Shown here: piece after piece, positions 1-64,000 of the stretch
How the letters are laid out: each line of letters starts with the position of its first letter
Position numbering within the stretch: the first letter of the stretch is position 1
NCBI GenBank assembly: GCA_944363635.1
Contig: CALVUP010000002.1
Location: 21,974 to 85,973 of the forward strand
Direction of reading: 5' to 3'
DNA length: 64,000 nt
Source: an uncultured Bacilli bacterium
GTDB taxonomy: Bacteria > Bacillota_I > Bacilli_A > RF39 > UBA660
Translations under genes and position numbers: made by a program
The notes under the pieces: generated by a model
Seen by the model: only the letters and a program-made list of their open reading frames with translations
Told to the model about the DNA's origin: nothing
Databases searched by the model: none

Positions 1-466
1 TCTCTAATTCTTCTTTGGAAAATTTTCCTAGCACATAATCTTTAGTATCTATTGCTTTATTATTAGAAATACCTATTTTTAACCTTTTATATTGATTGGT
101 TTGTAAATAATGTTCAATATTTTTTAAACCATTGTGTCCTCCGGAAGACCCTTTTTTCTTCAATTTAAAATTGCCAAAAAACAAATCCAAATCATCACTA
201 ATAATTAAAATATCTTCAATAGCAATTTTAAAATAATGAACAAAAGCTAAAACAACCTCTCCAGAGAGATTCATAAATGATTGTGGTTTTAAGAAAAGAA
301 CATCAACTCCATCTATATTTTGTTTTGTATATAACCCATTAAATTTTTTCTTATCAATAGTAAAACCTTTGCTGGCACAATAACGATCTAAAAACATAAA
401 ACCAATATTATGACGCGTATTTTCATATTCTTTTCCAGGATTACCCAATCCAACAATTAATTTCAT
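1..466 (-). CDS. pth: peptidyl-tRNA hydrolase (C-terminus cut by window edge)
   Basis: Manual minus-strand translation gives MKLIVGLGNPGKEYENTRHNIGF..., the Pth signature. ATG at 464-466 with AAGGAAG RBS overlapping the rsmI stop. Missing from the ORF track because it runs off the window. Confidence 0.8.
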   Translation of the reverse strand, partial: MKLIVGLGNPGKEYENTRHNIGFMFLDRYCASKGFTIDKKKFNGLYTKQNIDGVDVLFLKPQSFMNLSGEVVLAFVHYFKIAIEDILIISDDLDLFFGNFKLKKKGSSGGHNGLKNIEHYLQTNQYKRLKIGISNNKAIDTKDYVLGKFSKEELE

Positions 467-470
467 TTAA

Positions 471-1319
471 TCACTTCCTTGTATGATAAGCTTTATAGAT
501 TTCTGCCTTAGGGAGCTTTCTATCTTTTGCTACCTTTTTAATAGCATCCATTTCGCTCAAACCATCTCTTAAATATATTTGTACATGGGAAAAAAGATCT
601 AAATCAGAAAAATCTTTTAAATCAGAAGCTCCTTCGACAACAAGAACAAATTCTCCCTTAATAACATCGAGTTCCTTTAGCACCTCTGATATTTTACCAC
701 GATATATCTCTTCATACAACTTAGAAATTTCACGACTGACACTTATTTTTCGATCTCCAAAAATTCGTAAGATATCTTGTAGAGTTTTTTGAATACGATG
801 CACAGCCTCATAAAATATAATTGTATATTGCACATTTTTCAAACTTTCTAATTCTTCTTTTCTTTTAGCAGCCTTGGCATTTAAAAAACCATAAAACAGA
901 AAAGAAGAAGGATCAATCCCTGAAGATGTTAAAGCCGGAACAAAAGCCGTTGGTCCCGGAAGAGAAATAACAGGTATTCCATTTTCAATTAAATAACGAA
1001 CAATTTTATAACCAGGATCACTAATAATTGGTGTACCTCGATCTGTAACTAAGCCAATATTTTTACCAGACTTTACATCCAACAAAATCTTTTCCTTTAT
1101 ATTCTCTTCATTATGTTCATGACAACTAACTAATTTTTTCGAAATATGCAAATGTTTTAATAACTGAGCCGTGACTCTAGTATCTTCCGATAATATATAA
1201 TCAACATTTTCTAAAGTATGAATTGCTCTTAATGTAATATCTTCCATATTCCCTATGGGCGTTGGAATTAAATAAAGACTAGGTGTCTCACTATAACTTT
1301 TTTGAATCATCTTTACCAT
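471..1319 (-). CDS. rsmI: 16S rRNA (cytidine1402-2'-O)-methyltransferase RsmI
   Basis: ORF contains LYLIPTPIGNMEDIT and a tetrapyrrole-methylase fold typical of RsmI/YabC. The ORF-track N-terminus is probably over-extended; likely start at M19 or M22. Confidence 0.75.
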   Translation of the reverse strand: MVKMIQKSYSETPSLYLIPTPIGNMEDITLRAIHTLENVDYILSEDTRVTAQLLKHLHISKKLVSCHEHNEENIKEKILLDVKSGKNIGLVTDRGTPIISDPGYKIVRYLIENGIPVISLPGPTAFVPALTSSGIDPSSFLFYGFLNAKAAKRKEELESLKNVQYTIIFYEAVHRIQKTLQDILRIFGDRKISVSREISKLYEEIYRGKISEVLKELDVIKGEFVLVVEGASDLKDFSDLDLFSHVQIYLRDGLSEMDAIKKVAKDRKLPKAEIYKAYHTRK

Positions 1320-2049
1320 CTCCAAGCATATTAATAATTTCTTTTGTGTACTCGCCAAAGTCATCATAAACAATCAAAGGCGGATCAATCTTACACTCCT
1401 TGCCTCCATTTAAACGTGCTTCAATTAAAAACAGTTTAGACTGTTTATGACGATTTGAATATATGATTTGAATTGTTTTTGGCTCTAACCGATGCAAGCT
1501 TAGTTTTGAAAGCAATTCCACGATACGTTCTGTTCTATAGATTAAAAAAAGTTTGCCTTTATCTTTTAATAGATACCTAGATATATGAATAATATCATCA
1601 AGAGTTAACATTAATTCATGTCTAGCAATTGACTTACTGACTCTTTTTGAAAGTAAATTTTTCTCTTCCATATTAAAATAAGGTGGATTACAAATGACCG
1701 CATCAAAGCTATCCGGAGCGTATCGATCTTTTAAATGGCGCACATCATCTTGAATAAGTTCAATTCTATCTTCTAAATGATTATACTTGATAGTCGAAGT
1801 AGCTAAATCACATACTTCCTTTTGTATCTCTACAGCGGTAACTTTTTGATGCAAGCGTGTTTGTAAATATAAAGGAATCGGAATCGTTCCAGTAGCTAAA
1901 TCTATTATATTTCCCCTTTTATAATGTTTAACAACAAAATCGGCTAATAAAATAGAATCTAACGTATATTTAAATCGTTCATTATCTTGGTAAATCATAA
2001 ACTTGTCAAAATTTAAAAATTGTTCGAATTGAACCATTTTAAACATCAA
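1291..2049 (-). CDS. SAM-dependent tRNA (adenine37-N6)-methyltransferase, YabB/TrmN6 family
   Basis: NPPY motif and methyltransferase fold. Sits in the yabB position between ricT and rsmI as in B. subtilis. Confidence 0.6.
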   Translation of the reverse strand: MMFKMVQFEQFLNFDKFMIYQDNERFKYTLDSILLADFVVKHYKRGNIIDLATGTIPIPLYLQTRLHQKVTAVEIQKEVCDLATSTIKYNHLEDRIELIQDDVRHLKDRYAPDSFDAVICNPPYFNMEEKNLLSKRVSKSIARHELMLTLDDIIHISRYLLKDKGKLFLIYRTERIVELLSKLSLHRLEPKTIQIIYSNRHKQSKLFLIEARLNGGKECKIDPPLIVYDDFGEYTKEIINMLGDGKDDSKKL

Positions 2050-2818
2050 TTCTTTCTATAATTTTATCGTCTGTTTCAACTAAAAAGTATTTTTTGAATA
2101 AATTAATTTCTACAACTTCACCAAGACCATTTTCTGTTTTATATTTAGAACCAATTTCTGGCATCATCTTTTTTAATTCCGTATAAATTTCATCTTCATA
2201 ATTTAAGCAACACAACAAACGACCACACACACCATTAATTTTTGTAGGACTTAAAGACAAATATTGATTTTTAGCCATATTAATGGATACACTTTCAAAA
2301 TCACTTAAGAAAGTAGCACAACATAACATTCTACCACAAGGGCCTAAACCTCCTAGTTGTTTGGCTTTATCACGAACCCCAATTTGTCTTAATTCAATTC
2401 GAGTTTTATAGACTTGAGCTAATTTTTTAGCTAATTCACGAAAGTCAATTCGATCATCTGCTGTATATCGAATAAATAATTGATTTTTATCAAAAGTGAA
2501 ATGTGCATCTACAAAGTTCATATTTAAATTTAATTTGGCAGCAATGGATTTGGCTTTTTTGATTACATTTAAACTTTCTTTTCTTGTTCTAGTGTATTTC
2601 TCTTTATCTTCCTTATTTGCAATACGAAGTACTTTTTTTAATGGAAAAATTAAGTTTTCTTTTGTTTCTGTTTTTGGAGATACAACAACTTTTCCATATC
2701 CCAACCCATTATCTAATTCTACAATTACAAATTGGTTTTTCCTTAATTGAAAATTATTAATATCAAAATAGTAAATTTTATTACTTCCATCTAAAGAAAC
2801 ACCTACAACAGTATACAT
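2039..2818 (-). CDS. ricT: PSP1-domain protein RicT/YaaT
   Basis: PSP1 C-terminal Cys-rich motif GLGPCGRMLCCATFL. ATG at 2816-2818 overlaps the holB stop (ATGA); the track start at 2821 is a TTG one codon upstream. Confidence 0.7.
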   Translation of the reverse strand: MYTVVGVSLDGSNKIYYFDINNFQLRKNQFVIVELDNGLGYGKVVVSPKTETKENLIFPLKKVLRIANKEDKEKYTRTRKESLNVIKKAKSIAAKLNLNMNFVDAHFTFDKNQLFIRYTADDRIDFRELAKKLAQVYKTRIELRQIGVRDKAKQLGGLGPCGRMLCCATFLSDFESVSINMAKNQYLSLSPTKINGVCGRLLCCLNYEDEIYTELKKMMPEIGSKYKTENGLGEVVEINLFKKYFLVETDDKIIERIDV

Positions 2819-3639
2819 CAAATCACCTCACTCATTGCTAAAACAAACTGATCAAATAATAATTTTATATTTACATTATAACGTAATTTTTTTAAACAAT
2901 CATCGATTATAATTATTTTTTTAGAAATTTTTTTCAGAGTTGACTGTCTAGAATTTTCTATCGCACTACGATTTTCGTTAAATAAATAAATATAATAGCT
3001 TTCCAATTCCTTTAATTTTTCTATTAAAGATTCTTTATCAAGAAAATACCAATTTGTATCTATATAACCTAAAGCGTTTTCGCCGTAATGGTCAATAGTA
3101 GAAGCTAAATCAATCACTTCTTGGCTAAAACTTTTTTTACAAACGGTATGAGAAAGCACAAGACATTGACACCTAGAAGAAATCGTACGAATTACATTAT
3201 ATATATTATTGGTTAATAAAATAGCTATTATATTCTCAGGGGGTTCTTCTAAAAACTTTAAAATTGTATTTGCTGAGGATTTATTTAAAAACTCGGCACC
3301 ATCAATAATATACACCAAATATTTTCCATAGATTGGTTTAATACTGAATTCCTTTTGTAAATCCAAGAGTTGTTCTTTTCGAATGATACGATTTATAGGT
3401 TCAATAATTTTTAATTCCGGATAACTATAATTAGATACCAATCGATCAATGTCTAATTCAGACTCATATTTATTTTGATCTAAAATTTTTTTTACGAATT
3501 CTAAAATCACATCACGATAATTTTCTATATTTCTACACTCAACTAAAAAAGCATGAGAAAGCTTGTCCTCACTTATTCGTTTATTCATATATTTTGCAAA
3601 TTCCGGATAATCCTTATCATACTTATTAAACATAAACAC
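2818..3639 (-). CDS. holB: DNA polymerase III delta-prime subunit
   Basis: AAA+ clamp-loader-like sequence (LSHAFLV..., IIDGAEFL...). In the holB position upstream of ricT. Confidence 0.65.
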   Translation of the reverse strand: MFMFNKYDKDYPEFAKYMNKRISEDKLSHAFLVECRNIENYRDVILEFVKKILDQNKYESELDIDRLVSNYSYPELKIIEPINRIIRKEQLLDLQKEFSIKPIYGKYLVYIIDGAEFLNKSSANTILKFLEEPPENIIAILLTNNIYNVIRTISSRCQCLVLSHTVCKKSFSQEVIDLASTIDHYGENALGYIDTNWYFLDKESLIEKLKELESYYIYLFNENRSAIENSRQSTLKKISKKIIIIDDCLKKLRYNVNIKLLFDQFVLAMSEVI

Positions 3640-3640
3640 C

Positions 3641-3829
3641 TCAATACACTACTAGTAATAACATAATAAGAGCGAACAAAGCTGGTGCTCCAAGCAAACT
3701 AACCAAAGCGATCGTAATAATATTTATTGGTATTGCCATATTAAAAGATGTTGCAATTAAATTATAACCATATAAAATAACAAAACCAAATACAATTCTT
3801 TTTAATACATTTAATATTCCATTTTTCAT
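3641..3829 (-). CDS. bofA: BofA-family small membrane protein (pro-sigma-K processing inhibitor-like)
   Basis: 62 aa, two TM segments, PIN..T.A....LG.P..AL pattern matching B. subtilis BofA. Lies downstream of recR as bofA does in B. subtilis. Confidence 0.45.
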   Translation of the reverse strand: MKNGILNVLKRIVFGFVILYGYNLIATSFNMAIPINIITIALVSLLGAPALFALIMLLLVVY

Positions 3830-3866
3830 GCTATCACCAATTTAATTTATGATAGCCTTATATTTT

Positions 3867-4463
3867 TTATTCCATCTTTATTCGATCCTGTAAAGCTCTT
3901 TCTAATGTCATTATATCAATATATTCCATGTCAGCTCCAATTGGAACCCCACTTGCTATTCTTGAAATAACAATATCTAAACCTTCTAAAACACTTTTAA
4001 TATATAAAGCAGTAGTTTCCCCCTCTATACTTGGTTTGACAGCAATAATAATTTCTTTAAATTTTTCTTTTTTTATTCTTTCCATTAATTTATCCAAACC
4101 AATATCTTCTGGATTAATTCCGTCTAGTGGAGAAATCAAACCATTTAAAACATGATACTTTCCGTGAAACAAACCCGTTTTTTCTAGAATAAAAACATTT
4201 TTAGGATCTTCTACAATACATAAAATTCCATTATTTCTATCCTTACTAGCACATATATCACATATTTCATTTTCTGTTAATGAATTACAAATTGAACACT
4301 TTTTAATATTATGCTTAGCTTTTTTTAATTCTTCCGAAAAAAACTCTACATTTTCTTCTTCTAAATCTAAAACCGAAAAAGCCAATCGTTCTGCTGTTTT
4401 CTCACCTATACCAGGTAGCAGTTTGAAAGATTCGATTAAATTTTTTAGACTTTGTGGATACAT
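3867..4463 (-). CDS. recR: recombination protein RecR
   Basis: C4 zinc finger CSICNSLTENEICDIC, Toprim domain, 198 aa. Confidence 0.9.
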   Translation of the reverse strand: MYPQSLKNLIESFKLLPGIGEKTAERLAFSVLDLEEENVEFFSEELKKAKHNIKKCSICNSLTENEICDICASKDRNNGILCIVEDPKNVFILEKTGLFHGKYHVLNGLISPLDGINPEDIGLDKLMERIKKEKFKEIIIAVKPSIEGETTALYIKSVLEGLDIVISRIASGVPIGADMEYIDIMTLERALQDRIKME

Positions 4464-4760
4464 TTAAAACAAACCAGGCATCATATTACCATATTTTGCC
4501 ATTTTTTGTTCTGTGTAATCATCAACCTTTTTAAATGCTTGATTTATTGCTACAACGATCATATCTTGTAACATTTCTATATCTTCTTTTTCTATAGAAG
4601 CACCATCAATTTTAATATTTAACACTTCTTTTTTTCCATTAACTACTACTTTAACAATTGAACTTTCGCCTTCAAAAGTCGTAGAATCAATTTCTTCCTT
4701 CGTTTTTAACATATCTTTTTGTAAATTTTGCGCTTGCTTCATTAACGCTTGCATATTCAT
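4464..4760 (-). CDS. ebfC: YbaB/EbfC nucleoid-associated protein
   Basis: 98 aa; conserved dnaX-ybaB-recR synteny. Confidence 0.8.
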   Translation of the reverse strand: MNMQALMKQAQNLQKDMLKTKEEIDSTTFEGESSIVKVVVNGKKEVLNIKIDGASIEKEDIEMLQDMIVVAINQAFKKVDDYTEQKMAKYGNMMPGLF

Positions 4761-4773
4761 ATTTTATTCCTCC

Positions 4774-6426
4774 TTATTTTACTTCAATTATATCATTTCC
4801 AAATAATAAACTAGCCTCTTGAACTTCCTCATCCTGCGAAGAAATCTCATTAGACTCATTTATTTCTTGTTTTTCCAATTCCTTAATCTCATATTTTATA
4901 TTATTTTTTATATTATTTATATAATGTATTTTTTCTTGTTCCCACTTTTCATCCGTTAACAATGAGATAGAATAATTTTCTCCTAAGATTTGTTTTAAAA
5001 CATGAACCAGAGAATCATACATTTCTATACCTCGATCAACCATGGAATCATATTCATAGCTTAAAATTAAATTGTTTTTTCCACAAGCACGAATATGACC
5101 ATCCACTAAATAACAAGCAATCGCACCAAAGTTTTTATCTAATAGATAATCATTTAATTTTTCCCACTCTTGTTTAAGTTGAATAAGATCATTTTTATTG
5201 GCTAAAGCAAATGTATTATTCATTATAATTTCATTGTTTTTTAAATTTATTTTTTTTCTCTGATCATCTAGAGATTGATTCTCCTCTTCTGAAGAAGATT
5301 GATTTTCTTCTAAATGTTCTTCTTTCTTATCTATAACATCAGAAGTTTTTGATACCTCTGTTTTAATCGAATTCGATTTTGAAACAGTGTCATTCCCTAA
5401 ATTTTCTTTATCAACCAAACAAATAATTCCTGCTTCAAATAAAGCTTTAATGTTATCTGTATTTTTTAAACGATTACATAAATCATTTAATTCAAAAATT
5501 AAATTACAATATTCACAAAAACCATTAGATGAATTATAATATTGCCTTATTTTCTGTCGTACATATTCAATTAACTCGTTCGTAAATAATATATAATCCT
5601 TTCCTGTGTCATACAACTCTGTAGAAATCGCAAGTATTTCATTTAGATTTCCATTTACTAGTGATGTAAAGAAGCGTTCCAATACTATAGAATCGACAAA
5701 TCCAAAAGTATTATTAAAGTCATTCATATGAATTTCTTTTTCTGAAGAAGCTGCAATTAATTTTTCTAAATTACCTATAGCATCTCTTAAACCACCATTG
5801 GAAATTTCTGAAATTTTAAGCAAAACATCATCATCTATATTTATTTTTTCTTCATCAGCAATAAATTTTAATCGATTTTTTATATCAACCACCGAAATAC
5901 TTTCAAAGTTTATACATTGACATCTAGATAAAATTGTGGATGGAACTTTTTGAATATCTGTAGTCGCTAAAATAAAAATAATATGTTCAGGAGGTTCCTC
6001 TAATGTTTTTAATAAAGCATTAAAAGCTCCAATAGTAAGCATATGTACTTCATCAATGATATAAATTTTATATTTTAATGAGGAACAAGAAAGAGATACA
6101 CTATTTCGAATTTCCCTAACCTCATCTACTCCATTATTAGATGCAGCATCAATTTCTATAATATCAACACTCTCATTTGAATTTATTTCTATACAATTTC
6201 TACAATGTTCACAAGCAACTCCATTTATAGGATTTAAACAATTAACACTTTTAGCAAGTATTTTCGCCATAGTTGTTTTTCCTGTTCCACGTGGACCCGA
6301 AAACAAATAAGCATGATTTATTTTTTTATTATTTAAAGAATTTTTGATAATTCGTACCGCGATTTTTTGACCTACAACATCATCAATTGTTTTAGGTCTA
6401 TACTTTCTATATAGTGATTGATACAT
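4774..6426 (-). CDS. dnaX: DNA polymerase III tau/gamma subunit
   Basis: Walker A GPRGTGKTT, zinc module C..C..C..C, AAA+ clamp loader. Start taken at M3 (MYQSLYRKYRP) with GGGGGAA RBS 5 nt upstream. Confidence 0.9.
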   Translation of the reverse strand: MYQSLYRKYRPKTIDDVVGQKIAVRIIKNSLNNKKINHAYLFSGPRGTGKTTMAKILAKSVNCLNPINGVACEHCRNCIEINSNESVDIIEIDAASNNGVDEVREIRNSVSLSCSSLKYKIYIIDEVHMLTIGAFNALLKTLEEPPEHIIFILATTDIQKVPSTILSRCQCINFESISVVDIKNRLKFIADEEKINIDDDVLLKISEISNGGLRDAIGNLEKLIAASSEKEIHMNDFNNTFGFVDSIVLERFFTSLVNGNLNEILAISTELYDTGKDYILFTNELIEYVRQKIRQYYNSSNGFCEYCNLIFELNDLCNRLKNTDNIKALFEAGIICLVDKENLGNDTVSKSNSIKTEVSKTSDVIDKKEEHLEENQSSSEEENQSLDDQRKKINLKNNEIIMNNTFALANKNDLIQLKQEWEKLNDYLLDKNFGAIACYLVDGHIRACGKNNLILSYEYDSMVDRGIEMYDSLVHVLKQILGENYSISLLTDEKWEQEKIHYINNIKNNIKYEIKELEKQEINESNEISSQDEEVQEASLLFGNDIIEVK

Positions 6427-6507
6427 ATGCATTCCCCCGTAAATAATATACTATTATTATAGCATTTATTGGATAAACTGTAAATCCAATTACGATTAAG
6501 TTTTTTT

Positions 6508-6521
6508 ATTTCCCGGGAAAT
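6508..6521. promoter_or_regulatory. Noc-binding-site-like palindrome ATTTCCCGGGAAAT (extended TTATTTCCCGGGAAATAA, 6506-6523)
   Basis: Perfect 14-bp match to the B. subtilis NBS consensus, abutting the tadA stop codon ~80 bp upstream of dnaX. Confidence 0.6.
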
Positions 6522-6524
6522 AAT

Positions 6525-6956
6525 TCATCTTTTTTCTTTAAAAAAGTTAGTTAACAAAATAGCGCATTCTTGAACTCGAACATTTTTTCGTATTTTTGTG
6601 TTTTTAAATATTTGATCAATGATTTTTAGATTCTTTTTTTCTGGTCTTGAAGCCCCATAAAACACGCAATCTATTCGAGATTGTTCTATGGCACTGGCAC
6701 ACATTGGACATGGTTCTAAGGTGGTGTAAATAGTACATCCATTTAATCGCCAATCTTTCTTTTTTCTACATGCCTTTTTAATAGCAATAATTTCAGCATG
6801 TGCATACACTAATTTATTTTTTTCTTTTTGATTATATCCTTTTCCTATGATTTTTCCATCAGAATCAACCACAATTGCTCCTACTGGAACTTCTTTTTTC
6901 TTATAAGCTTTTTTCGCTTCCAAAATTGCGAAATGCATATAATATTTATCATTCAT
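6525..6956 (-). CDS. tadA: tRNA-specific adenosine deaminase
   Basis: CDA zinc motifs HAEIIAI and PCPMC. Start placed at M5 because the ORF-track N-terminal codons overlap the ffs terminator. Confidence 0.85.
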   Translation of the reverse strand: MNDKYYMHFAILEAKKAYKKKEVPVGAIVVDSDGKIIGKGYNQKEKNKLVYAHAEIIAIKKACRKKKDWRLNGCTIYTTLEPCPMCASAIEQSRIDCVFYGASRPEKKNLKIIDQIFKNTKIRKNVRVQECAILLTNFFKEKR

Positions 6957-6968
6957 AAAATCACCCAT

Positions 6969-7050
6969 AAAAAATGACGCACATAAAAATGAATTATTAA
7001 GGCTGCTACTTTCCAGTCCTGACCTGATTCTAATTATTCTTATTGCGTCT
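6969..7050 (-). ncRNA. ffs: small SRP RNA (4.5S-type, ~80 nt)
   Basis: Minus-strand read 5'-GACGCA..AUCAGGUCAGGACUGGAAAGUAGCAGCC..UGCGUC-UUUUUU closely matches SRP RNA domain IV (E. coli CAGGUCAGGUCCGGAAGGAAGCAGCC) with a GGAA tetraloop. Closing helix GACGCA/UGCGUC, 3' U-tract, and a TTGAAA-17-TATTAT promoter placing the TSS at about 7050. Confidence 0.7.
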
Positions 7051-7055
7051 TAGTT

Positions 7056-7084
7056 ATAATAATATATTTCAGAATAATTTTCAA
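7056..7084 (-). promoter_or_regulatory. sigma-A type promoter of ffs (TTGAAA-17 nt-TATTAT)
   Basis: Reverse complement of 7056-7084 reads TTGAAA, 17-nt spacer, TATTAT, about 6 nt upstream of the GACGCA RNA 5' end. Confidence 0.55.
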
Positions 7085-7101
7085 GTTTTTTATTCGTTCA
7101 A

Positions 7102-7117
7102 TGTTTCACGTGAAACA
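7102..7117. promoter_or_regulatory. parS site 1 (TGTTTCACGTGAAACA)
   Basis: Perfect 16-bp match to the Spo0J/ParB parS consensus, inside a 26-bp perfect palindrome (7097-7122). Confidence 0.85.
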
Positions 7118-7170
7118 TTGAATATATTATCGAATAAACTTTACTTTTTTTTGTAAATGATTAAAAAATT

Positions 7171-7184
7171 ATTTCCCAGGAAAT
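7171..7184. promoter_or_regulatory. NBS-like site (ATTTCCCAGGAAAT, one mismatch)
   Basis: 13/14 match to ATTTCCCGGGAAAT, in repeat unit 1. Confidence 0.5.
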
Positions 7185-7217
7185 ATTTTAAATAAAACGA
7201 GTATTTATTACTAATAA

Positions 7218-7233
7218 TGTTTCACGTGAAACA
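7218..7233. promoter_or_regulatory. parS site 2 (TGTTTCACGTGAAACA)
   Basis: Perfect parS consensus in repeat unit 2. Confidence 0.85.
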
Positions 7234-7283
7234 TTGAATATATTATTAAATAAACTTTATTTTTTTATAAATGATTAAAAATT

Positions 7284-7297
7284 ATTTCCCAGGAAAT
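7284..7297. promoter_or_regulatory. NBS-like site (ATTTCCCAGGAAAT)
   Basis: 13/14 match to the NBS, in repeat unit 2. Confidence 0.5.
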
Positions 7298-7330
7298 ATT
7301 TTAAATAAAATGAATGTTTATTATTAATAA

Positions 7331-7346
7331 TGTTTCACGTGAAACA
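7331..7346. promoter_or_regulatory. parS site 3 (TGTTTCACGTGAAACA)
   Basis: Perfect parS consensus in repeat unit 3. Confidence 0.85.
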
Positions 7347-7398
7347 TTGAATATTTTTTTTTGAACATAGCCTATTTTGAATAAATATTCAAAATTTT

Positions 7399-7412
7399 AT
7401 TTCCCGGGAAAT
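7399..7412. promoter_or_regulatory. NBS site (ATTTCCCGGGAAAT; 22-bp perfect palindrome 7396-7417)
   Basis: Perfect NBS consensus 10 bp downstream of the gyrA stop. Confidence 0.6.
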
Positions 7413-7426
7413 AAAAAGAAGAAATT

Positions 7427-9886
7427 TTAAACTTCTTCTTTTTCTTCCTCAATATCAATATTATTTGTGTCTTCTTCCTGTTCTACAATAGCAATTGTTG
7501 ATACTTTTTGATTATCCTTTAAATGAATTAATCTTACACCTTGCGTAGATCTTTTTAATGTTGATACTTGTTCAAGAGGCATTTTTATAATAATTCCACT
7601 ATCAGTAATAATCATAATATCAAAGTTTTTGTTTTTATCTACACACTTCAAAGAAACCATCATTCCATTTTTCTCTGTGATATTTAATGCTTTAACACCT
7701 TTGCTACCTCTATGTGTTAATCGATACTCATCAATATCTGTTTGTTTTCCATATCCATTTTCAGTAACAACTAAAATATTACTATCTGTTTGAACGACTT
7801 CTCCACTAATAACACAACTATTGTCTAAGTCAATTCCTTTTACTCCAGATGCTGATCGGCCCATTACACGAATTTCGCTTTCTTTAAATCGAACCAATCG
7901 ACCATTATTCGCACCAATAATAATTTCATTATTACCAGTTGTCGCGCGTACACTAATTAATTCATCTTCTTCACGAAGAGTAATTGCGAGTTTTCCTGAT
8001 TTTCGAATTCGATCAAATTCGTTTAAAACCGTTCTCTTAACAATTCCGAATTTAGTAATAAACACTAAGTATTTATTTACTTCGTTATCACGAGATAGTC
8101 CAATTATCGAACTAATGTTCTCATTTTTCTCTAGTGGTAATAAATTGACAATCGGCAATCCCTTTGATTGTCTACTAAATTCTGGCACTTCATAACCTTT
8201 TATTCTATAAACTCTACCTTTATTCGAGAAGAATAATAAATAATCATGCGTTTTCATAGATATCAAGTGTTCGACAAAATCCTCCCCATTGGTAGACATC
8301 CCTTTAACACCAACTCCACCTCTATTTTGTGTTTTATATGTATTGTATTTCAATCTCTTTATATATCCTTTATTCGTCAATGTAACAATTACATCTTCAT
8401 TTGGAATTAACGATTCATCTTCTATATAATCAATAGCTGTCATATCAATGCTTGTTCTTCTTTCATCTCCATATTTATTCTTAATTTCAAGCATTTCTTT
8501 TTTAATAATTTCAAGAACTTTAGCTTCACTAGCTAAAATAGATCTTAATTCATCAATTTCTGCTAATAATTCTTTTAATTCATTTTCAATTTTATCTCTT
8601 TCTAAGCCAGTTAATCTTCTAAGTTTCATTTCAAGTATAGCTTGTCCTTGAGGTTCTGTTAAAGCAAAACGACTCATCAATCCTGCTAAAGCTTCAGTAT
8701 CACTTTTAGATTCTCTTATTAATTTAACAATAGCATCAATATGATCTAAAGCAATCTTTAAGCCTTCTAATATATGTGCTCTTTTTTCATCTTTATCCAA
8801 ATCAAATTTTGTTCTTCTAATAATGATTTCTTTTTGATAATCAATATATTTAGCAATAATATCTTTTAAACCTAAAGTTTTAGGGACTCCTTGATCTAAC
8901 ATCAAAAAGATAATACCATAATTTGTTTGAAAAGCTGTATGCTTATATAGATTGTTTAATACAACTTGTGGATTTGCATCTTTTTTTAATGTTATGGTTA
9001 TTTTGACACCATCTTTTAAATCCGTATGATAATCTGTAATGCCATCAATAACTTTATTATGAACCAATTCTGCAACTTTATTTTTTAATTCTAAAGTATT
9101 AATTCCATAAGGAACCTCATCCACAATAATATAATGTCTACCATTTTTTTCTTCAATAGTAGCTCGACTGCGAATAGTAATAGTTCCTCGTCCGGTTTCA
9201 TAGGCTTTTTTAATTCCACTATTTCCTAAGATAATTCCGCCCGTTGGAAAGTCTGGACCCTTTATATATTGCATTAATCCATCTAAATCAATATCCGGAT
9301 TATCAATGTATGCTACACACCCATCGATAACTTCTCCTAAATTATGAGGTGGAATATTCGTAGCCATACCAACAGCAATTCCCATAGTCCCATTTACTAA
9401 AATATTAGGAAAACGAGAAGGAAGAATCTCTGGTTCTTTCTCAGATTCATCAAAGTTAGGTATAAAATTTACTGTATCTTTATTAATATTTCTTAATAAT
9501 TCTAAAGAAATTTTAGAAAGCCTTGATTCGGTATAACGCATAGCTGCAGCCCCATATCCTTCGATATTTCCGAAATTACCATGGCCATCTACAAGCATAT
9601 AACGATAAGAAAAATCTTGTGCCATTCTTACCATAGCTTCATAAATAGAAGAATCTCCATGTGGATGATATTTTCCCATAACATCTCCAACAATTCTAGC
9701 ACTTTTTTTATGAGGTTTATCTGGAGTATATCCTGATTCATACATAGAATATAAAATTCTTCGATGTACTGGTTTTAATCCATCTCTTAAATCAGGTAAT
9801 GCTCTAGCAACAATAACACTCATTGAATACTCAAGAAATGAATCTCTAACTTCTTTAACTATATTGTTTTTTTCTAATCTATCCAT
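7427..9886 (-). CDS. gyrA: DNA gyrase subunit A
   Basis: 819 aa, catalytic tyrosine region AAMRYTE, C-terminal beta-pinwheel repeats. Confidence 0.95.
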
Positions 9887-9896
9887 GTTTTACCTC

Positions 9897-11822
9897 CTAA
9901 ATATCAAGATTCTGAACATAAACGGCATTTTCTTCAATAAATTTTCTCCTTGGTTCAACTTCTTCTCCCATTAATTTTGAAAAAGTATCATCCGCAGACA
10001 TTGCATCCTCAACAGTAATTTGCCTTAAAACACGTTTTTCTATGTCCATTGTTGTTTCATTTAATTCTTCCGCATCCATTTCTCCTAAACCTTTCATACG
10101 CATAATGTCATATTTCGTATTTGGAGATAATGTTTTTAGATATTCATCTCTTTCTTGTTCATTTAAAACATATTTGATTGTTTTTCCATGCTTGATTACA
10201 AATAATGGCGGTTGTGCGGCATAAACATGCCCTGCTTCTACAATTGGTCTAAAAAATCGATAAAATAAAGTCAATAATAAAACACGAATATGAGATCCAT
10301 CAACATCAGCATCAGTCATAATTATAATTTTATCGTATCTTAGTTTACTTAAATCAAAATCATCACCAATACCGGTTCCAAAAGCAGTAATAATGGTTCT
10401 GATTTCTTCGTTAGATAAAGCACGATCCAATCTAGCTTTTTCAACATTTAATATTTTGCCTCTTAATGGAAGAATTGCTTGTCTCATACTATCTCTTCCT
10501 TTAATAGCAGAACCTCCTGCGGAATCTCCTTCGACCAAAAAGATTTCACATTCAGAAGGATCTTTACTCTTACAATCTGAAAGTTTTCCATAGAAATTGG
10601 TAATATCCAAATCTCCTTTTCTTCGTGTTAATTCACGTGCTTTTTTAGCAGCAACTCGAGCACGAGAAGCGGTCATTCCTTTATCTATAATGACACGTGC
10701 TTGATCTGGATTTTCCATTAAAAATCTTTCTAAAGCAGCAGAAAAGATTCGATCAGCAATTCCTCGACATTCACTATTTCCAAGTTTTGTTTTTGTTTGC
10801 CCTTCAAACTGTGGATTTGGATGTTTAATGGAAATAATCATAGTTAAACCTTCTTTAACATCTTCTCCACTTAATGGATCATCTTTTTCTTTTAAAATAC
10901 CTGCATCTTTCGCATATTTATTCAAAACCCTGGTTAAAGCTCTTTTAACTCCATCCTCATGAGTTCCACCTTCTGGGGTATTAATATTATTTACAAAAGA
11001 ATAAATATTGGAATTATAAGACTCGTTATATTGTAAAGAAACTTCTAAAGAAATATCCTTTTCACTACCATTACAAGAAATAATCGTTTCATGAATAGGC
11101 TTTTTATCTTTATTTAATAACGCTACATACTCATCAATTCCACCTTCATAATGAAAAGAATCCTTTTTATTATCTTCTCTACAATCATATAAAGAAATTC
11201 TTAATCCCTTATTTAAAAAAGCCAACTCACGAAGTCTTGTTTTTAAAACATCGTAATCAAATATAGTAGTCTCAGTAAAAATATCTGGATCAGGTTTAAA
11301 AATGACCGTTGTACCTGTTCGATCAGTAGGACAAGTATCAATAATTTTTAATTCTTCTACTGGATGTCCTCCGTGAGTATATCTTTGAAAGTAAACATTT
11401 CCATTCTTATATACACGAACTTCCAACCATTCACTTAAAGCATTAACAACACTAGCTCCAACACCATGTAAACCACCAGAGACTTTATATCCGCCTCCAC
11501 CAAATTTACCTCCTGCATGTAACACAGTATATACCGTTTCAACTGTACTTTTTCCTGTTTTAGGATGAATATCTACAGGTATACCTCTTCCATCATCCTT
11601 TACAGTAATAGTATTTTCTTTACCAATTTCAACCTCAATATGTGTACAATATCCAGCTAATGCTTCATCAATTGCATTATCAACAATTTCCCACACCAAA
11701 TGATGTAACCCTCTAGAACTCGTTGTACCAATATACATACCCGGTCTTTTTCGTACAGCTTCTAGTCCTTCTAAAACTTGAATAGATGAAGAATCATAAG
11801 ATTCATTTTTTACATTTTCCAT
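9897..11822 (-). CDS. gyrB: DNA gyrase subunit B
   Basis: 641 aa, GHKL ATPase, Toprim [19 protein letters not shown] motifs. Confidence 0.95.
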
Positions 11823-11825
11823 AAA

Positions 11826-12935
11826 TTACCTTCTTTCTATTTTTCCTGCTGTCACTTTAAAAACAAAAGCATCTTTGATTATTTTTTTACTCAAACCTCT
11901 TAAATCTGTTGCAGTAATAATGGTTTGAATATCTTTGTTAATAAATTGAATCAATTTATTTTTCTTGGACTTATCTATTTCACTAAAAATATCATCCAAC
12001 AATAGTATAGGACTTGTATTTGTCTTTTCTTTAAAAATATCAATTTCTGCTAACTTTAAACAAATAACACTCAATCTTTGTTGGCCCTGAGAACCAAACA
12101 ATTTTAAATTTTCTTCTCCAATAAAAAACTCAAAATCATCTCGATGTGGTCCATACAGAGTCATACCTTGCAACAATTCTTTTTTATAATTTTCCTTATA
12201 TTTTTTTCTTAATTTTTCTTTAATATTTTCTTCGTTGAAATCTTCAATATCACAATTATTTAAATACTTAATCCATAATCCTTTTACACCAGCAATTTCA
12301 TAGTATAAAGATGAAATATTTTGATTAATTTTATCTATAAATTTTTGTCTCGATTGATAAATAATAACTGCTTTTTCAATCAATCTTTCTGTAAGTATAT
12401 CTAAATATTTTTCATCACGAAAATGATTAATATATAACATTTTTAAATATTCATTTCTGTTTTTTAATAATTTGTTATATTCATTTAAAGTTGTTATATA
12501 AGAATGGGAAATTTGACTGATTTCTATATTTAATAAATTTCTTCGAACAGAAGGAGAACCTTTAATAATTTCTAAATCATCTGGAGTAAATAAAATGACA
12601 TTCAAATTTGAAATATAATCTGAAATTCTTTTAATAGGGGTTTTATTTTTAAAAACTTTTTTTTCATTTTTAGTAATTTGAATTTCTAAAGTTTCCAAAA
12701 TTCGATCTTTTTTAATTTTTCCTTCTATTTTTAGAGAATTTTTTCCATAAAGAATTAAATTAGATTCATTTACATTGCGATGTGATTTTGTTAAAGCTAA
12801 AACATATATACTTTCAAGAATATTAGTCTTTCCTTGAGCATTATTCCCTATGAAAATATTGATTTTATTATTTAATGGAACAGAAACTTTCTCATAATTT
12901 CTATAATTTACTAAATTTATTTTTTTTAAAATCAC
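11826..12935 (-). CDS. recF: DNA replication/repair protein RecF
   Basis: Walker A GNNAQGKTN, SMC-like signature, 369 aa, between gyrB and dnaN. Confidence 0.9.
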   Translation of the reverse strand: MILKKINLVNYRNYEKVSVPLNNKINIFIGNNAQGKTNILESIYVLALTKSHRNVNESNLILYGKNSLKIEGKIKKDRILETLEIQITKNEKKVFKNKTPIKRISDYISNLNVILFTPDDLEIIKGSPSVRRNLLNIEISQISHSYITTLNEYNKLLKNRNEYLKMLYINHFRDEKYLDILTERLIEKAVIIYQSRQKFIDKINQNISSLYYEIAGVKGLWIKYLNNCDIEDFNEENIKEKLRKKYKENYKKELLQGMTLYGPHRDDFEFFIGEENLKLFGSQGQQRLSVICLKLAEIDIFKEKTNTSPILLLDDIFSEIDKSKKNKLIQFINKDIQTIITATDLRGLSKKIIKDAFVFKVTAGKIERR

Positions 12936-13055
12936 GTTATTGCTATAAAAATGCTCATAAAATCACCTTTTACTGTTTTCTAATACTCCTATACATACAT
13001 ATTTATTATAACATATACAGACAAAAAAAAGAACATTTTTGCCCTTTTTCTAAAA

Positions 13056-13529
13056 TTATTTCATAAAATAGATATTCTTTTGATCCGTCGTACGATTTCT
13101 TAGTACCGATTCTAATCTTGTGGATCGTAAAATCTGATTTTCAATAGATCGATAAGAAACAGGAACATTCATTTTTTTCCCTTCTTTAAAATAAAGGTTT
13201 GTTGTATGATTTTCTCCTTTTTCTATTTTTTGAATATTATGCAAGGAAATCCAGATACAAGAATCTAATGCAGGTGATTCCGTTGGGAAAAAAATAATAT
13301 AATTTTCTTCTTTTACTATAATAGGTACTTTATAACTAGAACCTAATATATTTTGACTTCCACCTTTTCGCCCTTCATATGTGCTTCCAAAATATTGACA
13401 ACTCGCATCCATAATTTCATATGGATTTTTCTCCACAACAAATTCATAATCCTTTTCTAATACTTTCGTTTTCTTTTTATCAATTGGTAAAATAACTAAA
13501 GTATCCTCATTAATTTCATAACTTTTCAT
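13056..13529 (-). CDS. comK: ComK-family competence transcription factor homologue
   Basis: SYEINEDTLVILP, CQYFGSTYEGRKGGS, IIFFPTESP..C.WIS and VPVSYRSIENQ blocks align with B. subtilis ComK (SYEVNGATIAVLP, CRFFGSSYAGRKAGT, IFLFPT, LPISYNSFENQ). Confidence 0.75.
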   Translation of the reverse strand: MKSYEINEDTLVILPIDKKKTKVLEKDYEFVVEKNPYEIMDASCQYFGSTYEGRKGGSQNILGSSYKVPIIVKEENYIIFFPTESPALDSCIWISLHNIQKIEKGENHTTNLYFKEGKKMNVPVSYRSIENQILRSTRLESVLRNRTTDQKNIYFMK

Positions 13530-13544
13530 AAAATTCCCCCTAAA

Positions 13545-13610
13545 TAAAAAAATTCTACATTAAATGTAGTGTTTTTAAAATAACACATAAAAATGTAGAA
13601 TTTTGTTGAA
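13545..13610. promoter_or_regulatory. Nested AT-rich inverted repeats upstream of comK and downstream of dnaN
   Basis: AAATTCTACATT ... AATGTAGAATTT outer dyad enclosing CTACATTAAATGTAG and GTGTTTTTAAAATAACAC dyads. A/T tracts resemble ComK AT-box architecture, but the function is unproven. Confidence 0.3.
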
Positions 13611-13612
13611 TT

Positions 13613-14731
13613 TTAATAGGTTCGTATTGGTAATACCAATTCTGTTAAAGTTTTATCTTCGTCTGAATTTAAAATAATAGGTTTAACTTCTCCAAAGAAA
13701 CAAATATCCACAGTTTCTGTTGAAAAAGCTTTTAAAGCATCCATCATATATTTAGAACTAAAAGAAATTTTAATATTTTCTTTCATTGTATTGTTAATCA
13801 TCATTTTTTCTTCTACTTTACCAATTTCTGCAACAAAAGAACGCAAAGTTAAATGATTATCTTCGATCTCTAAAGTAATAATATTTTTTTCTTTATCTGT
13901 AGATAAGATACTTGTTCGATCGATAGTATTATAAAATAGATCCTTATCTACATTTACTTTTAATATAGGATCTTCTGGAATTAAATTTGAAGTATTTGGA
14001 TAAGTGCCACTAATTAATCTTGTTTGAAATAATAAATTATTATATTTAAATAGAAGTTTATTATTAAAAATATTAATTTCTATATCCACATCTTCTGTTA
14101 ATATTTTAGAAAATTCCAACAAGTTTTTACTAGGAATAATTAAATTAAAGGATTCTTTATTATCACTTAAATTCACAATTTTTCTAGACAAACGATAAGA
14201 ATCAGTAGAATTACATTCTAATAGATCTCCTGTAATATTAAAATTAATTCCAGTTAAAGAAGGTTTAGACTCATCCGTACTTGCTGCAAAACAAGTTTGA
14301 TTGATAATTTCATTAAATAAATCTCTGCTTAGTTTTACTTTATTTTTGCTTTCTTCCAAATGAATCGTAGGATATTCTTTTTTATTAATTCCATTTAGAT
14401 TAAATTCACTATTTTCAGTATAAATGATTACTTTAGAATCATCTATAATTTCTATATTTATATACTCATCTGGTAATTTACGAACAATATCTAATATATA
14501 TTTCCCTTGAATAACAATACTTCCTTCTTCTTTAATTTCTAAATTTTCGTTATCTTCGTTTAAATGGGTTTGAATGGTTATATCATTATCGGATGCTGTA
14601 AGTATTAATTGATTGTCTTTCGCATCAAAACAGATTCCAGATAAAACAGGTATGATATTTTTGCTAGATAAAGCTTTTGATACTTTATTTAATTCTTCTA
14701 ATAAAATCACTTTTTTCACTTTTAATTTCAT
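13613..14731 (-). CDS. dnaN: DNA polymerase III beta sliding clamp
   Basis: 372 aa, three-domain clamp, immediately downstream of dnaA. Confidence 0.9.
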   Translation of the reverse strand: MKLKVKKVILLEELNKVSKALSSKNIIPVLSGICFDAKDNQLILTASDNDITIQTHLNEDNENLEIKEEGSIVIQGKYILDIVRKLPDEYINIEIIDDSKVIIYTENSEFNLNGINKKEYPTIHLEESKNKVKLSRDLFNEIINQTCFAASTDESKPSLTGINFNITGDLLECNSTDSYRLSRKIVNLSDNKESFNLIIPSKNLLEFSKILTEDVDIEINIFNNKLLFKYNNLLFQTRLISGTYPNTSNLIPEDPILKVNVDKDLFYNTIDRTSILSTDKEKNIITLEIEDNHLTLRSFVAEIGKVEEKMMINNTMKENIKISFSSKYMMDALKAFSTETVDICFFGEVKPIILNSDEDKTLTELVLPIRTY

Positions 14732-14854
14732 ATTATCACTCTTTCTTTTTTATATTTTTATTATTATTACTGTGGAAATTGTTGATAACCTCTTTTTACT
14801 CTTATTTTATAATGTTTTTGTTTATTATCCCCTGTTTATTTCTTGTAGATAATT

Positions 14855-16225
14855 TTATTTTTTTGAACAACTATCAATTTCTTTTTGTAAAATATCAATA
14901 ATTTGCCGTAATTCAGGATTTACTTTTAGTTCCCTTTCTATTTTATCACAAGAATGGATGACTGTCGAATGATCTTTACCTCCAAATTCAATTCCTAGTT
15001 TAGGAAAAGACTCATCTGTGCAATTCCTACAAAGATACATAGCAATTTGTCTTGGAAAAGCAACATTATAGTTTCTTTTCTTGCTTTTTAGATCTTCTAT
15101 GGATATTTTAAAATATTCTGCTACAATTCTTTGTATTTTATGAACATCATCTTTTTCATATGAACCTTTACTAACATAATCCGTTAGCGCATCCATTGCT
15201 AGATCAACTGTGATATCACATCCCCCCATCATAGAAGAATAAGCAAGCAAACGATTAATAGATCCTTCCAATTGTCTTACATCACCACTAACATTAAATG
15301 CAATATATTCAATTACATCTTCTGGAATATTTTTTTCAATGATGGAAGCTGCTATTTTTTTCTTCACAATGGCAACTCTTAAATCAAAGTTTGGTGGTTG
15401 AATATCAACCGTAATTCCCCAACAAAATCTTGTTTTTAATCGATCTTCAAGTTTTTTTAAATCATCCGGAGAACGATCAGAAGAAATAATAATTTGCTTG
15501 TTACTATTATATAAAGAATTAAAAGTATGAAAAAATTCTTGTTGCGATTGTGTCGTTCCACCTAAAAACTGGATATCATCGATAATTAAAACATCAATAT
15601 TACGATATTTATCTTTAAAAAGATCGATTACATCTAGATTATTACTATTATTTTTTTTATTAATTCCAACAAAATCTTCAATAAATTTATCACTTGTAAC
15701 ATATAAAACCTTTTTATTCGAATGTTCCGTTATATAATTTCCAATTGCATGCATTAAATGTGTTTTTCCTAAACCACTATTCCCATATATAAATAAAGGA
15801 TTATAAATACTACCTGGATTTTCCGCAACTGCAACAGCTGTCGCATGAGCTAATCGATTACTATTTCCAACGACAAAATTTTCAAAAGTATATTTTTTAA
15901 TAAGATTGGTCTCAAAATGATTGTTTATTTCATTGTGTATATTATTATTTATTTTTTCTTCTTGCTTCATATCCATGATTTCATCTTGAAGAAAATATTC
16001 AATATTTTTATAATCCGTATAAATTGTGGATAAAGTTTCATCAATAATATCTTTATATTTATCATGAAGATGCGTTTTGTGGATAGACATTGGCACAATT
16101 ACTCGAAAAATACCATTATCTATATCATATAAAGAAGTGTCTTTAAACCATGTTTCATAGGATAATGTTGATATTTTATCTTTAATTTTTTCTAAAAAAT
16201 TGTCCCAAATGATTTTATAATTCAT
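14855..16225 (-). CDS. dnaA: chromosomal replication initiator DnaA
   Basis: AAA+ Walker A GNSGLGKTHL and C-terminal DNA-binding domain. Start taken at MNYKIIWDNF (ATG 16223-16225) because the track's upstream codons encode the RBS GGGAGGTG. Confidence 0.95.
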   Translation of the reverse strand: MNYKIIWDNFLEKIKDKISTLSYETWFKDTSLYDIDNGIFRVIVPMSIHKTHLHDKYKDIIDETLSTIYTDYKNIEYFLQDEIMDMKQEEKINNNIHNEINNHFETNLIKKYTFENFVVGNSNRLAHATAVAVAENPGSIYNPLFIYGNSGLGKTHLMHAIGNYITEHSNKKVLYVTSDKFIEDFVGINKKNNSNNLDVIDLFKDKYRNIDVLIIDDIQFLGGTTQSQQEFFHTFNSLYNSNKQIIISSDRSPDDLKKLEDRLKTRFCWGITVDIQPPNFDLRVAIVKKKIAASIIEKNIPEDVIEYIAFNVSGDVRQLEGSINRLLAYSSMMGGCDITVDLAMDALTDYVSKGSYEKDDVHKIQRIVAEYFKISIEDLKSKKRNYNVAFPRQIAMYLCRNCTDESFPKLGIEFGGKDHSTVIHSCDKIERELKVNPELRQIIDILQKEIDSCSKK

Positions 16226-16321
16226 TTTTTTCAACACCTCCCCGCCTGAAAATAAAGGTTTGATTACCATTATTCTAAAACAAATACACAGAAAAATAAA
16301 GTAAAAAAAACATAATTTTTT

Positions 16322-16439
16322 TTATTCACAATAAATTCACAGGATTATCCACAATTATTTTCCTTATATAATAAAGAATTTATAAATTTTCCACAAATAT
16401 GAATTTCTTTTTCCACAAGAGATTTAAAAATTATTCACA
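16322..16439 (+). other. oriC: oriC DnaA-box cluster (six TTWTYCACA boxes, same orientation)
   Basis: TTATTCACA 16322, AAATTCACA 16333, TTATCCACA 16345 (perfect), TTTTCCACA 16387, TTTTCCACA 16409, TTATTCACA 16431. All lie in the AT-rich dnaA-rpmH intergenic region. Confidence 0.8.
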
Positions 16440-16493
16440 AGATTGTGCATATGTGCAAAAAATAGAAAATAAAATAAAAATAATTGGTTTATA

Positions 16494-16522
16494 TTGACAA
16501 AATCAATAAAAATTATTACAAT
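16494..16522 (+). promoter_or_regulatory. rpmH promoter (TTGACA-17 nt-TACAAT)
   Basis: Consensus -35, 17-nt spacer and near-consensus -10, about 30 nt upstream of rpmH. Confidence 0.55.
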
Positions 16523-16552
16523 AATGTAGATTTATGTCTGGAGGTGGAAAAT

Positions 16553-16675
16553 ATGAAAAGAACATATCAACCAAATAATAGAAAAAAATCTAAAAAGCAT
16601 GGTTTCTTCGCAAGAATGAAAGCTAATATAATCAATCGCCGTCGTAAGAAAGGACGTAAGAGATTATCTAAATAG
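16553..16675 (+). CDS. rpmH: 50S ribosomal protein L34
   Basis: [22 protein letters not shown]..., RBS GGAGGTGG. The track ORF is N-terminally over-extended. Confidence 0.95.
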
Positions 16676-16723
16676 TCCACTGTTAAAACCAGTGGTTTTT
16701 TCGTATTAAAAGGAAGTGCCCAT

Positions 16724-17071
16724 ATGAAAAAAATAAATATTATAAAAGAGAATAAAACATTTAATCAAATAATAAACTTAAATAAATGTGTGAAAGATAA
16801 AAATTTCATTATTTATTATAATTATAATCCAGAAAATAACAATTATCGCTTTGGTATTTCAGTAGGCAAAAAAATAGGACATGCTGTTATAAGAAATAAA
16901 TACAAACGAAAAATAAGAAATATTATTGATAATAATAAAAAACTCTATGCAAAAAAACTAGATTATATTATAATAGTAAGAAAGAACTGTTTAAATTTAA
17001 CTTTTTTGGAAATGGAAAAAAGTTTTATTCAATTGATTAATAAAATAAAGAAAGAGGATCTATATGATTAA
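16724..17071 (+). CDS. rnpA: RNase P protein component
   Basis: 115 aa, basic protein; rpmH-rnpA-yidC synteny. Confidence 0.85.
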   Translation: MKKINIIKENKTFNQIINLNKCVKDKNFIIYYNYNPENNNYRFGISVGKKIGHAVIRNKYKRKIRNIIDNNKKLYAKKLDYIIIVRKNCLNLTFLEMEKSFIQLINKIKKEDLYD

Positions 17072-18005
17072 GAAAATAACAAGAGTATTTTTAATAGGAA
17101 TTATTTTATTTTCTTTAACAGGTTGTACAAAAACACTTATTGATGAAGATAATAAAGCTGTTAAAAATCCAGTCACAGGGCAAACGTTAACTGAAAATAT
17201 TATTTGTAAGCCACAGGATGAAAAAACAATAGAAGTTTATAAAGAACATGATATTGATATTGATCAATTACCAGAGTGTCATGATTTAAAAATAAATAGT
17301 GGTTCTTATGAAGGCCTTTGGACAAATATTTTTGTAGAACCTTTAGCATGGTTTATCATTCAAGTTGGAAATGTAGTAAAAAATTATGGCTTAGCTTTAA
17401 TTATTACAAGTTTGCTTATTCGATTTATCGTATTGCCTTTAACCAGAAAAAGTGCTATGCAATCTGAATTGTTAAAAGAGGCTCAAAAAGATTTAAATAA
17501 AATTGAAAAGAAATATATAAACAAAACCGATCAAGAATCTTTAATGAAAAAAAGTCAAGAAATGACAATGGTTTATAAGAAACATGGAATTAATCCTGTA
17601 GCTGGATGTTTGGTTGCATTTATTCAATTACCATTGTTTATTGCTTTCTTTGAAGCCATTAATCGAGTTCCAGCTATTTTTGAAGATCACTTTTTATGGA
17701 TGCAAATGGGAACAACACCATGGGTTGGAATTACATCTGGCAATTTTGTTTATTTGCTTTTATTAATTGCTATTGCAGCAACAACGTATTTCAGCTTTAA
17801 ATTTTCAGCTGCAGATTCTATGGCTTCCACAGGATCACAAATGGGTACTATGAAAAAAATGCCTCTTATTATGACCATAGTAATTGTTATAATGGGAATG
17901 TTTATGACTTCTGCTATAGGAATTTATTGGGTAACAACCAACTTATTTACAGTTGTTCAAAATATATTAATTAAAAGGAGTCGTGAAAAAAATGAAAAAA
18001 TATAA
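17064..18005 (+). CDS. yidC: membrane protein insertase YidC/OxaA (lipoprotein type)
   Basis: Lipobox LTGC followed by a multi-TM 60-kDa-IMP core; synteny. Confidence 0.85.
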   Translation: MIKKITRVFLIGIILFSLTGCTKTLIDEDNKAVKNPVTGQTLTENIICKPQDEKTIEVYKEHDIDIDQLPECHDLKINSGSYEGLWTNIFVEPLAWFIIQVGNVVKNYGLALIITSLLIRFIVLPLTRKSAMQSELLKEAQKDLNKIEKKYINKTDQESLMKKSQEMTMVYKKHGINPVAGCLVAFIQLPLFIAFFEAINRVPAIFEDHFLWMQMGTTPWVGITSGNFVYLLLLIAIAATTYFSFKFSAADSMASTGSQMGTMKKMPLIMTIVIVIMGMFMTSAIGIYWVTTNLFTVVQNILIKRSREKNEKI

Positions 18006-18603
18006 ATATAGTGCCAAAACAGAAGCTGCTGCTAAAGAGCAAGCTTTATATGATTTAAAAACAGTAGAAAATAATATTGTCTATACGACCAAAGAGGTAA
18101 AAGCGGGTCTTTTTGGTAAAAAAATCGAAATAGAAGTCATAAAAAAAGATGAAATTATAGAATTTATAAAAGAAAATTTATTAAATATTGTTTCTAAAAT
18201 GGGCATTGAAGCAAAAATTGAAGTCAAAAATAGAGAGGATTCCTTAAATTTTGTTATTTATGGTGATCAAAATGCATTGTTAATAGGAAAACAAGGAAAA
18301 AATTTGCAAGCTTTAACAATAATTTTAAAACAAATTGTACTACAAGAAATTGGACAACCTTTTCGTTTTAATTTAGATGTTGGTGAATATAAATTAAAAA
18401 GACAAAAAGAATTGGAAAGATTAGCTAAAAAAACGGCTAAGGAAGTTGTAAGAACCAAAATAGAAGCTAAGATGGATTCTATGAATTCTTATGAAAGAAG
18501 AATTGTACATAATATTTTAAATGATTGGAAGACGGTTTATACTGAAAGTGAAGGAGAAGAACCAAATCGTTATGTCGTGATTAAACCAAAAGAAGAAAAA
18601 TAA
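17992..18603 (+). CDS. khpB: Jag/KhpB RNA-binding protein (KH + R3H)
   Basis: C-terminal R3H motif and Jag_N domain. ATG 17992 has an AGGAG RBS 11 nt upstream; the track's GTG 17983 has none. Confidence 0.8.
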   Translation: MKKYKYSAKTEAAAKEQALYDLKTVENNIVYTTKEVKAGLFGKKIEIEVIKKDEIIEFIKENLLNIVSKMGIEAKIEVKNREDSLNFVIYGDQNALLIGKQGKNLQALTIILKQIVLQEIGQPFRFNLDVGEYKLKRQKELERLAKKTAKEVVRTKIEAKMDSMNSYERRIVHNILNDWKTVYTESEGEEPNRYVVIKPKEEK

Positions 18604-18632
18604 GAAGGTAAATCTACGGAATGTGATTGCAT

Positions 18633-18656
18633 AAGACAAATTTTGTCTTTTTTTTA
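18633..18656 (+). terminator. rho-independent terminator after khpB
   Basis: AGACAAA/TTTGTCT stem followed by a T8 run. Confidence 0.6.
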
Positions 18657-18669
18657 TTTCCCGGGAAAT
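18656..18669. promoter_or_regulatory. NBS site ATTTCCCGGGAAAT (extended TTATTTCCCGGGAAATAA)
   Basis: Perfect NBS consensus directly after the khpB terminator, ~60 bp upstream of mnmE. Confidence 0.6.
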
Positions 18670-18729
18670 AATTTATTGAAAAAAGAAAGGGATTGTAATA
18701 TAATACGTATGAGTTAGGGAGGGATTTTT

Positions 18730-20085
18730 ATGAATGATACCATTGCAGCTATATCTACAGCTTTAGGTATTGGAGCTATATCTATTATAAGAACAAGTGG
18801 AAAAGAAGCAATTGAAATTGTAAATAAAATATTTAAAGGAAAAGATTTAACCAAAGTAGACAGTCACACAATTCATTATGGATTTATAATAGACAAAGAC
18901 GAAATTATTGATGAAGTCTTAGTATCAGTTATGAAAGCCCCTAAAACATTTACTGTAGAAGATGTCGTTGAAATTAACTGTCATGGAGGAATTGCAACGA
19001 CAAATAAAGTATTGGAATTATTACTTAGAAATGGCTGTCGTATGGCAGAACCAGGAGAATTTACGAAAAGAGCTTTTTTAAATGGAAGAATTAATTTAAT
19101 GGAAGCAGAATCTGTGATGGACTTAATTAACGGAAAAACGGATAAAGCGCGCAAATTGGCTATTAATGGCTTAAGAGGATTAACTTCGAATTTAATTAGT
19201 AATCTTAGAAAAGAAATATTGGAATTAATTGCTTCTATAGAGGTAAATATCGATTATCCAGAATATAAAGATATAGAAGAAAAAACATTAGAAGATGTAA
19301 AAACAAGTATGGATTCGATTCAAGAAAAGTTAACAAAAATTGTTAAAGATTCCGAAAATGGTAAATTAATCAAAGAAGGAATTAAAACTGTGATACTTGG
19401 AAAGCCAAATGTTGGAAAAAGTAGCATTCTAAATCGCTTATTAGATGAAGAAAAAGCAATTGTAACCGACATTGAAGGAACAACTCGAGATATCGTAGAG
19501 GGACAGATCAATATAAACGGCATCTTATTAGATATTATTGATACTGCTGGAATAAGAAAAACAAAAGATATCATTGAACAAAAAGGTGTAGAAAAAAGTT
19601 TAGAGCTTATTGATCAAGCAAATTTAATTATTATGGTATTAAATAATAATGAAAAATTAACTTTAGAAGATAAAGAATTATTAGAAAAGACAAAAAACAA
19701 AAAAAGAATTCTTGTTGTAAATAAACAAGATTTAGAAACAAAGATTGATCTTGATAAAGAATTAGAACAAGAAAGCATAAAGATTGATACCATTCATCAA
19801 GAAGGAATTCTTCCTTTAATAAATAAAATAAAAGAGCTGTTTAATATGGAAGAATTAGAAAATAGTGATTTAAATTACATTAGTAATGCTAGGCAAATTT
19901 CTCTATTAAAACAAGCATTAGAAATCATTCCTTCGATATACCAAGGGTTAAAAGATCATTTACCAATTGATATGATTGAAATTGATATAAAAGAAATATA
20001 TAACCTATTAGGAGAAGTAAATGGAGAAAGTTATTCCGATGAAATTATTGATCAATTATTTAGTCAATTCTGTCTAGGAAAATAG
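18730..20085 (+). CDS. mnmE: tRNA modification GTPase MnmE
   Basis: G domain GKPNVGKSS, C-terminal CxGK. Confidence 0.95.
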   Translation: MNDTIAAISTALGIGAISIIRTSGKEAIEIVNKIFKGKDLTKVDSHTIHYGFIIDKDEIIDEVLVSVMKAPKTFTVEDVVEINCHGGIATTNKVLELLLRNGCRMAEPGEFTKRAFLNGRINLMEAESVMDLINGKTDKARKLAINGLRGLTSNLISNLRKEILELIASIEVNIDYPEYKDIEEKTLEDVKTSMDSIQEKLTKIVKDSENGKLIKEGIKTVILGKPNVGKSSILNRLLDEEKAIVTDIEGTTRDIVEGQININGILLDIIDTAGIRKTKDIIEQKGVEKSLELIDQANLIIMVLNNNEKLTLEDKELLEKTKNKKRILVVNKQDLETKIDLDKELEQESIKIDTIHQEGILPLINKIKELFNMEELENSDLNYISNARQISLLKQALEIIPSIYQGLKDHLPIDMIEIDIKEIYNLLGEVNGESYSDEIIDQLFSQFCLGK

Positions 20086-20093
20086 AAAAAATT

Positions 20094-20107
20094 ATTTCCC
20101 GGGAAAT
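20094..20107. promoter_or_regulatory. NBS site ATTTCCCGGGAAAT (24-bp perfect palindrome 20088-20111)
   Basis: Perfect NBS consensus 9 bp after the mnmE stop and ~25 bp before mnmG. Confidence 0.6.
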
Positions 20108-20134
20108 AATTTAATAAAATGGAAGTGAAAATAT

Positions 20135-22000
20135 ATGGATACATATGAAATTATTGTTGTAGGTGGAGGACATGCAGGATGTGAAGCTTCTTTAGCAGCA
20201 GCTCGGAAAAATCACAAGACACTTTTAATTACTGGAAATATAAAAAATATAGCGGATATGCCATGTAATCCATCAATTGGAGGACCAGCTAAAGGAATCG
20301 TTGTAAGAGAAATTGATGCTTTAGGCGGAGAAATGGCCAAAAATACAGATAAAGGGGCCATTCAAATTAAAATGCTAAATACAAAGAAAGGTCCAGCTGT
20401 TCAAGCCTTAAGAGCCCAAGCAGATAAAATTACTTATCCACAAGAAATGTATAAGACATTAAAAAATCAAAACAATTTAACTATTTTAGAAGCTATGGTT
20501 GAAGATCTTTTGGTAGAAAATAATAAAATTAAAGGAGTTGTCTTAGAAGACGGCACAACAATTTTGGCCTCATCTGTCATATTAACAACGGGAACCTATT
20601 TAAAAGCTGATATTTTGGTAGGAGATCAAAGAAAAAGAAGTGGACCACATAATGAAAAACCTTCAAACTTTTTAAGTGATCGTCTAAAAGCGTTAGGATT
20701 TACAATCAAAAGATTAAAAACAGGTACACCTCCAAGACTTGATAAAAATACAATCGATTTTAGTAAAACAATATTAGAAGAGGGAGATAAAACGCCTTAT
20801 AGCTTTTCTTATGAAAATGAGGCTATCTACGATGTTGAAAAACAGGTTCCTTGTCATTTAATTTATACCAATCAAAAAACACATGAAATTATCAAAGAAC
20901 ATCTAAATGAATCAAGTATGTATGGAGGATATGTAGAAGGAGTTGGTCCTAGATATTGTCCTTCTATTGAAGATAAAATTGTACGATTTAGTGATAAAGA
21001 ACGACATCAACTTTTTTTAGAACCAGAAAGTAGATATTATGATGATATTTATTTACAAGGATTTTCTACAAGTATGCCCCATTATGTTCAAGAGCAAATG
21101 GTTCATAGCTTAGATGGTTTAGAACATGTAAAAATTTTAAAATATGCTTATGCGATTGAATATGATGCGATTGATTCAAAACAATTAAAACAAAGTTTAG
21201 AGACAAAATTAATAGAAGGTTTATATACTGCTGGACAAATTAATGGAACAAGTGGTTATGAAGAAGCAGCTTGTCAGGGATTAATAGCAGGAATTAACGC
21301 CTCTTTAAAATTAGAAGGTAAACAGCCGTTAATTTTAAAACGAAATGAAGCGTACATTGGTGTCTTAATTGATGATTTAGTAACGAAAGGAGTTATTGAT
21401 CCTTATCGTTTATTAACCTCACGCGCTGAATATCGCTTATTATTACGAAATGATAACGCAGATATTCGCTTGACAAAGTATGGATATGACATAGGATTAA
21501 TTTCTGAAGAAAGATATACAAAATTTAATAAAAAAATAAATCAAATAAAAAAATTAACTGAAGAATTACAAACCAATAAAATTACGCCTAAGATTGAAGT
21601 AAATCAATATCTAGAAAGTATTGATTCAACACCTCTAAAAGACGGCATTACTTTACATGACTTATTAAAAAGACCAGAGATTACTTTTGCACATATCAAA
21701 CATTTTTACCCAAATAATTATTCAAAAGAAGTCTACGAACAAGTCGAAATTAATATTAAATATGAAGGCTATATTGCAAAAGCAAATAAAGAGGCAGAAA
21801 AAATGTTGGCTTTAGAAAACATAAAAATACCAGAAGATATAAATTATGATGCTATAAAAAATTTAGCAAGCGAAGCTTTACAAAAATTAAAAGAAATACG
21901 TCCTACGACAATTTCACAAGCAAGTCGAATTAGTGGTGTAAATCCTGCCGATATATCGATATTAATTGTATATTTAAAAAAGGAAAAATATTATGAATAA
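20135..22000 (+). CDS. mnmG: tRNA uridine 5-carboxymethylaminomethyl modification enzyme MnmG
   Basis: FAD-binding GGGHAGCEA, 621 aa. Confidence 0.95.
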   Translation: MDTYEIIVVGGGHAGCEASLAAARKNHKTLLITGNIKNIADMPCNPSIGGPAKGIVVREIDALGGEMAKNTDKGAIQIKMLNTKKGPAVQALRAQADKITYPQEMYKTLKNQNNLTILEAMVEDLLVENNKIKGVVLEDGTTILASSVILTTGTYLKADILVGDQRKRSGPHNEKPSNFLSDRLKALGFTIKRLKTGTPPRLDKNTIDFSKTILEEGDKTPYSFSYENEAIYDVEKQVPCHLIYTNQKTHEIIKEHLNESSMYGGYVEGVGPRYCPSIEDKIVRFSDKERHQLFLEPESRYYDDIYLQGFSTSMPHYVQEQMVHSLDGLEHVKILKYAYAIEYDAIDSKQLKQSLETKLIEGLYTAGQINGTSGYEEAACQGLIAGINASLKLEGKQPLILKRNEAYIGVLIDDLVTKGVIDPYRLLTSRAEYRLLLRNDNADIRLTKYGYDIGLISEERYTKFNKKINQIKKLTEELQTNKITPKIEVNQYLESIDSTPLKDGITLHDLLKRPEITFAHIKHFYPNNYSKEVYEQVEINIKYEGYIAKANKEAEKMLALENIKIPEDINYDAIKNLASEALQKLKEIRPTTISQASRISGVNPADISILIVYLKKEKYYE

Positions 22001-22622
22001 AGAACAGTTTATAAAAGAAGTTGAGAAGTTAGGAATTTTTTTAACAGAAGAACAATTGGATCAATTGGATCGTTTTTATCATTTATTAATCGAATGGAAT
22101 AAAAAAATAAATTTGACAAGAATCATAGAAGAAAATGAAGTTTATGCCAAACATTTTTATGATAGTCTAACTTTAATAAAAGCTGTGGATTTACGCAAAA
22201 ATGTAACACTTTTAGATGTCGGTAGCGGCGCAGGATTTCCAGGAATTGTACTTAAAATTGTTTTCCCAAATTTAAAAATTACACTTGTAGATTCTTTATT
22301 AAAACGAATTAAATATTTAAATATAGTCATAGAAACATTGCAGTTAAAAAATATAGAAGCCATTCATACTCGAATTGAAGATTATGCGAAAAAAAAGATT
22401 CAATTTGATATTGTTACCTCTCGTGCTGTAGCAAATATGACCAAGTTATATAATTATTGTATACCAGTGGTAAAAAACGGTGGTTATTTTATAGCGATGA
22501 AAGCCAATGCTGAAGATGAACTTTCTGAATTTTTAAAAAAATATGATGTAAATATTAAAGAGATTAAGTTTATGTTACCATATGAAAATGCACATAGAGA
22601 CTTAGTCGTTATTAAAAAATAA
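21993..22622 (+). CDS. rsmG: 16S rRNA (guanine527-N7)-methyltransferase
   Basis: GidB family, SAM motif DVGSGAGFPG. Confidence 0.9.
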   Translation: MNKEQFIKEVEKLGIFLTEEQLDQLDRFYHLLIEWNKKINLTRIIEENEVYAKHFYDSLTLIKAVDLRKNVTLLDVGSGAGFPGIVLKIVFPNLKITLVDSLLKRIKYLNIVIETLQLKNIEAIHTRIEDYAKKKIQFDIVTSRAVANMTKLYNYCIPVVKNGGYFIAMKANAEDELSEFLKKYDVNIKEIKFMLPYENAHRDLVVIKK

Positions 22623-22668
22623 AATAAACAGATAGAAGCAATTCTATTTGTTTTTTTATTAAAAAAGA

Positions 22669-22697
22669 TTGTAATAAAAAGTAAAATCATGTATAAT
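22669..22697 (+). promoter_or_regulatory. promoter of the noc-like gene (TTGTAA-17 nt-TATAAT)
   Basis: Near-consensus sigma-A elements about 40 nt upstream of the start. Confidence 0.5.
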
Positions 22698-22732
22698 GCT
22701 AATATAGGGTTTTTATAGAATAGAAGGGGAAG

Positions 22733-24055
22733 ATGTTTATGGATAACAGTAATGAAAAAAACGAAGTAGTTTATTTATATTTAGATGATATCATTCCAAA
22801 TCGATTTCAACCAAGAGAAAGATTTGATGAGGGGGCATTAAGGGAATTAGCAGCTTCGATCAAAGAACACGGAGTTATTCAACCAATTATTGTTCGAAAA
22901 ATCGGAGACAAATATGAGATCATTGCTGGAGAAAGAAGATATAAAGCTTCCGCTTTAGCAGGACTTACAAAAATCCCTGCAATTATTCGAAATTTAGATG
23001 ATAAAGAATCAAGTAAAGTAGCCCTTTTGGAAAATTTACAAAGAAAAAATTTAAGTCCAATAGAGGAAGCACGAACTTATCAAAAAATCTTAGATTTGGA
23101 TCAAATGACACAGTTTGAATTAGCAAAAACCATGGGAAAATCACAACCCGTTGTAGCAAATAAATTAAGATTGCTTACTCTTCCTGATGAGGTACAAGAA
23201 GCGTTATTAAAAGAGCAAATTTCAGAAAGACATGCCCGTAGTTTATTAGCGCTAAATAACGCAGAAGATCAAATAGAGATGCTACATAAAATAATTAATA
23301 ATCGGATGACAGTTCGTGAAACGGATGAAGAAATAAGAAAAATGACAAATACTGCAAATTTTGGATTACCAGGATTAGAAAGTACACATGTTGAGAAAAC
23401 AGAACCTAAAAATCAAATGGAGCAACCAATGCCAAAACCTACACAAATCAATGTTCAACCACAAAAAAGTACTGTAATGCCACAAATGCCAAACTATGAA
23501 GTCAATCAAAATATTGCTACTATTCCAGATGTGAACACATTAAGAGAACAGGCTGTGGATATAAACGATTTAAACAAAATGCCTACGAATGTTGCTCCAA
23601 CAGCTGTATCTCAAAATGAAGGAAAACAAGAAGAAGCAATTCAACCTGTATTACCTGAAATATCTGAAAGTGATCAGGATAAACCATTTATTGATTTAGA
23701 AGAACTGTTAAAAACACCAGAGACTGTACCTATTGAAGAACAACCACCAAAGCAAGATCCACCAAAAGAAGAAACCGAAGAGTTATTAGAAAAAATTGAA
23801 ACATCTGAATCTCAAGCATTAGAAGAAACCTTAGATGTTGAAAAATTAGATGACACACCAAAGCCAAAAGCTTCAGAGGAAAAGCCATTACCTTCTGTTA
23901 TAGATACAAAATCAATAAATGTATTTGATTTACGATTAGCAATTTCAACGATTCGAGATACAATTAAACAATTAGAAGATAAAGGAATAAATATAGATAC
24001 TGAGGAAATTGATTTTGAAGACCATTATCAAATAGTAGTCAAAATTCAAAAATAA
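22733..24055 (+). CDS. noc: Noc-like ParB paralogue with a long acidic/Pro-rich internal insertion
   Basis: ParB N-domain GERRYKA. The HTH region GKSQPVVANKLRLLTLP aligns with B. subtilis Noc (GKGQSTIANKLRLLKLP), not with Spo0J. C-terminal dimerisation segment is also Noc-like. A ~190-aa low-complexity insertion lies between them. Start at 22733 or 22739. Confidence 0.7.
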   Translation: MFMDNSNEKNEVVYLYLDDIIPNRFQPRERFDEGALRELAASIKEHGVIQPIIVRKIGDKYEIIAGERRYKASALAGLTKIPAIIRNLDDKESSKVALLENLQRKNLSPIEEARTYQKILDLDQMTQFELAKTMGKSQPVVANKLRLLTLPDEVQEALLKEQISERHARSLLALNNAEDQIEMLHKIINNRMTVRETDEEIRKMTNTANFGLPGLESTHVEKTEPKNQMEQPMPKPTQINVQPQKSTVMPQMPNYEVNQNIATIPDVNTLREQAVDINDLNKMPTNVAPTAVSQNEGKQEEAIQPVLPEISESDQDKPFIDLEELLKTPETVPIEEQPPKQDPPKEETEELLEKIETSESQALEETLDVEKLDDTPKPKASEEKPLPSVIDTKSINVFDLRLAISTIRDTIKQLEDKGINIDTEEIDFEDHYQIVVKIQK

Positions 24056-24061
24056 GAAACA

Positions 24062-24087
24062 AGTAGATACCCCTTCTACTTTTTTTT
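24062..24087 (+). terminator. rho-independent terminator after noc-like gene
   Basis: AGTAGA/TCTACT stem followed by a T7 run. Confidence 0.55.
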
Positions 24088-24164
24088 GACAAATTTAATA
24101 GAAAACATTTAAAAACCAAATATTTTTTGGTAAAATATCTTTAGACAAAAGAAAAGGTGATAGT

Positions 24165-24953
24165 ATGAGTAAAGTTATTTCGTTAGTAAATCAAAAAGGA
24201 GGAGTCGGTAAAACGACGACAAGCATAAACTTATCATCTTCTTTAGCAGTATTAGGAAAAAGAGTATTATTAATCGATTTAGATCCTCAAGGAAATACAA
24301 CCACAGGTATAGGAATTAATAAAGGAGAAATAGACAAAAGTATTTATGATGTGTTAACTGGGAATTGTACAATACAAGAAGCAATGGTAAAAACAAAATA
24401 TCAAAATTTATTTGTATTACCATCATCTATTAATTTAGCGGGAATTGATATGGAATTAATGGAAAAAAGTAGAAATGATGTTACTTATGATAAAAGAAGA
24501 CAATTAAAAAAGCATTTAGATACTGTCTCAGATTATTTTGATTTTGTAATTATTGATTGTCCACCTTCTTTAGGATTAATCACGACCAACGCTTTAACAG
24601 CTTCTAACTCAGTAATGATACCCGTTCAATGTGAATTTTACGCTTTAGAGGGAATTACGCAATTGTTAAATACAATTATATTGGCCCAAAAAAACTTAAA
24701 TCCAAATCTTGAAATTGAAGGAGTTCTATTAACTATGTTGGATTCAAGAACCAATTTGGGATTAGAAATTGTTGAAGAAATACGAAAATATTTTAAAGAA
24801 AAAGTATATGATACAATCATTCCTAGATTAATTCGTTTATCTGAAGCACCATCTCATGGAAAACCTATCATTGCTTACGATCCTAAAAGTAGAGGTGCAG
24901 AGGCTTATCTAAATTTAGCAAAGGAAGTGATTTCTAAGAATGGAAACGTCTAA
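24165..24953 (+). CDS. soj: chromosome partitioning ATPase ParA/Soj
   Basis: Deviant Walker A KGGVGKTTT, 262 aa. Confidence 0.9.
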   Translation: MSKVISLVNQKGGVGKTTTSINLSSSLAVLGKRVLLIDLDPQGNTTTGIGINKGEIDKSIYDVLTGNCTIQEAMVKTKYQNLFVLPSSINLAGIDMELMEKSRNDVTYDKRRQLKKHLDTVSDYFDFVIIDCPPSLGLITTNALTASNSVMIPVQCEFYALEGITQLLNTIILAQKNLNPNLEIEGVLLTMLDSRTNLGLEIVEEIRKYFKEKVYDTIIPRLIRLSEAPSHGKPIIAYDPKSRGAEAYLNLAKEVISKNGNV

Positions 24954-25818
24954 AAGAAGAGCTTTAGGTAGAGGATTGGAAGAATTATTTAGTAATGAAC
25001 CTATTGCTTATAATAAAGTAGAAAGTAAAATATTAGAAGAAACACCAAAAGAAAACATAGTAGAATTAAATTTGGATGAATTAAGGGCAAATCCTTATCA
25101 ACCAAGAAAAGTCTTTGATGAAGAAGCACTAAAAGAGTTAGCAGCTTCTATTAAAGAACATGGTGTTTTTCAACCAATCATTGCAAAAAAAAGTATAAAA
25201 GGTTATGAAATTATTGCTGGAGAAAGAAGAGTAAAAGCTTCAAAACTAGCAGGATTAAAAACAATTCCAGCCATTGTTCGAGATTTTACAGACAATGAAA
25301 TGATGGAAATTGCCCTTCTAGAGAACTTACAAAGGGAAAATTTAACTGCTATAGAAGAAGCTGAAGCATATAAAAATTTGTTAGATACATTAGATATAAC
25401 CCAAGAAAAGTTAGCAGAACGAATTGGCAAAAGTCGTAGTTATATTACCAATATGCTTGGGTTATTAAACTTACCAGATAATGTTAAAAAACTACTTGAA
25501 GAAAAAAAGATTACGATGAGTCATGCTCGAGTTTTAAGTAAAATTGAGGATGAACAAAAAATTACGGAGCTTGCTAATAAGATTATAGCAGAAAATTTAA
25601 ATGTTCGTGATATAGAAGAAATTTCCAAAGATCATCATATCAAAAAGACAAAAGAAAATAAAAAGCATAGTGAAACAAATGAATATACTTATATTGAAAA
25701 TGAATTGTGTGAAAAATTTGGTACAAAAGTAAAAGTAAAAACAAACAAATTAGAAATTTCCTTTTCCAACATTAATGATTTAAATAGAATATTAGAAATC
25801 ATGAAGATTCATTTATAG
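24940..25818 (+). CDS. spo0J: chromosome partitioning protein ParB/Spo0J
   Basis: GERR box, HTH GKSRSYITNMLGLLNLP with ParB-type R/T specificity residues. Confidence 0.9.
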   Translation: METSKRRALGRGLEELFSNEPIAYNKVESKILEETPKENIVELNLDELRANPYQPRKVFDEEALKELAASIKEHGVFQPIIAKKSIKGYEIIAGERRVKASKLAGLKTIPAIVRDFTDNEMMEIALLENLQRENLTAIEEAEAYKNLLDTLDITQEKLAERIGKSRSYITNMLGLLNLPDNVKKLLEEKKITMSHARVLSKIEDEQKITELANKIIAENLNVRDIEEISKDHHIKKTKENKKHSETNEYTYIENELCEKFGTKVKVKTNKLEISFSNINDLNRILEIMKIHL

Positions 25819-25826
25819 GTGATAAG

Positions 25827-26012
25827 ATGGAAAATAAAGAATATAAGTTAGGTTCTAAGGTTATAATGAAAAAACCACATCCTTGTGGTACCAATGAATG
25901 GGAAATTACAAGATTAGGTGCAGATATCAAAATTAAATGTCTTGCATGTAATAGAACGGTTATGTTGCCTAGAATAGAATTTAACCGTAAGTTAAAAAAA
26001 GTATTAGACTAG
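25827..26012 (+). CDS. small zinc-ribbon protein, DUF951 family
   Basis: 61 aa, HPCGTNEWEITRLGADIKIKCLACNR pattern. Confidence 0.5.
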   Translation: MENKEYKLGSKVIMKKPHPCGTNEWEITRLGADIKIKCLACNRTVMLPRIEFNRKLKKVLD

Positions 26013-26022
26013 GAAGTGTTTT

Positions 26023-27627
26023 ATGAATAGAAAAAAGAAATTAAAATTAAAAAAATTCAAACTGCATCCAGCGACAACGATCATTTTATTAATTCTTTTT
26101 ACATTTGTCTTAAGTGGCATTTTATCTTTGTTTGAAGCACAAGTTACTTATAGTCAAATCAATGAAAATACAGGAACTTTGGAAAGAATTTTAATATCTG
26201 TTGAAAACTTGTTTAATTATGATGGATTCAAATATTTTATAAGTAATGCAACTAGAAACTTTGCTAGTTTTACTTCATTGAGTATGTTATTAGTATCTTT
26301 ATTAGGTGTAGGAATTGCAGAAGCATCTGGACTTTTAGATACAGTTATTCGTAAAAAATTAGTAAAATTGGATGGCTGGGTTTTAACTTTTTTAGTTGTA
26401 TTTTTAGGAACCATTTCAAGTCTAATTAATGATGTAGGATATGCAATTATTATTCCTTTAGGAGCATTAATCTTTCTTTATAAAGGTAGAAGTCCTATTT
26501 TAGGTATTATTGCTGCATTTTGTGGTGTGGCTTTTGGGAATGGAGCAAGTATATTTGTAGGATCGTTAGATATTTCTTTGATTCCTCATACACAACTTGC
26601 TGCTCGTTTGATTGATAGTGGTTATCACGTAGCCCTTTCTTCAAATTTAATTATTATGATTTTTAGTTCTATTATTATGTCTATTATTGGAACCATTATT
26701 ATCGAAAAAATTATTGTTCATAAAGTTGGAACTTATAAAATTACAGCAGAATTAAGAAAAACGCAAGAGATAAAAATCATCTCTAAAGAGTTAGCAGAGG
26801 ATTATGAGCAATCAAAAATTAGTAAAGAAAAGCGAGAAGATCGTGGATTGAGATTTGCCCTTATTACCTCTATTGTTGTCATTTTATTGTTCATTTATAT
26901 GTTAATTCCTAATTTGCCAGGTTCTGGTTTATTGCTAGATATGAACGCAAATACTTATGTTGATCAATTATTTGGAGAAAATTCTTATTTTCAAGATGGA
27001 TTCACTTTTATGGTTGCCTTATTATTCTTGCTTGCTGGACTTGCTTACGGTATTGGTGCAAAGACCATCAAGAGTGACAACGATGTAATGCGTGGTTATA
27101 AAAAATATATGAATGATATTGGAGAAATTATTGTTTTGATTTTTTTAGCTTCTCAGTTAATTGCCTTATTCAATATGACAAACATTGGTGTTGTAATTAC
27201 GGGATGGGGAGCCAACTTAATATCAGAGCTTAATTTTTCAGGAATCCCATTGATTTTATTAGTTATGATTGTTGTAGCTATTAGTAACTTATTTCAAACT
27301 TCGCCAGAGGCAAAATGGATTATTATTTCTCCAGTGGCGGTACCTTTATTAATGCAAAGCAATATCTCTCCAGAATTTGCTCAATTTATATTTAGAGCTG
27401 CTGATTCGATGACAAAGGGAATGACGATCTTTTTACCATCCTTTATCATTTTTATAGGATATTTAAATATGTATAATCCAAATAAAAAAGAACCTATTGG
27501 AATATTTAAAGCCATTCGTTATGTAACCCCCTATTTTGCTATTATTTCTGTAGCATGGATTTTATTAATCCTATTCTGGTATTTAACAAATCTACCGATC
27601 GGACCAGGGGTATTTCCAATCCTTTAG
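26023..27627 (+). CDS. AbgT-family transporter
   Basis: Multi-TM, 534 aa. C-terminus FRAADSM...NLPIGPGVFPIL matches AbgT FRIADSS...GLPIGPGIYPRL. Confidence 0.6.
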   Translation: MNRKKKLKLKKFKLHPATTIILLILFTFVLSGILSLFEAQVTYSQINENTGTLERILISVENLFNYDGFKYFISNATRNFASFTSLSMLLVSLLGVGIAEASGLLDTVIRKKLVKLDGWVLTFLVVFLGTISSLINDVGYAIIIPLGALIFLYKGRSPILGIIAAFCGVAFGNGASIFVGSLDISLIPHTQLAARLIDSGYHVALSSNLIIMIFSSIIMSIIGTIIIEKIIVHKVGTYKITAELRKTQEIKIISKELAEDYEQSKISKEKREDRGLRFALITSIVVILLFIYMLIPNLPGSGLLLDMNANTYVDQLFGENSYFQDGFTFMVALLFLLAGLAYGIGAKTIKSDNDVMRGYKKYMNDIGEIIVLIFLASQLIALFNMTNIGVVITGWGANLISELNFSGIPLILLVMIVVAISNLFQTSPEAKWIIISPVAVPLLMQSNISPEFAQFIFRAADSMTKGMTIFLPSFIIFIGYLNMYNPNKKEPIGIFKAIRYVTPYFAIISVAWILLILFWYLTNLPIGPGVFPIL

Positions 27628-27670
27628 AATACCATCTAAAGGATTTTTAATTGTAAAATGAGGAGGTATT

Positions 27671-28621
27671 ATGATAAAAGCATATAGTGTAGTAAAAGAT
27701 TTGAATGAAGAAGCGATTCAAGTTATCAAGCAAAACAATATTGATTTAACATGCAATTCAACAGGTATAATTCCAACGACTGAAGAGATTATTTTGCTTT
27801 TAAAAGAGTATGATATTCTCATCATTGGTATAAGAACATTGATAAAAAAAGAAATTCTGAATACTCTTTTTTCTAAAAAAATAATTGCCACTTTATCTGT
27901 GGGAGTAGATCATATTGATAAAGAAGTCCTAGAACATCCGCTTGTAGAAGTGATGCATATAAAAACGGCCAATGCTTTATCAGTTGCGGAACATATTTTC
28001 TCTTTTATTCTATCTTTAAATAAAAGAATTTATGAATTAAACACATTGGTATTAAAGAAAAAAGGAAGAAGAAAAAATCTTTTTGAAAACCCTGATGATA
28101 TTTCTGAAAAAACATTAGGGTTGATTGGTGCTGGAAATATTACTCAAGAAGTCATAAAGATAGCTCAAGTTTTTCACATGCCCATGCTTTGTTATACAAA
28201 ACATCCTGAAAAACATACGGATTTGTTAAAGTATGGTATTCGCTTTATAACACTAGAAGAACTATTAAAAACAAGTGATATTATTACAGTAAATCTTCCT
28301 TTAACAAAAGAAACAAACCGCTTGATAGCCAAAGATCAAATAAAACTGATGAAAAAGAATGCTACTTTTATTAATACTTCCCGCCGTGATATTGTCGATA
28401 CCAAGGCATTAATTGATTATGCGGAGGAAAATAAAACTTTTTATGTTGGATTAGATATCGATTTAGATAGATATGAAAAACTATTTTCTAAATATAGACC
28501 CAATGTTCTTGTTACTCCACATACAGCGGGTGTAACTAAACAGGCCAACAAGCGTATGTACATAGAAATTGCTGAAAAAATTGTGGATTTTCTCCATAAA
28601 AATGAAGAAACCATGTTATAA
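27671..28621 (+). CDS. D-isomer-specific 2-hydroxyacid dehydrogenase family protein
   Basis: NAD-binding GLIGAGNITQEV, catalytic HTAG region. Confidence 0.6.
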   Translation: MIKAYSVVKDLNEEAIQVIKQNNIDLTCNSTGIIPTTEEIILLLKEYDILIIGIRTLIKKEILNTLFSKKIIATLSVGVDHIDKEVLEHPLVEVMHIKTANALSVAEHIFSFILSLNKRIYELNTLVLKKKGRRKNLFENPDDISEKTLGLIGAGNITQEVIKIAQVFHMPMLCYTKHPEKHTDLLKYGIRFITLEELLKTSDIITVNLPLTKETNRLIAKDQIKLMKKNATFINTSRRDIVDTKALIDYAEENKTFYVGLDIDLDRYEKLFSKYRPNVLVTPHTAGVTKQANKRMYIEIAEKIVDFLHKNEETML

Positions 28622-28655
28622 TAACCTAAGAAATTAAAAAGAAAGAAGGAATCGT

Positions 28656-29753
28656 ATGAGTTTAACGGCGGGAATTGTAGGGCTTCCAAACGTTGGAAAG
28701 TCTACCTTATTTAATGCAATAACCAAACAAAAAATATTAGCGGCTAACTACCCTTTTGCTACCATTGATCCAAATGTAGGCGTCGTGAGTGTACCGGATG
28801 AGAGAATCGATAAATTAAGTGCTATGTATAATCCAAAACGAACGATTGCTACAAGTTTTGAATTTACCGATATTGCAGGACTTGTTAAAGGTGCTTCTAA
28901 AGGAGAAGGTTTAGGAAATAAGTTTTTATCTCATATCAGAGAGGTAGATGCTATTTGTCATATTGTACGATGCTTTGAGGATCCAAATGTCATTCATGTT
29001 GAAGGAAGTATAGATCCTATTCGTGATATTGAAACAATTAATTTAGAATTAGCAATTGCTGATTTAGAAGTTGTAAATAACCGTTTAGATCGTATTAAGA
29101 AAAAAGCCCAAACCAATCGCGACAAAGAAACTTTAATGGAAGTAACTTGTTTAGAAAAATGCAAAAAATCATTAGAAGGAAACATTCCTCTTAGAACGAT
29201 TGAATTTACAGAGGAAGAACAAGCTCTTATAAAAAGTTATAGTTTTTTAACATTAAAACCAGTGATTTATTTAGCAAACGTAAAAGAAGATGACTTAAAT
29301 AAGAAAAATAAATATGTGCAACTTGTAGAAGAATATGCTAAAAAAGAACATGCCGAAACAATCGAAATTTGTGCTAAAGTTGAAGAAGATTTAATTGATA
29401 TGAGTGAAGAAGAAGCAAAGGAAATGTTAGAAATGATTGGAGTAGAAGAAAGTGGATTGAATCAATTGATAAAGAAAGCTTATTCTTTATTAGGATTAAA
29501 GACCTTCTTCACGGTTGGAAAAGATGAAGTTCGTGCTTGGACTTTTAAAGATGGAATGAATGCGAAACAATGTGCAGGAATTATTCATACTGATTTTGAA
29601 AAAGGATTTATCAGAGCCGAAGTAATGAGTTATGATGATTTAATTCAATATGGAAGTGAATTAAAAGTAAAAGAAGCAGGACATGCAAGGTTAGAAGGCA
29701 AAGATTATTTAATGCAAGATGGTGATATTTGTTATTTTAGATTTAATGTTTAA
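28656..29753 (+). CDS. ychF: ribosome-binding ATPase YchF
   Basis: GIVGLPNVGKSTLFNA, TGS domain, 365 aa. Confidence 0.9.
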   Translation: MSLTAGIVGLPNVGKSTLFNAITKQKILAANYPFATIDPNVGVVSVPDERIDKLSAMYNPKRTIATSFEFTDIAGLVKGASKGEGLGNKFLSHIREVDAICHIVRCFEDPNVIHVEGSIDPIRDIETINLELAIADLEVVNNRLDRIKKKAQTNRDKETLMEVTCLEKCKKSLEGNIPLRTIEFTEEEQALIKSYSFLTLKPVIYLANVKEDDLNKKNKYVQLVEEYAKKEHAETIEICAKVEEDLIDMSEEEAKEMLEMIGVEESGLNQLIKKAYSLLGLKTFFTVGKDEVRAWTFKDGMNAKQCAGIIHTDFEKGFIRAEVMSYDDLIQYGSELKVKEAGHARLEGKDYLMQDGDICYFRFNV

Positions 29754-29780
29754 CATATAATGAATTGTAATAAAATTTTG

Positions 29781-29809
29781 TTTACAAACAAAAAAGATTT
29801 TGTTATAAT
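29781..29809 (+). promoter_or_regulatory. rpsF operon promoter (TTTACA-17 nt-TATAAT)
   Basis: Near-consensus sigma-A elements. Confidence 0.5.
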
Positions 29810-29820
29810 ACTATCGAGTA

Positions 29821-29878
29821 TTTTATTACTCCTTGCTTCTAATGAAAGAAGCCGAAAGTCCAAAAGGAGGTGCAAAGC
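29821..29878 (+). promoter_or_regulatory. rpsF 5' leader with hairpin (possible S6:S18 autoregulatory leader)
   Basis: GCTTCTAATGAAAGAAGC stem-loop between the promoter and the AAGGAGG RBS. Family assignment is inferred from context only. Confidence 0.3.
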
Positions 29879-30169
29879 ATGAGAAAATATGAAATAACGT
29901 TTATTGTAAGACCTGATTTAGAAGAGGCAAATATAACAAAAATTGCAGAAGATTTAAAGAAAGTTTTAACAGACAATGGTGCAAAAATCATTGAAGAAAA
30001 ACCAATGACACAAAGAGAATTGGCTTATGAAATCAAAAAGTTTAAAACTGGATATTATTTCTTTTACAAAATTGAAACATCAAGTAATGACGCTATTAAT
30101 GAATTTAATAGAGTTGTACGCATTAATGAAAACGTTATACGTCATCTAGTTTTAAAAGTAGAAGACTAA
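29879..30169 (+). CDS. rpsF: 30S ribosomal protein S6
   Basis: MRKYEITFIV...; ATG 29879, 9 nt after the AAGGAGG RBS. The track start 29870 is a GTG inside the RBS spacer. Confidence 0.9.
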   Translation: MRKYEITFIVRPDLEEANITKIAEDLKKVLTDNGAKIIEEKPMTQRELAYEIKKFKTGYYFFYKIETSSNDAINEFNRVVRINENVIRHLVLKVED

Positions 30170-30184
30170 GAAAAGAGGTAAACT

Positions 30185-30649
30185 ATGAATAAAGTAATTT
30201 TAATTGGTCGTCTAACTAGAGATCCAGAATTAAGATATACAGGAACGAATACGGCTGTTGCGACATTTTCTTTGGCAGTAAATAGACCATTTACAAATCA
30301 AGCTGGAGAAAGAGAAGCTGATTTTATTAATATTGTTGTTTGGAGAAAACAAGCAGAAAATGTAAAAAACTATTTAAATCAAGGAAGTCAAGTTGCAGTA
30401 GAAGGAAGAATTCAAACAAGAAGTTACGATGGAGAAGATGGTAAAAAACGTTATGTTACAGAAGTTGTTGCAGACAATGTACAATTTTTAGATACAAAAG
30501 CATCACGTGAAAATGCTCAAGCAAATTCAAATCCAACACCTTATGATTTTCCATCTACTAACGAAACGCCAACAACCAACGTAGAAAAAGATCCATTCGC
30601 AGATTTTGGTTCTAATATCGAAATTAATGATGACGAATTACCATTCTAA
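30185..30649 (+). CDS. ssb: single-stranded DNA-binding protein
   Basis: OB fold, acidic tail DDELPF. Confidence 0.95.
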
Positions 30650-30665
30650 AGAAGGAGGATTAACT

Positions 30666-30884
30666 ATGGCAGAAGGATTTTATCGTAGAAAGAAAAAAGT
30701 TTGCTATCTTTGTACAGGCAGAACTTTTACATACAAAGATGTAGACTCTTTAAAAAGATATATAAATGAAAGAGGTAAAATTTTACCAAGAAGAGTTACA
30801 GGTACTTGTCAAAAGCATCAAAGAGAAATTGCTAAAATGATTAAAGAAGCAAGAGCTATTGGCTTATTACCATATACAAAATAA
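30666..30884 (+). CDS. rpsR: 30S ribosomal protein S18
   Basis: [18 protein letters not shown]..., RBS GAAGGAGG. The track ORF is over-extended. Confidence 0.95.
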
Positions 30885-30907
30885 ACACAGTTTATGTGTT
30901 TTTTTTG
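30884..30907 (+). terminator. rho-independent terminator after rpsR
   Basis: AACACA/TGTGTT stem followed by a T9 run. Confidence 0.6.
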
Positions 30908-30982
30908 TGGTGTTTAATGACATTTACATAAATTTATAGTATACTAAAGATACAACAAATTTCTGTATAAGGAGGTTTTGTT

Positions 30983-31423
30983 ATGAAGGTTATTTTTTTA
31001 AAAGATTTAAAAAACCAAGGAAAAAAAGATGAAATTAAAGAAGTAAAAGATGGATATGCTCAAAACTTTTTAATTGCCAAAGGCTATGCAATTAAACTAA
31101 CGGAAGAATCTAAACACGATTTAGATCGAAAGTTAGCAAAAAACAAAGCCTTAGATGAAGAAAATCGCAATCAAGCAAAAAGAATAAAAGAGCAGATTGA
31201 AAAAGAAACATTAAGTTTTAAAGTAAAAGCGGGTACCAATGATAAAGTGTTTGGAAGTATTAGTGCAAAACAAATCAAAGACGCCCTTGCTAAGAAAGGA
31301 TATAGTATAGATAAAAAACAAGTTTTATTAGATCATAATTTAACAACACTAGGATATCACTTTGTTACAATAGAGTTATATAAAGAAATCCGTGCTAAAG
31401 TAAGAATAGAAATAATCAAATAG
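30983..31423 (+). CDS. rplI: 50S ribosomal protein L9
   Basis: 146 aa, [21 protein letters not shown]. Confidence 0.9.
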
Positions 31424-31433
31424 AGGTGAATGT

Positions 31434-32795
31434 ATGGCAGTAAGAGAATTACCTAATAATCTAGAAGCCGAACAAGCTGTATTAGGATCTATGTTTTTAT
31501 CAAAAGCAGCTTTAGAAAAAGCTGTTGAAATATTAAAAGAAACTTCATTTTACTCAGAAAAAAATGGTAAAATCTTTTCTGCGTTAAAATCTTTGGATGA
31601 AAGAAAAATCCCTATTGATATTACAACTTTGACGGAAGAATTAAAAAATAAAAATTTAATTAATGCAATTGGTGGCGTTGAATATTTAACTGAAGTTTTA
31701 GATAGTGTTCCAAATGCTGCTAATATAGACTATTATATTAAAATTATAGAAGATAAAGCCACTTTAAGAGAACTAATTGAACGTGCTACTGAAATAACAA
31801 CCATGGGTTATAATGAAGAAAATTCAGTGAATGAAACGATTGAAGAAGCCGAAAAGAAAATACTTGGTATTATTAAAAATAAAAGATCTACTGAATTTAA
31901 AACAATTCAAGATGTTATGAAAATAACAGAAAAAAACTTAGAGGTTTTATCAGAATCAAAAGGAGAAATTACAGGAATTCCAACAGGTTGGATGGATATT
32001 GATCGAATTACAGCTGGGTTTCATGAAAATGAGTTAATCATCATTGCTGCAAGACCTGCTATGGGAAAAACGGCATTTGCTTTAAATTTAGCAACTTATG
32101 TTGCAACACATACGGATAAGTCCGTTGCATTATTTAACTTGGAAATGGGAGTCGAACAATTAGCGATTCGTATCTTATCTTCTCTAGGACAAATTGATCA
32201 AACCAAATTAAGAACAGGAAATTTACAAAATGAGGATTGGAAAAGAGTAACGGAAGCAATTAGTCAACTTTCTAATGCTAAATTGTACATGGATGATACT
32301 CCAGGAATTACGATTGGAGAAATTCGTGCGAAATGTCGCCGACTTGCAAATAGCGATAAAGGACTTGGTATTGTTATCATCGATTATTTACAATTAATTT
32401 CGACCAATGGTCGCTATGGATCAAATCGACAACAGGAAGTTTCCGATATTTCTAGAGCTTTAAAAACAATGGCTATGGAATTAAAAGTACCAGTAGTCGC
32501 ACTTGCTCAGCTTTCTCGAGCAGTAGAACAAAGAGAAGACAAAAGACCAATTATGTCTGATTTAAGAGAATCAGGTTCTATTGAACAAGATGCAGATATA
32601 GTATCTTTCCTATTTAGAGAGGATTATTATAATAAACAAGCTAGAGATGATTCACAAACAAGTATTAGTGAATTCATTATTGGAAAGCATAGAAATGGAC
32701 CAACTGCAACGGTTGAATTATTATTTAAAAGAAATACTTCTACATTTTTAAACTATATGAAAAATATAGATAATAAAGGAGGAAATAATGAATAA
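31434..32795 (+). CDS. dnaB: replicative DNA helicase (DnaB family)
   Basis: Walker A ARPAMGKTAF, helicase motifs, 453 aa; rplI-helicase synteny. Confidence 0.95.
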   Translation: MAVRELPNNLEAEQAVLGSMFLSKAALEKAVEILKETSFYSEKNGKIFSALKSLDERKIPIDITTLTEELKNKNLINAIGGVEYLTEVLDSVPNAANIDYYIKIIEDKATLRELIERATEITTMGYNEENSVNETIEEAEKKILGIIKNKRSTEFKTIQDVMKITEKNLEVLSESKGEITGIPTGWMDIDRITAGFHENELIIIAARPAMGKTAFALNLATYVATHTDKSVALFNLEMGVEQLAIRILSSLGQIDQTKLRTGNLQNEDWKRVTEAISQLSNAKLYMDDTPGITIGEIRAKCRRLANSDKGLGIVIIDYLQLISTNGRYGSNRQQEVSDISRALKTMAMELKVPVVALAQLSRAVEQREDKRPIMSDLRESGSIEQDADIVSFLFREDYYNKQARDDSQTSISEFIIGKHRNGPTATVELLFKRNTSTFLNYMKNIDNKGGNNE

Positions 32796-34275
32796 AAAGG
32801 TAATGTTTTTTATTGTACTAGGATTAATCATAAGTGGGGCTTTAATTTTCTTGGTTACAAAATATGATTTTCAAAATCCTAAAGAAGTCTATACTGTTTA
32901 TTTAGAAGGTAAAGAATTAGGAAAAATAAATTCGAAAGAAGAACTTGAAAATTATATTGATCAGGAGCAGGAAGATTTAAAAACAGAATATGATGTTGAT
33001 AAAGTATATGCTCCAGAATCATTGGATATCGAAAAAGAAATCACGTATGATCGAAAAATTTCAACAGCGAATGAAATTTATGATGAAATCAAGGATCAAA
33101 CTTCATTTACAATTAATGGTTATGAAATTACAATTCAAGAAGTAGCAGAAAAAACCAGTGATAGTGATCAAAACAATAAAACGGATGAAGAGTTAGGCTC
33201 TCAAACAATCTATGTGATTGATAAGAGTGTTTTTGAAGATGCGGTCGATAATTTTGTTAAGGCATTTGTTAGTGAGGAAGACTATGAAGCTTTTAAAAAC
33301 AACACGCAAAGTGAAATTGAGGAAACAGGATCTCTTATTGAAAATATATATATTGATAATGAAATCACGATCAAGAAAGGAAAAATTCCTGCTGATGAAT
33401 ATATTTATACCGATGTAAATGAATTAAGCAAGTATTTGATTTTTGGTACTTTAGAAGAACAAAAAACATATAAAGTAAAAAAAGGAGAAACGATTGAAGG
33501 CATTTCTTTTGATAATAAAATGTCTGTAGAAGAATTTTTAATTGCCAATCCCGAATTTTCAGATGCAAACAACTTATTATATGAAGGACAGGAAGTAAAA
33601 CTTGGTATTTTAACTCCTCAATTAAGTTTAGTAGAAGAGGATCATGTTGTAGAAGATCAAACAGTAGACTTTAAAACAGAAATAAAATACGATAACAAAA
33701 AATTGGTAGGTACCGTAACTGTTCAACAAGAAGGTGTAGATGGTTTAAACCGTGTTACAAAAAAAGTCAAAAAGGTCAATGGTGAAACGACCAATGTTAT
33801 TGTAACCAATACAGAGGTTTTAAAAGCAACAAGGGAAGAAATCATTATTCGTGGTGGAAATAGTGGAGCCGTTTATGCAAGTGATGAATATTGGATTTGG
33901 CCTACAAAAACACCATATACGATTTCAAGTCCTTTTGGCTATCGATGGGGAACACTTCATGACGGAAGTGATATTATAGGTCCAGGGTATGGATCTCCAA
34001 TTTATGCAGCAAACAATGGAGTTGTAACAGAAGCAGGATATCGTTGGCCAGATGGAGAGCACATTGTGATTAATCATAATAATGGTTATTATACAATATA
34101 TGCACACATGTCAAAACTATATGTAAATGTAGGAGATGTTGTAGAGGCTGGTCAAGTTATTGGAGCAATGGGGCAAACTGGAAATGCTTATGGAACCCAT
34201 TTACATTTTGGAGCATTTAGAGGATATCCATATCGTGGAGGAACAGCCTTTAATGCGATGGAGTTGTATAGGTAA
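32788..34275 (+). CDS. membrane-anchored peptidoglycan hydrolase with LysM, G5 and M23 peptidase domains
   Basis: N-terminal TM. LysM KVKKGETIEGISFDNKMSVEEFLIANP, G5-like segment, M23 motifs HDGSDI and THLHFG. Confidence 0.75.
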   Translation: MNKKVMFFIVLGLIISGALIFLVTKYDFQNPKEVYTVYLEGKELGKINSKEELENYIDQEQEDLKTEYDVDKVYAPESLDIEKEITYDRKISTANEIYDEIKDQTSFTINGYEITIQEVAEKTSDSDQNNKTDEELGSQTIYVIDKSVFEDAVDNFVKAFVSEEDYEAFKNNTQSEIEETGSLIENIYIDNEITIKKGKIPADEYIYTDVNELSKYLIFGTLEEQKTYKVKKGETIEGISFDNKMSVEEFLIANPEFSDANNLLYEGQEVKLGILTPQLSLVEEDHVVEDQTVDFKTEIKYDNKKLVGTVTVQQEGVDGLNRVTKKVKKVNGETTNVIVTNTEVLKATREEIIIRGGNSGAVYASDEYWIWPTKTPYTISSPFGYRWGTLHDGSDIIGPGYGSPIYAANNGVVTEAGYRWPDGEHIVINHNNGYYTIYAHMSKLYVNVGDVVEAGQVIGAMGQTGNAYGTHLHFGAFRGYPYRGGTAFNAMELYR

Positions 34276-34276
34276 T

Positions 34277-35041
34277 ATGCAGATTAAAGTAATAAGAAGC
34301 GGTTCAAAAGAAAATTGTACTTTTATTCAAACAGAAACAACAAGCATTTTGATTGATATTGGATGCAATTTTCTTACTTTAAAAACAGTATTAGAAAGAG
34401 AAAATATAGATATAAATAAAATTGATAGTGTCTTAATTACTCATATTCATAGTGATCATACGAGAGGGTTAAAAACTCTTTTGCATCAATTACCTATGAA
34501 AGTAGTAATTCCTGAAAAAATGACAAGAGAACTGTCTAGATTAATTGATCCAAAATACTTTGAGATTGTAGAAGAAAAGTTTACGATTGGAGATCTTGCT
34601 ATTGAATGGATTCCTACATCCCATGATACAGAAGCATCTGTTGGCTATATTATCAGCTCAAAAGATAAAGAACTCGTCTATATTACAGATACAGGTTATA
34701 TTAATCGAAAGTATTTTCAGAAACTTTCCAATAAAGATTTATATGTAATTGAAAGCAATCATGATGAAGCAATGTTAATGGATGGTCCTTATCCACCTTA
34801 TTTAAAACAAAGGATTCTTAGTGATGAAGGGCATCTTTCGAATGCTACCACCGCTCGATATTTATCAAAATTTATAGGGCCAAAAACAAAAACCATTATT
34901 CTAGCGCACGTTAGTGAAAAGAATAATACTTATGAATTGGTCTATGAAACGATCAAAAATAAATTAGAAAGTGAAAATATAAAGATTGAAAATATACTTG
35001 TCGCTCACCAACAAGAAGAATTGCCATTAATAGAGGTGTAA
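34277..35041 (+). CDS. MBL-fold metallo-hydrolase (YycJ/WalJ-like)
   Basis: HxHxDH motif THIHSDHTRG. ATG 34277 two nt after the upstream stop; the track ORF is over-extended. Confidence 0.7.
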   Translation: MQIKVIRSGSKENCTFIQTETTSILIDIGCNFLTLKTVLERENIDINKIDSVLITHIHSDHTRGLKTLLHQLPMKVVIPEKMTRELSRLIDPKYFEIVEEKFTIGDLAIEWIPTSHDTEASVGYIISSKDKELVYITDTGYINRKYFQKLSNKDLYVIESNHDEAMLMDGPYPPYLKQRILSDEGHLSNATTARYLSKFIGPKTKTIILAHVSEKNNTYELVYETIKNKLESENIKIENILVAHQQEELPLIEV

Positions 35042-35042
35042 T

Positions 35043-35498
35043 ATGATAAAAATCATTTGTGTAGGAAAAATTAAGGAAAAATATATAAAAGAGGCCATAG
35101 AAGATTATGCAGCGAGAATTAAAAAATATACAAATCTTGAAATTATAGAAGTTATGGATGAAAAAATAGAAAACGAAAAAACAACGAAACAAAAAGAAGG
35201 AGCAAAACTACTAAATCATATCAAAGAAAAAGATTATGTGATTGCTTTAGATATTGCCTCTAAAGAATATTCTTCTTTAGAATTTGCCAAAATAATAAAT
35301 GATACGTTTATCATCAATTCAAATATTGTGTTTGTTATTGGTGGTTCTTTAGGATTGGATGAAATGGTTTTAACTCGCGCAAATAAAAAAATATCTTTTT
35401 CAAAACTAACATTCCCCCACCAATTATTTCGCGTTTTACTCTTAGAGCAAATCTACCGATCTTATAAAATAAACAATAATGAAAATTACCATAAATAA
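35043..35498 (+). CDS. rlmH: 23S rRNA (pseudouridine1915-N3)-methyltransferase
   Basis: SPOUT/YbeA family, 151 aa; follows yycJ as in B. subtilis. Confidence 0.85.
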   Translation: MIKIICVGKIKEKYIKEAIEDYAARIKKYTNLEIIEVMDEKIENEKTTKQKEGAKLLNHIKEKDYVIALDIASKEYSSLEFAKIINDTFIINSNIVFVIGGSLGLDEMVLTRANKKISFSKLTFPHQLFRVLLLEQIYRSYKINNNENYHK

Positions 35499-35531
35499 TA
35501 AAAAAGAATACTATATATAAAAGGAGTAAAT

Positions 35532-36953
35532 ATGAAAAGATTAAATGAATTATATAATTGTCCTTATAATATAGAAATCAAAGATGTAAAAATAAATTCA
35601 AAACAAGTGCAACCAGGAGATATTTTTGTTTGCACAATGGGAGTTACAGCTGATCGGCATGATTTTATCGATGAAGCTATAGAAAATGGAGCCTCTGCAA
35701 TTGTTGTAAGCAAAGAAGTAGGTAAAAAGACTGTTCCAGTTATAAAGGTTAAAAATACCAACAAAGAACTTTTTTATATAGCAGGAAAATTATATGATTT
35801 TCCTCAAAAAAAATTAGAAATGATTGGTATAACGGGAACCAATGGAAAAACATCTGTAGCTGAAATTCTATATCAATTAATTGGTGATAAATGTGCTTAT
35901 TTAGGGACCAATGGTAAAAAATATAAGAATCATAGTGAGATGATCAGAAATACAACTCCAGATGTAGATCGCTTATATAAATATTTTAAAGAATATTTAG
36001 ATCATGGTTGTACCAGTGTGGTCATGGAAGCTTCAAGTGAAGCTATGTATTGGCACCGTTTAGACGACATTGCTTATGATATATGCATTCTTACGAATAT
36101 TACAGAGGATCATTTGAATATTCATAAAACATTAGAAAACTATATTGAATGTAAAAGTCGTTTATTTGGTTTGGTTAAAAAAAATGGGTATAGTATTTTA
36201 AATAGTGGAAGCAAATTCTTAGATACAGTATTAAAATACGCAAAAGGAAATATTGTTACTTATGGTTTTAAACCCGAGGATGATCTTTATATTAAAAGTT
36301 ATAAAGAAGGAAAAACATTAGATATTACTTTTATCTATAAACAAAACACTTACTTAGTCAAAAGTCCCCTACTTGGTGCTTTTAATATTTTAAATGTTGC
36401 AGCTGCAATTTTAGCTTGTTTATGTCGAGGAATGCCCATAGAAGAAGTGATAAAAAAGGTGGAAAAATTACATCAGATTGAGGGCAGATTTGAAATTTTA
36501 GATTTTAAACAAGATTATACATTAATATTAGATTATGCCCATACTACGGATGCCTTTCAAAATATATTGCGTTATTTAAATAAAATAAAGAAGAAAAGAA
36601 TTATTACATTAACAGGATCAGCAGGGGGTAGAGAAAAGGAAAAACGCCCAGAAATGGGAAAAACCGTATTGGAAAACTCCGACTTTGTTGTGTTTACAAT
36701 GGATGATCCAAGGTATGAGCGCGTTTCTGATATTATAGATGACTTAGTCAGAACAAGTCATAAAAAAAATTATATACGTATTGAAAACAGATCTAAAGCG
36801 ATTCATTATGCTTTAAATATGGCTCAAAAAGATGATATTGTATTAATTGCTGGTAAGGGAAGAGATAATTATATGGCTGTAGAAGATAAATACCTACCCT
36901 ATAATGATTATGATGAGATTGTAAAGTATTTTAAAGAAAAAAATAATGCTTAG
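35532..36953 (+). CDS. murE: Mur ligase family protein, MurE-like
   Basis: GITGTNGKTS P-loop, Mur ligase middle and C-terminal domains, 473 aa. Substrate specificity cannot be read from sequence. Confidence 0.6.
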   Translation: MKRLNELYNCPYNIEIKDVKINSKQVQPGDIFVCTMGVTADRHDFIDEAIENGASAIVVSKEVGKKTVPVIKVKNTNKELFYIAGKLYDFPQKKLEMIGITGTNGKTSVAEILYQLIGDKCAYLGTNGKKYKNHSEMIRNTTPDVDRLYKYFKEYLDHGCTSVVMEASSEAMYWHRLDDIAYDICILTNITEDHLNIHKTLENYIECKSRLFGLVKKNGYSILNSGSKFLDTVLKYAKGNIVTYGFKPEDDLYIKSYKEGKTLDITFIYKQNTYLVKSPLLGAFNILNVAAAILACLCRGMPIEEVIKKVEKLHQIEGRFEILDFKQDYTLILDYAHTTDAFQNILRYLNKIKKKRIITLTGSAGGREKEKRPEMGKTVLENSDFVVFTMDDPRYERVSDIIDDLVRTSHKKNYIRIENRSKAIHYALNMAQKDDIVLIAGKGRDNYMAVEDKYLPYNDYDEIVKYFKEKNNA

Positions 36954-36961
36954 AATAATTT

Positions 36962-36997
36962 GAATGATTGGAATCAATCATTCTTTTTCTTTTTTTT
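36962..36997 (+). terminator. rho-independent terminator
   Basis: GAATGATTG/CAATCATTC 9-bp stem, GAAT loop, T-rich tail. Confidence 0.7.
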
Positions 36998-37021
36998 GCT
37001 TATAATTAATTAGGTGATTCT

Positions 37022-38281
37022 ATGTTAAGTAAAATCGTTTGGGCAATTGCAACCCCCTTATTATTAATCAGTGGAATATACTTTACTTTTCAATTAAAAG
37101 GAGTACAATTCAATTTAAAAAAAATGATAAAAAGTTTAAAAACAAAAGAGGAAACGACTATATCCCCTATTCAAACTTTGATGTTATCCTCTGCCGCAAA
37201 AATAGGGGTTGGCTCTATTGCGGGAATTGCTTTAGCCTTGTATTTTGGTGGTGAAGGAACTATTTTTTGGTTGTGGATTACTTCTTTTATAACGGCACCA
37301 AATGCCTTTGTGGAAAGTTTATTGGGATCTAAACATAAGGTAAAAGAAAAAGAAATTTATATGGGAGGACCCTCTTATTATATAAAAAACGGTTTAAATA
37401 ATAAAAAACTTAGTTTTATCTATGCTATTTTTATAATTGTTGTTTATATTTTGTGCTTTTCTTCCATTCAAACCAATACGATTGCAACAAGTATTTATCA
37501 TTCATATCATATCAATAAATATGTGATTGCCATTCTTATAACTTTTATAAGTGGAATTGTAATATTTAAAAACATTAAAGATTTAATAAAAATGATTTCT
37601 GCCTTTGTACCAATTATGTGTATCATCTATATTTTTATTGGAATTATTATTATCATTTATAATAAAGACCAATTGCCAAATGTATTTTATCGCATTTTTG
37701 ATGCTGCTTTTAATTTTAAATCCTTTATAAGTGGTTTTTTAACTTCTTTAATTATTGGTATTCAAAGAGGCATTTTTTCCAATGAAGCAGGTATTGGAAC
37801 AGGAGCGATTGCATCAGCCACTTCAGATACAAAAAATTATATAAACCAAGGATATATACAAATTTTAGGAGTCTATTTTACCTCTTTAGTTATTTGTAGT
37901 ATTTCTGCTTTTCTTATTCTTTTATCTCCATATCAAACCCTACACTTTGAGAATGTAAATGGAATTGAAATTTCGCTGTATGCTTTAAAATATCATCTAG
38001 GATCATTTGGGGAATTCTTTTTAATTCTATCTATTTTATTATTTGCCTTTTCCACTATTGTCGCAGGCTATTATTATGGTGAAAGTAGTTTAAGATTTAT
38101 TGATAAAAAAGTATCCAAAGCAAAACTTATTGTATTTAAAATAATAACATTATTTATTTTATTTATTGGAGCGATTATAAAACCAGGTATTTTATGGAAT
38201 ATGAGTGATTTTATCATTGGACTACTTGCGATTATTAATATTTATAGTATATTAAAACTATATAAGAAGAAAAAAATATGA
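37022..38281 (+). CDS. sodium:alanine (AGCS) family symporter
   Basis: Multi-TM protein, 419 aa, N-terminal pattern typical of AlsT-like carriers. Confidence 0.5.
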   Translation: MLSKIVWAIATPLLLISGIYFTFQLKGVQFNLKKMIKSLKTKEETTISPIQTLMLSSAAKIGVGSIAGIALALYFGGEGTIFWLWITSFITAPNAFVESLLGSKHKVKEKEIYMGGPSYYIKNGLNNKKLSFIYAIFIIVVYILCFSSIQTNTIATSIYHSYHINKYVIAILITFISGIVIFKNIKDLIKMISAFVPIMCIIYIFIGIIIIIYNKDQLPNVFYRIFDAAFNFKSFISGFLTSLIIGIQRGIFSNEAGIGTGAIASATSDTKNYINQGYIQILGVYFTSLVICSISAFLILLSPYQTLHFENVNGIEISLYALKYHLGSFGEFFLILSILLFAFSTIVAGYYYGESSLRFIDKKVSKAKLIVFKIITLFILFIGAIIKPGILWNMSDFIIGLLAIINIYSILKLYKKKKI

Positions 38282-38305
38282 TAAAATAAAAATGGATGTG
38301 ATAAA

Positions 38306-38986
38306 ATGATTGGAAATGATTGGGACAGCTTATTAGAAGATGAATTAAATAAGGAGTATTTTCAAAAGCTGATTGACTTTGTAAAAAAAGAATATAAAGA
38401 AAAAACCATTTATCCAAAACAATCGGATATTTTTAATGCTTTTCGTTATACAAGTTATAAAGATGTAAAAGTAGTAATCTTAGGACAAGACCCCTACCAT
38501 GGAGAAAATCAAGCGGAAGGCTTATCTTTTTCTGTAAAAAAAGGAATAAAAAAACCACCTTCTTTAGTAAACATATATAAGGAATTACAAAGTGATTTAA
38601 ATATTCCAATCGAAGAGAATGGTTCATTAGTCAAATGGGCAAATCAAGGAGTTTTATTATTAAATGCCGTTTTAACAGTAGAAAAAGACAAAGCGGCTTC
38701 TCATCAAGGAAAAGGTTGGGAAATCTTTACGGATGAAGTGATTAAATTATTAAATAAAAAAAAGAACCCTATTGTCTTTATTTTATGGGGAAGTTATGCG
38801 AGAAGTAAAAAGAAATATATTACCAATCAAAAGCATTGCATCATTGAATCAGCACACCCATCTCCCCTATCTGCTCATAATGGATTTTTTGGAAGCAAAC
38901 CATTTTCAAAAACCAATGCATTTTTAGAAAAAACGCATCAAAAACCAATTGATTGGTCTTTAAAAGAAAAAAAGAGTTCTTGCTGA
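38306..38986 (+). CDS. ung: uracil-DNA glycosylase
   Basis: GQDPYHG and GLSFSV motifs, family 1 UDG. Confidence 0.9.
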
Positions 38987-39000
38987 AGTAGTCAAGAAAA

Positions 39001-39034
39001 AGTAGACTAGACTCTTTTTAGTCTGTCTACTTTT
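39001..39034. terminator. bidirectional rho-independent terminator between ung and lemA
   Basis: GTAGAC-AGACT/AGTCT-GTCTAC hairpin flanked by A4 upstream and T4 downstream. Confidence 0.6.
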
Positions 39035-39060
39035 ATCATATCACTTCATGCTAGAACTCT

Positions 39061-39627
39061 TTATTCTTTATTACCCTCTTTTAAAATTTCATAAATTTCT
39101 TCTTTTTCTTTTTCATAAAATTCTTTTCTTTTCAATCGCATAAAAACCCCAACAATATTAGATGGAAAAGAACAAATCAATTTATTATAAATAACAACAT
39201 TATCATTATAAAATCTTTCTCCAGCTTCAATATCCTGACGATTCATAAACAATTCATCTAAAATAACTTTAATATTTTCCTCTTCATATAAATAAACATT
39301 ATTATCCAAAATTTCATTTAAAATTCGAGAAGCAGTTGCTAATTCCTTATTTATTTCAAAATTATTAAGATGATTGTCTTTAATACGAATCATGATATCC
39401 AAAAGTCGATTTTCATCTTTAAATTTTTCCTTTAAAATAGGAATTAAACGTTCAAATAAAGCCATTTTTTCTTTTAAACTTTTACTCACTTTATTTTCAG
39501 CTTCATTAATTCGTATAATTGCAAATTGATATTTGTTATAATAAACAACAAATATCATAAGTAAAATGGCAATCAAAATAATAGCAAGTACAACAATATA
39601 TAGCCACATAGAATCACTTCCTAGCAT
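39061..39627 (-). CDS. LemA family protein
   Basis: N-terminal TM; C-terminal YNDNVVIYNKLICSFPSN matches the LemA YND.V..YN..I..FPSN block. Confidence 0.6.
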   Translation of the reverse strand: MLGSDSMWLYIVVLAIILIAILLMIFVVYYNKYQFAIIRINEAENKVSKSLKEKMALFERLIPILKEKFKDENRLLDIMIRIKDNHLNNFEINKELATASRILNEILDNNVYLYEEENIKVILDELFMNRQDIEAGERFYNDNVVIYNKLICSFPSNIVGVFMRLKRKEFYEKEKEEIYEILKEGNKE

Positions 39628-39694
39628 AAATTATTATATCAAAAAAAAAGAATTGGTACAACATCCTTTTCATGTATTTTATGGAATCGTAAAA

Positions 39695-40396
39695 TTATTC
39701 GATATCATCATCTTTAGGATCTCTATGTGATTCTTTGTCTTTTTTCCATCCTACGGAGTATACATCTGGTTCCATGCTCATTCGATTCATAATTTTATCG
39801 ATTTTAAATGCAGAATTATTGCTAATTTCAATACTAGCAATAATTTTTACTTTATCTTCTTCACTAATATTTTCAATATCATCAAGCATAACTTCTTCTC
39901 TATTTAATCTTTGTAAAAGTAAAGTACGAATAACAACAGCCTTTTTTGGGCTACAAGCAATCGTTAAAATAAATTTTTTTGTTGTATTGTTTTTATCTAC
40001 CATTCGATTCGCAAATATACGTAAGATTACATTACTAAATAAAATGAACAAAGTTCCAACAACAGCTTCAAATATCATTCCAGAAGCTGTAAGAACACCT
40101 AGTGCTGCATTGCACCATAAAGTAGCCGCTGTATTTAATCCACGAATATTTTTTCCTTCTCTTAAAATGACTCCGGCACCCAAAAAACCCATACCAGAAA
40201 CAATCTGTGCTGGAATACGTGTAATATCCGCATCTACAAAGTGAAACCCTACACTCGTAAATAAGAAAGAACCAATACATACAAGTACATTTGTCCTAAG
40301 GCCAATCGTTCTTCTTCTATATTGTCTTTCAAACCCAATAATAAAACTAAGTATAAAGCAAATTCCAATTCGAATTAAAAAAACTTTAGAATCCAT
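39695..40396 (-). CDS. mgtC: MgtC/SapB family membrane protein
   Basis: GFERQ, GMGFLGAGVI and GLNTAATLW motifs. Confidence 0.8.
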   Translation of the reverse strand: MDSKVFLIRIGICFILSFIIGFERQYRRRTIGLRTNVLVCIGSFLFTSVGFHFVDADITRIPAQIVSGMGFLGAGVILREGKNIRGLNTAATLWCNAALGVLTASGMIFEAVVGTLFILFSNVILRIFANRMVDKNNTTKKFILTIACSPKKAVVIRTLLLQRLNREEVMLDDIENISEEDKVKIIASIEISNNSAFKIDKIMNRMSMEPDVYSVGWKKDKESHRDPKDDDIE

Positions 40397-40520
40397 CGTT
40401 CACCTCCGAGATTTTTAATTATAACATAAATTTATTCACAAAGAAAGAAAAACATACAAAATTATAGGAAAGAAGAAAGTAAAATGTGTTATAATTACTA
40501 AGGAAGAAAGGAAGTGCTTT

Positions 40521-41084
40521 ATGAAAGTATTATTAGGAGTATCAAACAAGCATGTTCATTTAAGTGAAGAAGATTATAAAATTTTATTTAATGACATGCC
40601 AATAGAAAAAGTTAAAGATTTGGTTCAACCAGGACAATTTGCGTCCAATTTATTTGTTGATGTAAAAACAGAGGCAGGAGAATTAAAACATTTACGTGTT
40701 TTAGGACCAATTCGAAGTTACACACAAGTAGAACTTGCCAAAACAGACAGTTTTAAATTAAAAATTAACCCACCTGTTCGTGAATCGGGGAATCTAGAAG
40801 GAGCAAGTCAAGTGACATTAGTAGGCCCAAACGGTGAAGTAACAAAAGAATGTGCAATTCTTGCCAATAGACATATACATGTTAATGAAGCCATTAGAAA
40901 AGAATATGGACTTGTTGGAGTAGAAAAAGTAAAAGTAGTGATGCCGGGAGAAAAAGGTGCAATATTTGATAATGTGTATTTAAAAGATGCAGAACCCGCT
41001 GCTTTTGAATTTCATATTGATACAGATGATGCTAATGCAACGCTTGCTAAAACAGGTGATTATGTAGAAGTAATAGTAGACTAA
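40521..41084 (+). CDS. PduL-type phosphate acyltransferase
   Basis: Two PduL repeats, GVSNKHVHLS and ILANRHIHV, 187 aa. Confidence 0.6.
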   Translation: MKVLLGVSNKHVHLSEEDYKILFNDMPIEKVKDLVQPGQFASNLFVDVKTEAGELKHLRVLGPIRSYTQVELAKTDSFKLKINPPVRESGNLEGASQVTLVGPNGEVTKECAILANRHIHVNEAIRKEYGLVGVEKVKVVMPGEKGAIFDNVYLKDAEPAAFEFHIDTDDANATLAKTGDYVEVIVD

Positions 41085-41152
41085 CTATTGCTTTTTTATT
41101 GTTTTAAAATATGATTTAAGATATAATAAAATTAATCAGGGAGGTTTTTCGT

Positions 41153-42118
41153 ATGTCAAATATTAAAGAAATAGAAGAATTAAAAGAATTAAAACAAAGA
41201 GTCGAGAAATTAAATGAGGAAATCATACAATATTCTGTGTATCCAAGTAAAGCCTTAGCTAAATCTTTTGCCAAATTGCTTACAACCTTTGGACAACAAA
41301 CTTTTTATGTTTCGGCTGAATATTCTAATACGTATAGCATTTATTATAACTATTATGGACAGCATTTCATTTTTAGCTTATATAATAATGCTCCAGGTTG
41401 CAGTAAATATATCAAAACATCTAAAGAACAGACTGTCTTTTGCCCAGCAGACTATAAAGGCATAGATTCTTATTATCGTAAACAACGATTGCCAATGTAT
41501 ATCTATAATTTTATTGATTATGCATTTAAACAAAGAGTAGAGAAAAACTTGGTAAACATTACAGAGGAAGAGTTGGATGTAATTGTAGAGGAATATATTA
41601 AAAATGTTAAAGAGGAACAGGCTCAAAAAGCTAAAACTAAAGAGCAAATAGAAAAAGAAAAACAAAGAATCTCTTTTGAAAAAACATGTATGGTAGATCG
41701 AGAAAGCATTTTTTATGCGATTGAGAGTATAATTACAAAGAGTGATGAAAAAGCTTATAGTGGCGTACATTATGGTAAGCAAAAAGATAAAACGAAAAAA
41801 GAAAGCACTTTTTTAGTTACCAATAGTCTTTATATTTTACTAAATGGGAGACTAAAAGACTATCGAACACTATTAGATACTGTGCAAGAACAAGAGGAAG
41901 ATAAAGTAGTAATTGATAAAAACAAAGTACCATATATTAATTTTTTTGATTTAAAGAATTATTTTTCATATGCTTATGAAAATCTAGATTGTTTTCATAA
42001 CTTTATGGATGATGTAGAATCTTTATATCAAGATAGAAAAGCGGTAGGAAAGAAAGATATTGAACTTTTATTAAGTCGCGAAAAAGAAAACAACAAAGTT
42101 AAAATGAAAACAGAATAG
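41153..42118 (+). CDS. hypothetical protein with charged coiled-coil segments
   Basis: 321 aa, strong RBS GGGAGG, K/E-rich helical stretches; no domain recognised. Confidence 0.5.
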   Translation: MSNIKEIEELKELKQRVEKLNEEIIQYSVYPSKALAKSFAKLLTTFGQQTFYVSAEYSNTYSIYYNYYGQHFIFSLYNNAPGCSKYIKTSKEQTVFCPADYKGIDSYYRKQRLPMYIYNFIDYAFKQRVEKNLVNITEEELDVIVEEYIKNVKEEQAQKAKTKEQIEKEKQRISFEKTCMVDRESIFYAIESIITKSDEKAYSGVHYGKQKDKTKKESTFLVTNSLYILLNGRLKDYRTLLDTVQEQEEDKVVIDKNKVPYINFFDLKNYFSYAYENLDCFHNFMDDVESLYQDRKAVGKKDIELLLSREKENNKVKMKTE

Positions 42119-42222
42119 CAAATACAAATTTGACTTCAATAGGAGGGCTTGTTATTATAAAAACATTTATTTAGGAGGAATTTGGTTATGGAAACATTAC
42201 ATTCATTAGGAGAATTAAAAGA

Positions 42223-42251
42223 AGTATTTCAGAAAGTTGAAATACTTTTTT
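42223..42251. terminator. bidirectional terminator shared by the 41153 gene and PBP1A
   Basis: AGTATTTC/GAAATACT 8-bp stem, 8-nt loop, then T6; abuts the PBP1A stop. Confidence 0.6.
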
Positions 42252-44205
42252 ATTCATCATTATTTGGTTCTATCTCATCGAATACAGGATCATCTGCGCT
42301 TGGTTCACTACCCTTTATATAATACATAATTTTTGCTTTTTCGTTATCTTTACTTGCAGGTTTTCCAGTAATAGGATCAACTAGTACCCCTACTACATTA
42401 TCAGGAATTTCATACCAATGATTTTCTGTTCCTTCTAAATAATCTTCCATAGCATTGATCCATATATCTTTTGTATATTTATAATCATCTGCTTTAATTG
42501 TTCGATTATCATCATAACCACACCATACAGCAGTAACAACATCTGGTGTATACCCAATATAGATACTATCAGTGTCGGTTGTTCCTGATTTTAATGCATA
42601 TGTATGCGTCATTTTTGAAGCCAAAGAAATGGCCGTAGGATAATTATAATCAATAAAAGCAGAGTCATATGTCGATGTTAATAAATTGCTTAAAATGAAG
42701 GTAATACTTTCGCTTAATACTTGGTCCTTTTCTTCTTTTGCCTCATAAAGAACTTCCCCTTTTGCATTTTCAACTTTTTTAATAAGATAGGGTTTGATTT
42801 TATATCCTCCGTTTGCAAATGCAGAATATCCCCCAACAAGTTCTTTTAAATACATTTCATAAGTTCCTAAAGGTAAAGACGCAACCGGTTCTAATTTTGA
42901 AGTGATCCCTACTCTTTTTGCTGTTTCCACAAGCATATCTTCTCCTAAAAACATATGCGTTTTAACAGCATATATATTATCTGAATAAGCAATAGCTGTT
43001 GCTAAAGAAATAGGCTTTTCTGCATATTTATCATTATAATTTTTAGGTGAATAAGTTTCGTTGTTGCTTAAAGTAAAAGTCGTTCTCTCACTTTTAAAGG
43101 CAGAAGAAGAAGTAAAACCATTTTCTAATGCGGCGTAATATAAAAAAGGTTTCATTGTTGATCCAATTTGTCTTTTTGAAGAGATGGCTCGATTGTATTC
43201 ACTCGTATTATAATCTTTGCCTCCAACAAGAGCTAGAATTTGACCATTATTTGGATCCATCATCATAGAAGCTGTTTGAATTTCTGTTTGATCATCAATT
43301 ACACTTTTTGTATTTTTTTCAAGTGCATTTTGTGCTTTCATATCCATACTGGTATAAATTTTTAATCCACCAGATTCAACTAAAGATTTTGAAATTCCAA
43401 GTTCTTCCAATTCACTATTTACAGCACTGATGTAATACATGTAATTTAAAGTTTCATCATTCTCTAAATTACCTACAATAGTTAATTCTTCTTCATAAGC
43501 CGCATCGGCTTCCTTTTGGGTAATGTATTTGTTGTCAACCATGGTGGATAAAATATATTTTTGTCTTTGTTTGGCTGCATCAAAATTATTTACTGGAGAA
43601 TAATTTGTAGGTGATTTTGGAATTCCTACTAATATGGAAGCCTCAGCTAAAGTTAGATCTTTCGCACTTTTATTAAAATAAAACTTAGAAGCTTTTTCAA
43701 TACCATACATACCATGTCCATAATTAATTGTATTTAAATACCCTTCTAGAATCTCATCTTTCGAATAATGTGCCTCTATTTCCATAGTTAACCACATTTC
43801 ATCCCATTTTCTAGACCAAGTTTGATCAAAATCTAAATATAAGTTCTTCACATATTGTTGTGAAATTGTAGAAGCCCCTTGTTTGGTACCGCTGGTTATA
43901 TTTGTAAACATCGCTTTTAGAATACGTTTAAAATCAAACCCATGATGGGAATAAAAATTTTTATCTTCACTTGAGATTGTCGCATCAATTACATTTTGAC
44001 TAATATTTTTTAAATTGGCCCAAGTACTTGTACCATTTCCTTGATAAAAAACAGTGTTGGTATTATCAAAATAAGTAATTCCTTCGCTTGAAGTAATATT
44101 AACCGTAGGTGTTAATTTTACATAAAAATAACAAAAAATGACAAAAACAAAACATAAACAAATAAAAAATAAAGAAAATTTCCATAGATTTCTAAATAAA
44201 CGCAT
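42250..44205 (-). CDS. ponA: class A penicillin-binding protein (glycosyltransferase + transpeptidase)
   Basis: GT51 motif SSEDKNFYSHHGFD, transpeptidase SxxK/KTG motifs, N-terminal TM, 651 aa. Confidence 0.9.
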   Translation of the reverse strand: MRLFRNLWKFSLFFICLCFVFVIFCYFYVKLTPTVNITSSEGITYFDNTNTVFYQGNGTSTWANLKNISQNVIDATISSEDKNFYSHHGFDFKRILKAMFTNITSGTKQGASTISQQYVKNLYLDFDQTWSRKWDEMWLTMEIEAHYSKDEILEGYLNTINYGHGMYGIEKASKFYFNKSAKDLTLAEASILVGIPKSPTNYSPVNNFDAAKQRQKYILSTMVDNKYITQKEADAAYEEELTIVGNLENDETLNYMYYISAVNSELEELGISKSLVESGGLKIYTSMDMKAQNALEKNTKSVIDDQTEIQTASMMMDPNNGQILALVGGKDYNTSEYNRAISSKRQIGSTMKPFLYYAALENGFTSSSAFKSERTTFTLSNNETYSPKNYNDKYAEKPISLATAIAYSDNIYAVKTHMFLGEDMLVETAKRVGITSKLEPVASLPLGTYEMYLKELVGGYSAFANGGYKIKPYLIKKVENAKGEVLYEAKEEKDQVLSESITFILSNLLTSTYDSAFIDYNYPTAISLASKMTHTYALKSGTTDTDSIYIGYTPDVVTAVWCGYDDNRTIKADDYKYTKDIWINAMEDYLEGTENHWYEIPDNVVGVLVDPITGKPASKDNEKAKIMYYIKGSEPSADDPVFDEIEPNNDE

Positions 44206-44316
44206 ATAAAATACCTCATTTCTTTTTTAGTATGAAAAAAACCAAAAAAAATATGTACTAAAAAAAAAGAATATGCTATAATCTGTTGTAGAAATTGACA
44301 TTGGAGGAATTTTGTA

Positions 44317-44658
44317 TTGAAAAAAAAGATTAAAGTAAAAATTAAAAATGATGAAGAAGAACAAGAAAATATTTATTCATCTATTTTTTCAGAAAATCAA
44401 ATACAATATATAGAAAAGAAAAATACAAAAGTCAAAGTGAACCGAAAAGATTTCATTTTAACAAGGGAAAACGAAGATATGAAAATGGAATATTTTTTTA
44501 AAGAGAAGAAAGGGAGTCTATTTTTAAAAAAGTATAAAAGAGTTTTGCCTATTGTACTAAAAGTAAAAAAAATTACAAATGAAAAAGAAAAACTAATAAT
44601 AGAATATGAAGTTGAAAATATGCACTTTTATTATTCTATTGATTGGAGGAAAATATGA
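44317..44658 (+). CDS. small hypothetical protein (possibly YwiB/DUF1934-like)
   Basis: 113 aa, TTG start with GGAGGA RBS, directly upstream of and overlapping argS. Confidence 0.35.
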   Translation: MKKKIKVKIKNDEEEQENIYSSIFSENQIQYIEKKNTKVKVNRKDFILTRENEDMKMEYFFKEKKGSLFLKKYKRVLPIVLKVKKITNEKEKLIIEYEVENMHFYYSIDWRKI

Positions 44659-46406
44659 GTATTATTAAAACCGTTGAAAGTATTATTACAAATGTTATAA
44701 ATGATTTAGGATATGAAGTGGAACATGTACAGTTATTAAATTCTGCTCGACCTGATTTGGGACAATTTCAAATCAATGAAGCCATGATGTTAGGTAAAAA
44801 GAATCATAAAAATCCAAGAGAAGTGGCTGAAGAGATTGTCCTTGAACTGGAAGGAAACGGAATTTTTACTAAATTAAACATTGCTGGACCTGGATTTATT
44901 AATTTATCTTTATCTGATTCTTTTTTAGAAAACAGTTTAAATAAAATGATTGATTTGAAAAGTAATAATATTGATTATCCAACTTCTAAAAAAATTATTA
45001 TTGACTATGGTGGAGCTAATATAGCAAAAGAACTTCATGTAGGACATTTAAGATCTGCAAATATTGGAGAAGCATTAAAGAGATTAGCGAGATTATTAGG
45101 AAATGAAGTGATAGGCGATGTACATTTAGGAGATTGGGGATTGCCAATGGGCCTTGTCATGAGAGAGATTAAAGAAATGCATCCAGACCTTGTTTATTTT
45201 GATGATCATTATCAAGGGGATTATCCAACCACCTCACCGGTAACGGAAGAAGAATTAGCGGTTATTTATCCACGAGCAAGCCAAAGAAAAAAAGAAGATG
45301 AAGCTTACTTAAAAGAAGCCCAAGAAATGACAGCCAAGTTGCAAGCCGGATATAAAGGTTATCGTGCTTTATGGAGACATATTGTCAATACCTCTTCCAA
45401 TGATATAAAAAAAGTGTATAAAGATTTAAATACAGAGTTTGATCTATGGTTGGGAGAAAGTGACGCTCATGATTCCATTCCTCGTATTATCGAAATTTTT
45501 AAAGAAAAAAAATTAACGAAAAAAGACGATGGAGCTTTAATTGTAGAGGTAAAAGATCCAACCGATAAAAAAGAAGTTCCCCCTATTCTACTGATAAAAT
45601 CCAATGGAGCCTCAGGATATCAAACGACCGAGATTGCTACCATTTATAATCGAGTAAGAGATTATAATCCGGACGCCATATGGTATTTAACAGATACGAG
45701 ACAAACACTACATTTTGAACAAGTGTTTCGAGCTTGTAAAAAAGCAGAGATCGTTCGAGAAGATGTTTCCTTAGAATATTTGCCATTTGGTACGATGAAT
45801 GGTCCAGATGGGAAGCCATTTAAAACAAGAGACGGTGGAGTTATGTCTTTAAAGAATTTAATTCAAATTGTTGAGGAGGAAGCCGTAAAGAAAATAAATG
45901 TCGATATCGTAGGAGAGGAGAAAAAGCAAGACACAGCGCATGCCATTGCCATTTCTACCATCAAATACGCCGATTTAATTCCTTTTCGCACTACGGATTA
46001 TATTTTTGATCCTAAAAAGTTCTCAGAGACAGAAGGAAAAACCGCAACCTATTTGCTTTATTCAACGATTCGAATGAAGTCTTTATTAACCAAAGCCAAA
46101 GCCCAAAATGAAAACATTTTAAGCTATAAAAAAGTGTTTACCGCAAGTGAAAGAGAAGTTATTTTAACTTTGCTTCAACTTCCAAAAATTCTAACAAAAT
46201 CCTATGAAACAAGAAGTTTAAATGAAATTAGTGAATTTTTATATCGATTAACAAATAGTTATAATAAGTTCTATACAGAAAATAAAATTTTAACAGAAAA
46301 CGATTTAGATAAAAAAGAATCATGGTTATTTCTATCACAAGTTGTCTATAATACGAATATAATGCTTTTAGATACCCTAGGTTTAAATATCCCAGAAAAA
46401 ATGTAA
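44655..46406 (+). CDS. argS: arginine--tRNA ligase
   Basis: HVGH class I motif, 587 aa. Start taken at MSIIKT. Confidence 0.9.
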   Translation: MSIIKTVESIITNVINDLGYEVEHVQLLNSARPDLGQFQINEAMMLGKKNHKNPREVAEEIVLELEGNGIFTKLNIAGPGFINLSLSDSFLENSLNKMIDLKSNNIDYPTSKKIIIDYGGANIAKELHVGHLRSANIGEALKRLARLLGNEVIGDVHLGDWGLPMGLVMREIKEMHPDLVYFDDHYQGDYPTTSPVTEEELAVIYPRASQRKKEDEAYLKEAQEMTAKLQAGYKGYRALWRHIVNTSSNDIKKVYKDLNTEFDLWLGESDAHDSIPRIIEIFKEKKLTKKDDGALIVEVKDPTDKKEVPPILLIKSNGASGYQTTEIATIYNRVRDYNPDAIWYLTDTRQTLHFEQVFRACKKAEIVREDVSLEYLPFGTMNGPDGKPFKTRDGGVMSLKNLIQIVEEEAVKKINVDIVGEEKKQDTAHAIAISTIKYADLIPFRTTDYIFDPKKFSETEGKTATYLLYSTIRMKSLLTKAKAQNENILSYKKVFTASEREVILTLLQLPKILTKSYETRSLNEISEFLYRLTNSYNKFYTENKILTENDLDKKESWLFLSQVVYNTNIMLLDTLGLNIPEKM

Positions 46407-46497
46407 AAAATATATTGTAATTGTATATAAAGTATGATATAAATTTAGGTGTTTATTTATAAAAAGAAAAAATTATCATTCTATGTAGGAGGAAATC

Positions 46498-46923
46498 ATG
46501 AAAAAAAGCATCTCAAATTATACAAAAGAAGAATTAGAATTGTTATCATATAAAGACATTACCTACTTAATCTTAAAAGAACAAAAGGCAACCAATACCG
46601 CAGATTTATTCCGAAAAATAATGGAGTTACTTGGTTTAACAAATAAAGACTATGAAGCAAAAATTGGTGATTATTATACATCACTAACGACAGATAAACG
46701 ATTTATCATGTTAGAAGATGGTTGTTGGGATTTAAGAGATAGACATAAATCTGATAAAATTATCAAAGTTGATGATGAAGACGATGATGATGAAATGGAT
46801 GAAATGGAATCCGAAGAAGATGCCAATACATTTGATTCTGTTGATGATGAAAACTATGAAGATACCGATGATGATTTAAAAGATTTAGTAGTTATTGATG
46901 AAGATGAAATGGATATGGAATAA
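46498..46923 (+). CDS. rpoE: RNA polymerase delta subunit
   Basis: HARE-HTH N-domain plus poly-acidic C-tail (DDEDDDDEMDEMESEED). Confidence 0.75.
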   Translation: MKKSISNYTKEELELLSYKDITYLILKEQKATNTADLFRKIMELLGLTNKDYEAKIGDYYTSLTTDKRFIMLEDGCWDLRDRHKSDKIIKVDDEDDDDEMDEMESEEDANTFDSVDDENYEDTDDDLKDLVVIDEDEMDME

Positions 46924-46949
46924 AACACCAAAGTGGTGTTTTATTCTTT
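46924..46949 (+). terminator. rho-independent terminator after rpoE
   Basis: AACACCA/TGGTGTT stem followed by a T-rich tail. Confidence 0.55.
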
Positions 46950-46983
46950 CATATGTTATAATACAAAAAGAAAGGGTGATAGG

Positions 46984-48045
46984 ATGTTTGAACGGTTAGA
47001 AGCCATCGAAGAAAAATATAATCATTTAAATCAAGAATTGATGGATCCACAAACATTGAGCAATATTACAAAAACCACTAAAATTTCAAAAGAAATCAGT
47101 GAATTAGAAGAAACAGTAAAATGTTATCAAGAATATAAAAGAGTAAAAGTTGATATAGAAGAAGTAAGCAAAATGTTAAAAGATAAAGATTTAATGGATA
47201 TGGCCAAAGAAGAATTACCCAAATTAACAGAACAACAAACAAAACTGCAACAACAATTAGAAGTTTTGTTAATTCCAAAAGATCCAAATGATTCTAAGAA
47301 TGTTATTGTAGAAATTCGAGGCGCAGCAGGAGGAGATGAAGCAAATATTTTTGCTGGAGATTTATATAGAATGTATACAAAATATGCTGAAAAACATGGA
47401 TTTAGTGTTGAAACCATCAATTCTATTGATGGGGATGCCGGTGGTTTTACAATTGTAGAATTTATGATCAAAGGGCAGGGTGCTTACTCAAAATTAAAAT
47501 ACGAAAGTGGTTCACACCGAGTACAAAGAGTTCCTGTTACAGAATCCAATGGTAGATTACAAACGTCAACAGCTACCGTCCTTGTTATGCCAGAAGCAGA
47601 AGATGTTGATATTGAAATTGATGAAAAAGATATTAAAGTAGATGTTTATCGTTCATCAGGTTGCGGTGGGCAAGGCGTCAATACGACAGATAGTGCAGTA
47701 CGAATGACACATATTCCAACAGGAATCGTTGTTACTTGCCAAAATGAAAGAAGTCAAATTAAAAATAGAGAACGTGCATTAAAAGTTTTAAAAACCAGAA
47801 TTTATGAAGCTAAATTACAAGAAGAAGAACAAAAAGCAGGAGAAACTCGAAAAAACAAAATAGGTACTGGAGACCGAGCAGAAAAAATTAGAACATACAA
47901 TTATCCTCAAAATCGTGTTACTGATCATAGAATTAATTTTACAACGAAACAATTAGATCGAGTAATGGAAGGAGATCTAGATGAAATTATTGATGCTTTA
48001 ATTTCAGAAGATCAAAGAAGAAAGCTAGCAAGCGATGAAAATTAA
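46984..48045 (+). CDS. prfA: peptide chain release factor 1
   Basis: GGQ motif SGCGGQGVNTTDSAVR and PxT-region. Start at MFERLE; the track ORF is over-extended. Confidence 0.95.
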   Translation: MFERLEAIEEKYNHLNQELMDPQTLSNITKTTKISKEISELEETVKCYQEYKRVKVDIEEVSKMLKDKDLMDMAKEELPKLTEQQTKLQQQLEVLLIPKDPNDSKNVIVEIRGAAGGDEANIFAGDLYRMYTKYAEKHGFSVETINSIDGDAGGFTIVEFMIKGQGAYSKLKYESGSHRVQRVPVTESNGRLQTSTATVLVMPEAEDVDIEIDEKDIKVDVYRSSGCGGQGVNTTDSAVRMTHIPTGIVVTCQNERSQIKNRERALKVLKTRIYEAKLQEEEQKAGETRKNKIGTGDRAEKIRTYNYPQNRVTDHRINFTTKQLDRVMEGDLDEIIDALISEDQRRKLASDEN

Positions 48046-48859
48046 TGATTTAATTGATTATGGAAATCAATATCTACATAAAGATCAAGTTAAGTTAATT
48101 ATAGGCGACATTTTAAATTATAATCCGTTAGAACTTTATAATCATCTAGAAGAAACGGTAGATGAAAAAAAATGTGAAATAATAAAAAAAGCAGTAGAAG
48201 CCATTATCAATAAAAAACCTCTTCAGTATGCTCTTGGTAGAACTGGTTTTTATGGATATACTTTCAAAGTAAATGAAAATGTTTTAATTCCTCGTTTTGA
48301 AACAGAAGAATTAGTAGAAAATACAATACAATACATTGATCAATACTTTAATAAAAAAGCAAAGATTATTGATTTAGGCTGTGGCAGTGGAGCAATTGGA
48401 ATTACCTTAAAAAAGGAAAGAAAAGATTGTGATGTGACGTTACTTGATATTAGTGAAAAAGCATTAGAAATTGCAGAGGAAAATAAAGAAAATTTACAAA
48501 CCGATGTAAAAATTATACAAGGAGATATGTTGGAACAAGTAGAGGAAAAGTTTGATATTATCATAAGCAATCCTCCATATATCAAAGAAGACGAACCAAT
48601 TGATGATTTAGTCAAAAACAACGAACCACATCTTGCTTTATATGCTAAAGACAATGGCTTGTACTACTATGATAAAATATTAAAACAGGCATCCAGTCAC
48701 TTAAATGATAAATATATTATTGCATTTGAAATTGGTTATGACCAAAAACAAGAAATCACAGAACTTGTGCATAAATATTTAAAAGATGTACGTATTCTTT
48801 GTAAAAAAGATCTTCAAGGAAGAGATCGTATGCTATTTATTTTTAAAAATTGTGAATAA
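48035..48859 (+). CDS. prmC: release factor glutamine N5-methyltransferase
   Basis: NPPY motif, HemK family. Confidence 0.85.
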   Translation: MKINDLIDYGNQYLHKDQVKLIIGDILNYNPLELYNHLEETVDEKKCEIIKKAVEAIINKKPLQYALGRTGFYGYTFKVNENVLIPRFETEELVENTIQYIDQYFNKKAKIIDLGCGSGAIGITLKKERKDCDVTLLDISEKALEIAEENKENLQTDVKIIQGDMLEQVEEKFDIIISNPPYIKEDEPIDDLVKNNEPHLALYAKDNGLYYYDKILKQASSHLNDKYIIAFEIGYDQKQEITELVHKYLKDVRILCKKDLQGRDRMLFIFKNCE

Positions 48860-48902
48860 AAAATATATAAACCGCCCAATATGAAATTGAGGTGGTTTTC
48901 TT

Positions 48903-49427
48903 ATGAAAAAACTTATATTATTTGGAATTGTTTGTTTTGCTTTGTTTTCCTTCATAAACATAAAAGAAGAAGAACTAATTATTCCGGATGAAGCGATTCG
49001 TCTTCGTGTAATTGCTTCTTCCAATTCTGTAGAAGATCAAAATATTAAAAAACAAGTACGTGACAATATTCAAAAGGAAATTGTGAAATTATCGGATGCT
49101 AAAGATATTGATCGTACAAGAGAAAATATAAAAACAAATCTAGATACAATCGAACAAATAACCAAAGAAACATTGAAAGAATTAAATGTAGATGAAGAAT
49201 ATGATATTCATTATGGATATAATTATTTTCCTGATAAAAAATATAAAGGAGTAACCTATGAAGAAGGATATTATGAATCATTGGTTATTACGCTAGGAGA
49301 AGGAAAGGGAGAAAATTTCTGGTGCGTTTTATTTCCTCCACTTTGCATGTTAGAAGCCGAAGAAACACAGACCGATGAAGTCGAATATAAATTTTATATA
49401 CAAGAATTATTAGAAAAATATTTTTAA
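48903..49427 (+). CDS. spoIIR: stage II sporulation protein R homologue
   Basis: IRLRVIASSNS and ITLGEGKGENFWCVLFPPLC match B. subtilis SpoIIR (IRLRILANSDS, ITIGEGKGENWWCVLFPPLC). Adjacent to prfA-prmC as in B. subtilis. Confidence 0.75.
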   Translation: MKKLILFGIVCFALFSFINIKEEELIIPDEAIRLRVIASSNSVEDQNIKKQVRDNIQKEIVKLSDAKDIDRTRENIKTNLDTIEQITKETLKELNVDEEYDIHYGYNYFPDKKYKGVTYEEGYYESLVITLGEGKGENFWCVLFPPLCMLEAEETQTDEVEYKFYIQELLEKYF

Positions 49428-49471
49428 GACATAAATCTATAAAACTATCGTAATATGTAAAGAGGGATATT

Positions 49472-49999
49472 ATGTTTCTAACAAATATTATGATAGCTAT
49501 TGGCTTAAGTATGGATGCCTTTTCATTAGCCATTTTATATGGTACGAGTGGCATTAACAAAAAAAACATTTCCTACTTAAGTTTTATTGTAGGAATATAT
49601 CATTTCATCATGCCAATATTAGGGTTTTATATTGGCCGATGTATATTAAAAATATTGCCTATGAAACCTGATATATTAGTCGGTAGCATTTTTTTAATAC
49701 TAGCTATTCAAATGTTTTTATCTGCTTTTAAAGAAGAAGAGGTCACGCCACTTAATAAAATAAGTGCTTTGTTTTTATTTGGATTTACGGTTAGTATTGA
49801 TAGTTTTACTGTTGGTATTGGTCTTGGAACCATCAGTCAGTCAATATTATTACCTCCAATTCTTTTTTCAATCGTAAGTTTTGGATTTACTTTTCTTGGC
49901 TTAAAATTAGGGAAATTTTTAAATCAATCTTTTGGAATCATTGCTACTATTCTTGGGAGTGTTTTATTAATGATTTTGGCGTTTTCTTATATTTTTTAG
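49472..49999 (+). CDS. MntP/YtaF-family (DUF204) membrane protein
   Basis: GLSMDAF motif, 175 aa, 5-6 TM segments. Confidence 0.5.
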   Translation: MFLTNIMIAIGLSMDAFSLAILYGTSGINKKNISYLSFIVGIYHFIMPILGFYIGRCILKILPMKPDILVGSIFLILAIQMFLSAFKEEEVTPLNKISALFLFGFTVSIDSFTVGIGLGTISQSILLPPILFSIVSFGFTFLGLKLGKFLNQSFGIIATILGSVLLMILAFSYIF

Positions 50000-50063
50000 A
50001 CACTTATACTGTAAAGTAGAGTGTTTTTTCATTGCTTTCATAAATGGAATTTTATATAATTAA

Positions 50064-50924
50064 ATGGGTGATACTATGCTAGTAAACAGTAAAGATATGT
50101 TATTAGATGCAAAAAAAAATAAATATGCAGTTCCACATTTTAATATTAATAATTTGGAGTGGACAAGGTTTATATTAGAAGAATGTCAGCGTTTAAATAC
50201 CCCTGTTATTCTAGGTGTAAGTGAAGGTGCTTTAAAATACATGGGTGGTGCTAAAACGATAGTGGGCATGGTAAAAGGACTTATTGATGAACTTTTTATA
50301 ACGATTCCAGTATGTCTTCATATCGATCATGGACAAACGTTTGAAACTTGTAAAAGAGCAATTGATGCAGGATTTACTTCAGTGATGATTGATGGCTCTA
50401 AATATTCTTTGGATGAAAATATTAAAGAAACACAAAAAGTTGTAGAATATGCTCATGCTAGGAATGTAACGGTAGAAGCTGAGTTGGGCCTTATTGGAGG
50501 AGAAGAAGATGGCGTAGCCAATAAGTTGGCATTTACCAATTTAAAAGATTGTCAGTATTTTTTAGAAAGAGTTGATGTAGATTCACTTGCACCAGCTTTA
50601 GGAAGTGTTCATGGTCTATACAAAGGCGAACCAAATTTGGATTATGAAACAATGAAAGAAATTAATGACAATATTGCAGTACCATTAGTTTTACATGGTG
50701 GAAGTGGTCTTGATAATGAAAAAATTACAAAGGCTATTGCCTGTGGAATTAGTAAAATTAATATAAATACAGATTTACAAATTGCTTGGAGCAATGCTGT
50801 AAGAGAATTTTTAGATAATGATAAGCAAGTTTATGACCCAAGAAAAGTAATAAAAAGTGGTGAACAAGCCATGAAGAAGGTTATTGAGGAAAAAGTAAAT
50901 ATATTTTCAAACAAGAATAGGTAA
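50064..50924 (+). CDS. fba: class II fructose-bisphosphate aldolase
   Basis: HxDHG and HGGSG zinc-aldolase motifs. True start may be ML at 50076. Confidence 0.8.
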   Translation: MGDTMLVNSKDMLLDAKKNKYAVPHFNINNLEWTRFILEECQRLNTPVILGVSEGALKYMGGAKTIVGMVKGLIDELFITIPVCLHIDHGQTFETCKRAIDAGFTSVMIDGSKYSLDENIKETQKVVEYAHARNVTVEAELGLIGGEEDGVANKLAFTNLKDCQYFLERVDVDSLAPALGSVHGLYKGEPNLDYETMKEINDNIAVPLVLHGGSGLDNEKITKAIACGISKININTDLQIAWSNAVREFLDNDKQVYDPRKVIKSGEQAMKKVIEEKVNIFSNKNR

Positions 50925-50975
50925 CCAACCCAGAAAAAAGAAATAAAATATAGTAACGAATCATGGAGGTATCAC

Positions 50976-52229
50976 ATGAAAGTATTAGAAATCAAAGGAA
51001 ATAAAGAATTAAGTGGAACCATTCGGATTAGTGGAGCAAAAAATAGTGCTGTTGCTTTAATTCCAGCGGCCATTTTATCGGATGAACAGGTTACAATTTA
51101 TAATGTTCCAAATATTACAGATATAGATGCGCTTAGTGAAATTTTAGAATATTTAGGATCTGCTGTTACTAGAGAACAGGAAACAATAAAAATTGATCCT
51201 TCGCATATAAAAAACAGAACAATATCAGAAGAACATTCTACAAAATTAAGAGCTTCGTATTATTTTTTAGGCGCTTTACTTAGTAAATATAAAAAAGCAG
51301 AAATGTATTTTCCCGGTGGTTGTTCTATTGGTGCTCGACCAATTAATTTGCATTTAAAGGGATTTGAAGCGTTAGGGGCCAAAGTAACCGCCAATAAAAA
51401 TTGTTATAGAATCGAAGCTCAGGAATTAAAAGGAGCAAGGATTTATTTAGATATTGCTTCTGTTGGAGCAACCATCAATATTATGTTAGCTGCTACCAAA
51501 GCCCAAGGCAAAACAGTTATTGATAATGCTGCAAAAGAACCAGAAATTGTAAATGTAGCCACCTTCCTTAATAATATGGGGGCAAAAATCAGTGGCGCTG
51601 GTACATCAACAATTACTATTATAGGAGTAGAAAAATTGCATGGTTGTTTTCATGAAGTGATTCCAGACCGAATTGAGGCAGGTACATATATTTTAGCGGG
51701 TGCTTTATGTGGGAATAGGTTGCGTATTGAAAATATTATCCCTAAGCATTTAGAAGCTTTAACATCAAAATTAAAAGATATGCATGTGCCATTTGAAATT
51801 GGTACAGATTATATAGTTGTTTCAAAACAAAAAACCTATCAACCAACTAAGATTAAAACCTTAATATATCCAGGCTTTCCTACAGATCTTCAACAGCCGT
51901 TTACTGTTTTAATGACACAAGCAAATGGCAAATCTACGGTTGAAGAAACAATATGGGAAAATAGATTTATGCATGTTCCTTACTTAAATAAAATGGGAAG
52001 TAAAATAAAAGTAAAAGATGAGATTGCAACCATTTATGGACCTACACCACTAACCGGTAAAAAAGTCAAGGCTACTGATTTACGAGCAGGAGCAGCTATG
52101 GTACTTGCGGGATTACTTGCGAAAGGGACAACGACAATAGAAAATGTAGATCATATTTTAAGAGGATATGAAAATATTGTAAATAAACTTCAAAATGTTG
52201 GTGCTAATATTGAATTAAAAGAAATATAA
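50976..52229 (+). CDS. murA: UDP-N-acetylglucosamine 1-carboxyvinyltransferase
   Basis: EPSP-synthase fold with catalytic Cys loop (PGGCSIGARP). Confidence 0.9.
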   Translation: MKVLEIKGNKELSGTIRISGAKNSAVALIPAAILSDEQVTIYNVPNITDIDALSEILEYLGSAVTREQETIKIDPSHIKNRTISEEHSTKLRASYYFLGALLSKYKKAEMYFPGGCSIGARPINLHLKGFEALGAKVTANKNCYRIEAQELKGARIYLDIASVGATINIMLAATKAQGKTVIDNAAKEPEIVNVATFLNNMGAKISGAGTSTITIIGVEKLHGCFHEVIPDRIEAGTYILAGALCGNRLRIENIIPKHLEALTSKLKDMHVPFEIGTDYIVVSKQKTYQPTKIKTLIYPGFPTDLQQPFTVLMTQANGKSTVEETIWENRFMHVPYLNKMGSKIKVKDEIATIYGPTPLTGKKVKATDLRAGAAMVLAGLLAKGTTTIENVDHILRGYENIVNKLQNVGANIELKEI

Positions 52230-52249
52230 TTTACTATATTTCTTTTTTT
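52217..52249 (+). terminator. rho-independent terminator at the murA 3' end
   Basis: GAAATATA/TATATTTC stem flanked by A4 and a T7 run. Confidence 0.55.
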
Positions 52250-52261
52250 ATTGGAGGCATC

Positions 52262-53020
52262 ATGAAAAAAATAATTATACCACTACTTATAACGATATTT
52301 ATTGTTTTTGGTATTTACAATTTTTATAACGAAGATAAGTTAAACTATGTAGCTTTGGGCGATTCTCTTGCTCAAGGAGAAAATCCTTATGGAGAGATCG
52401 GATATGGTTATGCGGATTATATTAAAGAATACCTAAGTGGAAAAGATAAATTAAAAAGTTATACAAAAGGTTATGCAAAAAGCGGGGATACAACAGAGGA
52501 TTTAATAGATAAAATCAAAAACAATGTCAAAGCAGAAATTGATAATGAACAAATTGGCATCAAAAGAGCGTTAAGAGAATCCGATCTAGTAACAATATCC
52601 ATTGGAGCAAATGATTTAATTCAAAATATGCATTTTAAAAACATTCAATCTTTAGATACAATTGATTACACGGAGATTGAAAAAAACATTGATAAAGTAA
52701 CAGAAAATGTGGATAAAGCAATTACGGAAATAAAAAAGTATGCGAAAAAAGAGATTTTATTAATTGGATATTATAATCCAATTAACAAAAAAATTGTGGA
52801 CAACGAAAAAATGAAAGCTTTAATCGATAAAATCGATGCATTATACACAGATATTTGTGCAAAACAAGAAATTGTTTATATTAAAATTTCGGATGTATTT
52901 GTGCAAAACGATCAATTCTTACCAAATCCTTTCAATATTCACCCTAATTATAAAGGTTATCAAGCAATTTCCACAAAAATTATTAATTATTTAGAAAAAA
53001 ACAATAAAAAACTTGCATGA
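52262..53020 (+). CDS. SGNH/GDSL-family hydrolase with N-terminal anchor
   Basis: GDSL block VALGDSLAQG, GAND block. Confidence 0.65.
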   Translation: MKKIIIPLLITIFIVFGIYNFYNEDKLNYVALGDSLAQGENPYGEIGYGYADYIKEYLSGKDKLKSYTKGYAKSGDTTEDLIDKIKNNVKAEIDNEQIGIKRALRESDLVTISIGANDLIQNMHFKNIQSLDTIDYTEIEKNIDKVTENVDKAITEIKKYAKKEILLIGYYNPINKKIVDNEKMKALIDKIDALYTDICAKQEIVYIKISDVFVQNDQFLPNPFNIHPNYKGYQAISTKIINYLEKNNKKLA

Positions 53021-53098
53021 AAATAAAATTATTGATATAATAATTTCGCATTTAATTACTATGATTAATATTTAATCATGGCGGAAGGAGAGATAAGT

Positions 53099-53311
53099 AT
53101 GAAAAAAGGAATACATCCTGAATATAAAGAAGTAACAGTTACTTGTGCTTGTGGGGAAACCTTTAAAACCATGAGTACAAAGGATCATAATGTTGAAGTT
53201 TGTAGTAAATGTCATCCAGCTTATACTGGCAAACAAATTAGAACATCAAGTGATGGAGCTGTTGCTAAATTTAATAAAAAATATGGATTTACTGAAAATA
53301 AAGCTGCTTAG
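53099..53311 (+). CDS. rpmE: 50S ribosomal protein L31 (zinc-binding type)
   Basis: MKKGIHPEY..., CxCG...CxxCH cysteines; GGAAGGAGAG RBS. Confidence 0.9.
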   Translation: MKKGIHPEYKEVTVTCACGETFKTMSTKDHNVEVCSKCHPAYTGKQIRTSSDGAVAKFNKKYGFTENKAA

Positions 53312-53396
53312 GCTTTATTTTTTTGTAATTTTTGTGAAAGGTATAGAATAAAAAAAGAAATTCATGTAAAATAATAATAGAAAGTAAGGTGGTAAC

Positions 53397-53831
53397 ATGA
53401 AAATAGGAATAACCAATGATCATGCTGGTGTGAGTATGAAAAACAAATTATGTAAATATTTATTAAAAAAAGGATACGAAGTATATAACTATGGTACAAA
53501 TACCAAAGACTCAGTCGATTATCCAGATATGGCTAAAAAATTAACAGATGCTATACTTGATAAAACGGTAGATACAGGAATTGCTATATGTAATACAGGT
53601 ATTGGTATTTGTATGGCTTGTAATCGTGTAAAAGGAATCAGGTGTGCTAAAGTAAGCGATATAAATGAGGCCAAACTTACAAGAATTGATAACGATGCCA
53701 ACATTTTAGCATTATCTGCTCATACACCATTATATCGAGCAAAAGATATCTTGGACGTTTTTTTAACAACCCCATTTTCTAATATGGAAAGACATCAAAG
53801 AAGAATAGAAAAATTAGATAAATTAAAATAA
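53397..53831 (+). CDS. rpiB: ribose-5-phosphate isomerase B
   Basis: RpiB/LacAB family, 144 aa. Confidence 0.8.
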   Translation: MKIGITNDHAGVSMKNKLCKYLLKKGYEVYNYGTNTKDSVDYPDMAKKLTDAILDKTVDTGIAICNTGIGICMACNRVKGIRCAKVSDINEAKLTRIDNDANILALSAHTPLYRAKDILDVFLTTPFSNMERHQRRIEKLDKLK

Positions 53832-54022
53832 TGTCTGTAAAATTTTTTATTTATTTATTTTCTACTATATTAGTATTATGGGCTGTTGATTCGATCAATA
53901 TCAATCAAATATTTAAAAAAAATAAAATTTATCAAGCACGTGCATTTTATTTTTGTATAACTGTATCTTTAATTTATTTGGTTACTAATTTTATATATGA
54001 TTTTTTTATGTCATATCATTAG
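53831..54022 (+). CDS. possible small membrane protein
   Basis: 63 aa, two hydrophobic segments, start overlaps the rpiB stop. No homology assessable. Confidence 0.25.
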   Translation: MSVKFFIYLFSTILVLWAVDSININQIFKKNKIYQARAFYFCITVSLIYLVTNFIYDFFMSYH

Positions 54023-54086
54023 TAACTTTTTTATTTTCTATGTATATTTTTTTATAATGGAACCAAACTGATAATGAGGTGAAATT

Positions 54087-54713
54087 ATGAAGAAAAATTT
54101 AAAGTTAAGACCATTTGTATTACCAACAATCTATGCATTATCAGTCATAACATTGATTATAAGTATTTATTATGCAGCCAATACATTAAAAACTTCAGAA
54201 GATGAATATTATACTTATGTTACAAGTTCAATTATGGATACAGATATTCCAGTAATCGCAACTGATATTAAATTAATAAGACCCTACACCAATACAGAAG
54301 TGACAATAGGAAAAAGTTATTATGATTACAAAGCAGAAAAAGAAGAACAAGAAAATTCCATAACTTATTATGAAAATACGTATATGCAAAATGCTGGAGT
54401 TGATTACGTCTTAAAAGATACTTTTGAAGTCGTTAGTATTTTAGATGGAACCGTTATTGATGTAAAAGAAGATGATATTGTTGGAAAAACGATTACAATT
54501 AAACATGACGATAAAATAGTGAGTGTTTATCAAAGTTTATCGGAAGTAAACGTAAAGAAAGATGATCAAGTCACACAAGGTCAAATTATTGGAAAAAGTG
54601 GAACCAATAAATTAGAAAAAGATTTAGGAAACCACTTATATTTTGAATTATCTATAGATGGATCCGTAGTAAATCCTGAAGATTATTACGATAAAAAAGT
54701 AAATGAAATTTAG
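54087..54713 (+). CDS. membrane-anchored M23/LytM-domain protein (SpoIIQ-like by context)
   Basis: N-terminal TM plus C-terminal LytM-like domain. Sits directly upstream of spoIIID-mbl, the position of spoIIQ in clostridial genomes. Confidence 0.45.
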   Translation: MKKNLKLRPFVLPTIYALSVITLIISIYYAANTLKTSEDEYYTYVTSSIMDTDIPVIATDIKLIRPYTNTEVTIGKSYYDYKAEKEEQENSITYYENTYMQNAGVDYVLKDTFEVVSILDGTVIDVKEDDIVGKTITIKHDDKIVSVYQSLSEVNVKKDDQVTQGQIIGKSGTNKLEKDLGNHLYFELSIDGSVVNPEDYYDKKVNEI

Positions 54714-54733
54714 GCAATTATGCCTTTTTTTTA
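54712..54733 (+). terminator. rho-independent terminator
   Basis: AGGCA/TGCCT stem, ATTA loop, T8 run. Confidence 0.55.
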
Positions 54734-54823
54734 TTATAGAAAGTATAGAATGAATAATTTTAATCACTTATTTTCATAAAAAATACATTTCTTATATATA
54801 ATTCATTAGAAAGAGGGAATAAT

Positions 54824-55084
54824 ATGTATGAAAGTATTAAAGATAGAGTGATTGAAGTAGCCAATTATATGCTGAAAAGCAAACAAACGATTCGAGAAAT
54901 TGCTAAAAAGTTTCATATAAGTAAAAGTACGATTCATAAGGATATATCCTATCGGCTTAGATTTATCGATTATTCTTTATATGAAGAAGTAAGTAAAGTT
55001 GTTAAAGAACACAAAGATATAAGGCATATAAGAGGAGGCGAATCGACAAGAATTAAATATTTACAAAAAAGAAAAGGAAGGTAA
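54824..55084 (+). CDS. spoIIID: sporulation transcriptional regulator SpoIIID
   Basis: 86 aa. VIEVANYML..KQTIREIAKKFHISKSTIHKD and IRHIRGGESTRIKY align with B. subtilis SpoIIID; mbl immediately downstream as in B. subtilis. Confidence 0.85.
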   Translation: MYESIKDRVIEVANYMLKSKQTIREIAKKFHISKSTIHKDISYRLRFIDYSLYEEVSKVVKEHKDIRHIRGGESTRIKYLQKRKGR

Positions 55085-55089
55085 AAAAC

Positions 55090-56079
55090 ATGGCAAAAGA
55101 TATAGGAATCGATCTAGGAACTGCAAATATATTGATCTATTTAAAAGGAGAAGGCATTGTTTTAAATGAACCAAGTGTTGTGGCATTGGATGTTGAAAAC
55201 AATCGAATTCTAGCTGTAGGAAAAGAAGCAAATGCAATGTTAGGGAGAACACCAGGTAAAGTGAAAACCATCCGACCTATTAAAGATGGAGTTATTGCAG
55301 ATTTTGAGGTTACGCAAGCAATGTTAAATGAATTTATAAAAAAAATTAGTGGAAAAAAGGGACTAATACGACCAAAAATATTAATTTGTTGTCCTTCCAA
55401 TATTACACAAGTCGAAAAAAATGCGATCAAAGAGGCTGCTGAATGTACAGGAGCTAAAAAAGTATTTTTAGAAGAGGAACCAAAGGTTGCTGCCATTGGA
55501 ACGGGTATGGATATCAATACACCAAGTGCAAATATGATTGTAGATATCGGAGGAGGAACAACCGATATTGCAGTATTATCTATAGGAGGAATTGTTACTT
55601 CTTTATCAATAAAAACAGCTGGAAATACATTGGACCGAGATATTAAAAAATATATTAAACAAAAATATAAACTATTAATAGGAGATAAAACTGCAGAAAA
55701 TATAAAAATAAAAATAGGCTCTGTGCATAAACCAGATCAATCCGAACGTATGGAAGTAAAAGGCAGAAATCTAATGAGTGGACTTCCAAATACAATTGAA
55801 ATTACTTCAGAAGAAGTAGAAGAAGCAATTCGAGATAGTATCTTAGAGTTAGTAAAAGCAATCAAATCAGTCTTAGAAATCACTCCACCAGAATTATCTG
55901 CTGATATTGTGGATAAAGGATTGGTATTAACAGGCGGTGGAGCTTTAATTAATGGATTACCAGAATTGTTAGAAAAAGAGTTAAAAATACCTGTAGTTAT
56001 TGCTGAATCCCCTCTTACGAGTGTTGCTGATGGTACGGGTGTTTTATTAAATCATTTAGACTGGCTATCTTCAGAATAA
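55090..56079 (+). CDS. mbl: MreB/Mbl actin-like cell-shape protein
   Basis: MAKDIGIDLGTANILIY, 329 aa actin fold. Confidence 0.9.
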   Translation: MAKDIGIDLGTANILIYLKGEGIVLNEPSVVALDVENNRILAVGKEANAMLGRTPGKVKTIRPIKDGVIADFEVTQAMLNEFIKKISGKKGLIRPKILICCPSNITQVEKNAIKEAAECTGAKKVFLEEEPKVAAIGTGMDINTPSANMIVDIGGGTTDIAVLSIGGIVTSLSIKTAGNTLDRDIKKYIKQKYKLLIGDKTAENIKIKIGSVHKPDQSERMEVKGRNLMSGLPNTIEITSEEVEEAIRDSILELVKAIKSVLEITPPELSADIVDKGLVLTGGGALINGLPELLEKELKIPVVIAESPLTSVADGTGVLLNHLDWLSSE

Positions 56080-56140
56080 GATAAAAATTTGGCTATTTTC
56101 TATATTTTTGCTATAATCAATATAGAAAGAAGGATTTTTT

Positions 56141-57217
56141 ATGATTTCTAAAGAAGTAATTGCAATGGGAGTCATTGTACTTGTAACTATGATTTTTAGC
56201 GCATGTATTATGCCATTTATGAAAAAAATTGCTCATCATATTGGAGCAATTGATTATCCTAGTAAAAAAGAAGGAAATAGACATATTCATCAAAAAGCAA
56301 CACCAAAATTAGGAGGCGTTGGTATTTTCCTAGCTTTTCTTTTTGGATATATGTTATTTGGGCATCATAGTATAAAAATGAATGCTATCTTAATAGGAAG
56401 TTTTATTATTGTATTAACAGGAATTATTGATGATATTAAACCGATTAAAGCATCTCAAAAATTAATTGGACAAGTTATAGCTGCTTTAATTATTGCATGC
56501 TACGGTAAAATATTATTACAAAACATATCGGCTTTTGGTTATGTAATTGATTTTGGAATATTTGCTTATCCCATTACAGTGATTTTTATTGTTGCTTGTG
56601 TCAATATCATTAATTTAATTGATGGGATTGATGGTTTAAGTGGAGGAATTTCTAGTATTTTTTATTTAACCGTTGGGATTATTTCTTTATCGCAGGCGCG
56701 CTATGGATCTTTAGAAATCCTACTTGCATTCATTATGTTAGGAGCAACACTTGGATTCTTAATTCATAATTTTAATCCAGCTTCTATATTCGCAGGAGAC
56801 TGCTCGATGTTTATGGGATTTTTAATTGCTGTTATTACTCTATTAGGATTTAAAGCCACTGCATTAACTTCATTTTTCATTCCTATTATTATATTAATCA
56901 TTCCAATATTAGATACTTGCTTTGCGATTATAAGAAGAAAACTAAAAGGAAAACCAATCTTTTCCGCAGATAAAGATCATATTCATCATCAATTAATTAA
57001 AATGAATTTATCTCAAAAAACAACAGTATTAATTATTTATTTTGTTGATCTTTTATTTGCTATTGCGACACTGATTTATGCATTAAAAGATCCAAAGATC
57101 GGAATGCTGATCTATATTGTGTTATTTGTAATTATATTAATCTTTGTTTGTAATACAAATATTATTTCTGATAAACTACCTAAAAAATTAAAGAAAATTA
57201 CGAAAACAAAAAAGTAA
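56141..57217 (+). CDS. MraY/WecA-family polyprenol-phosphate sugar-1-phosphate transferase (TagO-like)
   Basis: 10-11 TM, NIINLIDGIDGL motif. Confidence 0.65.
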   Translation: MISKEVIAMGVIVLVTMIFSACIMPFMKKIAHHIGAIDYPSKKEGNRHIHQKATPKLGGVGIFLAFLFGYMLFGHHSIKMNAILIGSFIIVLTGIIDDIKPIKASQKLIGQVIAALIIACYGKILLQNISAFGYVIDFGIFAYPITVIFIVACVNIINLIDGIDGLSGGISSIFYLTVGIISLSQARYGSLEILLAFIMLGATLGFLIHNFNPASIFAGDCSMFMGFLIAVITLLGFKATALTSFFIPIIILIIPILDTCFAIIRRKLKGKPIFSADKDHIHHQLIKMNLSQKTTVLIIYFVDLLFAIATLIYALKDPKIGMLIYIVLFVIILIFVCNTNIISDKLPKKLKKITKTKK

Positions 57218-57297
57218 TTTTTTTTATGAATAATAAATGGAAAATTATTCCAATTATGATAAAATAATATATATATAAAAGATAGAGGGGATGATAT

Positions 57298-58029
57298 ATG
57301 TTAAATTTTATAATTGGTGAAGATAACACAAAATTTTCTGCACGCACCAAACAAATCATTGAAAATTTTATGATGAATTATGATATTGAATATCATATGG
57401 ATTGCTTTCCAAATTATGGGAAGGATTTTAAAAAGGCGGCCAAAGCAGAAAGTGGATTTAAAATATATTTTCTTGATATCAAAACAGATGAAGGTTCAGG
57501 ACTTGATGCAGCTCGAATGATTCGAGAAGAACTAGATGATTGGGTATCCATTATTGTTATTATTACTTCTTATACAGAGTATAAATATGAAGCGTTAGGA
57601 AATAGATTATATTTATTAGATTTTATATCTAAGTTTGATGATTGCGAGAAAAGAATTAAAGAATGCTTAGAAATCGCTTTAAAAAATTATGATAATAGAC
57701 ATAAATCTTTAAGCTTTTCTTATAATCATATCATAAAGAAAATTGAATATAGAAACATTGTCTATATTGAAAAAGAGCAAGAGAGTAAAAGATGTATTAT
57801 CAACACAACCTATGGAGATCATTTTATAAACGATACATTAAATAATGTTTATGCAAAATTAGATAAACGCTTTATCAAAGTAAATCGAAGTTTAATTGTA
57901 AATTCTGATTTTATTAGAGAATATGATGTAAAAAATAATAAGATCATATTTTCAAATGGAACCTATACACATTTAATATCAAAAACAGGTAGAAAGGAAT
58001 TAATGAAGTATGTTGGAAGTAGTAATTAA
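57298..58029 (+). CDS. LytTR-family response regulator (AgrA/ComE-like)
   Basis: Receiver-like N-domain (FLDIKTDEGSGLDAARMI) plus C-terminal LytTR DNA-binding domain; 243 aa. Confidence 0.75.
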   Translation: MLNFIIGEDNTKFSARTKQIIENFMMNYDIEYHMDCFPNYGKDFKKAAKAESGFKIYFLDIKTDEGSGLDAARMIREELDDWVSIIVIITSYTEYKYEALGNRLYLLDFISKFDDCEKRIKECLEIALKNYDNRHKSLSFSYNHIIKKIEYRNIVYIEKEQESKRCIINTTYGDHFINDTLNNVYAKLDKRFIKVNRSLIVNSDFIREYDVKNNKIIFSNGTYTHLISKTGRKELMKYVGSSN

Positions 58030-59299
58030 ATTTTTATGTAGTTTAATTGGTTCTGTAGCCGGTATTCTAATAATCGAAAATATTTCTAAAATAAAATTTA
58101 AACTCAATTTAAAAAACATAATATTATTAATACTTTTATCAGTAATTACAACATTACAATTTAAAACAGAATATACTATAACCATATCTTTAACTGTATA
58201 TATACTTATAATAATGATATATAAATGGTTATTTAATATGAGTTATAAAAAATCTGTATTATTGGGTGGAGTAGTATTAATAATTACTTCGATGTCCGAT
58301 TTAATGTGGGCAATAATATTAAAACAATTTTTTACTAACGATCAATTAAGAGAACCAACTATTTTATTTTTAATGTTTAATATGTTAGTATATTCAAGCG
58401 CATATTTTTTATCTCATGTGTTTAATTATAAACGATTTCTAACAAAATTTATTGCCAAAACAGATAATAGTAAAATATATAGTCAGTTTATTTTTATAAT
58501 TTTAACAGTGGTTGTTTCGTGTTTAATAATATATGATATTACATCTCTTAAGATTATTGGAATGGAACAATATATAATTACATTATCTACTTTTGTTTTA
58601 ATGTTAATCCTGGTTTTGATTTATATTAAATCAAAAAACGATAATGATAAGTTACAAGAACAATTCGATTATTTATATAATTATTCTAAGAATTATGAGG
58701 ATTGGATTACCAAAGAACAATTAAATATTCATGAAAACAAAAATCAATTGATTGTATTACGCGATATGGTTAAAAAGAATGAAAAAGCGGTAAACTACAT
58801 TAATGAGATCTTGGAAGAAGATTTTGTTATAGAAGATAAATGGATTGGACAATTATCCAATATTCCAAAGGGTGGGTTAAAAGGATTATTATATTATAAA
58901 TTAATTACGATAGAAAAAGACAATCTAAACTTTTGTGTAGATATTAGTAAAAATGTTAAAACAAAGTTAAAAAAATTACAGAAAGATCAATTAAAAGATA
59001 TTAGTCATATCATTGGTATATTTATAGACAATGCGATAGAAGCTTCTGTAAATTCTAAGAAGAAAATGTTCTCTTTAGAGATTTATTGCATAAAAAAAGA
59101 ATTGAATATAGTAATTACCAATTCATTTGATGGCCAAATTGAACTTAATAAAATTAATAATAATGGATATTCTACCAAAGGAAAAGACCGTGGTAAAGGA
59201 TTGTATTTTGTCTCTAAAATAAAAGAGAAAAATCCAAATATACTTACGGAAGCACATATTATTAATAATTATTTTGTACAGAAAATTATTATAAAATAA
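58010..59299 (+). CDS. AgrC-type (HPK10) membrane sensor histidine kinase
   Basis: Six N-terminal TM helices; C-terminal GHKL ATPase with N-box FIDNAIEAS and G-box GKDRGKGLY; 429 aa; 20-nt overlap with the upstream RR gene. Confidence 0.75.
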   Translation: MLEVVIKFLCSLIGSVAGILIIENISKIKFKLNLKNIILLILLSVITTLQFKTEYTITISLTVYILIIMIYKWLFNMSYKKSVLLGGVVLIITSMSDLMWAIILKQFFTNDQLREPTILFLMFNMLVYSSAYFLSHVFNYKRFLTKFIAKTDNSKIYSQFIFIILTVVVSCLIIYDITSLKIIGMEQYIITLSTFVLMLILVLIYIKSKNDNDKLQEQFDYLYNYSKNYEDWITKEQLNIHENKNQLIVLRDMVKKNEKAVNYINEILEEDFVIEDKWIGQLSNIPKGGLKGLLYYKLITIEKDNLNFCVDISKNVKTKLKKLQKDQLKDISHIIGIFIDNAIEASVNSKKKMFSLEIYCIKKELNIVITNSFDGQIELNKINNNGYSTKGKDRGKGLYFVSKIKEKNPNILTEAHIINNYFVQKIIIK

Positions 59300-59303
59300 A
59301 AAT

Positions 59304-59337
59304 AAAACTCCTATCATCTTTGAGTTTTATTTTTTTT
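59304..59337. terminator. bidirectional terminator between the kinase gene and agrD
   Basis: AAAACTC/GAGTTTT stem followed by T-run; A-run on the other side serves the convergent agrD transcript. Confidence 0.55.
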
Positions 59338-59342
59338 ATAAT

Positions 59343-59459
59343 TTATTTGAAATAAGATGGCGCTTTGGGTTCATCAATAAAGAACCAAATACATCCCATA
59401 CTTGCTGCGGAAGTGGCTAACATCGCAACTGCAGCTAATACTTTTGCTACTTTTTTCAC
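59343..59459 (-). CDS. agrD: AgrD-like autoinducing-peptide precursor (38 aa, GTG start)
   Basis: Minus-strand ORF MKKVAKVLAAVAMLATSAASMGCIWFFIDEPKAPSYFK. Perfect RBS GGAGG 7 nt upstream of GTG. Amphipathic leader, Cys-containing core CIWFF, acidic/Pro recognition tail IDEPKAP. Lies 58 bp downstream of agrB; too short for the ORF track. Confidence 0.8.
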   Translation of the reverse strand: MKKVAKVLAAVAMLATSAASMGCIWFFIDEPKAPSYFK

Positions 59460-59517
59460 TTTACTACCTCCTACTACTATATTTATCTAAATTTATAAAA
59501 ATAAATTAGATACAAAA

Positions 59518-60105
59518 TTAAATATGTTTGTAATTCGCATAAGGCTGTTTAAACAATTTATAAAACAATGGATTAATCATAATACTTTCTAATACAAGAG
59601 CAATCAGAAATAGATTGGCTATAGAAGTATTAAAATGCATAATACAAATGAAATAGATAATAGCAATAACAATAGTAGTTATCTTTCGAATCATACGTAT
59701 TTTTTTATCTCGGAAAGGTCGCTTAACTGTATCTGCAGGTGCAAAGAAGAAATAGGAAATGATGCAACCGATAGCGATTAAACACATAATAGTTTTATTA
59801 AGTTGGATATATTGAAATAATAATGGGAATCCAATAAAGAACAAACTTGATGTAATTAAGCATTGATAACTTTTCTCTGCATGAAACCCAAACCCAGTAT
59901 ATCGAATAATATTAAATAATATTAAAGTGAAAAAAACTTCTTTTTCTATATGAAAAACAATAGCGAATAGAATAATTAGAATTAATTTTGATAAAGTTAA
60001 ATATAGTCCTTCAAGTCCATATAATAGTTTTTCTTTGTCTTCTTCAGAATAATCATTATATTTTAAAATTAAATGATAAAAATTATGAATTACTACTTTT
60101 TTCAT
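59518..60105 (-). CDS. agrB: AgrB-family membrane endopeptidase
   Basis: 195 aa multi-TM. RYTGFGFHAEKSYQC aligns with S. aureus AgrB RRHAHGAHAPSSFWC, conserving catalytic His and Cys at identical spacing. FAPADTVKRPF and ESIMINPLFYK also align. Confidence 0.85.
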   Translation of the reverse strand: MKKVVIHNFYHLILKYNDYSEEDKEKLLYGLEGLYLTLSKLILIILFAIVFHIEKEVFFTLILFNIIRYTGFGFHAEKSYQCLITSSLFFIGFPLLFQYIQLNKTIMCLIAIGCIISYFFFAPADTVKRPFRDKKIRMIRKITTIVIAIIYFICIMHFNTSIANLFLIALVLESIMINPLFYKLFKQPYANYKHI

Positions 60106-60345
60106 CTTACTACCTCTTGCATTTAAGTCTAATATAAAAACGTAATAAAAAAAGAAAAAATCTTTAAAAAAATAAAGAGTAGAACTTTTGATATAAATAA
60201 TTTACAGATAGTGAATAATGTGTTCAAAAAATGCTTTAAATTGACTATTTAAGGAAAAAACTATAGAAAGGCGTTAGCTTTGATATAATAAACATGTTCA
60301 CTCATTTAGGCCGAATAAGGAACAGAAGAATAATTAGTAAAGGAG

Positions 60346-60582
60346 ATGTGGCGAGAAGTGAGAGGTAGAGTAAAATGGTTCAATAATGAAAAGGGATATG
60401 GATTTATTGAATATAAAGAGAATGAAGATATCTTTGTTCACTATTCTGCGATCAAACAAGAAGGATACAAAACTTTGTCGGAAGGGCAATTAGTGGAGTT
60501 TAAATTGTTAGAAACAACCAAAGGATACCAAGCCTTAGATGTAACTGTAGTAAAGGATGCAGTTACAACGCCTAGTAAATAA
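60346..60582 (+). CDS. cspA: cold-shock protein (CspA family)
   Basis: [16 protein letters not shown]1 motif, FVHYSAI RNP2. Start may be GTG 60358 (MRGRVKWFN). Confidence 0.85.
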
Positions 60583-60691
60583 GAAAAGTAAGAATTTTGT
60601 TCTTACTTTTTTTATGGTTTTTTTGTGAAAAAAAGAATATGTATTGGTTAAATTTATTAAATATGCTATAATTTAGGTGGAGGATGATAAT

Positions 60692-61216
60692 ATGAAATTA
60701 AATATTAGAGGTGAAAAAATTGACATTACAGCTGCTATGAAAGATTATGCATTAGAAAAGTTACAAAAGATAGAAAAATATTTTAACGATTCTAGTGAAA
60801 TAACAGCGAATGTCTTAGTAAAACTTAGAAATCATATGCAAAAAGTAGAAATAACTATATTTTTACAATCATTAATATTAAGAAGTGAAGAAGAACAAGA
60901 AGATTTTTATGCTGCAATTGATAATTCAATTGATAAATTAGAACGTCAAATTAGAAAAAATAAAACCAAATTAGAAAGTAAAAATCGTGTAAATAAAAGT
61001 TTAAGCTTTGATTTTGAATCTGAAGATTCCGAAGAAGAACAAAAAGTAGTAAAACGTAAAAGTGTAGAAGTAAAACCAATGGATGAAGAAGAGGCAATGT
61101 TACAATTGGAACTTTTAGGACATCAGTTTTATCTATATAATGACATAGATACTGGTAAAGCAACAGTTATCTATAAAAGAAAAGATGGAAATTACGGAAT
61201 AATTGAGGCGGAATAA
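60692..61216 (+). CDS. hpf: ribosome hibernation-promoting factor (long form)
   Basis: MKLNIRGEKIDIT... S30AE N-domain plus C-terminal dimerisation domain; GGAGGA RBS. Confidence 0.85.
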   Translation: MKLNIRGEKIDITAAMKDYALEKLQKIEKYFNDSSEITANVLVKLRNHMQKVEITIFLQSLILRSEEEQEDFYAAIDNSIDKLERQIRKNKTKLESKNRVNKSLSFDFESEDSEEEQKVVKRKSVEVKPMDEEEAMLQLELLGHQFYLYNDIDTGKATVIYKRKDGNYGIIEAE

Positions 61217-61277
61217 GAGAAAAACCTTTTATTCTTCCTTTTTTTTTGATAGAATATTACTTAGGAGATGAGGATGA

Positions 61278-63824
61278 ATGAACTTGTTAAAAAAAGTATT
61301 TAGTCATGATTATAAAGAATTAAAAAGGTTTACGGTTATTGCGGATAAAATAGATGCTTTAGATGAAGAAATGAGAGAGCTTAAAGATACAGAACTTAAA
61401 GCCAAAACAGAAGAATTTATAGAACGTTTAGAAAAAGGTGAAACCCTAGAGGATATCTTGGTAGAAGCTTTTGCAGTTGCACGTGAAGCAAGTTATCGTG
61501 TTATTAAACAAAGACCCTTTTATGTACAGTTGTTAGGTGCTTTAGCAATTCATTATGGAAACATTGCTGAAATGAAAACAGGAGAAGGAAAAACTTTAAC
61601 CTGTGTTATGCCTGCCTATTTAAATGCACTTACTAAAAAAGGTGTTCATATCATTACCGTTAATGAGTATTTAGCAGGACGTGATGCGCAGTGGATGGGA
61701 GGTATTTATAACTTTCTAGGATTAACAGTAGGAGTCAATAAAAGAGATTTAACTCCAAAAGAAAAGAAAGAACAATATGCTTGTGATATCATGTATACTA
61801 CGAATAATGAATTGGGATTTGACTATTTAAGAGATAACATGGTAGTAAAAGCAGAAAATAGAGTACAAAGAGGATTAAATTTTGCAATTGTCGATGAAGT
61901 AGACTCTATCTTAATTGATGAAGCTAGAACACCACTAATCATATCTGGTGGACAGATGAAAAACGTATCTTTATATGAAGAAGCAGATAAATTTGCTAAA
62001 AGTTTAAAGTTAGATAAAGATTTTACGTATGATCCAAAGGTAAAAAGTGTTAATTTAACCGACGAAGGGCATAGAAAAGCAGAAAAGTTTTTCCATGTAG
62101 ACAATTTATACGATTTATCACAAGCCTCTCTTGTACATTTTGTAAATCAAGCCTTAAGAGCAAATTATGCAATGCATAACAATATTGATTATGTAGTACA
62201 AGACGGTAAAATTGTAATCGTTGATCAATTTACTGGACGTTTAATGAAAGGGAGAGCTTTCTCTGATGGACTTCATCAAGCTATAGAAGCTAAAGAAGGC
62301 GTTAAAATCAATCAGGAAACAAAAACACTTGCGACCATTACATTCCAAAATTTATTTAGAATGTATTCAAAATTATCTGGAATGACAGGAACAGCAAAAA
62401 CCGAAGAAGAAGAATTTAGAGAAATATACAATATGTACGTTATTCCGATTCCTACAAACAAAAAAGTAATTCGTGTAGATGCTCCGGATTTAGTATATGC
62501 AACCAAGGATGCTAAATTTAAAGCCATTGTTAATGTTATTGAAGAACTTTATAAAAAAGGACAACCTGTATTGGTTGGTACTGTAGCGATTGAAACCAGC
62601 GAATTATTATCAAAAATGTTAAAGAAGAAAAAAATTCCACATGAAGTATTAAATGCCAAGAATCATGAAAGAGAAGCTGAAATTATTTCTAAAATCGGGC
62701 AACATAAATCAGTAACAATTGCTACAAATATGGCAGGACGTGGAACCGATATTACTTTGTCTGATGAAACAAGAAAATTAGGTGGACTTTATGTTATTGG
62801 TACAGAAAGACATGAATCTCGTCGTATTGATAACCAATTAAGAGGACGTTCAGGAAGACAAGGGGATCCAGGATATACACAGTTCTTTGTGTCTATGGAA
62901 GATGATTTAATGGTTCGTTTTGGTTCTGATCGAATCAAATCTATGATGACATCTTTAGGTTTTGGAGATCATGCGATAAGAAGTAAGGCTTTTACGAAAT
63001 CAATATCATCCGCACAAGCTCGTGTAGAAGGAAATAACTATGATGTTCGTAAACATTTATTAGATTATGATGATGTTATGAATAGTCAAAGAGAAATTAT
63101 TTATGGAAAAAGAAATGAAATTATTGATAGTGAATCTATTCATGGTATGATCTTAGACTCTATGAAAAATCATGTATCTGATACGGTTATGTCTCATACT
63201 TCACCGGATGGAAGTCTTACAGACGATGATAAAAAAGAAATTTTAGATTATGTAAATGAAAAATTATTAAAGAAAGATATTGAATTAAACGATATTGAAA
63301 AAGAAGTTTTAAAAACAGAAAAGAAAACGAAGAAAACAAAAGAAGTAAAAATCACTCCTGACCAACTTATTGATTATATTTATAATGCTTTAGTAGAAGA
63401 ATATGAAGCAAAAATAAAAGAATTACCAGATGAAATTGTCAATGAATTCGAAAAAGCAATTAGTTTAAATGTAATTGATAATTATTGGATGGAACACATC
63501 AATACTATGTCTCATCTAAGAGAAGGAATTGGTCTTCGTGGTTATGCTCAAGAAGATCCACTTAGAGCTTATACGATCGAAGGATATGAACTTTTTGATC
63601 AAATGAATCAAAAGATTGATGCGGATATTACAGCGTTCCTTCTTAGAGCAGAGGTAAGACAAAACATTGAAAGAAAAGAACAAACAAGAGTCAAGATTAC
63701 AAATGATATCGATAAAGAAGGAAAGAAAATTCCTAAAAGAGTAGGTAAAAAAATAGGAAGAAATGATCCATGTCCATGTGGTTCAGGGAAGAAATATAAA
63801 CAATGTTGTGGAAAGAATGCATAA
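61278..63824 (+). CDS. secA: preprotein translocase ATPase SecA
   Basis: 848 aa, DEAD-like motor, C-terminal zinc finger CPCGSGKKYKQCCG. Confidence 0.95.
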   Translation: MNLLKKVFSHDYKELKRFTVIADKIDALDEEMRELKDTELKAKTEEFIERLEKGETLEDILVEAFAVAREASYRVIKQRPFYVQLLGALAIHYGNIAEMKTGEGKTLTCVMPAYLNALTKKGVHIITVNEYLAGRDAQWMGGIYNFLGLTVGVNKRDLTPKEKKEQYACDIMYTTNNELGFDYLRDNMVVKAENRVQRGLNFAIVDEVDSILIDEARTPLIISGGQMKNVSLYEEADKFAKSLKLDKDFTYDPKVKSVNLTDEGHRKAEKFFHVDNLYDLSQASLVHFVNQALRANYAMHNNIDYVVQDGKIVIVDQFTGRLMKGRAFSDGLHQAIEAKEGVKINQETKTLATITFQNLFRMYSKLSGMTGTAKTEEEEFREIYNMYVIPIPTNKKVIRVDAPDLVYATKDAKFKAIVNVIEELYKKGQPVLVGTVAIETSELLSKMLKKKKIPHEVLNAKNHEREAEIISKIGQHKSVTIATNMAGRGTDITLSDETRKLGGLYVIGTERHESRRIDNQLRGRSGRQGDPGYTQFFVSMEDDLMVRFGSDRIKSMMTSLGFGDHAIRSKAFTKSISSAQARVEGNNYDVRKHLLDYDDVMNSQREIIYGKRNEIIDSESIHGMILDSMKNHVSDTVMSHTSPDGSLTDDDKKEILDYVNEKLLKKDIELNDIEKEVLKTEKKTKKTKEVKITPDQLIDYIYNALVEEYEAKIKELPDEIVNEFEKAISLNVIDNYWMEHINTMSHLREGIGLRGYAQEDPLRAYTIEGYELFDQMNQKIDADITAFLLRAEVRQNIERKEQTRVKITNDIDKEGKKIPKRVGKKIGRNDPCPCGSGKKYKQCCGKNA

Positions 63825-63924
63825 ATAAAGGGAAAAATCAATATTATAAAAATATGTAGTAAAATGAAGGTGTGAACAAGAATTTAATTTGCTCGCACCT
63901 TTTAATTTAGAAAGGAGGATTAAT

Positions 63925-64000
63925 ATGAAAGAAAAAAAATTAAACTTAACAAGTGAATGGGATAAAACATTCCCAAAAAGTGATAAAGTAAATCATAGAA
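63925..64000 (+). CDS. unidentified CDS, 5' end only
   Basis: AAAGGAGGA RBS then ATG 63925 (MKEKKLNLTSEWDKTFPKSDK...); runs off the window. Confidence 0.4.
   Translation, partial: MKEKKLNLTSEWDKTFPKSDKVNHR

Follow-up and report, generated by a model that had tools for sequence, protein, structure and literature searches.

The 64,000-nucleotide window, that is, the whole stretch of DNA analysed here, carries a compact intergenic array of parS and Noc-binding (NBS) sites between the gyrA gene and the SRP-RNA and tadA genes (Table 1). The array, at 7098-7417, consists of 2.7 tandem units of 113-116 bp, and each unit runs from a parS site through a spacer of 50-53 bp to an NBS. Tandem Repeats Finder resolves these repeats with a period of 113, either as 2.2 copies at 92% identity or as 2.7 copies at 86% identity. 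A preceding sequence-only reading of the same DNA described repeats of ~115-120 bp in which an NBS follows parS after ~55 bp; the pairing is present in each unit, but both lengths were slightly too large, since the parS-end to NBS-start gaps are 53, 50 and 52 bp. An alignment of the units identifies AATGTTTCACGTGAAACATTGAATAT and TTATTTCCC[A/G]GGAAATA as the invariant blocks. In unit 3, the spacer has diverged and the parS and NBS palindromes are both intact.

The two site types differ in how strictly they match their consensus sequences. The three parS sites, already read as perfect at 7102, 7218 and 7331, are exact copies of TGTTTCACGTGAAACA. The NBS sites are likewise located where they were first read (7171, 7284 and 7399), but only that at 7399 is a perfect ATTTCCCGGGAAAT; the sites at 7171 and 7284 read ATTTCCCAGGAAAT and deviate from the NBS consensus by a single mismatch at the central G. 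With up to two mismatches allowed, the window contains three parS matches, all of them exact, against 0.02 expected from shuffled sequences, and six NBS-like matches against 0.43 expected. Across the whole 64 kb, parS is present in the array only. Furthermore, every one of the seven perfect palindromes of ≥18 bp in the window is a parS or an NBS.

The array lies about 8 kb to the left of oriC, and its distance to the DnaA-box clusters, including a second cluster at 14780-14852, is 7.4-9 kb. Its earlier placement next to oriC is thus correct in that the array is origin-proximal, but it does not directly abut the origin. In addition to the array, the window contains three solitary perfect NBS, all near the origin and all intergenic. 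No NBS was found from 20.1 to 64 kb of the window, nor, in three relatives, in the 10 kb that follow noc. A metagenome scan found an NBS in the jag/mnmE context at 11 loci.

Table 1. Features of the array, the origin region and the noc-soj-spo0J genes in the window.
Feature	Position	Strand	Description	Basis or context
SRP RNA gene	6968..7054	-	directly downstream of array	
parS-1	7097..7122		perfect 26-bp palindrome, core TGTTTCACGTGAAACA 7102-7117	motif and palindrome scan
NBS-1	7169..7186		variant TTATTTCCCAGGAAATAT, central G to A	motif scan
parS-2	7216..7235		perfect 20-bp palindrome, core 7218-7233	motif and palindrome scan
NBS-2	7282..7299		variant TTATTTCCCAGGAAATAT, as in NBS-1	motif scan
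parS-3	7329..7348		perfect 20-bp palindrome, core 7331-7346	motif and palindrome scan
NBS-3	7395..7416		perfect 22-bp palindrome TTTTATTTCCCGGGAAATAAAA; gyrA stop codon 11 bp away	motif and palindrome scan
gyrA	7427..9886	-	3' end abuts array	
DnaA-box cluster	16322..16439		5 boxes; taken as oriC	upstream of dnaA; GC skew sign change here
Solitary NBS	6506..6523		perfect 18-bp palindrome	dnaX-tadA intergenic
Solitary NBS	18654..18671		perfect	jag-mnmE intergenic; position conserved in relatives (L123)
Solitary NBS	20089..20112		perfect 24-bp palindrome AAATTATTTCCCGGGAAATAATTT	mnmE-mnmG intergenic; also in relatives L122, L123
noc-like	22733..24055	+	Noc-like ParB paralogue, 440 aa	noc gene position
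soj	24165..24953	+	ParA-type ATPase	
spo0J/parB	24940..25818	+	292 aa; GKSR, N-terminal KRRALGRGLEELF peptide, ParB C-terminal dimerisation domain	

The composite pattern is a feature of the whole clade and is not peculiar to one genome. It occurs at at least 120 genome loci, 114 of them low-GC with mixed clusters, and at least 114 species of low-GC gut Bacilli, all of which are uncultured, have their mixed clusters in the gyrA-tadA-dnaX slot that the array occupies in the window. GyrA at these loci is 55-83% identical to that of the window, and the clusters occupy the gyrA-tadA interval, the tadA-dnaX interval or both, depending on the species. A typical cluster contains a median of three parS and two NBS in about 410 bp. 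Alternating runs reach at least four sites at 40 loci and at least ten sites at nine loci, and arrays are also carried by the closed genomes OZ006970.1, OZ006981.1 and CP091739.1. Repeat number, which the sequence-only reading had put forward for comparison among related genomes, does vary, with arrays of up to 10-13 units (the largest have 13.2 copies of an 83-bp unit and 10.7 copies of a 125-bp unit), and the three units of the window are modest. One other assembly of the same organism (L001) shows identical spacing, and an exact look-up of the tadA product for further strains returned no record.

The sites themselves are nearly fixed across the clade. The parS consensus is A-TGTTTCACGTGAAACA-T and varies only at positions 1/16 and 5/12, which are known to be tolerant. 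The NBS is perfect in 325 of 371 cases, a CCCAGG/CCTGGG variant accounts for another 36 of the 371, and the flanks (AAATT...AATTT) are conserved to 24 bp, past the known 16-bp site.

Could the array be a neutral or selfish repeat of the REP or MITE type, or a terminator hairpin, without any protein-binding role? That the array is a tandem duplication in AT-rich DNA between genes, beside the 3' end of gyrA, would suit such an origin. However, the spacers are unrelated between species while the slot has stayed fixed in more than 100 of them, and conservation is limited to the two palindromes. The composite pattern has no match in viral contigs, which argues against a mobile-element origin, and an RNA or terminator role likewise found no support, as an Rfam search of the array gave no match. 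The sequence-only reading had itself weighed REP-like elements, in the form of palindromes of this length common throughout the genome; the window holds no long-palindrome family other than parS and NBS, which excludes the REP reading. We therefore regard the neutral explanation as effectively refuted.

A regulatory role for the array deserves only slightly more weight. The sites could be transcriptional operators from which KorB-like clamps repress the promoters of the SRP RNA, tadA-dnaX, mnmE and mnmG, so that the array would be mainly regulatory. A promoter-like site for the SRP RNA (7084..7056) has parS-1 18 bp upstream of it, and the solitary NBS are all positioned just upstream of or between genes. 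Nevertheless, the position of the array relative to promoters differs among species, 10-13 tandem sites by far exceed the need of an operator, and a promoter and terminator scan of the array region found no excess of matches over shuffled sequences. We consider a mainly regulatory array a very slim prospect; the array may have a regulatory side-effect.

The genes that would serve both site types are encoded in the same window. As the sequence-only reading had noted, Spo0J/ParB, Soj and Noc-like genes lie 15 kb away (22733-25818), and they follow the order rsmG(gidB)-noc-soj-spo0J, which is shared by the relatives L122-L124. Spo0J displays a GKSR motif with the parS-type arginine, the reader of the parS guanine. 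The specificity stretch of the Noc-like protein reads GKSQ..ANKLRLL..SERHAR and provides the NBS-type Q, K and R. NBS specificity depends on Q173/K179/K184/R201 in Caulobacter numbering, and a lysine at either permissive position is sufficient (Jalal et al. 2020, PMC7383237). These residues correspond to Q158/K164/K169/R186 of Bacillus subtilis Noc and to Q, K, T and R of the Noc-like protein, in which the second permissive position is not lysine. Q-K-x-R together with ISERHAR is found in 119 of 120 homologues, with T, S or A at the second permissive position.

Overall, the Noc-like protein resembles Noc more closely than Spo0J. Its best matches among solved structures are to Noc (7nfu, 6e-63), followed by Spo0J (1.7e-50). 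It scores 305.9 bits against the NCBIfam model TIGR04285, just under the curated cut-off of 315, and the adjacent ParB scores 247. The protein has a Noc-type C-terminal domain, and CTP binding is predicted from its switch motifs, GERRYKAS and ENLQR, which are invariant in the alignment. The noc-like core is also better conserved (77-80%) than the neighbouring genes (67% for spo0J).

The Noc-like protein departs from Noc at its N-terminus and in its linker. It has neither the membrane-targeting helix alpha1 nor most of alpha2, and the alignment begins at residue 19 of Geobacillus Noc. The start codon is secured by a ribosome-binding site and by a stop codon that lies upstream in frame, and the N-termini are short and acidic in all 119 homologues that have one. 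Residues 209-395 are modelled as a disordered linker of ~190 aa with pLDDT below 50. Throughout the clade, this linker is acidic, disordered and 130-280 residues long, and it contains conserved short motifs, including DVNTLREQAVDINDL and IDLEELLK. One of these, D-L-D-x-L-L-K, may resemble the FtsZ C-terminal peptide or the ParB N-terminal peptide. Judged by its sequence, the protein is a non-canonical Noc that lacks a membrane-targeting helix, has a long disordered linker and falls below the TIGR04285 cut-off.

Given the substituted permissive position, the true ligand of the NBS-like palindrome might be ParB itself or a further factor, in which case the palindrome could, for instance, act as a roadblock or boundary that shapes ParB spreading. 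The conservation of the NBS flanks beyond 16 bp could mean a different or larger footprint. Against this explanation, the Q, K and R are kept in all but one of the homologues, one lysine is enough, ParB retains its guanine-reading arginine, and the noc-like core is under stronger conservation than spo0J. Hybrid sites that would mark a dual specificity are also essentially absent: the site cores divide into 514 pure parS, 503 pure NBS and six hybrids (6/1,023). The near-absence of hybrids fits two proteins with separate specificities, and we find a binder other than the Noc-like protein very unlikely.

How are the NBS distributed outside the array? In an NBS-only scan, 82 of 98 low-GC loci carry origin-region genes and two more are pure arrays. 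On this basis, at least 86% of low-GC NBS matches, which lie on genome fragments rather than closed chromosomes, fall within about 25 kb of oriC, against about 2% expected if the sites were scattered. In this clade, the NBS thus appears from these fragments to be an origin-region motif, which makes a classical nucleoid-occlusion role doubtful. Such a role would hold that the NBS belong to a chromosome-wide scatter, that the Noc-like protein tethers DNA to the membrane and thereby blocks division over the nucleoid, and that the adjacency to parS is coincidental or results from tandem duplication. It is consistent with an NBS core identical to the B. subtilis consensus, with the retained noc-soj-spo0J synteny, with the existence of solitary NBS and with the 16 of 98 low-GC NBS loci that show no origin marker, some of which may be dispersed sites. 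However, the clade-wide loss of alpha1 and most of alpha2, the concentration of NBS at the origin and a pairing with parS that is conserved and helically phased in more than 100 species all speak against canonical occlusion, which we judge very improbable.

The phasing is observed in the distances between parS and NBS centres. In a periodogram of these distances, the maximum lies at 10.5-10.75 bp and the phase is 0.47 turn. The signal is moderate (R about 0.3) and survives clustering of the spacers by identity at 80% (p = 7e-10) and 70% (p = 2e-6), and the distance from one parS to the next across an NBS is in phase (phase 0.04, p = 0.005), with all these p-values optimistic because the species are phylogenetically related. 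It is present only in the larger and pooled data; the NBS-only metagenome set alone shows no significant phasing (n = 41, p = 0.38). One lineage in that set has a spacing of 28-30 bp. Adjacent parS-parS pairs show no phasing (R = 0.006), and NBS-NBS pairs are few. Thus, parS and NBS dyads tend to lie half-integer helical turns apart, which places the two sites on opposite faces of the DNA.

ParB and Noc are CTP-dependent clamps that nucleate on a 16-bp site, close and slide away. We propose that the array is probably the chromosome's centromere-like locus, an origin-proximal platform on which two such clamps would be loaded. Spo0J dimers would load at parS and spread, and the partition complex that they build would act together with Soj and probably, by analogy with other bacteria, load SMC. 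Loading of the Noc-like protein from the interleaved NBS would follow the same course. Since the two proteins would sit on opposite DNA faces, neighbouring sites could be occupied simultaneously, and the outcome would be a single dense mixed nucleoprotein complex. With the solitary NBS that flank mnmE on the far side of oriC, the domain of the Noc-like protein would bracket the origin. A ParB hub combined with Noc loading sites had been envisaged by the sequence-only reading, and it gains support from the motifs, the cognate residues and the conserved pairing, from which binding is predicted.

What function would a helix-less Noc have at such a platform? Canonical Noc needs an amphipathic helix for membrane binding and occlusion. 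Because the clade protein has no such helix and instead has a long motif-bearing linker, it would likely act as an origin-specific adaptor and not in nucleoid occlusion across the whole chromosome. As an adaptor it might bring in a partner that positions the origin or that controls the division site or initiation, although the identity of that partner is speculation. Taking these elements together, we tentatively raise a broader possibility, to which we would give somewhat less than even credence: the Noc of this clade of small-genome gut Bacilli may be an origin-dedicated, helix-less second CTP clamp that co-assembles with ParB on opposite-face interleaved sites into a two-protein centromere, perhaps preserving the arrangement that directly followed the duplication into ParB and Noc. 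In this scenario, two base changes in each half-site would have created new sites beside parS at a time when Noc had yet to acquire membrane binding and its sites had yet to disperse.

The textbook case of a DNA-binding protein that duplicated and took on a different site and function is that of ParB and Noc. To our knowledge, Noc has so far been understood only from Bacillus and Staphylococcus, in which its sites are dispersed and the protein is membrane-bound. The clade provides a natural system of more than 100 species with three contrasts to that picture, namely interleaved centromere sites, origin-confined NBS and a Noc without a membrane anchor. It bears on whether two CTP clamps that load side by side help or block each other, on the function of Noc without its membrane helix and on how the NBS and Noc function evolved from parS and ParB. 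In full-text literature mostly from outside the subscription journals, we found no earlier account of parS and NBS interleaved in this way or of a helix-less Noc. The pattern has probably been overlooked because annotation pipelines label the proteins as generic ParB and because the arrays break short-read assemblies.

The locus shares its components with the B. subtilis Spo0J/parS/Soj system, including an identical 16-bp parS consensus (TGTTNCACGTGAAACA), origin-proximal sites and a soj-spo0J operon. Both ParB proteins also have the CTP motifs, the parS-reading arginine and an N-terminal peptide that stimulates ParA. In B. subtilis, about ten parS sites are spread through the origin-proximal region of the chromosome, and several lie within genes. 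In contrast, all parS seen here are gathered in one intergenic tandem cluster of 0.3-1.5 kb, and none lies in spo0J. The Noc-like protein and its sites resemble those of nucleoid occlusion in B. subtilis and Geobacillus (Wu 2009, Adams 2015, Jalal 2020 and 2021) in the NBS core ATTTCCCGGGAAAT (16-bp form TATTTCCCGGGAAATA), the gene position, the Q/K/R residues, the CTP motifs and the C-terminal domain. The proteins differ in the lost N-terminal helices, the inserted linker and the sub-threshold TIGR04285 score; the NBS, scattered in B. subtilis, are here arranged around oriC, interleaved with parS and conserved in their flanks to 24 bp.

The architecture of the array resembles that of iterated plasmid centromeres. 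The sopC centromere of F repeats a 43-bp unit 12 times in tandem, and every unit includes an inverted repeat that SopB binds. As in sopC, the direct repeats described here are tandem, include a palindrome for the loading of a ParB-family protein, vary in copy number and are homogenised. However, the present array is chromosomal and each unit would serve two different paralogous proteins; we know of no plasmid centromere that interleaves sites for two ParB-family proteins.

Chromosomal groups of parS are known from Pseudomonas aeruginosa, with four parS near oriC (PMC4368675), and from Corynebacterium glutamicum, with a parS cluster (PMC7083940). They resemble the array as several parS near oriC that form a centromere and an SMC loading zone, but they extend over kilobases to tens of kilobases, lack a tandem-repeat structure and comprise a single site type. 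Noc regulates replication initiation in Staphylococcus aureus (PMC5540599), and Spo0J and Noc jointly affect Z-ring placement in B. subtilis (PMC6852036). Although both cases concern a canonical membrane-binding Noc with dispersed sites, and interleaved sites are undescribed in either species, they are precedents for origin-tied functions of Noc and for the joint action of ParB and Noc.

The window is an origin region of a bacterium with ~28% GC, from a metagenome contig, and carries an array in which predicted loading sites for ParB (parS) and Noc (NBS) alternate. The sequence-only reading had proposed three tandem parS and NBS repeats downstream of gyrA as a ParB/Noc loading hub, and TRF bears the array out as 2.7 tandem units of 113-116 bp. 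Each unit opens, as claimed, with a perfect parS core (TGTTTCACGTGAAACA) enclosed in a perfect palindrome, and the parS-to-NBS gap within units is 50-53 bp. An NBS palindrome also follows every parS, but the first two depart from the consensus ascribed to them by one central mismatch (ATTTCCCAGGAAAT); the third is the perfect ATTTCCCGGGAAAT. Against shuffled sequence, the window contains three parS matches versus 0.02 expected and six NBS matches versus 0.43. No parS occurs outside the array across the 64 kb at up to two mismatches. Does the array belong to a family of REP-like elements, the alternative named as refuting the hub? Each of the window's seven perfect palindromes of at least 18 bp is a parS or an NBS, with no other long-palindrome family; therefore, the array region is not one among many REP-like palindromes. 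In the three-unit alignment, the unit 3 spacer has diverged, but neither the two palindromes nor the bases directly beside them vary. One or more of the features tested speak against neutral repeats.

The array is flanked by the gyrA stop codon and the promoter-like site of the SRP RNA and lies 7.4-9 kb left of oriC, as placed by the DnaA-box clusters and the GC skew switch. The -35 element of the SRP RNA promoter-like site (TTGAAA-17-TATTAT) is 18 bp from parS-1, the first parS, and a spreading ParB complex would therefore cover the promoter. Within the core origin cluster, a ComK-family gene separates dnaN from recF, a position kept in most related loci (tblastn).

Features of the window and their coordinates
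Feature	Position	Strand	Details
Tandem array	7098-7417		2.7 units
parS cores	7102, 7218, 7331		palindromes of 26, 20 and 20 bp
parS-1	7097-7122		
NBS in array	7171, 7284, 7399		7399 within a 22-bp palindrome
Solitary NBS	6506, 18654, 20089		all perfect, intergenic, near origin
24-bp NBS palindrome	20089-20112		
SRP RNA	6968-7054	-	Rfam 59 bits; 6968-7084 with its promoter-like site
ComK-family gene	13056-13529	-	Pfam 2e-45
DnaA-box clusters	14780-14852, 16322-16439		
GC skew sign change	~16 kb		
Noc-like protein gene	22733-24055	+	440-aa ParB paralogue
soj	24165-24953	+	
spo0J	24940-25818	+	292 aa
L31-Firmicutes ribosomal-protein leader	53059-53090	+	Rfam 35.1 bits vs gathering score 33.3; unrelated to array
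Minus-strand gene order		-	recR, ybaB, dnaX, tadA, SRP RNA, array, gyrA, gyrB, recF, comK, dnaN, dnaA
Plus-strand gene order		+	rnpA, yidC, jag, mnmE, mnmG, rsmG, ParB paralogue, soj, spo0J

A scan for composite sites (a parS core followed 30-60 bp on by an NBS core) over 185,579 species, with one genome per species, matched at least 120 loci, where chance would yield well below one match by our rough estimate; 2.9 million viral contigs gave none. Among the matches listed, 114 of 120 are low-GC MAGs labelled uncultured Bacilli, Erysipelotrichaceae, 'Mycoplasma' or Tenericutes, including Candidatus Onthousia (Bacilli incertae sedis in the NCBI taxonomy). Their GyrA proteins are 55-83% identical to that of the window, and nearly all carry the mixed cluster in the gyrA-tadA slot, the tadA-dnaX slot or both. 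The median main cluster contains three parS and two NBS in ~410 bp, 63 loci hold at least two of each, and alternating runs reach at least four sites in 40 loci and at least ten in nine (all among the matches listed). Repeat periods differ by species (~62, 76, 83, 105, 113-116 and 125-127 bp). With three units, the window's array ranks as a modest example of a widely distributed class: the largest arrays reach 13.2 copies of 83 bp, on a closed 1.31-Mb chromosome, and 10.7 copies of 125 bp. Many arrays end MAG contigs (ten loci), and in one MAG a single array is divided across two contigs; arrays evidently break short-read assemblies, so the reported copy numbers are lower bounds. A separate match, L036 (Arthrobacter sp. 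ZGTC412), has eight parS-like sites in 8 kb beside parB, soj and rsmG and was rejected as an ordinary actinobacterial parS cluster with a chance composite match.

The two site types are sharply distinct in sequence and tend to be helically phased. In site logos, parS varies only at positions 1/16 and 5/12, where ParB is known to be tolerant. NBS conservation extends over a 24-bp palindrome (AAATTATTTCCCGGGAAATAATTT) whose AAATT...AATTT flanks are kept past the published 16-bp site at 71-99% per position (loci L002-L244), a hint of additional contacts or of a constraint on DNA shape; the window's CCCAGG variant occurs in 36 of 371 clade sites. The 1,023 general-form cores in 1.67 Mb comprise 514 pure parS, 503 pure NBS and six hybrids, with no parS-half/NBS-half chimera; this near-absence of hybrids fits two readers with separate specificities. 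Furthermore, centre distances between adjacent parS and NBS are periodic, with peaks near 25, 37, 47.5, 57.5 and 68 bp, troughs between them, a periodogram peak at 10.5-10.75 bp and a phase of 0.47 turn at 10.5 bp. Such distances of about n + 1/2 helical turns would place the dyads on opposite DNA faces. The phasing persists with one distance per locus (median p = 3e-5) and after clustering spacers at 80% (p = 7e-10) or 70% identity (p = 2e-6), and its phase is the same for distances under 43 bp and of 43-73 bp. Same-type sites flanking one other-type site are in phase; adjacent parS-parS pairs show no phasing. The window's own distances are 68, 48, 65, 48 and 67 bp. Opposite-face phasing is supported as a tendency, not a law, because the effect is moderate (R ~0.3), the small NBS-only set alone is not significant and the species are related.

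What would read the two sites? Spo0J has the usual N-terminal KRRALGRGLEELF peptide and GKSR, whose arginine reads a parS guanine (Jalal et al. 2020, PMC7383237). The paralogue occupies the noc gene position, and its top solved-structure matches are Noc proteins (7nfu, 6e-63; 7ol9, 6e-53; versus 1.7e-50 for Spo0J). At the positions that switch ParB to NBS specificity, Q173, K179, K184 and R201, of which a single lysine is enough (PMC7383237), it carries Q, K, T and R. Q-K-x-R plus ISERHAR occurs in 119 of its best 120 homologues (332-507 aa; one fragment), all with short acidic N-termini. Recognition of the NBS by some other protein conflicts with one or more of the features tested. The paralogue scores 305.9 bits on TIGR04285, slightly below the cut-off of 315. 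Its start codon is fixed by an in-frame upstream stop and a good ribosome-binding site, and it aligns with Geobacillus Noc only from residue 19 of the latter onwards; it therefore lacks the membrane-targeting helix alpha1 and most of alpha2. On this alignment, it is not a canonical Noc. Canonical Noc needs that helix for nucleoid occlusion, and at least one of the features tested speaks against such occlusion as the function here. Between the DNA-binding domain and the Noc-type C-terminal domain lies an acidic, proline-rich linker of ~190 aa (pLDDT <50 at residues 209-395, AlphaFold). Two short motifs are common to most of the best 120 homologues, D[LIM][DE]x[LI]L[KN] (e.g. IDLEELLK; 95/120) and D[ILV]NxL[KR]xxAxDI (e.g. 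DVNTLREQAVDI; 66/120); both are kept despite very divergent linkers, and AlphaFold predicts a short helix at each. Across species, identity is 77-84% for the folded core, versus ~67% for Spo0J and 65-80% for GyrA. Because the protein lacks the occlusion helix, keeps its core conserved and preserves motifs within its disordered linker, we think that it probably acts as an origin-specific adaptor.

The best-supported reading makes the array a centromeric platform onto which two proteins would be loaded. The parS sites would load ParB and the NBS sites the Noc-like clamp, on separate faces of the DNA, and both proteins would share a single dense complex ~8 kb from oriC; across the origin from it lie a few solitary NBS. 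Loading, sliding and the interactions with Soj and SMC are extrapolated from established ParB/Noc biochemistry. The parts, parS, NBS, ParB and Noc, are already known. To our knowledge, the arrangement of interleaved, phased, origin-restricted sites with a helix-less, long-linker Noc is new, and full-text literature searches returned no account of it. It should interest those who study ParB and Noc as CTP switches and those who ask how DNA-binding specificity evolves.

The NBS is also found near the origin outside the arrays. A scan of metagenome contigs with the 18-mer TTATTTCCCGGGAAATAA matched at least 120 loci, 98 of those listed having GC <0.35. Among these listed matches, on metagenome contigs rather than closed genomes, 82 of the 98 carry origin-region genes and 16 lack an origin marker; two loci beyond the 82 are short contigs made purely of parS/NBS arrays. 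The exact 18-mer also occurs on 22 listed contigs of higher GC (0.36-0.62) that are unrelated to the clade. NBS sites recur in the gyrA-tadA slot, in the intergenic regions on either side of mnmE (an arrangement that the window shares), at the recF/gyrB junction and at dnaX. An operator function of the sites conflicts with at least one of the features tested. Solitary NBS positions differ by lineage yet are always near the origin (ten loci): exactly at the gyrB/recF junction in one sub-lineage, and in others inside or beside dnaX or downstream of the homologue of the gene at 471-1373. Within 10 kb either side of noc, no parS occurs in any of three relatives; solitary NBS sites flank mnmE in two of them, the third lacks NBS throughout that span, and none has an NBS in the 10 kb downstream of noc. 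The origin-linked share of low-GC NBS loci is at least 86%, versus ~2% expected if they were spread over a ~1.4-Mb genome. The NBS of this clade is thus mostly confined to the origin region, whereas that of B. subtilis is described as scattered round the chromosome (PMC4331003, PMC8429893).

Follow-up and report, generated by a model that had tools for sequence, protein, structure and literature searches.

Which gene occupies the slot between dnaN and recF in this uncultured Bacilli genome, how might its expression be controlled, and is its placement peculiar to one organism? In Bacillus subtilis, the slot holds yaaA (rlbA), which encodes an S4-like RNA-binding protein, and comK lies far from the origin. 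In the 64-kb stretch of DNA analyzed here (the window), yaaA is replaced by an unrelated gene, comK, which thus lies between dnaN and recF, unlike its B. subtilis counterpart, and is preceded by a short spacer filled with nested inverted repeats. From the window and related loci, we propose a joint explanation in which a short-form comK forms a unit with a Spo0A-gated box promoter, a dual hairpin and terminator, and a position linked to the origin, and we put its probability at roughly 0.55.

The gene between dnaN and recF encodes a shortened ComK

An earlier note on this DNA had placed the gene in the yaaA slot in the ComK family and called for an HMM search with the Pfam ComK model PF06338. 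Indeed, the product of this ORF (13056–13529, minus strand, ATG start, 157 aa) matched PF06338 with 154.5 bits (E 2.2e-45; cut-off, 22.3 bits), and the match ran end to end, with residues 2–147 on model positions 2–151 of 152. The family assignment of the gene in this slot, which has dnaN and recF on its two sides, is borne out. Against P0166, a long-form Bacillus-type ComK, the protein showed 39% identity (E 9e-39), its residues 2–146 aligning with residues 10–157 of 192; P0166 in turn is 56% identical over 192 aa to the presumed sequence of B. subtilis ComK. The alignment stops at about residue 157 of the long form, and about 35 C-terminal residues are missing. The protein therefore belongs to the same family as B. 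subtilis ComK over the whole core, but has 157 aa and no tail, whereas the B. subtilis-type protein has 192 aa with a tail. These data indicate that 13056–13529 is a genuine but shortened gene for a ComK competence regulator. In B. subtilis, the part that is missing here comprises the activation region and the MecA/ClpC degron (FMLYPK...). The C-terminal region of B. subtilis ComK is needed for activation and not for DNA binding (PMC3128618), and the degron recognized by MecA/ClpCP is located in the C-terminal tail (PMC8138137).

The identical protein with the same neighbors was found in four places from four samples, and the protein was present on 16 contigs, so the comK locus is not an assembly artefact. 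Short forms account for about 90 of the 132 full-length matches among the best 150 matches of the ComK family. A search of NCBIfam with the short protein gave no match, and a sequence search of the PDB returned no solved ComK structure. The AF2 model of the protein had a pLDDT of 91.8, and its best Foldseek matches in the PDB were the LytTR domains of AgrA and ComE (3d6w, 4xqn, 4cbv and 3bs1; probability 0.94–1.0), with target-normalized TM-scores of 0.55–0.61 against the isolated domains. Pfam LytTR also gave a weak match below threshold (E 0.003). In this model, the short ComK has a LytTR-like, beta-rich DNA-binding fold. Pneumococcal ComE, however, is a LytTR response regulator with a peptide signal and belongs to a different family from ComK.

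ComK-family proteins without the C-terminal activation region are already known, namely B. cereus ComK2, which is 22 aa shorter, and S. aureus ComK2, and both have been shown or proposed to damp competence gene expression. The truncated B. cereus ComK2 lowers comG expression (PMC3128618), and S. aureus ComK2 represses competence (PMC12491500). By analogy, the gene studied here might encode a repurposed regulator with a ComK fold that has no control over DNA uptake and acts instead as a repressor or controls recF-gyrBA or entry into sporulation. The loss of the region needed for activation but not for DNA binding is in line with this possibility, as is the absence of late competence genes (comG, comE, comF and dprA) and other DNA-uptake genes from the 64-kb window. 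Nevertheless, the core is well conserved with canonical ComK at 39% identity, a substantial part of the family consists of short forms (see the proportion above), and little can be concluded for a whole genome from 64 kb that lack com genes. The ComK2 proteins are second copies beside a full-length ComK1, whereas the short form is the only ComK at this locus and is typical of a whole radiation. We consider repurposing rather unlikely, and because the 64-kb window contains no DNA-uptake genes, a role in competence is presumed from family membership.

The position of comK beside the origin is conserved

The ORFs of the window are arranged in the order dnaA-dnaN-comK-recF-gyrB-gyrA, all on the minus strand. 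The upstream neighbor of comK is dnaN (13613–14731, minus strand; Pfam DNA_pol3_beta domains on the identical gene) and its downstream neighbor is recF (11826–12935, minus strand; Pfam SMC_N on the identical gene), and the DnaA-box clusters around dnaA are no more than about 3 kb away from comK. gyrB directly follows recF with no remB/yaaB in between; remB is absent from this position in the clade, unlike in B. subtilis.

Among 80 species-level genomes, the order dnaA-dnaN-comK-recF-gyrB-gyrA recurs in each locus in which both flanks were kept, and comK stays between dnaN and recF even at a DnaN identity of only 43%. The same placement was found in four of five further lineages (P0280, P0293, P0391 and P0403), and direct sampling of the basal P0145 group showed the same synteny in most. 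P0280 is Ca. Faecisoma, which has been assigned to RF39 (PMC8035907), and the carriers are uncultured gut Bacilli that belong at least partly to the order RF39. The best explanation is that comK became fixed next to the origin in the common ancestor of RF39 and relatives, a large radiation of uncultured gut Bacilli with small genomes. The earlier note had described the placement as unusual, which holds in comparison with B. subtilis but not within this radiation, where the arrangement is fixed. Since the neighboring genes also keep a rigid order, the comK position may have been conserved passively. Our literature search returned no paper linking ComK with dnaN and recF or with RF39, and none on competence in RF39.

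After the comK stop codon, a terminator-like hairpin with a T-run is located at 13024–13051 (minus strand; −8.9 kcal/mol, z = −3.4), and a putative recF promoter, TATGT-TATAAT, was read from the sequence at 13005–13015 (minus strand). TATGnTATAAT also precedes recF in most of the relatives listed. With a separate promoter for recF, comK would be a transcription unit of its own. Immediately before recF, an 8-codon upstream ORF (MSIFIAIT; 12932–12958, minus strand) has a strong Shine-Dalgarno sequence and a TGA that overlaps the GTG start of recF, a layout also present in nearly all relatives.

An array of phased boxes precedes comK

The spacer between dnaN and comK spans 83 nt (13530–13612). 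The nested inverted repeats that the earlier note had described upstream of comK are present in it and exceed chance. The arms at 13546–13561 and 13592–13607 (16 nt each) are 94% complementary, a second dyad lies at 13548–13561/13563–13576, the direct repeat AAATGTAG starts at 13562 and 13591, and AAATTCTACA occurs, with at most one mismatch, in three copies within 64 nt, whereas the rest of the 64 kb has one further exact copy. Folded as RNA, the spacer reaches −20.8 kcal/mol (z = −4.25), and none of 200 shuffles folded as well. Rfam recognized no known RNA family in the spacer, and its only matches in the window were SRP RNA and an L31 leader.

The dyads flanked by A4/T4 tracts had been read as possible AT-box-type sites, that is, as K-boxes of the B. 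subtilis type through which ComK would regulate its own gene. The known ComK site is AAAA-N5-TTTT (PMC7470987), and the K-box of the B. subtilis comK promoter, made of two such boxes, gives positive autoregulation. In the comK promoter of the window, however, there is none: AT-box-type sites are missing from 13530–13612 even when one mismatch is allowed, and the A4/T4 tracts flank 7-bp boxes at a spacing of N7 rather than N5. The motif, with at most one mismatch, is likewise absent from the promoter of the closest relative (L006). Over the orthologous spacers AAAA-N5-TTTT is moderately enriched (57 observed versus 24 in shuffles), and one AT-box lies between two boxes in the L008 species group, but only six full K-box matches exist, which overlap, come from three related loci and make use of the A/T runs of the dnaN terminator. 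We regard K-boxes in these dyads as extremely improbable.

Comparison of about 75 orthologous spacers revealed a conserved layout, in which phased TTCGACA repeats with a 10-bp period (up to three in relatives) are followed by 11 nt, a TRTG-extended −10 element, a hairpin at the predicted 5′ end of the transcript and a ribosome-binding site. TTCGACA has 62 copies in 77 spacers versus 0.6 in shuffles. Across loci, the spacers contain 63 forward and 3 reverse copies (5.1 per kb), compared with at most 0.14 per kb in every other region and strand. The distances between boxes equal or approach multiples of 10 bp, most often 10 or 20 bp, and the positions 0, 10 and 20 bp upstream are occupied while out-of-phase positions are empty.

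In the window, the proximal box TTCTACA (13594–13600, minus strand), which resembles the 0A box of Spo0A (6/7 matches), forms the core of the 5′ arm of the outer dyad, and its end lies 11 nt before the −10 element, as in 60 of 73 relatives. The distal box TTCAACA (13604–13610, minus strand; TGTTGAA on the plus strand), also 0A-box-like with core position 4 substituted, is located 10 bp further upstream and matches the position of the middle box in the clade consensus. An inverted box copy (TGTAGAA on the coding strand; 13553–13559, minus strand), at about +12 to +18 in the 3′ arm, is an exact inverted copy of AAATTCTACA. TTCTACA and TTCGACA were found in the same phased arrays of other species, and the 64-kb window has no tandem boxes elsewhere. 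That the dyad arms are copies of a conserved direct-repeat box with 10-bp phasing had been overlooked in the earlier note.

Downstream of the boxes, comparison with relatives predicts a sigma-A promoter at 13577–13587 (minus strand), composed of a −16 TGTG (13584–13587), then T, then a −10 TATTTT (13577–13582), with no −35 hexamer at 16–18 nt. In relatives, an element TRTG-n-TAnnnT is found at an equal distance from the box; the prediction rests on this comparison because a consensus promoter scan gave background-level matches only. Transcription of comK is predicted, solely from conservation, to start at about 13571, and the 5′ end of the transcript would form the hairpin CUACAU-UUA-AUGUAG (13555–13569, minus strand; −4.0 kcal/mol, z = −3.8). 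The equivalent hairpin in relatives has z < −1.5 in 86% of 73 (median z −4.0), and its stems vary (GAAAAC/GUUUUC, GAAAGC/GCUUUC and GCAAAU/AUUUGC), as read from the listings rather than by a formal covariation count. A Shine-Dalgarno sequence AGGGGG was read at 13536–13541 (minus strand), 6 nt before the comK ATG, and AGGGGGA is the top enriched 7-mer of the orthologous dnaN-comK spacers (50 of 77). Taken together, the nested dyads are best explained as a compressed form of what appears to be a comK promoter region conserved across the clade.

The outer dyad is a candidate dnaN terminator

The outer dyad (13546–13607, minus strand; 5′ arm 13592–13607, 3′ arm 13546–13561) encloses the promoter and an inner GTGTT/AACAC dyad (13582–13586/13569–13573), and in it the proximal box, together with the sequence on either side, pairs with the 3′ arm of the hairpin. 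On its own, the outer hairpin has a 13-bp stem (−15.9 kcal/mol, z = −5.2) and is followed by U7AU3. It is kept in the four closest species, which lack the separate dnaN terminator seen in other relatives; the arms are invariant among these four, and the outer stem shows no covariation in them. A terminator scan did not call it because the scan needs three G-C pairs and the stem has two. The earlier note had offered a dnaN terminator as its other reading of the repeats, which is plausible given the stem, the U-rich tail and the missing separate terminator in this subclade, and the outer dyad most likely serves this function. Transcripts coming from dnaN would contain both arms and hence terminate before comK, whereas transcripts from the comK promoter would start inside the loop, lack the 5′ arm and so read into comK.

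Candidate regulators of the boxes

Read on the opposite strand, TTCGACA becomes TGTCGAA, the 0A box of Spo0A, and the clade consensus thus matches this box at 7/7 positions. Spo0A dimers use head-to-tail boxes with 10-bp phasing, and the boxes of the window are likewise head-to-tail and one helical turn (10 bp) apart. Tandem TGTCGAA with a 10-bp period, as in the clade consensus, is also found in Spo0A promoters (abrB, spoIIG, spoIIE and B. subtilis comK). The comK promoter of B. subtilis has five sites to which Spo0A~P binds directly (PMC3297582), and Spo0A may contact the promoter here as well; site R1 overlaps the sigma-A −35 region there, and the boxes here overlap that of the predicted promoter. 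The window departs from this picture. Its boxes match the 0A box at 6/7 positions and are position-4 variants, in which A or T stands in place of the contacted C4 of the core, and because both copies are altered there, its comK promoter has no consensus 0A box. In addition, the proximal box is only 11 nt from the −10 element, unlike in Spo0A promoters. Spo0A contacts G2, C4 and G5 of the 0A box, and in assays with C. difficile Spo0A the C4A change lowered affinity about 10-fold (PMC3485338). Exact 0A boxes occur at chance level in the 64-kb window, which contains no spo0A gene and encodes SpoIIR (E 9e-40). RF39 is predicted to sporulate, the presence of spo0A in RF39 being likewise a prediction (PMC10868615). 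The motifs of CodY, Rok, PhoP and WalR were compared with the box by eye, and none fitted as well as the 0A box.

The 0A box resembles the DnaA box, being one base apart (PMC5295017), and in this clade TTTTCGACA is one position off the commonest DnaA box, TTTTCCACA. In B. subtilis, DnaA also regulates transcription, with sda as one example (PMC5295017), and comK adjoins the dnaA and dnaN region, so the boxes might be weak DnaA boxes through which DnaA regulates comK and couples it to replication. The base that discriminates the two motifs, however, is G in 65% of the comK boxes versus about 1% of the boxes in dnaA-dnaN spacers, and the 11.4 kb of origin-region spacers have almost no TTCGACA (no forward copy and 1 reverse copy). 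Canonical DnaA boxes (TTWTNCACA, at most one mismatch) show the opposite distribution, with 0.9 per kb in dnaN-comK spacers versus 11.6 per kb in dnaA-dnaN spacers. This near-perfect C/G partition between origin and comK spacers led us to reject the DnaA-box reading, which we consider very unlikely.

Alternatively, the phased boxes could be autoregulatory sites of the LytTR-like short ComK, and their match to the 0A box coincidental. The direct repeats bound by LytTR regulators are spaced at about two helical turns, and the boxes that are kept best here stand at a distance of 20 bp; both the fold matches to AgrA and ComE and the weak Pfam LytTR match point in this direction. B. subtilis ComK also regulates its own gene. 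Furthermore, in the 64-kb window and in about 0.7 Mb of sequence from related loci, the motif is confined to comK, and all copies in the subclade of the window have switched to TTCTACA together, as co-evolution of a binder and its sites would lead one to expect. Since the boxes occur only at the comK promoter, a dedicated comK regulator, ComK itself included, fits equally well with their distribution. On the other hand, the known ComK site is read through its A/T tracts, not as a heptamer with a CG core, and the consensus not only agrees with the 0A box at 7/7 positions but also shows the head-to-tail, 10-bp phasing used by Spo0A. The coexistence of TTCTACA and TTCGACA in single arrays of many species also suggests that they are a weak and a strong form of the same site, and not that the specificity has changed. 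Autoregulation through the boxes seems doubtful to us.

We favor control by Spo0A, in which the phosphorylated protein would bind the phased boxes and gate comK transcription. The boxes would stand at the −35 position, as in promoters activated by response regulators, and we lean towards activation as the sign of this control; both the binding and its sign are predictions from the sequence. The position next to the origin may add a gene-dosage input to comK that depends on replication. A comparable case is comCDE of S. pneumoniae, which likewise places an early competence regulator next to the origin and through whose gene dosage replication stress induces competence (PMC8394987).

Implications for ComK control in RF39 and its relatives

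In the guts of animals and humans, RF39 and its relatives rank with the most prevalent uncultured Bacilli that have reduced genomes. With a ComK that lacks the tail and a promoter that lacks K-boxes, two layers of the B. subtilis circuit, autoregulation and MecA/ClpCP proteolysis, are probably absent here. As tail-less short forms make up about two-thirds of the full-length proteins among the best family matches, the B. subtilis comK circuitry is not family-wide, and K-box autoregulation together with proteolysis by MecA/ClpCP/ComS cannot be taken as general for ComK. A more far-reaching proposal, which we advance tentatively and consider improbable as a whole, is that the ComK switch of the RF39 type has been rewired into a minimal linear circuit, in which a degron-less, non-autoregulating short ComK is transcribed from a promoter with Spo0A boxes in place of a −35 element and its gene is fixed beside oriC. 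If this is true, ComK output would integrate the state of the phosphorelay with replication-dependent gene dosage, and a competence regulator would have come to lie near the origin independently here, in parallel to pneumococcal comCDE. In a stronger version, the short ComK may act when sporulation begins and control a process different from DNA uptake. For annotation, our analysis provides a model of the promoter and terminator of a locus that hundreds of metagenome-assembled species carry. For the biology of these bacteria, a comK retained at the origin side with a readable promoter offers a testable entry to their transformability, to control by Spo0A and to the effect of position beside the origin.

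A ComK gene stands between dnaN and recF in the window and its relatives

The reverse strand of the window carries dnaA (14855-16270), dnaN (13613-14731), comK (13056-13529), recF (11826-12935), gyrB (9897-11822) and gyrA (7427-9886) in this order, with neither a yaaA-like gene in the dnaN-recF interval nor remB in the recF-gyrB interval. The earlier note had placed a ComK-family gene in the dnaN-recF slot, and the Pfam search confirmed it: PF06338 covers residues 2-147 of the 157-aa ORF with 154.5 bits (E 2.2e-45; gathering score 22.3), and judged by this coverage the product is a full-length ComK. No NCBIfam model matches the protein. Among the 16 contigs read that carry it, identical neighbours were found in four places from four samples, indicating that the locus is not an assembly artefact.

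When one genome per species was scanned, 531 loci encoding relatives of the window's ComK were found. In the best 80, which were examined for synteny, the order dnaA-dnaN-comK-recF-gyrB-gyrA occurs in every locus that retains both flanks, and it persists at identities of 43% for DnaN and 39% for RecF. The source records name uncultured gut 'Bacilli', 'Tenericutes' and 'Erysipelotrichaceae', plus Clostridium sp. CAG:451 and CAG:417. Contig look-ups showed the window's arrangement around a very prevalent ComK (P0280) with the source name Candidatus Faecisoma, which is GTDB CAG-878 of order RF39 (PMC8035907), and around a further ComK, P0293; dnaN-comK-recF was found again for P0391 and P0403, with a small zinc-ribbon ORF inserted in one. 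Thus, the placement described earlier as unusual does differ from that of B. subtilis, yet it is the rule in this radiation. No description of comK between dnaN and recF was found in the literature. The conservation of its position could be partly passive, since the flanking genes are rigidly syntenic themselves. Local variants include a 230-aa ORF between dnaN and comK in one locus (L078, 4186-4997), a zinc-ribbon ORF on the opposite strand within the dnaN-comK-recF slot in two (L092, 5547-5894; L093), and small membrane-like ORFs after comK in place of recF on a short contig (L091, 1629-2209).

The window's ComK is a short form with a predicted LytTR-like fold

At 50% identity, an exhaustive HMMER search yielded 1189 clusters of ComK. 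In a neighbour-joining tree, the best hits separate into a highly diverse short-form group (146-157 aa) with the window's protein and a long-form group (165-213 aa) that includes B. subtilis ComK and has the group of P0391 and P0403 at the base of its branch. The window's ComK is 39% identical to a 192-aa long-form reference, P0166 (E 9e-39; residues 2-146 against 10-157), which is itself 56% identical to B. subtilis ComK. Short forms end where the C-terminal tail of B. subtilis ComK starts. This tail is required for transcription activation and dispensable for DNA binding (Susanna 2006, as quoted in PMC3128618), and the MecA/ClpC degron FMLYPKEERT... sits in it (Prepiak and Dubnau 2007, as tabulated in PMC8138137). 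In contrast to the B. subtilis module, the window's ComK is therefore without the C-terminal activation region and the degron. The nearest known analogues of short-form ComK are ComK2 of B. cereus and ComK2 of S. aureus, for both of which a damping effect on competence is shown or proposed.

The PDB holds no ComK structure. A confident AlphaFold model of the window's ComK, with 26 homologues as input (pLDDT 91.8), most closely resembled DNA-binding domains of the LytTR type, those of AgrA and ComE (probability about 1). A sub-threshold Pfam LytTR match agrees with this, as does a 2026 preprint linking ComK to the LytTR, RemA and SwrD folds. In one species group (L008-L014, L058, L064 and L066), the ComK ORF reaches about 170 aa by running through the recF-promoter region of other species to the TAG of the conserved TATAGGAGTA leader; these species have either a different ComK C-terminus or a differently expressed recF.

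Phased direct repeats take the place of the -35 element in the predicted comK promoter

The dnaN-comK spacers extracted from relatives (83-234 nt) usually have an ordinary terminator hairpin and T-run right behind dnaN. Direct repeats of a 7-bp box come next: TTCGACA occurs in 62 copies in 77 spacers, versus 0.6 in dinucleotide shuffles. Across loci, the spacers have 63 copies in transcription orientation and 3 in reverse (5.1 per kb), and all other regions and strands have at most 0.14 per kb. Successive boxes are mainly spaced by 10 or 20 bp. When loci are anchored on the proximal box, a box-like sequence lies 10 bp upstream in 48% and 20 bp upstream in 68%, and out-of-phase positions are never box-like. 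In 60 of 73 loci the proximal box ends exactly 11 nt upstream of the -10 hexamer. TGTG, TATG or TTTG, corresponding to the Firmicute TRTG -16 motif, precedes the hexamer; a -35 hexamer at 16-18 nt is absent. A stem-loop starting at the predicted 5' end of comK RNA reaches significance in 86% of these 73 loci (median z -4.0); its stem varies among relatives (GAAAAC/GUUUUC, GAAAGC/GCUUUC, GCAAAU/AUUUGC) as judged by eye rather than by a formal covariation count, and an AGGGGG ribosome-binding site lies downstream.

The dyads upstream of comK probably nest a promoter in a dnaN terminator

The nested repeats reported earlier are indeed present in the 83-nt spacer 13530-13612, which folds as RNA with z = -4.25 (0 of 200 shuffles as good). 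The outer dyad has arms of 16 nt each (13546-13561 and 13592-13607; 94% complementary), a second dyad pairs 13548-13561 with 13563-13576, and the spacer also contains a 14-nt direct repeat. Mapping the relatives' plan onto the reverse strand places boxes TTCAACA at 13610-13604 and TTCTACA (proximal) at 13600-13594, the -16 motif TGTG at 13587-13584, the -10 hexamer TATTTT at 13582-13577, a predicted transcription start at about 13571, a hairpin CUACAU-UUA-AUGUAG at 13569-13555, a U7AU3 run at 13552-13542, the ribosome-binding site AGGGGG at 13541-13536 and the ATG at 13529. In the outer dyad, the hairpin's 3' arm pairs with the proximal box and the sequences flanking it, and the inner GTGTT/AACAC dyad encloses the -10 element.

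The B. subtilis K-box consensus is AAAA-N5-TTTT, twice (as quoted in PMC7470987). The suggestion that the dyads are ComK AT-box autoregulatory sites is not supported, as no AT-box occurs in the window's spacer when one mismatch is allowed; the K-box of the B. subtilis comK promoter is missing. Over all spacers, single AT-boxes are moderately enriched (57 vs 24 in shuffles), owing to terminator A/T runs and to one AT-box between two boxes in one species group; the six full K-box matches are confined to three related loci, overlap one another, and all draw on the terminator.

The outer dyad is most economically interpreted as a dnaN terminator whose loop contains the comK promoter. Spacers are shortest (83-88 nt) in the window's subclade of four species (L001, L005-L007), where no separate dnaN terminator is present, and an outer stem of 11-13 bp followed by a T-run is retained in all four species, among which it shows no covariation. 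For RNA entering from dnaN, a structure of -15.9 kcal/mol ahead of a U-run is possible (z = -5.2); RNA from the predicted comK start is without the 5' arm and can form only a -4.0 kcal/mol 5'-end hairpin. Read-through RNA would pair both arms ahead of the U-run and terminate, and comK-initiated RNA, starting in the loop, would form only the small hairpin. A terminator scan of the window did not call the outer dyad because its stem has fewer than three G-C pairs, and for this reason its function is one that we infer. An exact 0A-box sequence (TTCGACA, reverse strand) was also observed inside the dnaA 3' end, where it supplies the -35-like element of a promoter-like site, TCGACA-17-TAAAAT with TG upstream (14940-14969, reverse strand); the site may be an internal promoter for dnaN.

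Behind the comK stop codon lie a terminator-like hairpin (-8.9 kcal/mol) and a TATGT-TATAAT recF promoter that recurs before recF in most relatives listed, and comK is predicted to be a separate transcription unit. The recF leader (12932-13015, reverse strand; comK-recF spacers of L005-L047) is strongly conserved across the clade and matches no Rfam family. Its elements are a TRTGnTATAAT promoter, a GTATGTATAGGA(G/A)TA stretch that is itself conserved and, behind a strong SD, an upstream ORF of 7-9 codons (MSIFIAIT in the window), whose stop codon overlaps the recF start codon (GTGA or ATGA), suggesting translational coupling or leader-peptide control of recF-gyrBA.

Spo0A~P is the likeliest predicted ligand of the boxes

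Read on the opposite strand, TTCGACA is exactly the Spo0A 0A box, 5'-TGTCGAA-3'. The 0A box resembles the DnaA box 5'-TGTGNATAA-3', and both overlap in the B. subtilis origin (review, PMC5295017), a resemblance that recurs in the spacers of these loci. TTTTCCACA predominates in dnaA-dnaN spacers (99 of 223), where G occupies the discriminating position in about 1%; in comK-spacer boxes the base there is G (65%), T (19%), A (8%) or C (6%). Because the discriminating base differs between spacers and the comK upstream regions show no enrichment of canonical DnaA boxes across loci, the boxes are ruled out as DnaA boxes. Separately, five DnaA-box-like 9-mers, each one mismatch from TTTTCCACA, lie within about 270 bp (52708-52975) inside the 3' half of a GDSL-lipase ORF and may form a DnaA-box cluster outside the origin.

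Spo0A contacts G2, C4 and G5 of the 0A box, and single changes cut affinity about 10-fold (PMC3485338). The B. subtilis comK promoter is a direct target of Spo0A~P, which occupies three activating and two repressing sites there, one of the five overlapping the -35 (PMC3297582). RF39 is predicted from gene content to be spore-forming, and spo0A is described as an absolute requirement for sporulation (PMC10868615). SpoIIR is encoded in the window (48903-49427, beside prfA-prmC; Pfam E 9.4e-40). Together with the 0A-box match, these points make Spo0A~P the likeliest predicted ligand of the arrays examined at this promoter. No spo0A gene was seen within the window, and no literature was found on comK promoters with 0A-type arrays other than that of B. 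subtilis. A serious rival is that short-form ComK itself binds the boxes, as a LytTR-like protein might bind direct repeats two turns apart.

For Spo0A~P, we lean towards activation as the predicted effect on comK, because the boxes replace the -35 and end about 10 nt from the -10, and repeats so placed are the geometry of response-regulator-activated promoters (Pho boxes, spoIIG, spoIIE). Core position 4 is A or T in the window's boxes, and since this C4 change weakens Spo0A binding, the predicted sites in this species would be of low affinity.

Other window content and significance

Window ORFs were assigned by eye and ten were checked with Pfam; on this basis the 64-kb window contains no comG, comE, comF, dprA or coiA, and its genes are housekeeping (recR, dnaX, ssb, a YaaT/RicT-like PSP1 protein and others), sporulation and quorum-sensing genes. 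Nothing was found in the literature on competence in RF39. A small M23 peptidase (54087-54713) could be SpoIIQ-like; together with SpoIIR it counts among the sporulation genes of an organism with 28.6% G+C whose lineage is usually called genome-reduced. An agr-like locus (57298-60105) comprises AgrB (59518-60105, reverse strand), a 38-aa AgrD-like peptide (...SMGCIWFFIDEP...; 59343-59459, reverse strand), a GHKL kinase (58010-59299) and a LytTR response regulator (57298-58029), directly upstream of hpf-secA, the place of the comF operon in B. subtilis. Upstream of soj-spo0J lies a second ParB/Noc-like protein (440 aa, 22733-24055), whose long C-terminal half is of low complexity and rich in Pro, Glu and Gln. 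A 321-aa ORF (41153-42118) has no Pfam match, and the only two Rfam matches in the window are a small SRP RNA and an L31-Firmicutes ribosomal leader (6968-7054, 53059-53090).

The origin-adjacent position is shared, by analogy only, with pneumococcal comCDE, in which near-origin gene dosage couples replication stress to competence (PMC8394987). The comK promoter and locus open gene regulation in a prevalent, uncultured lineage of the gut to experimental tests.

Follow-up and report, generated by a model that had tools for sequence, protein, structure and literature searches.

Noc-binding-site palindromes in the origin region

The window, a 64-kb stretch of DNA from an uncultured Bacilli bacterium, carries dnaA together with tadA, dnaX, gyrA, khpB/jag, mnmE, mnmG, rsmG and a noc-parA-parB cluster (Table 1). 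The sign of the GC skew switches at ~16 kb, which places oriC next to dnaA. Across the whole 64 kb, CCCGGG occurs four times (at 6512, 7403, 18660 and 20098), as compared to an expected mean of 0.87, and none of 100 dinucleotide-preserving shuffles reached four. The sequence-only reading had claimed that CCCGGG is confined to a single extended dyad, and this was borne out: all four copies fall inside ATTTCCCGGGAAAT and are enclosed by the 16-mer TATTTCCCGGGAAATA, of which the window holds four exact copies (0.00 expected), each within a perfect dyad of 18–24 bp. The placement of one palindrome 9 nt after mnmE likewise agrees with the coordinates, the stop codon occupying 20083–20085 and the 14-mer at 20094 beginning 9 nt past its last base. 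The site at 18656 overlaps the T-run behind the hairpin AAGACAAA-ttt-TGTCTT downstream of khpB/jag; the 18654–18671 dyad is flanked by this terminator hairpin and by the -35 element of a promoter-like site for mnmE. Copies with one mismatch (ATTTCCCAGGAAAT) lie at 7171 and 7284; from 20.1 to 64 kb, no copy was found at up to two mismatches. These two one-mismatch copies, and three nearby parS sites, were absent from the sequence-only reading.

Table 1. Positions of palindromes, parS sites and associated genes in the window (NBS, Noc-binding site)
Feature	Position	Core	Strand	Remarks
NBS palindrome between tadA stop and dnaX promoter-like site	6506..6523	6507-6522		18-bp dyad
Tandem parS/NBS array between SRP RNA gene and gyrA	7100..7413			Period ~113 bp
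parS sites	7102-7117, 7218-7233, 7331-7346			TGTTTCACGTGAAACA; perfect consensus
NBS-like sites	7170-7185, 7283-7298			TATTTCCCAGGAAATA; interleaved with parS
NBS palindrome closing the parS/NBS array	7395..7416	7398-7413		22-bp dyad; 10 nt downstream of gyrA stop
dnaA	14855..16270		-	
khpB/jag intrinsic terminator	18633..18655		+	Hairpin AAGACAAA/TTTGTCTT, T-run, then NBS
NBS palindrome after khpB/jag	18654..18671	18655-18670		18-bp perfect dyad TTATTTCCCGGGAAATAA
Promoter-like site for mnmE	18676-18704			TTGAAA-17-TATAAT
NBS palindrome in mnmE-mnmG intergenic gap	20089..20112	20093-20108		24-bp perfect dyad AAATTATTTCCCGGGAAATAATTT
noc paralogue	22733..24055		+	440 aa; between rsmG and parA-parB
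parA	24165..24953		+	soj-type ATPase
parB	24940..25818		+	spo0J-type; HTH residues R173/M179/N184/S201

All four sites lie 1–50 nt past a stop codon (tadA, gyrA, khpB and mnmE) and their perfect dyads are able to fold, as would be expected of RNA hairpins acting as intrinsic or bidirectional terminators, or as attenuators, at gene 3' ends. The hairpins formed by the palindromes alone are nevertheless weak (-3.2 to -6.5 kcal/mol in three folds); the stronger fold of positions 18620–18680 (-8.8 kcal/mol) includes the khpB terminator hairpin. Z-scores range from -0.14 to -1.07. No U-tract follows any palindrome, a terminator scan called none of them, and khpB is already served by a separate hairpin and T-run that precede the NBS. 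Moreover, it is the sequence rather than the pairing that is invariant, since complete copies all share one 14-mer with no compensatory variants, and the alternation with parS described below would be needless for a terminator. We reject the terminator reading and consider a role as RNA hairpins highly improbable.

A Noc paralogue as the probable reader

The consensus NBS used experimentally is TATTTCCC-GGGAAATA (PMC7383237), and the 16-bp core in the window is identical to it. NBS and parS differ at two positions per half-site: A1 and C6 are present in each NBS half-site, where the parS sites of the window carry G and A. Immediately past rsmG the window encodes a Noc paralogue, in a gene order (rsmG-noc-parA-parB) that corresponds to the canonical position of noc. 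Comparison with the NCBIfam family TIGR04285, 'nucleoid occlusion protein', gave 305.9 bits (1.9e-91), short of the curated cut-off of 315, a shortfall that fits the missing N-terminus and inserted linker described below. Among PDB entries it matches Noc from Geobacillus and Bacillus subtilis best (7NFU at 216.6 bits, 7NG0 and 7OL9), above Spo0J (1VZ0, 175.6 bits). The protein carries the motifs of a ParB-type CTP-binding N-domain, IIAGERRYKAS (GERRxR) and LLENLQRKNL (ENLQR), and its last 47 amino acids align to the end of the Noc-specific profile (positions 213–255), the C-terminal dimerisation domain.

The residues that set binding specificity point the same way. In its HTH the window paralogue has Q173, K179, T184 and R201, thus three of the four residues Q173/K179/K184/R201, and Q173 and R201 with a single lysine at 179 or 184 suffice for NBS specificity (PMC7383237). 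Among the Noc paralogues of the window and 55 related species, Q173 and K179 are present in 56 of 56 and R201 in 55 of 56, while K184 was never found in those scored; a Q-K-x-R/K paralogue is encoded in all 55 relatives in which the noc region was covered. The ParB partners in the clade have R173 and either G or S at 201. With an exact consensus core and, nearby, a Noc paralogue that has the specificity residues, the proposal that these are Noc-type sites rather than chance palindromes is supported. Very probably, the palindromes serve as loading (nucleation) sites of the Noc paralogue, whose gene lies 2.6 kb downstream. As every relative with the noc region covered has the paralogue, co-occurrence of noc and NBS is not discriminating; a few noc-bearing loci (for example L025) have no NBS in the 21 kb retrieved.

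The N-terminus of the window protein departs from known Noc. It starts 24 residues before the FQPR motif, with an in-frame stop three codons upstream of the start, and its residue 3 aligns with residue 19 of the 7NFU chain. It does not have the membrane-targeting helix alpha1 together with alpha2 that is specific to the Noc family, and in none of the 56 clade Noc proteins examined is there room for an N-terminal amphipathic membrane-targeting helix. The protein instead contains an acidic linker of ~190 amino acids (81–274 across the clade). By composition the linker is disordered (42% polar residues plus Pro/Gly), and it carries a net charge of -22; PKFINYGEI(D)n, IDINxIKxNAxDIN and DLDSLLN are among the linker motifs. 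We found no description of a helix-less Noc in the open-access literature, which is no proof of novelty.

The sites in related species

We compared the window with 80 related species, 1.40 Mb in total. In this set, every CCCGGG (187 of 187, one truncated by the end of its locus) lies inside the 14-mer NBS. ORFs of at least 120 aa make up 86.7% of this DNA, yet 180 of the 186 complete sites fall outside them. Exact sites in the khpB-mnmE intergenic region were also found in five relatives. In the mnmE-mnmG gap, 15 of the 60 intergenic regions scored (the window and 14 relatives) have a site with no mismatch, and the others have at least five mismatches. Over dozens of species, a given orthologous intergenic region either keeps the NBS or lacks it altogether. 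A conserved coupling between the khpB-side site and the mnmE promoter was considered and rejected: the spacing in the window matches that of one relative only (L003) and differs in the others, so we make no regulatory claim for this promoter.

CCCGGG is also a classic type II site, and the sequence-only reading had named restriction-modification as an alternative: a SmaI/XmaI-type target would be rare through avoidance and its remaining copies protected. The complete absence of CCCGGG outside the NBS in 1.40 Mb would fit this, as would the one-mismatch variants, 16 of 22 of which are transitions of the central CpG to CpA/TpG, the change that a methylated inner cytosine should undergo on deamination. 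Far from being avoided, however, CCCGGG is the most enriched all-G/C hexamer, with 187 copies against 2–39 for each other all-G/C hexamer and 2–14 for each other palindromic one, and on this ground we reject restriction avoidance. That no copy lies outside the NBS is unremarkable beside comparable hexamers (GGGCCC 3, CGCGCG 2). In addition, the 16–24 conserved base pairs far exceed a 6-bp target, the pairing with parS in arrays argues against a restriction site, and no candidate DNA methyltransferase or endonuclease was found among the annotated ORFs of the 64-kb window, in the part of the ORFs that was scanned. We regard this alternative as extremely improbable.

The variable positions of the sites invite a further explanation, namely a mobile or recombination-spread element of the REP/MITE kind with no protein-binding role: one 24-bp palindrome appears at differing intergenic positions, its presence or absence between species is all-or-none, and the arrays with parS grow by tandem duplication. 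Such an element should not, however, be restricted to one chromosomal neighbourhood as these copies are in the loci scanned; the sites share nothing past 24 bp, and their core is a protein site defined by experiment, with the gene for its reader close by. Viral contigs gave only two matches in 2.9 million, both unrelated to the window. A spread of this kind is scarcely credible. A phage or other mobile origin was also considered and rejected, the two viral matches having an unrelated base composition and no similarity to the window proteins.

Interleaving with parS and clustering around oriC

Next to gyrA the sites are not solitary. The tandem array there alternates parS with the two NBS-like sites and is closed by an exact NBS. 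Interleaved tandem arrays downstream of gyrA occur in 45 of 48 related species, at NBS-parS distances of 27–70 bp; the cores of NBS and parS are all that arrays of different species have in common, the spacers being unrelated. In the open-access literature we found neither interleaved or tandem parS/NBS arrays nor parS regularly alternating with the loading site of a second clamp, which is no proof of novelty. Judged from primary sequence, the palindromes by themselves are of the known, ordinary NBS kind, adding only a new host, and it is their surrounding arrangement that represents a new variant.

The ParB encoded at the end of the cluster is presumed to read the parS sites of the window. 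Given the short distance between NBS and parS, one could suppose that ParB or some other factor takes the place of Noc at the NBS, fully or in part, and that the arrays form a single ParB centromere read by a relaxed, S201 form of the protein. S201 is present in the window ParB and in 17 of 38 clade ParBs, G201 is reported to be invariant among extant ParBs, and most variants with dual specificity carry T or S there. The clade ParB nevertheless retains R173 and, at 179 (M) and 184 (N, S or T), lacks the lysine or arginine that is permissive and prevails in NBS binders (PMC7383237). S201 was also seen in parS-specific variants, clade members with G201 bear the same arrays, and a dedicated Q-K-x-R paralogue is kept in every relative scored. 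Reading of the NBS by ParB or another factor is very unlikely, and we retain the Noc paralogue as its probable reader.

Relative to the dnaA start (16270), the exact sites of the window lie ~9.8 and ~8.9 kb to the left and ~2.4 and ~3.8 kb to the right. We also scanned metagenomes blindly with a 22-mer version of the NBS, which catches only about half of the sites. Among the matches listed, at least 110 of 120 loci were in the gene neighbourhood of oriC: 100 with genes of the recR-to-parB region, eight with the adjacent rsmI-to-holB region and two bare arrays. On origin-bearing contigs longer than 100 kb the matches form one single cluster, assuming that the scan reports every match per contig. 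In the loci and contigs scanned, the sites are thus far more tightly clustered at the origin than in model organisms. The sequence-only reading had called the placement non-random, intergenic and close to the origin; the 180 of 186 sites outside ORFs and the loci around oriC strengthen this view. It had missed the composite array, the tightness of the clustering and the helix-less Noc.

Proposed mechanism

By analogy with the mechanism published for this family, Noc would read the 16-bp core as a dimer, its helix-turn-helix setting Q173 on A1 and R201 on C6, then take CTP, close as a clamp and slide to flanking DNA. ChIP enrichment spans 8–10 kb around S. aureus Noc sites, and the same is reported for B. 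subtilis (PMC5540599). From the exact sites and the two variant sites, one continuous Noc-coated domain of ~25–30 kb centred on oriC is predicted, which would overlap the ParB domain seeded by the three parS sites of the same array. The two sites flanking mnmE would be right-arm members of this origin set, and would sit between genes since a palindrome of 16–24 bp cannot be accommodated within coding sequence. The output is the weakest step, and here we infer only candidates: Noc may inhibit division above origins that have yet to segregate, position the origin or, as in S. aureus, control initiation. In B. subtilis Noc, a 10-aa N-terminal amphipathic helix is needed for membrane binding and occlusion. 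With this helix missing, the output in the clade is probably not canonical membrane tethering, and the canonical output cannot simply be transferred.

More tentatively, and as a possibility that we hold to be somewhat doubtful, Noc in this clade may no longer be a chromosome-wide, membrane-tethering occlusion factor but an origin-specific partner of ParB. The interdigitated arrays near gyrA would then be a 'double centromere' that loads two paralogous CTP clamps, and a few satellite sites, such as those around mnmE, would add loading. Lacking the helix, Noc would work by way of short, conserved motifs of its acidic disordered linker, recruiting a putative partner.

These small-genome uncultured gut Bacilli keep the exact NBS and the NBS-specific residues throughout. 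They differ from the models in having sites concentrated at oriC in the loci scanned, parS interdigitation at 27–70 bp and a Noc that has lost its membrane-targeting helix, the sole element through which Noc is known to exert its biological output. The clade thereby offers a natural experiment on the role of the Noc clamp without membrane binding; on whether two paralogous clamps, when loaded at neighbouring sites, cooperate, collide or insulate each other; and on how cross-talk between ParB and Noc is avoided when many ParBs have S201, a residue linked to dual specificity. The proteins and sites are short, which makes direct testing feasible both in vitro and in B. subtilis.

Comparison with known systems

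Many short sites concentrated in one locus or origin region also characterise iterated plasmid centromeres such as sopC of F and parC of R1, and the RacA-ram system of B. subtilis. Like these, the clade would build a large nucleoprotein complex on its concentrated sites; unlike these, which use a single protein and site type, it has two paralogous clamps with interdigitated sites. E. coli SlmA is a site-specific nucleoid-occlusion factor whose sites (SBS) are absent from the terminus; unlike Noc, it is an unrelated TetR-family protein with an unrelated site and acts directly on FtsZ. ParB-parS centromeres resemble the present system in having 16-bp palindromes, clustered near the origin, as loading sites of CTP-dependent sliding clamps, and differ in that the NBS is read by a paralogue.

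S. aureus Noc shares the core consensus found here. It is membrane-associated, and its 41 sites are distributed over ~700 kb to each side of the origin (Pang et al., 2017; PMC5540599). With minor binding beside dnaA and a restraining effect on replication initiation (PMC5540599), it sets a precedent for an origin-directed function; unlike in the clade, parS/NBS arrays are not described there.

The closest likeness is to B. subtilis Noc (Wu et al., 2009; Adams et al., 2015; Jalal et al., 2020, 2021), which has the identical 16-bp consensus site. In both, the reader is a ParB-derived CTP-binding protein with Q173, K179, R201 and a Noc-type C-terminal domain, noc lies between rsmG and soj-spo0J, and the sites, for the clade those of the loci scanned, are on the origin side of the chromosome. 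Unlike in B. subtilis, the clade sites in these loci concentrate within a few tens of kilobases of oriC and occur in tandem arrays with parS, and the clade Noc has no membrane-targeting helix, has an acidic linker and has K184 replaced. The site flanks differ as well: they are conserved to 24 bp, beyond the published 16-bp NBS, which might reflect extra contacts or another reader.

CCCGGG palindromes around the replication origin

The window has a G+C content of 28–29%, and its GC skew switches sign at ~16 kb, adjoining dnaA. CCCGGG occurs four times, against an expectation of 0.87 from dinucleotide-preserving shuffles (0 of 100 shuffles reached four), and every copy lies within the 14-mer ATTTCCCGGGAAAT and the 16-mer TATTTCCCGGGAAATA, for which the chance expectation is 0.00. 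Re-reading the flanks bore out what the sequence-only reading had described: perfect dyads of 18–24 bp at the ends of khpB and mnmE, the latter 9 bp past the stop, with each CCCGGG of the window in the same dyad. With the dnaA start (16270) as reference, two exact sites are on the left, ~9.8 and 8.9 kb away, and two on the right, at ~2.4 and 3.8 kb; no more copies at up to two mismatches were found in the remaining 44 kb on the right. All four stand 1–50 nt past the stop of a gene whose transcription leads away from oriC (tadA, gyrA, khpB and mnmE), a placement that might matter if, for example, RNA polymerase pushes protein clamps. That the palindromes act as terminators is very unlikely: their hairpins are weak and lack U-tracts, and none was called by a terminator scan.

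Coordinates of features in the window and in loci (L handles) fetched from relatives or metagenomes
Feature	Locus	Position	Strand	Remark
Perfect dyad	window	6506-6523		18 bp; 3' of tadA; CCCGGG at 6512
Perfect dyad	window	7395-7416		22 bp; 3' of gyrA; CCCGGG at 7403
Perfect dyad	window	18654-18671		18 bp; 3' of khpB/jag; CCCGGG at 18660
Perfect dyad	window	20089-20112		24 bp; 14-mer begins 9 nt past last base of mnmE stop; CCCGGG at 20098
parS/NBS array	window	7100-7413
Perfect parS	window	7102, 7218, 7331		TGTTTCACGTGAAACA
One-mismatch NBS	window	7171-7184, 7284-7297		ATTTCCCAGGAAAT
Bacterial small SRP RNA	window	6968-7054	minus	Rfam match; directly beside array
ComK-like ORF	window	13056-13529	minus	157 aa; between dnaN and recF
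dnaA	window	14855-16270	minus
Noc paralogue	window	22733-24055	plus	440 aa
parB	window	24940-25818	plus
L31-Firmicutes ribosomal leader	window	53059-53090	plus	Rfam match
Alternating NBS/parS array	L063	19442-20451
Alternating NBS/parS array	L061	18942-19840
Alternating NBS/parS array	L070	18920-20250
Alternating NBS/parS array	L055	18842-19680
NBS within ORF	L004; L012; L031	20673; 20775; 20715		in dnaX match span
NBS within ORF	L033; L050; L076	20771; 20682; 21194		in dnaX match span
One-mismatch NBS	L004; L009; L014	20718; 11790; 18969		central CpG to CpA/TpG transition; examples
Eroded NBS	L002	~6030		mnmE-mnmG gap; aattatttcctagaaataattt
NBS beside polA	L087; L168; L119	7783; 9357; 1990
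NBS beside polA	L169; L136	5297; 1947 and 4886		L136: either side of polA

A Noc paralogue predicted to bind the palindromes

Jalal et al. give experimental consensus sequences for the ParB-binding centromere site, parS (TGTTTCAC-GTGAAACA), and for the Noc-binding site, NBS (TATTTCCC-GGGAAATA) (PMC7383237), and both are present in the window as exact copies. The 440-aa ParB-family protein encoded upstream of parA and parB matches the NCBIfam family TIGR04285, 'nucleoid occlusion protein' (1.9e-91; 305.9 bits, below the curated cut-off of 315), and its C-terminal 47 residues fit the Noc-specific end of the profile. Its best PDB match is Noc of Geobacillus thermoleovorans (7NFU, 216.6 bits; also 7NG0), followed by B. 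subtilis Noc (7OL9, 183.8 bits) and, lower, Spo0J/ParB (1VZ0, 175.6 bits). GERRxR and ENLQR, the motifs for CTP binding, are both intact, and the recognition residues, in the published numbering, are Q173, K179, T184 and R201. Because Q173 contacts adenine 1 and R201 cytosine 6 provided that lysine occupies position 179, 184 or both, one such lysine being enough (PMC7383237), this paralogue is expected to be NBS-specific. Across the clade, all 55 relatives with the noc region covered encode a paralogue that has both Q173 and K179; R occupies position 201 in all except one (K), and position 184 is never K and in nearly all is S, A, T or G.

In each of these 55 relatives a ParB is encoded too, with R173 and either G or S at position 201. 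The window ParB reads R173, M179, N184 and S201, and 17 of 38 clade ParBs share this serine. Extant ParBs have been reported to have G201 without exception, and T or S there is typical of variants with dual parS/NBS specificity; S201 is thus unusual and might hint that ParB cross-reads the NBS. However, R173 is kept, no permissive lysine is present and the same arrays occur in clade members with G201, making cross-reading highly improbable. Sequence, the presence of a reader protein and synteny together support the Noc-type site originally proposed, and the best-supported explanation is that the palindromes are nucleation sites to which the Noc paralogue very probably binds. The palindromes are real and were rightly read; alone, they bring an already known type of element to a new host.

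Conservation across relatives

We compared the window with 80 loci recovered by a DnaA-based scan, one genome per species, from uncultured gut Bacilli (DnaA identity 59–87%), two of them on closed chromosomes of 1.3–1.5 Mb. Among those with names are Candidatus Scybalousia and Candidatus Faecimonas (NCBI placement 'Bacilli incertae sedis'), and the gene order of the origin region is kept. Some metagenome-assembled records (L002, L006, L008, L014, L030 and others) carry implausible labels (Muribaculaceae, Methanobrevibacter, Mycoplasma, Tenericutes); their origin regions clearly belong to the same Bacilli clade.

In the 1.40 Mb of window and relatives, 186 of 187 CCCGGG copies lie in the exact 14-mer, the other being cut by a locus end. 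Other all-G/C hexamers have 2–39 copies each (2–14 for other palindromic ones); CCCGGG, being far commoner, is thus enriched through the NBS rather than avoided. The flanks are conserved as well (T in 100% of sites at position 0; T 85%, A 92%, A 88% and A 83% at −1 to −4), so that the clade site is effectively a 24-bp palindrome, AAATTATTTCCCGGGAAATAATTT, longer than the published NBS of 16 bp. Sixteen of the 22 one-mismatch variants are a transition of the central CpG to CpA/TpG: the innermost base could be tolerated by Noc, or the inner cytosine could be methylated and deaminated. The latter would suit a restriction-modification target, but the enrichment of CCCGGG and conservation spanning 16–24 bp contradict this explanation, which we regard as extremely improbable.

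ORFs of at least 120 aa make up 86.7% of this DNA, and 180 of the 186 sites fall outside them. The six within ORFs share the same approximate locus position, all in the dnaX match span; no copy of this type was found in the window's dnaX. Among 60 mnmE-mnmG gaps, 15 (those of 14 relatives and the window) contain an exact 16-mer, all others differing by at least five mismatches; between khpB and mnmE, an exact copy is present in six cases, including the window. This all-or-none conservation is the pattern that purifying selection on a putative protein site produces. In the closest relative (L002; DnaA 87% identical), the mnmE-mnmG gap holds an eroded copy in place of the window's perfect 24-bp dyad, which shows that single satellite sites, those NBS outside the arrays, have recently been lost or gained.

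Composite parS/NBS arrays

Beyond the palindromes described in the sequence-only reading, the window contains three perfect parS sites alternating with two one-mismatch NBS copies in a 113-bp tandem repeat, a short example of a type that recurs in the clade. Both NBS and parS occur downstream of gyrA in 45 of the 48 species with at least 600 bp there, at a median of three NBS and three parS per species and a maximum of 13 NBS with 10 parS; of 194 NBS, 136 have a parS no more than 80 bp away. The two sites alternate regularly, with NBS-to-parS start-to-start distances falling into classes of 27–28, 32–37, 46–47 and 57–60 bp, in units of 76 to ~260 bp. Units are near-identical within a species, and spacers are unrelated in length and sequence between species, the only elements common to all being the two 16-bp cores.

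Concentration around oriC

A blind metagenome scan with the 22-mer AATTATTTCCCGGGAAATAATT, which catches only about half of NBS sites, returned at least 120 loci. Among the 120 matches listed, 100 carry recR-to-parB genes, eight more the adjacent rsmI-to-holB genes, and two are bare arrays. Five of the 10 others listed flank polA, in dnaE|polA or polA|fpg gaps, one of them ~20 kb from tadA/dnaX/recR genes on the same contig; in L136, a metagenome locus, NBS on either side of polA echo the mnmE pair. Further recurrent positions among the matches listed are recF|gyrB and dnaX|recR. About two dozen origin-bearing contigs exceed 100 kb (580 and 342 kb in the two largest), and each has one match cluster among the matches listed, a reading that presumes that the scan reports all matches per contig.

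The non-random, intergenic and near-oriC placement first noted in the window appears to extend to the clade. Copies, among the matches listed, are not dispersed and share no flanks beyond 24 bp, and 2.9 million viral contigs gave only two unrelated matches; an origin as mobile elements is accordingly scarcely credible. In B. subtilis and S. aureus, NBS range over two thirds or half of the chromosome, on the origin side (PMC5540599), whereas clade NBS, by a 22-mer catching about half of sites, seem to be limited to a few tens of kilobases around the origin.

A Noc without a membrane helix

B. subtilis Noc has a 10-residue N-terminal amphipathic helix needed for membrane binding and nucleoid occlusion, and only the Noc family has helices alpha1 and alpha2 (PMC8429893). 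By contrast, the window paralogue has 24 residues ahead of the FQPR motif and an in-frame stop three codons upstream of its start, and its alignment to 7NFU starts at chain residue 19; all 56 clade paralogues likewise lack the helix, an upstream stop lying 18–49 codons before FQPR. The linker between the DNA-binding and C-terminal domains measures 81–274 aa (median 191; ~190 in the window) and is strongly acidic (median net charge −19; −22 in the window). It is probably disordered and is unlikely to bind membrane. Many clade linkers contain the motifs PKFINYGEI(D)n, IDINxIKxNAxDIN and DLDSLLN, the first and last being weak or absent in the window Noc itself.

By analogy with known systems, the paralogue would bind the NBS core and then CTP, close into a clamp and spread. 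The window set would coat ~25–30 kb around oriC, part of it shared with the ParB domain that the same array seeds, and the two mnmE-flanking sites would be its right-arm members. The missing membrane helix makes the output uncertain: it could be to inhibit division where origins have yet to segregate, to position the origin, or to restrain initiation, the last having a precedent in S. aureus Noc (PMC5540599). In B. subtilis, Spo0J and Noc jointly prevent premature Z rings (PMC6852036), a finding that would at least fit a shared role centred on the origin here. Origin-concentrated NBS, regular interdigitation with parS and a clade-wide helix-less, long-linker Noc depart from known Noc/NBS systems; our search of open-access papers found no account of this arrangement.

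Gene neighbourhood

The left arm, on the minus strand, reads rsmI, a TrmN-like methyltransferase gene, ricT, holB, recR, dnaX, tadA, SRP RNA, the parS/NBS array, gyrA, gyrB, recF, a ComK-like ORF, dnaN and dnaA; the right arm, on the plus strand, reads rnpA, yidC, khpB/jag, mnmE, mnmG, rsmG, the Noc paralogue, parA and parB. The ComK-like ORF has a ComK-family Pfam match on record and no match in an NCBIfam search. It is kept in relatives at 32–66% identity, in the place that yaaA occupies in B. subtilis.
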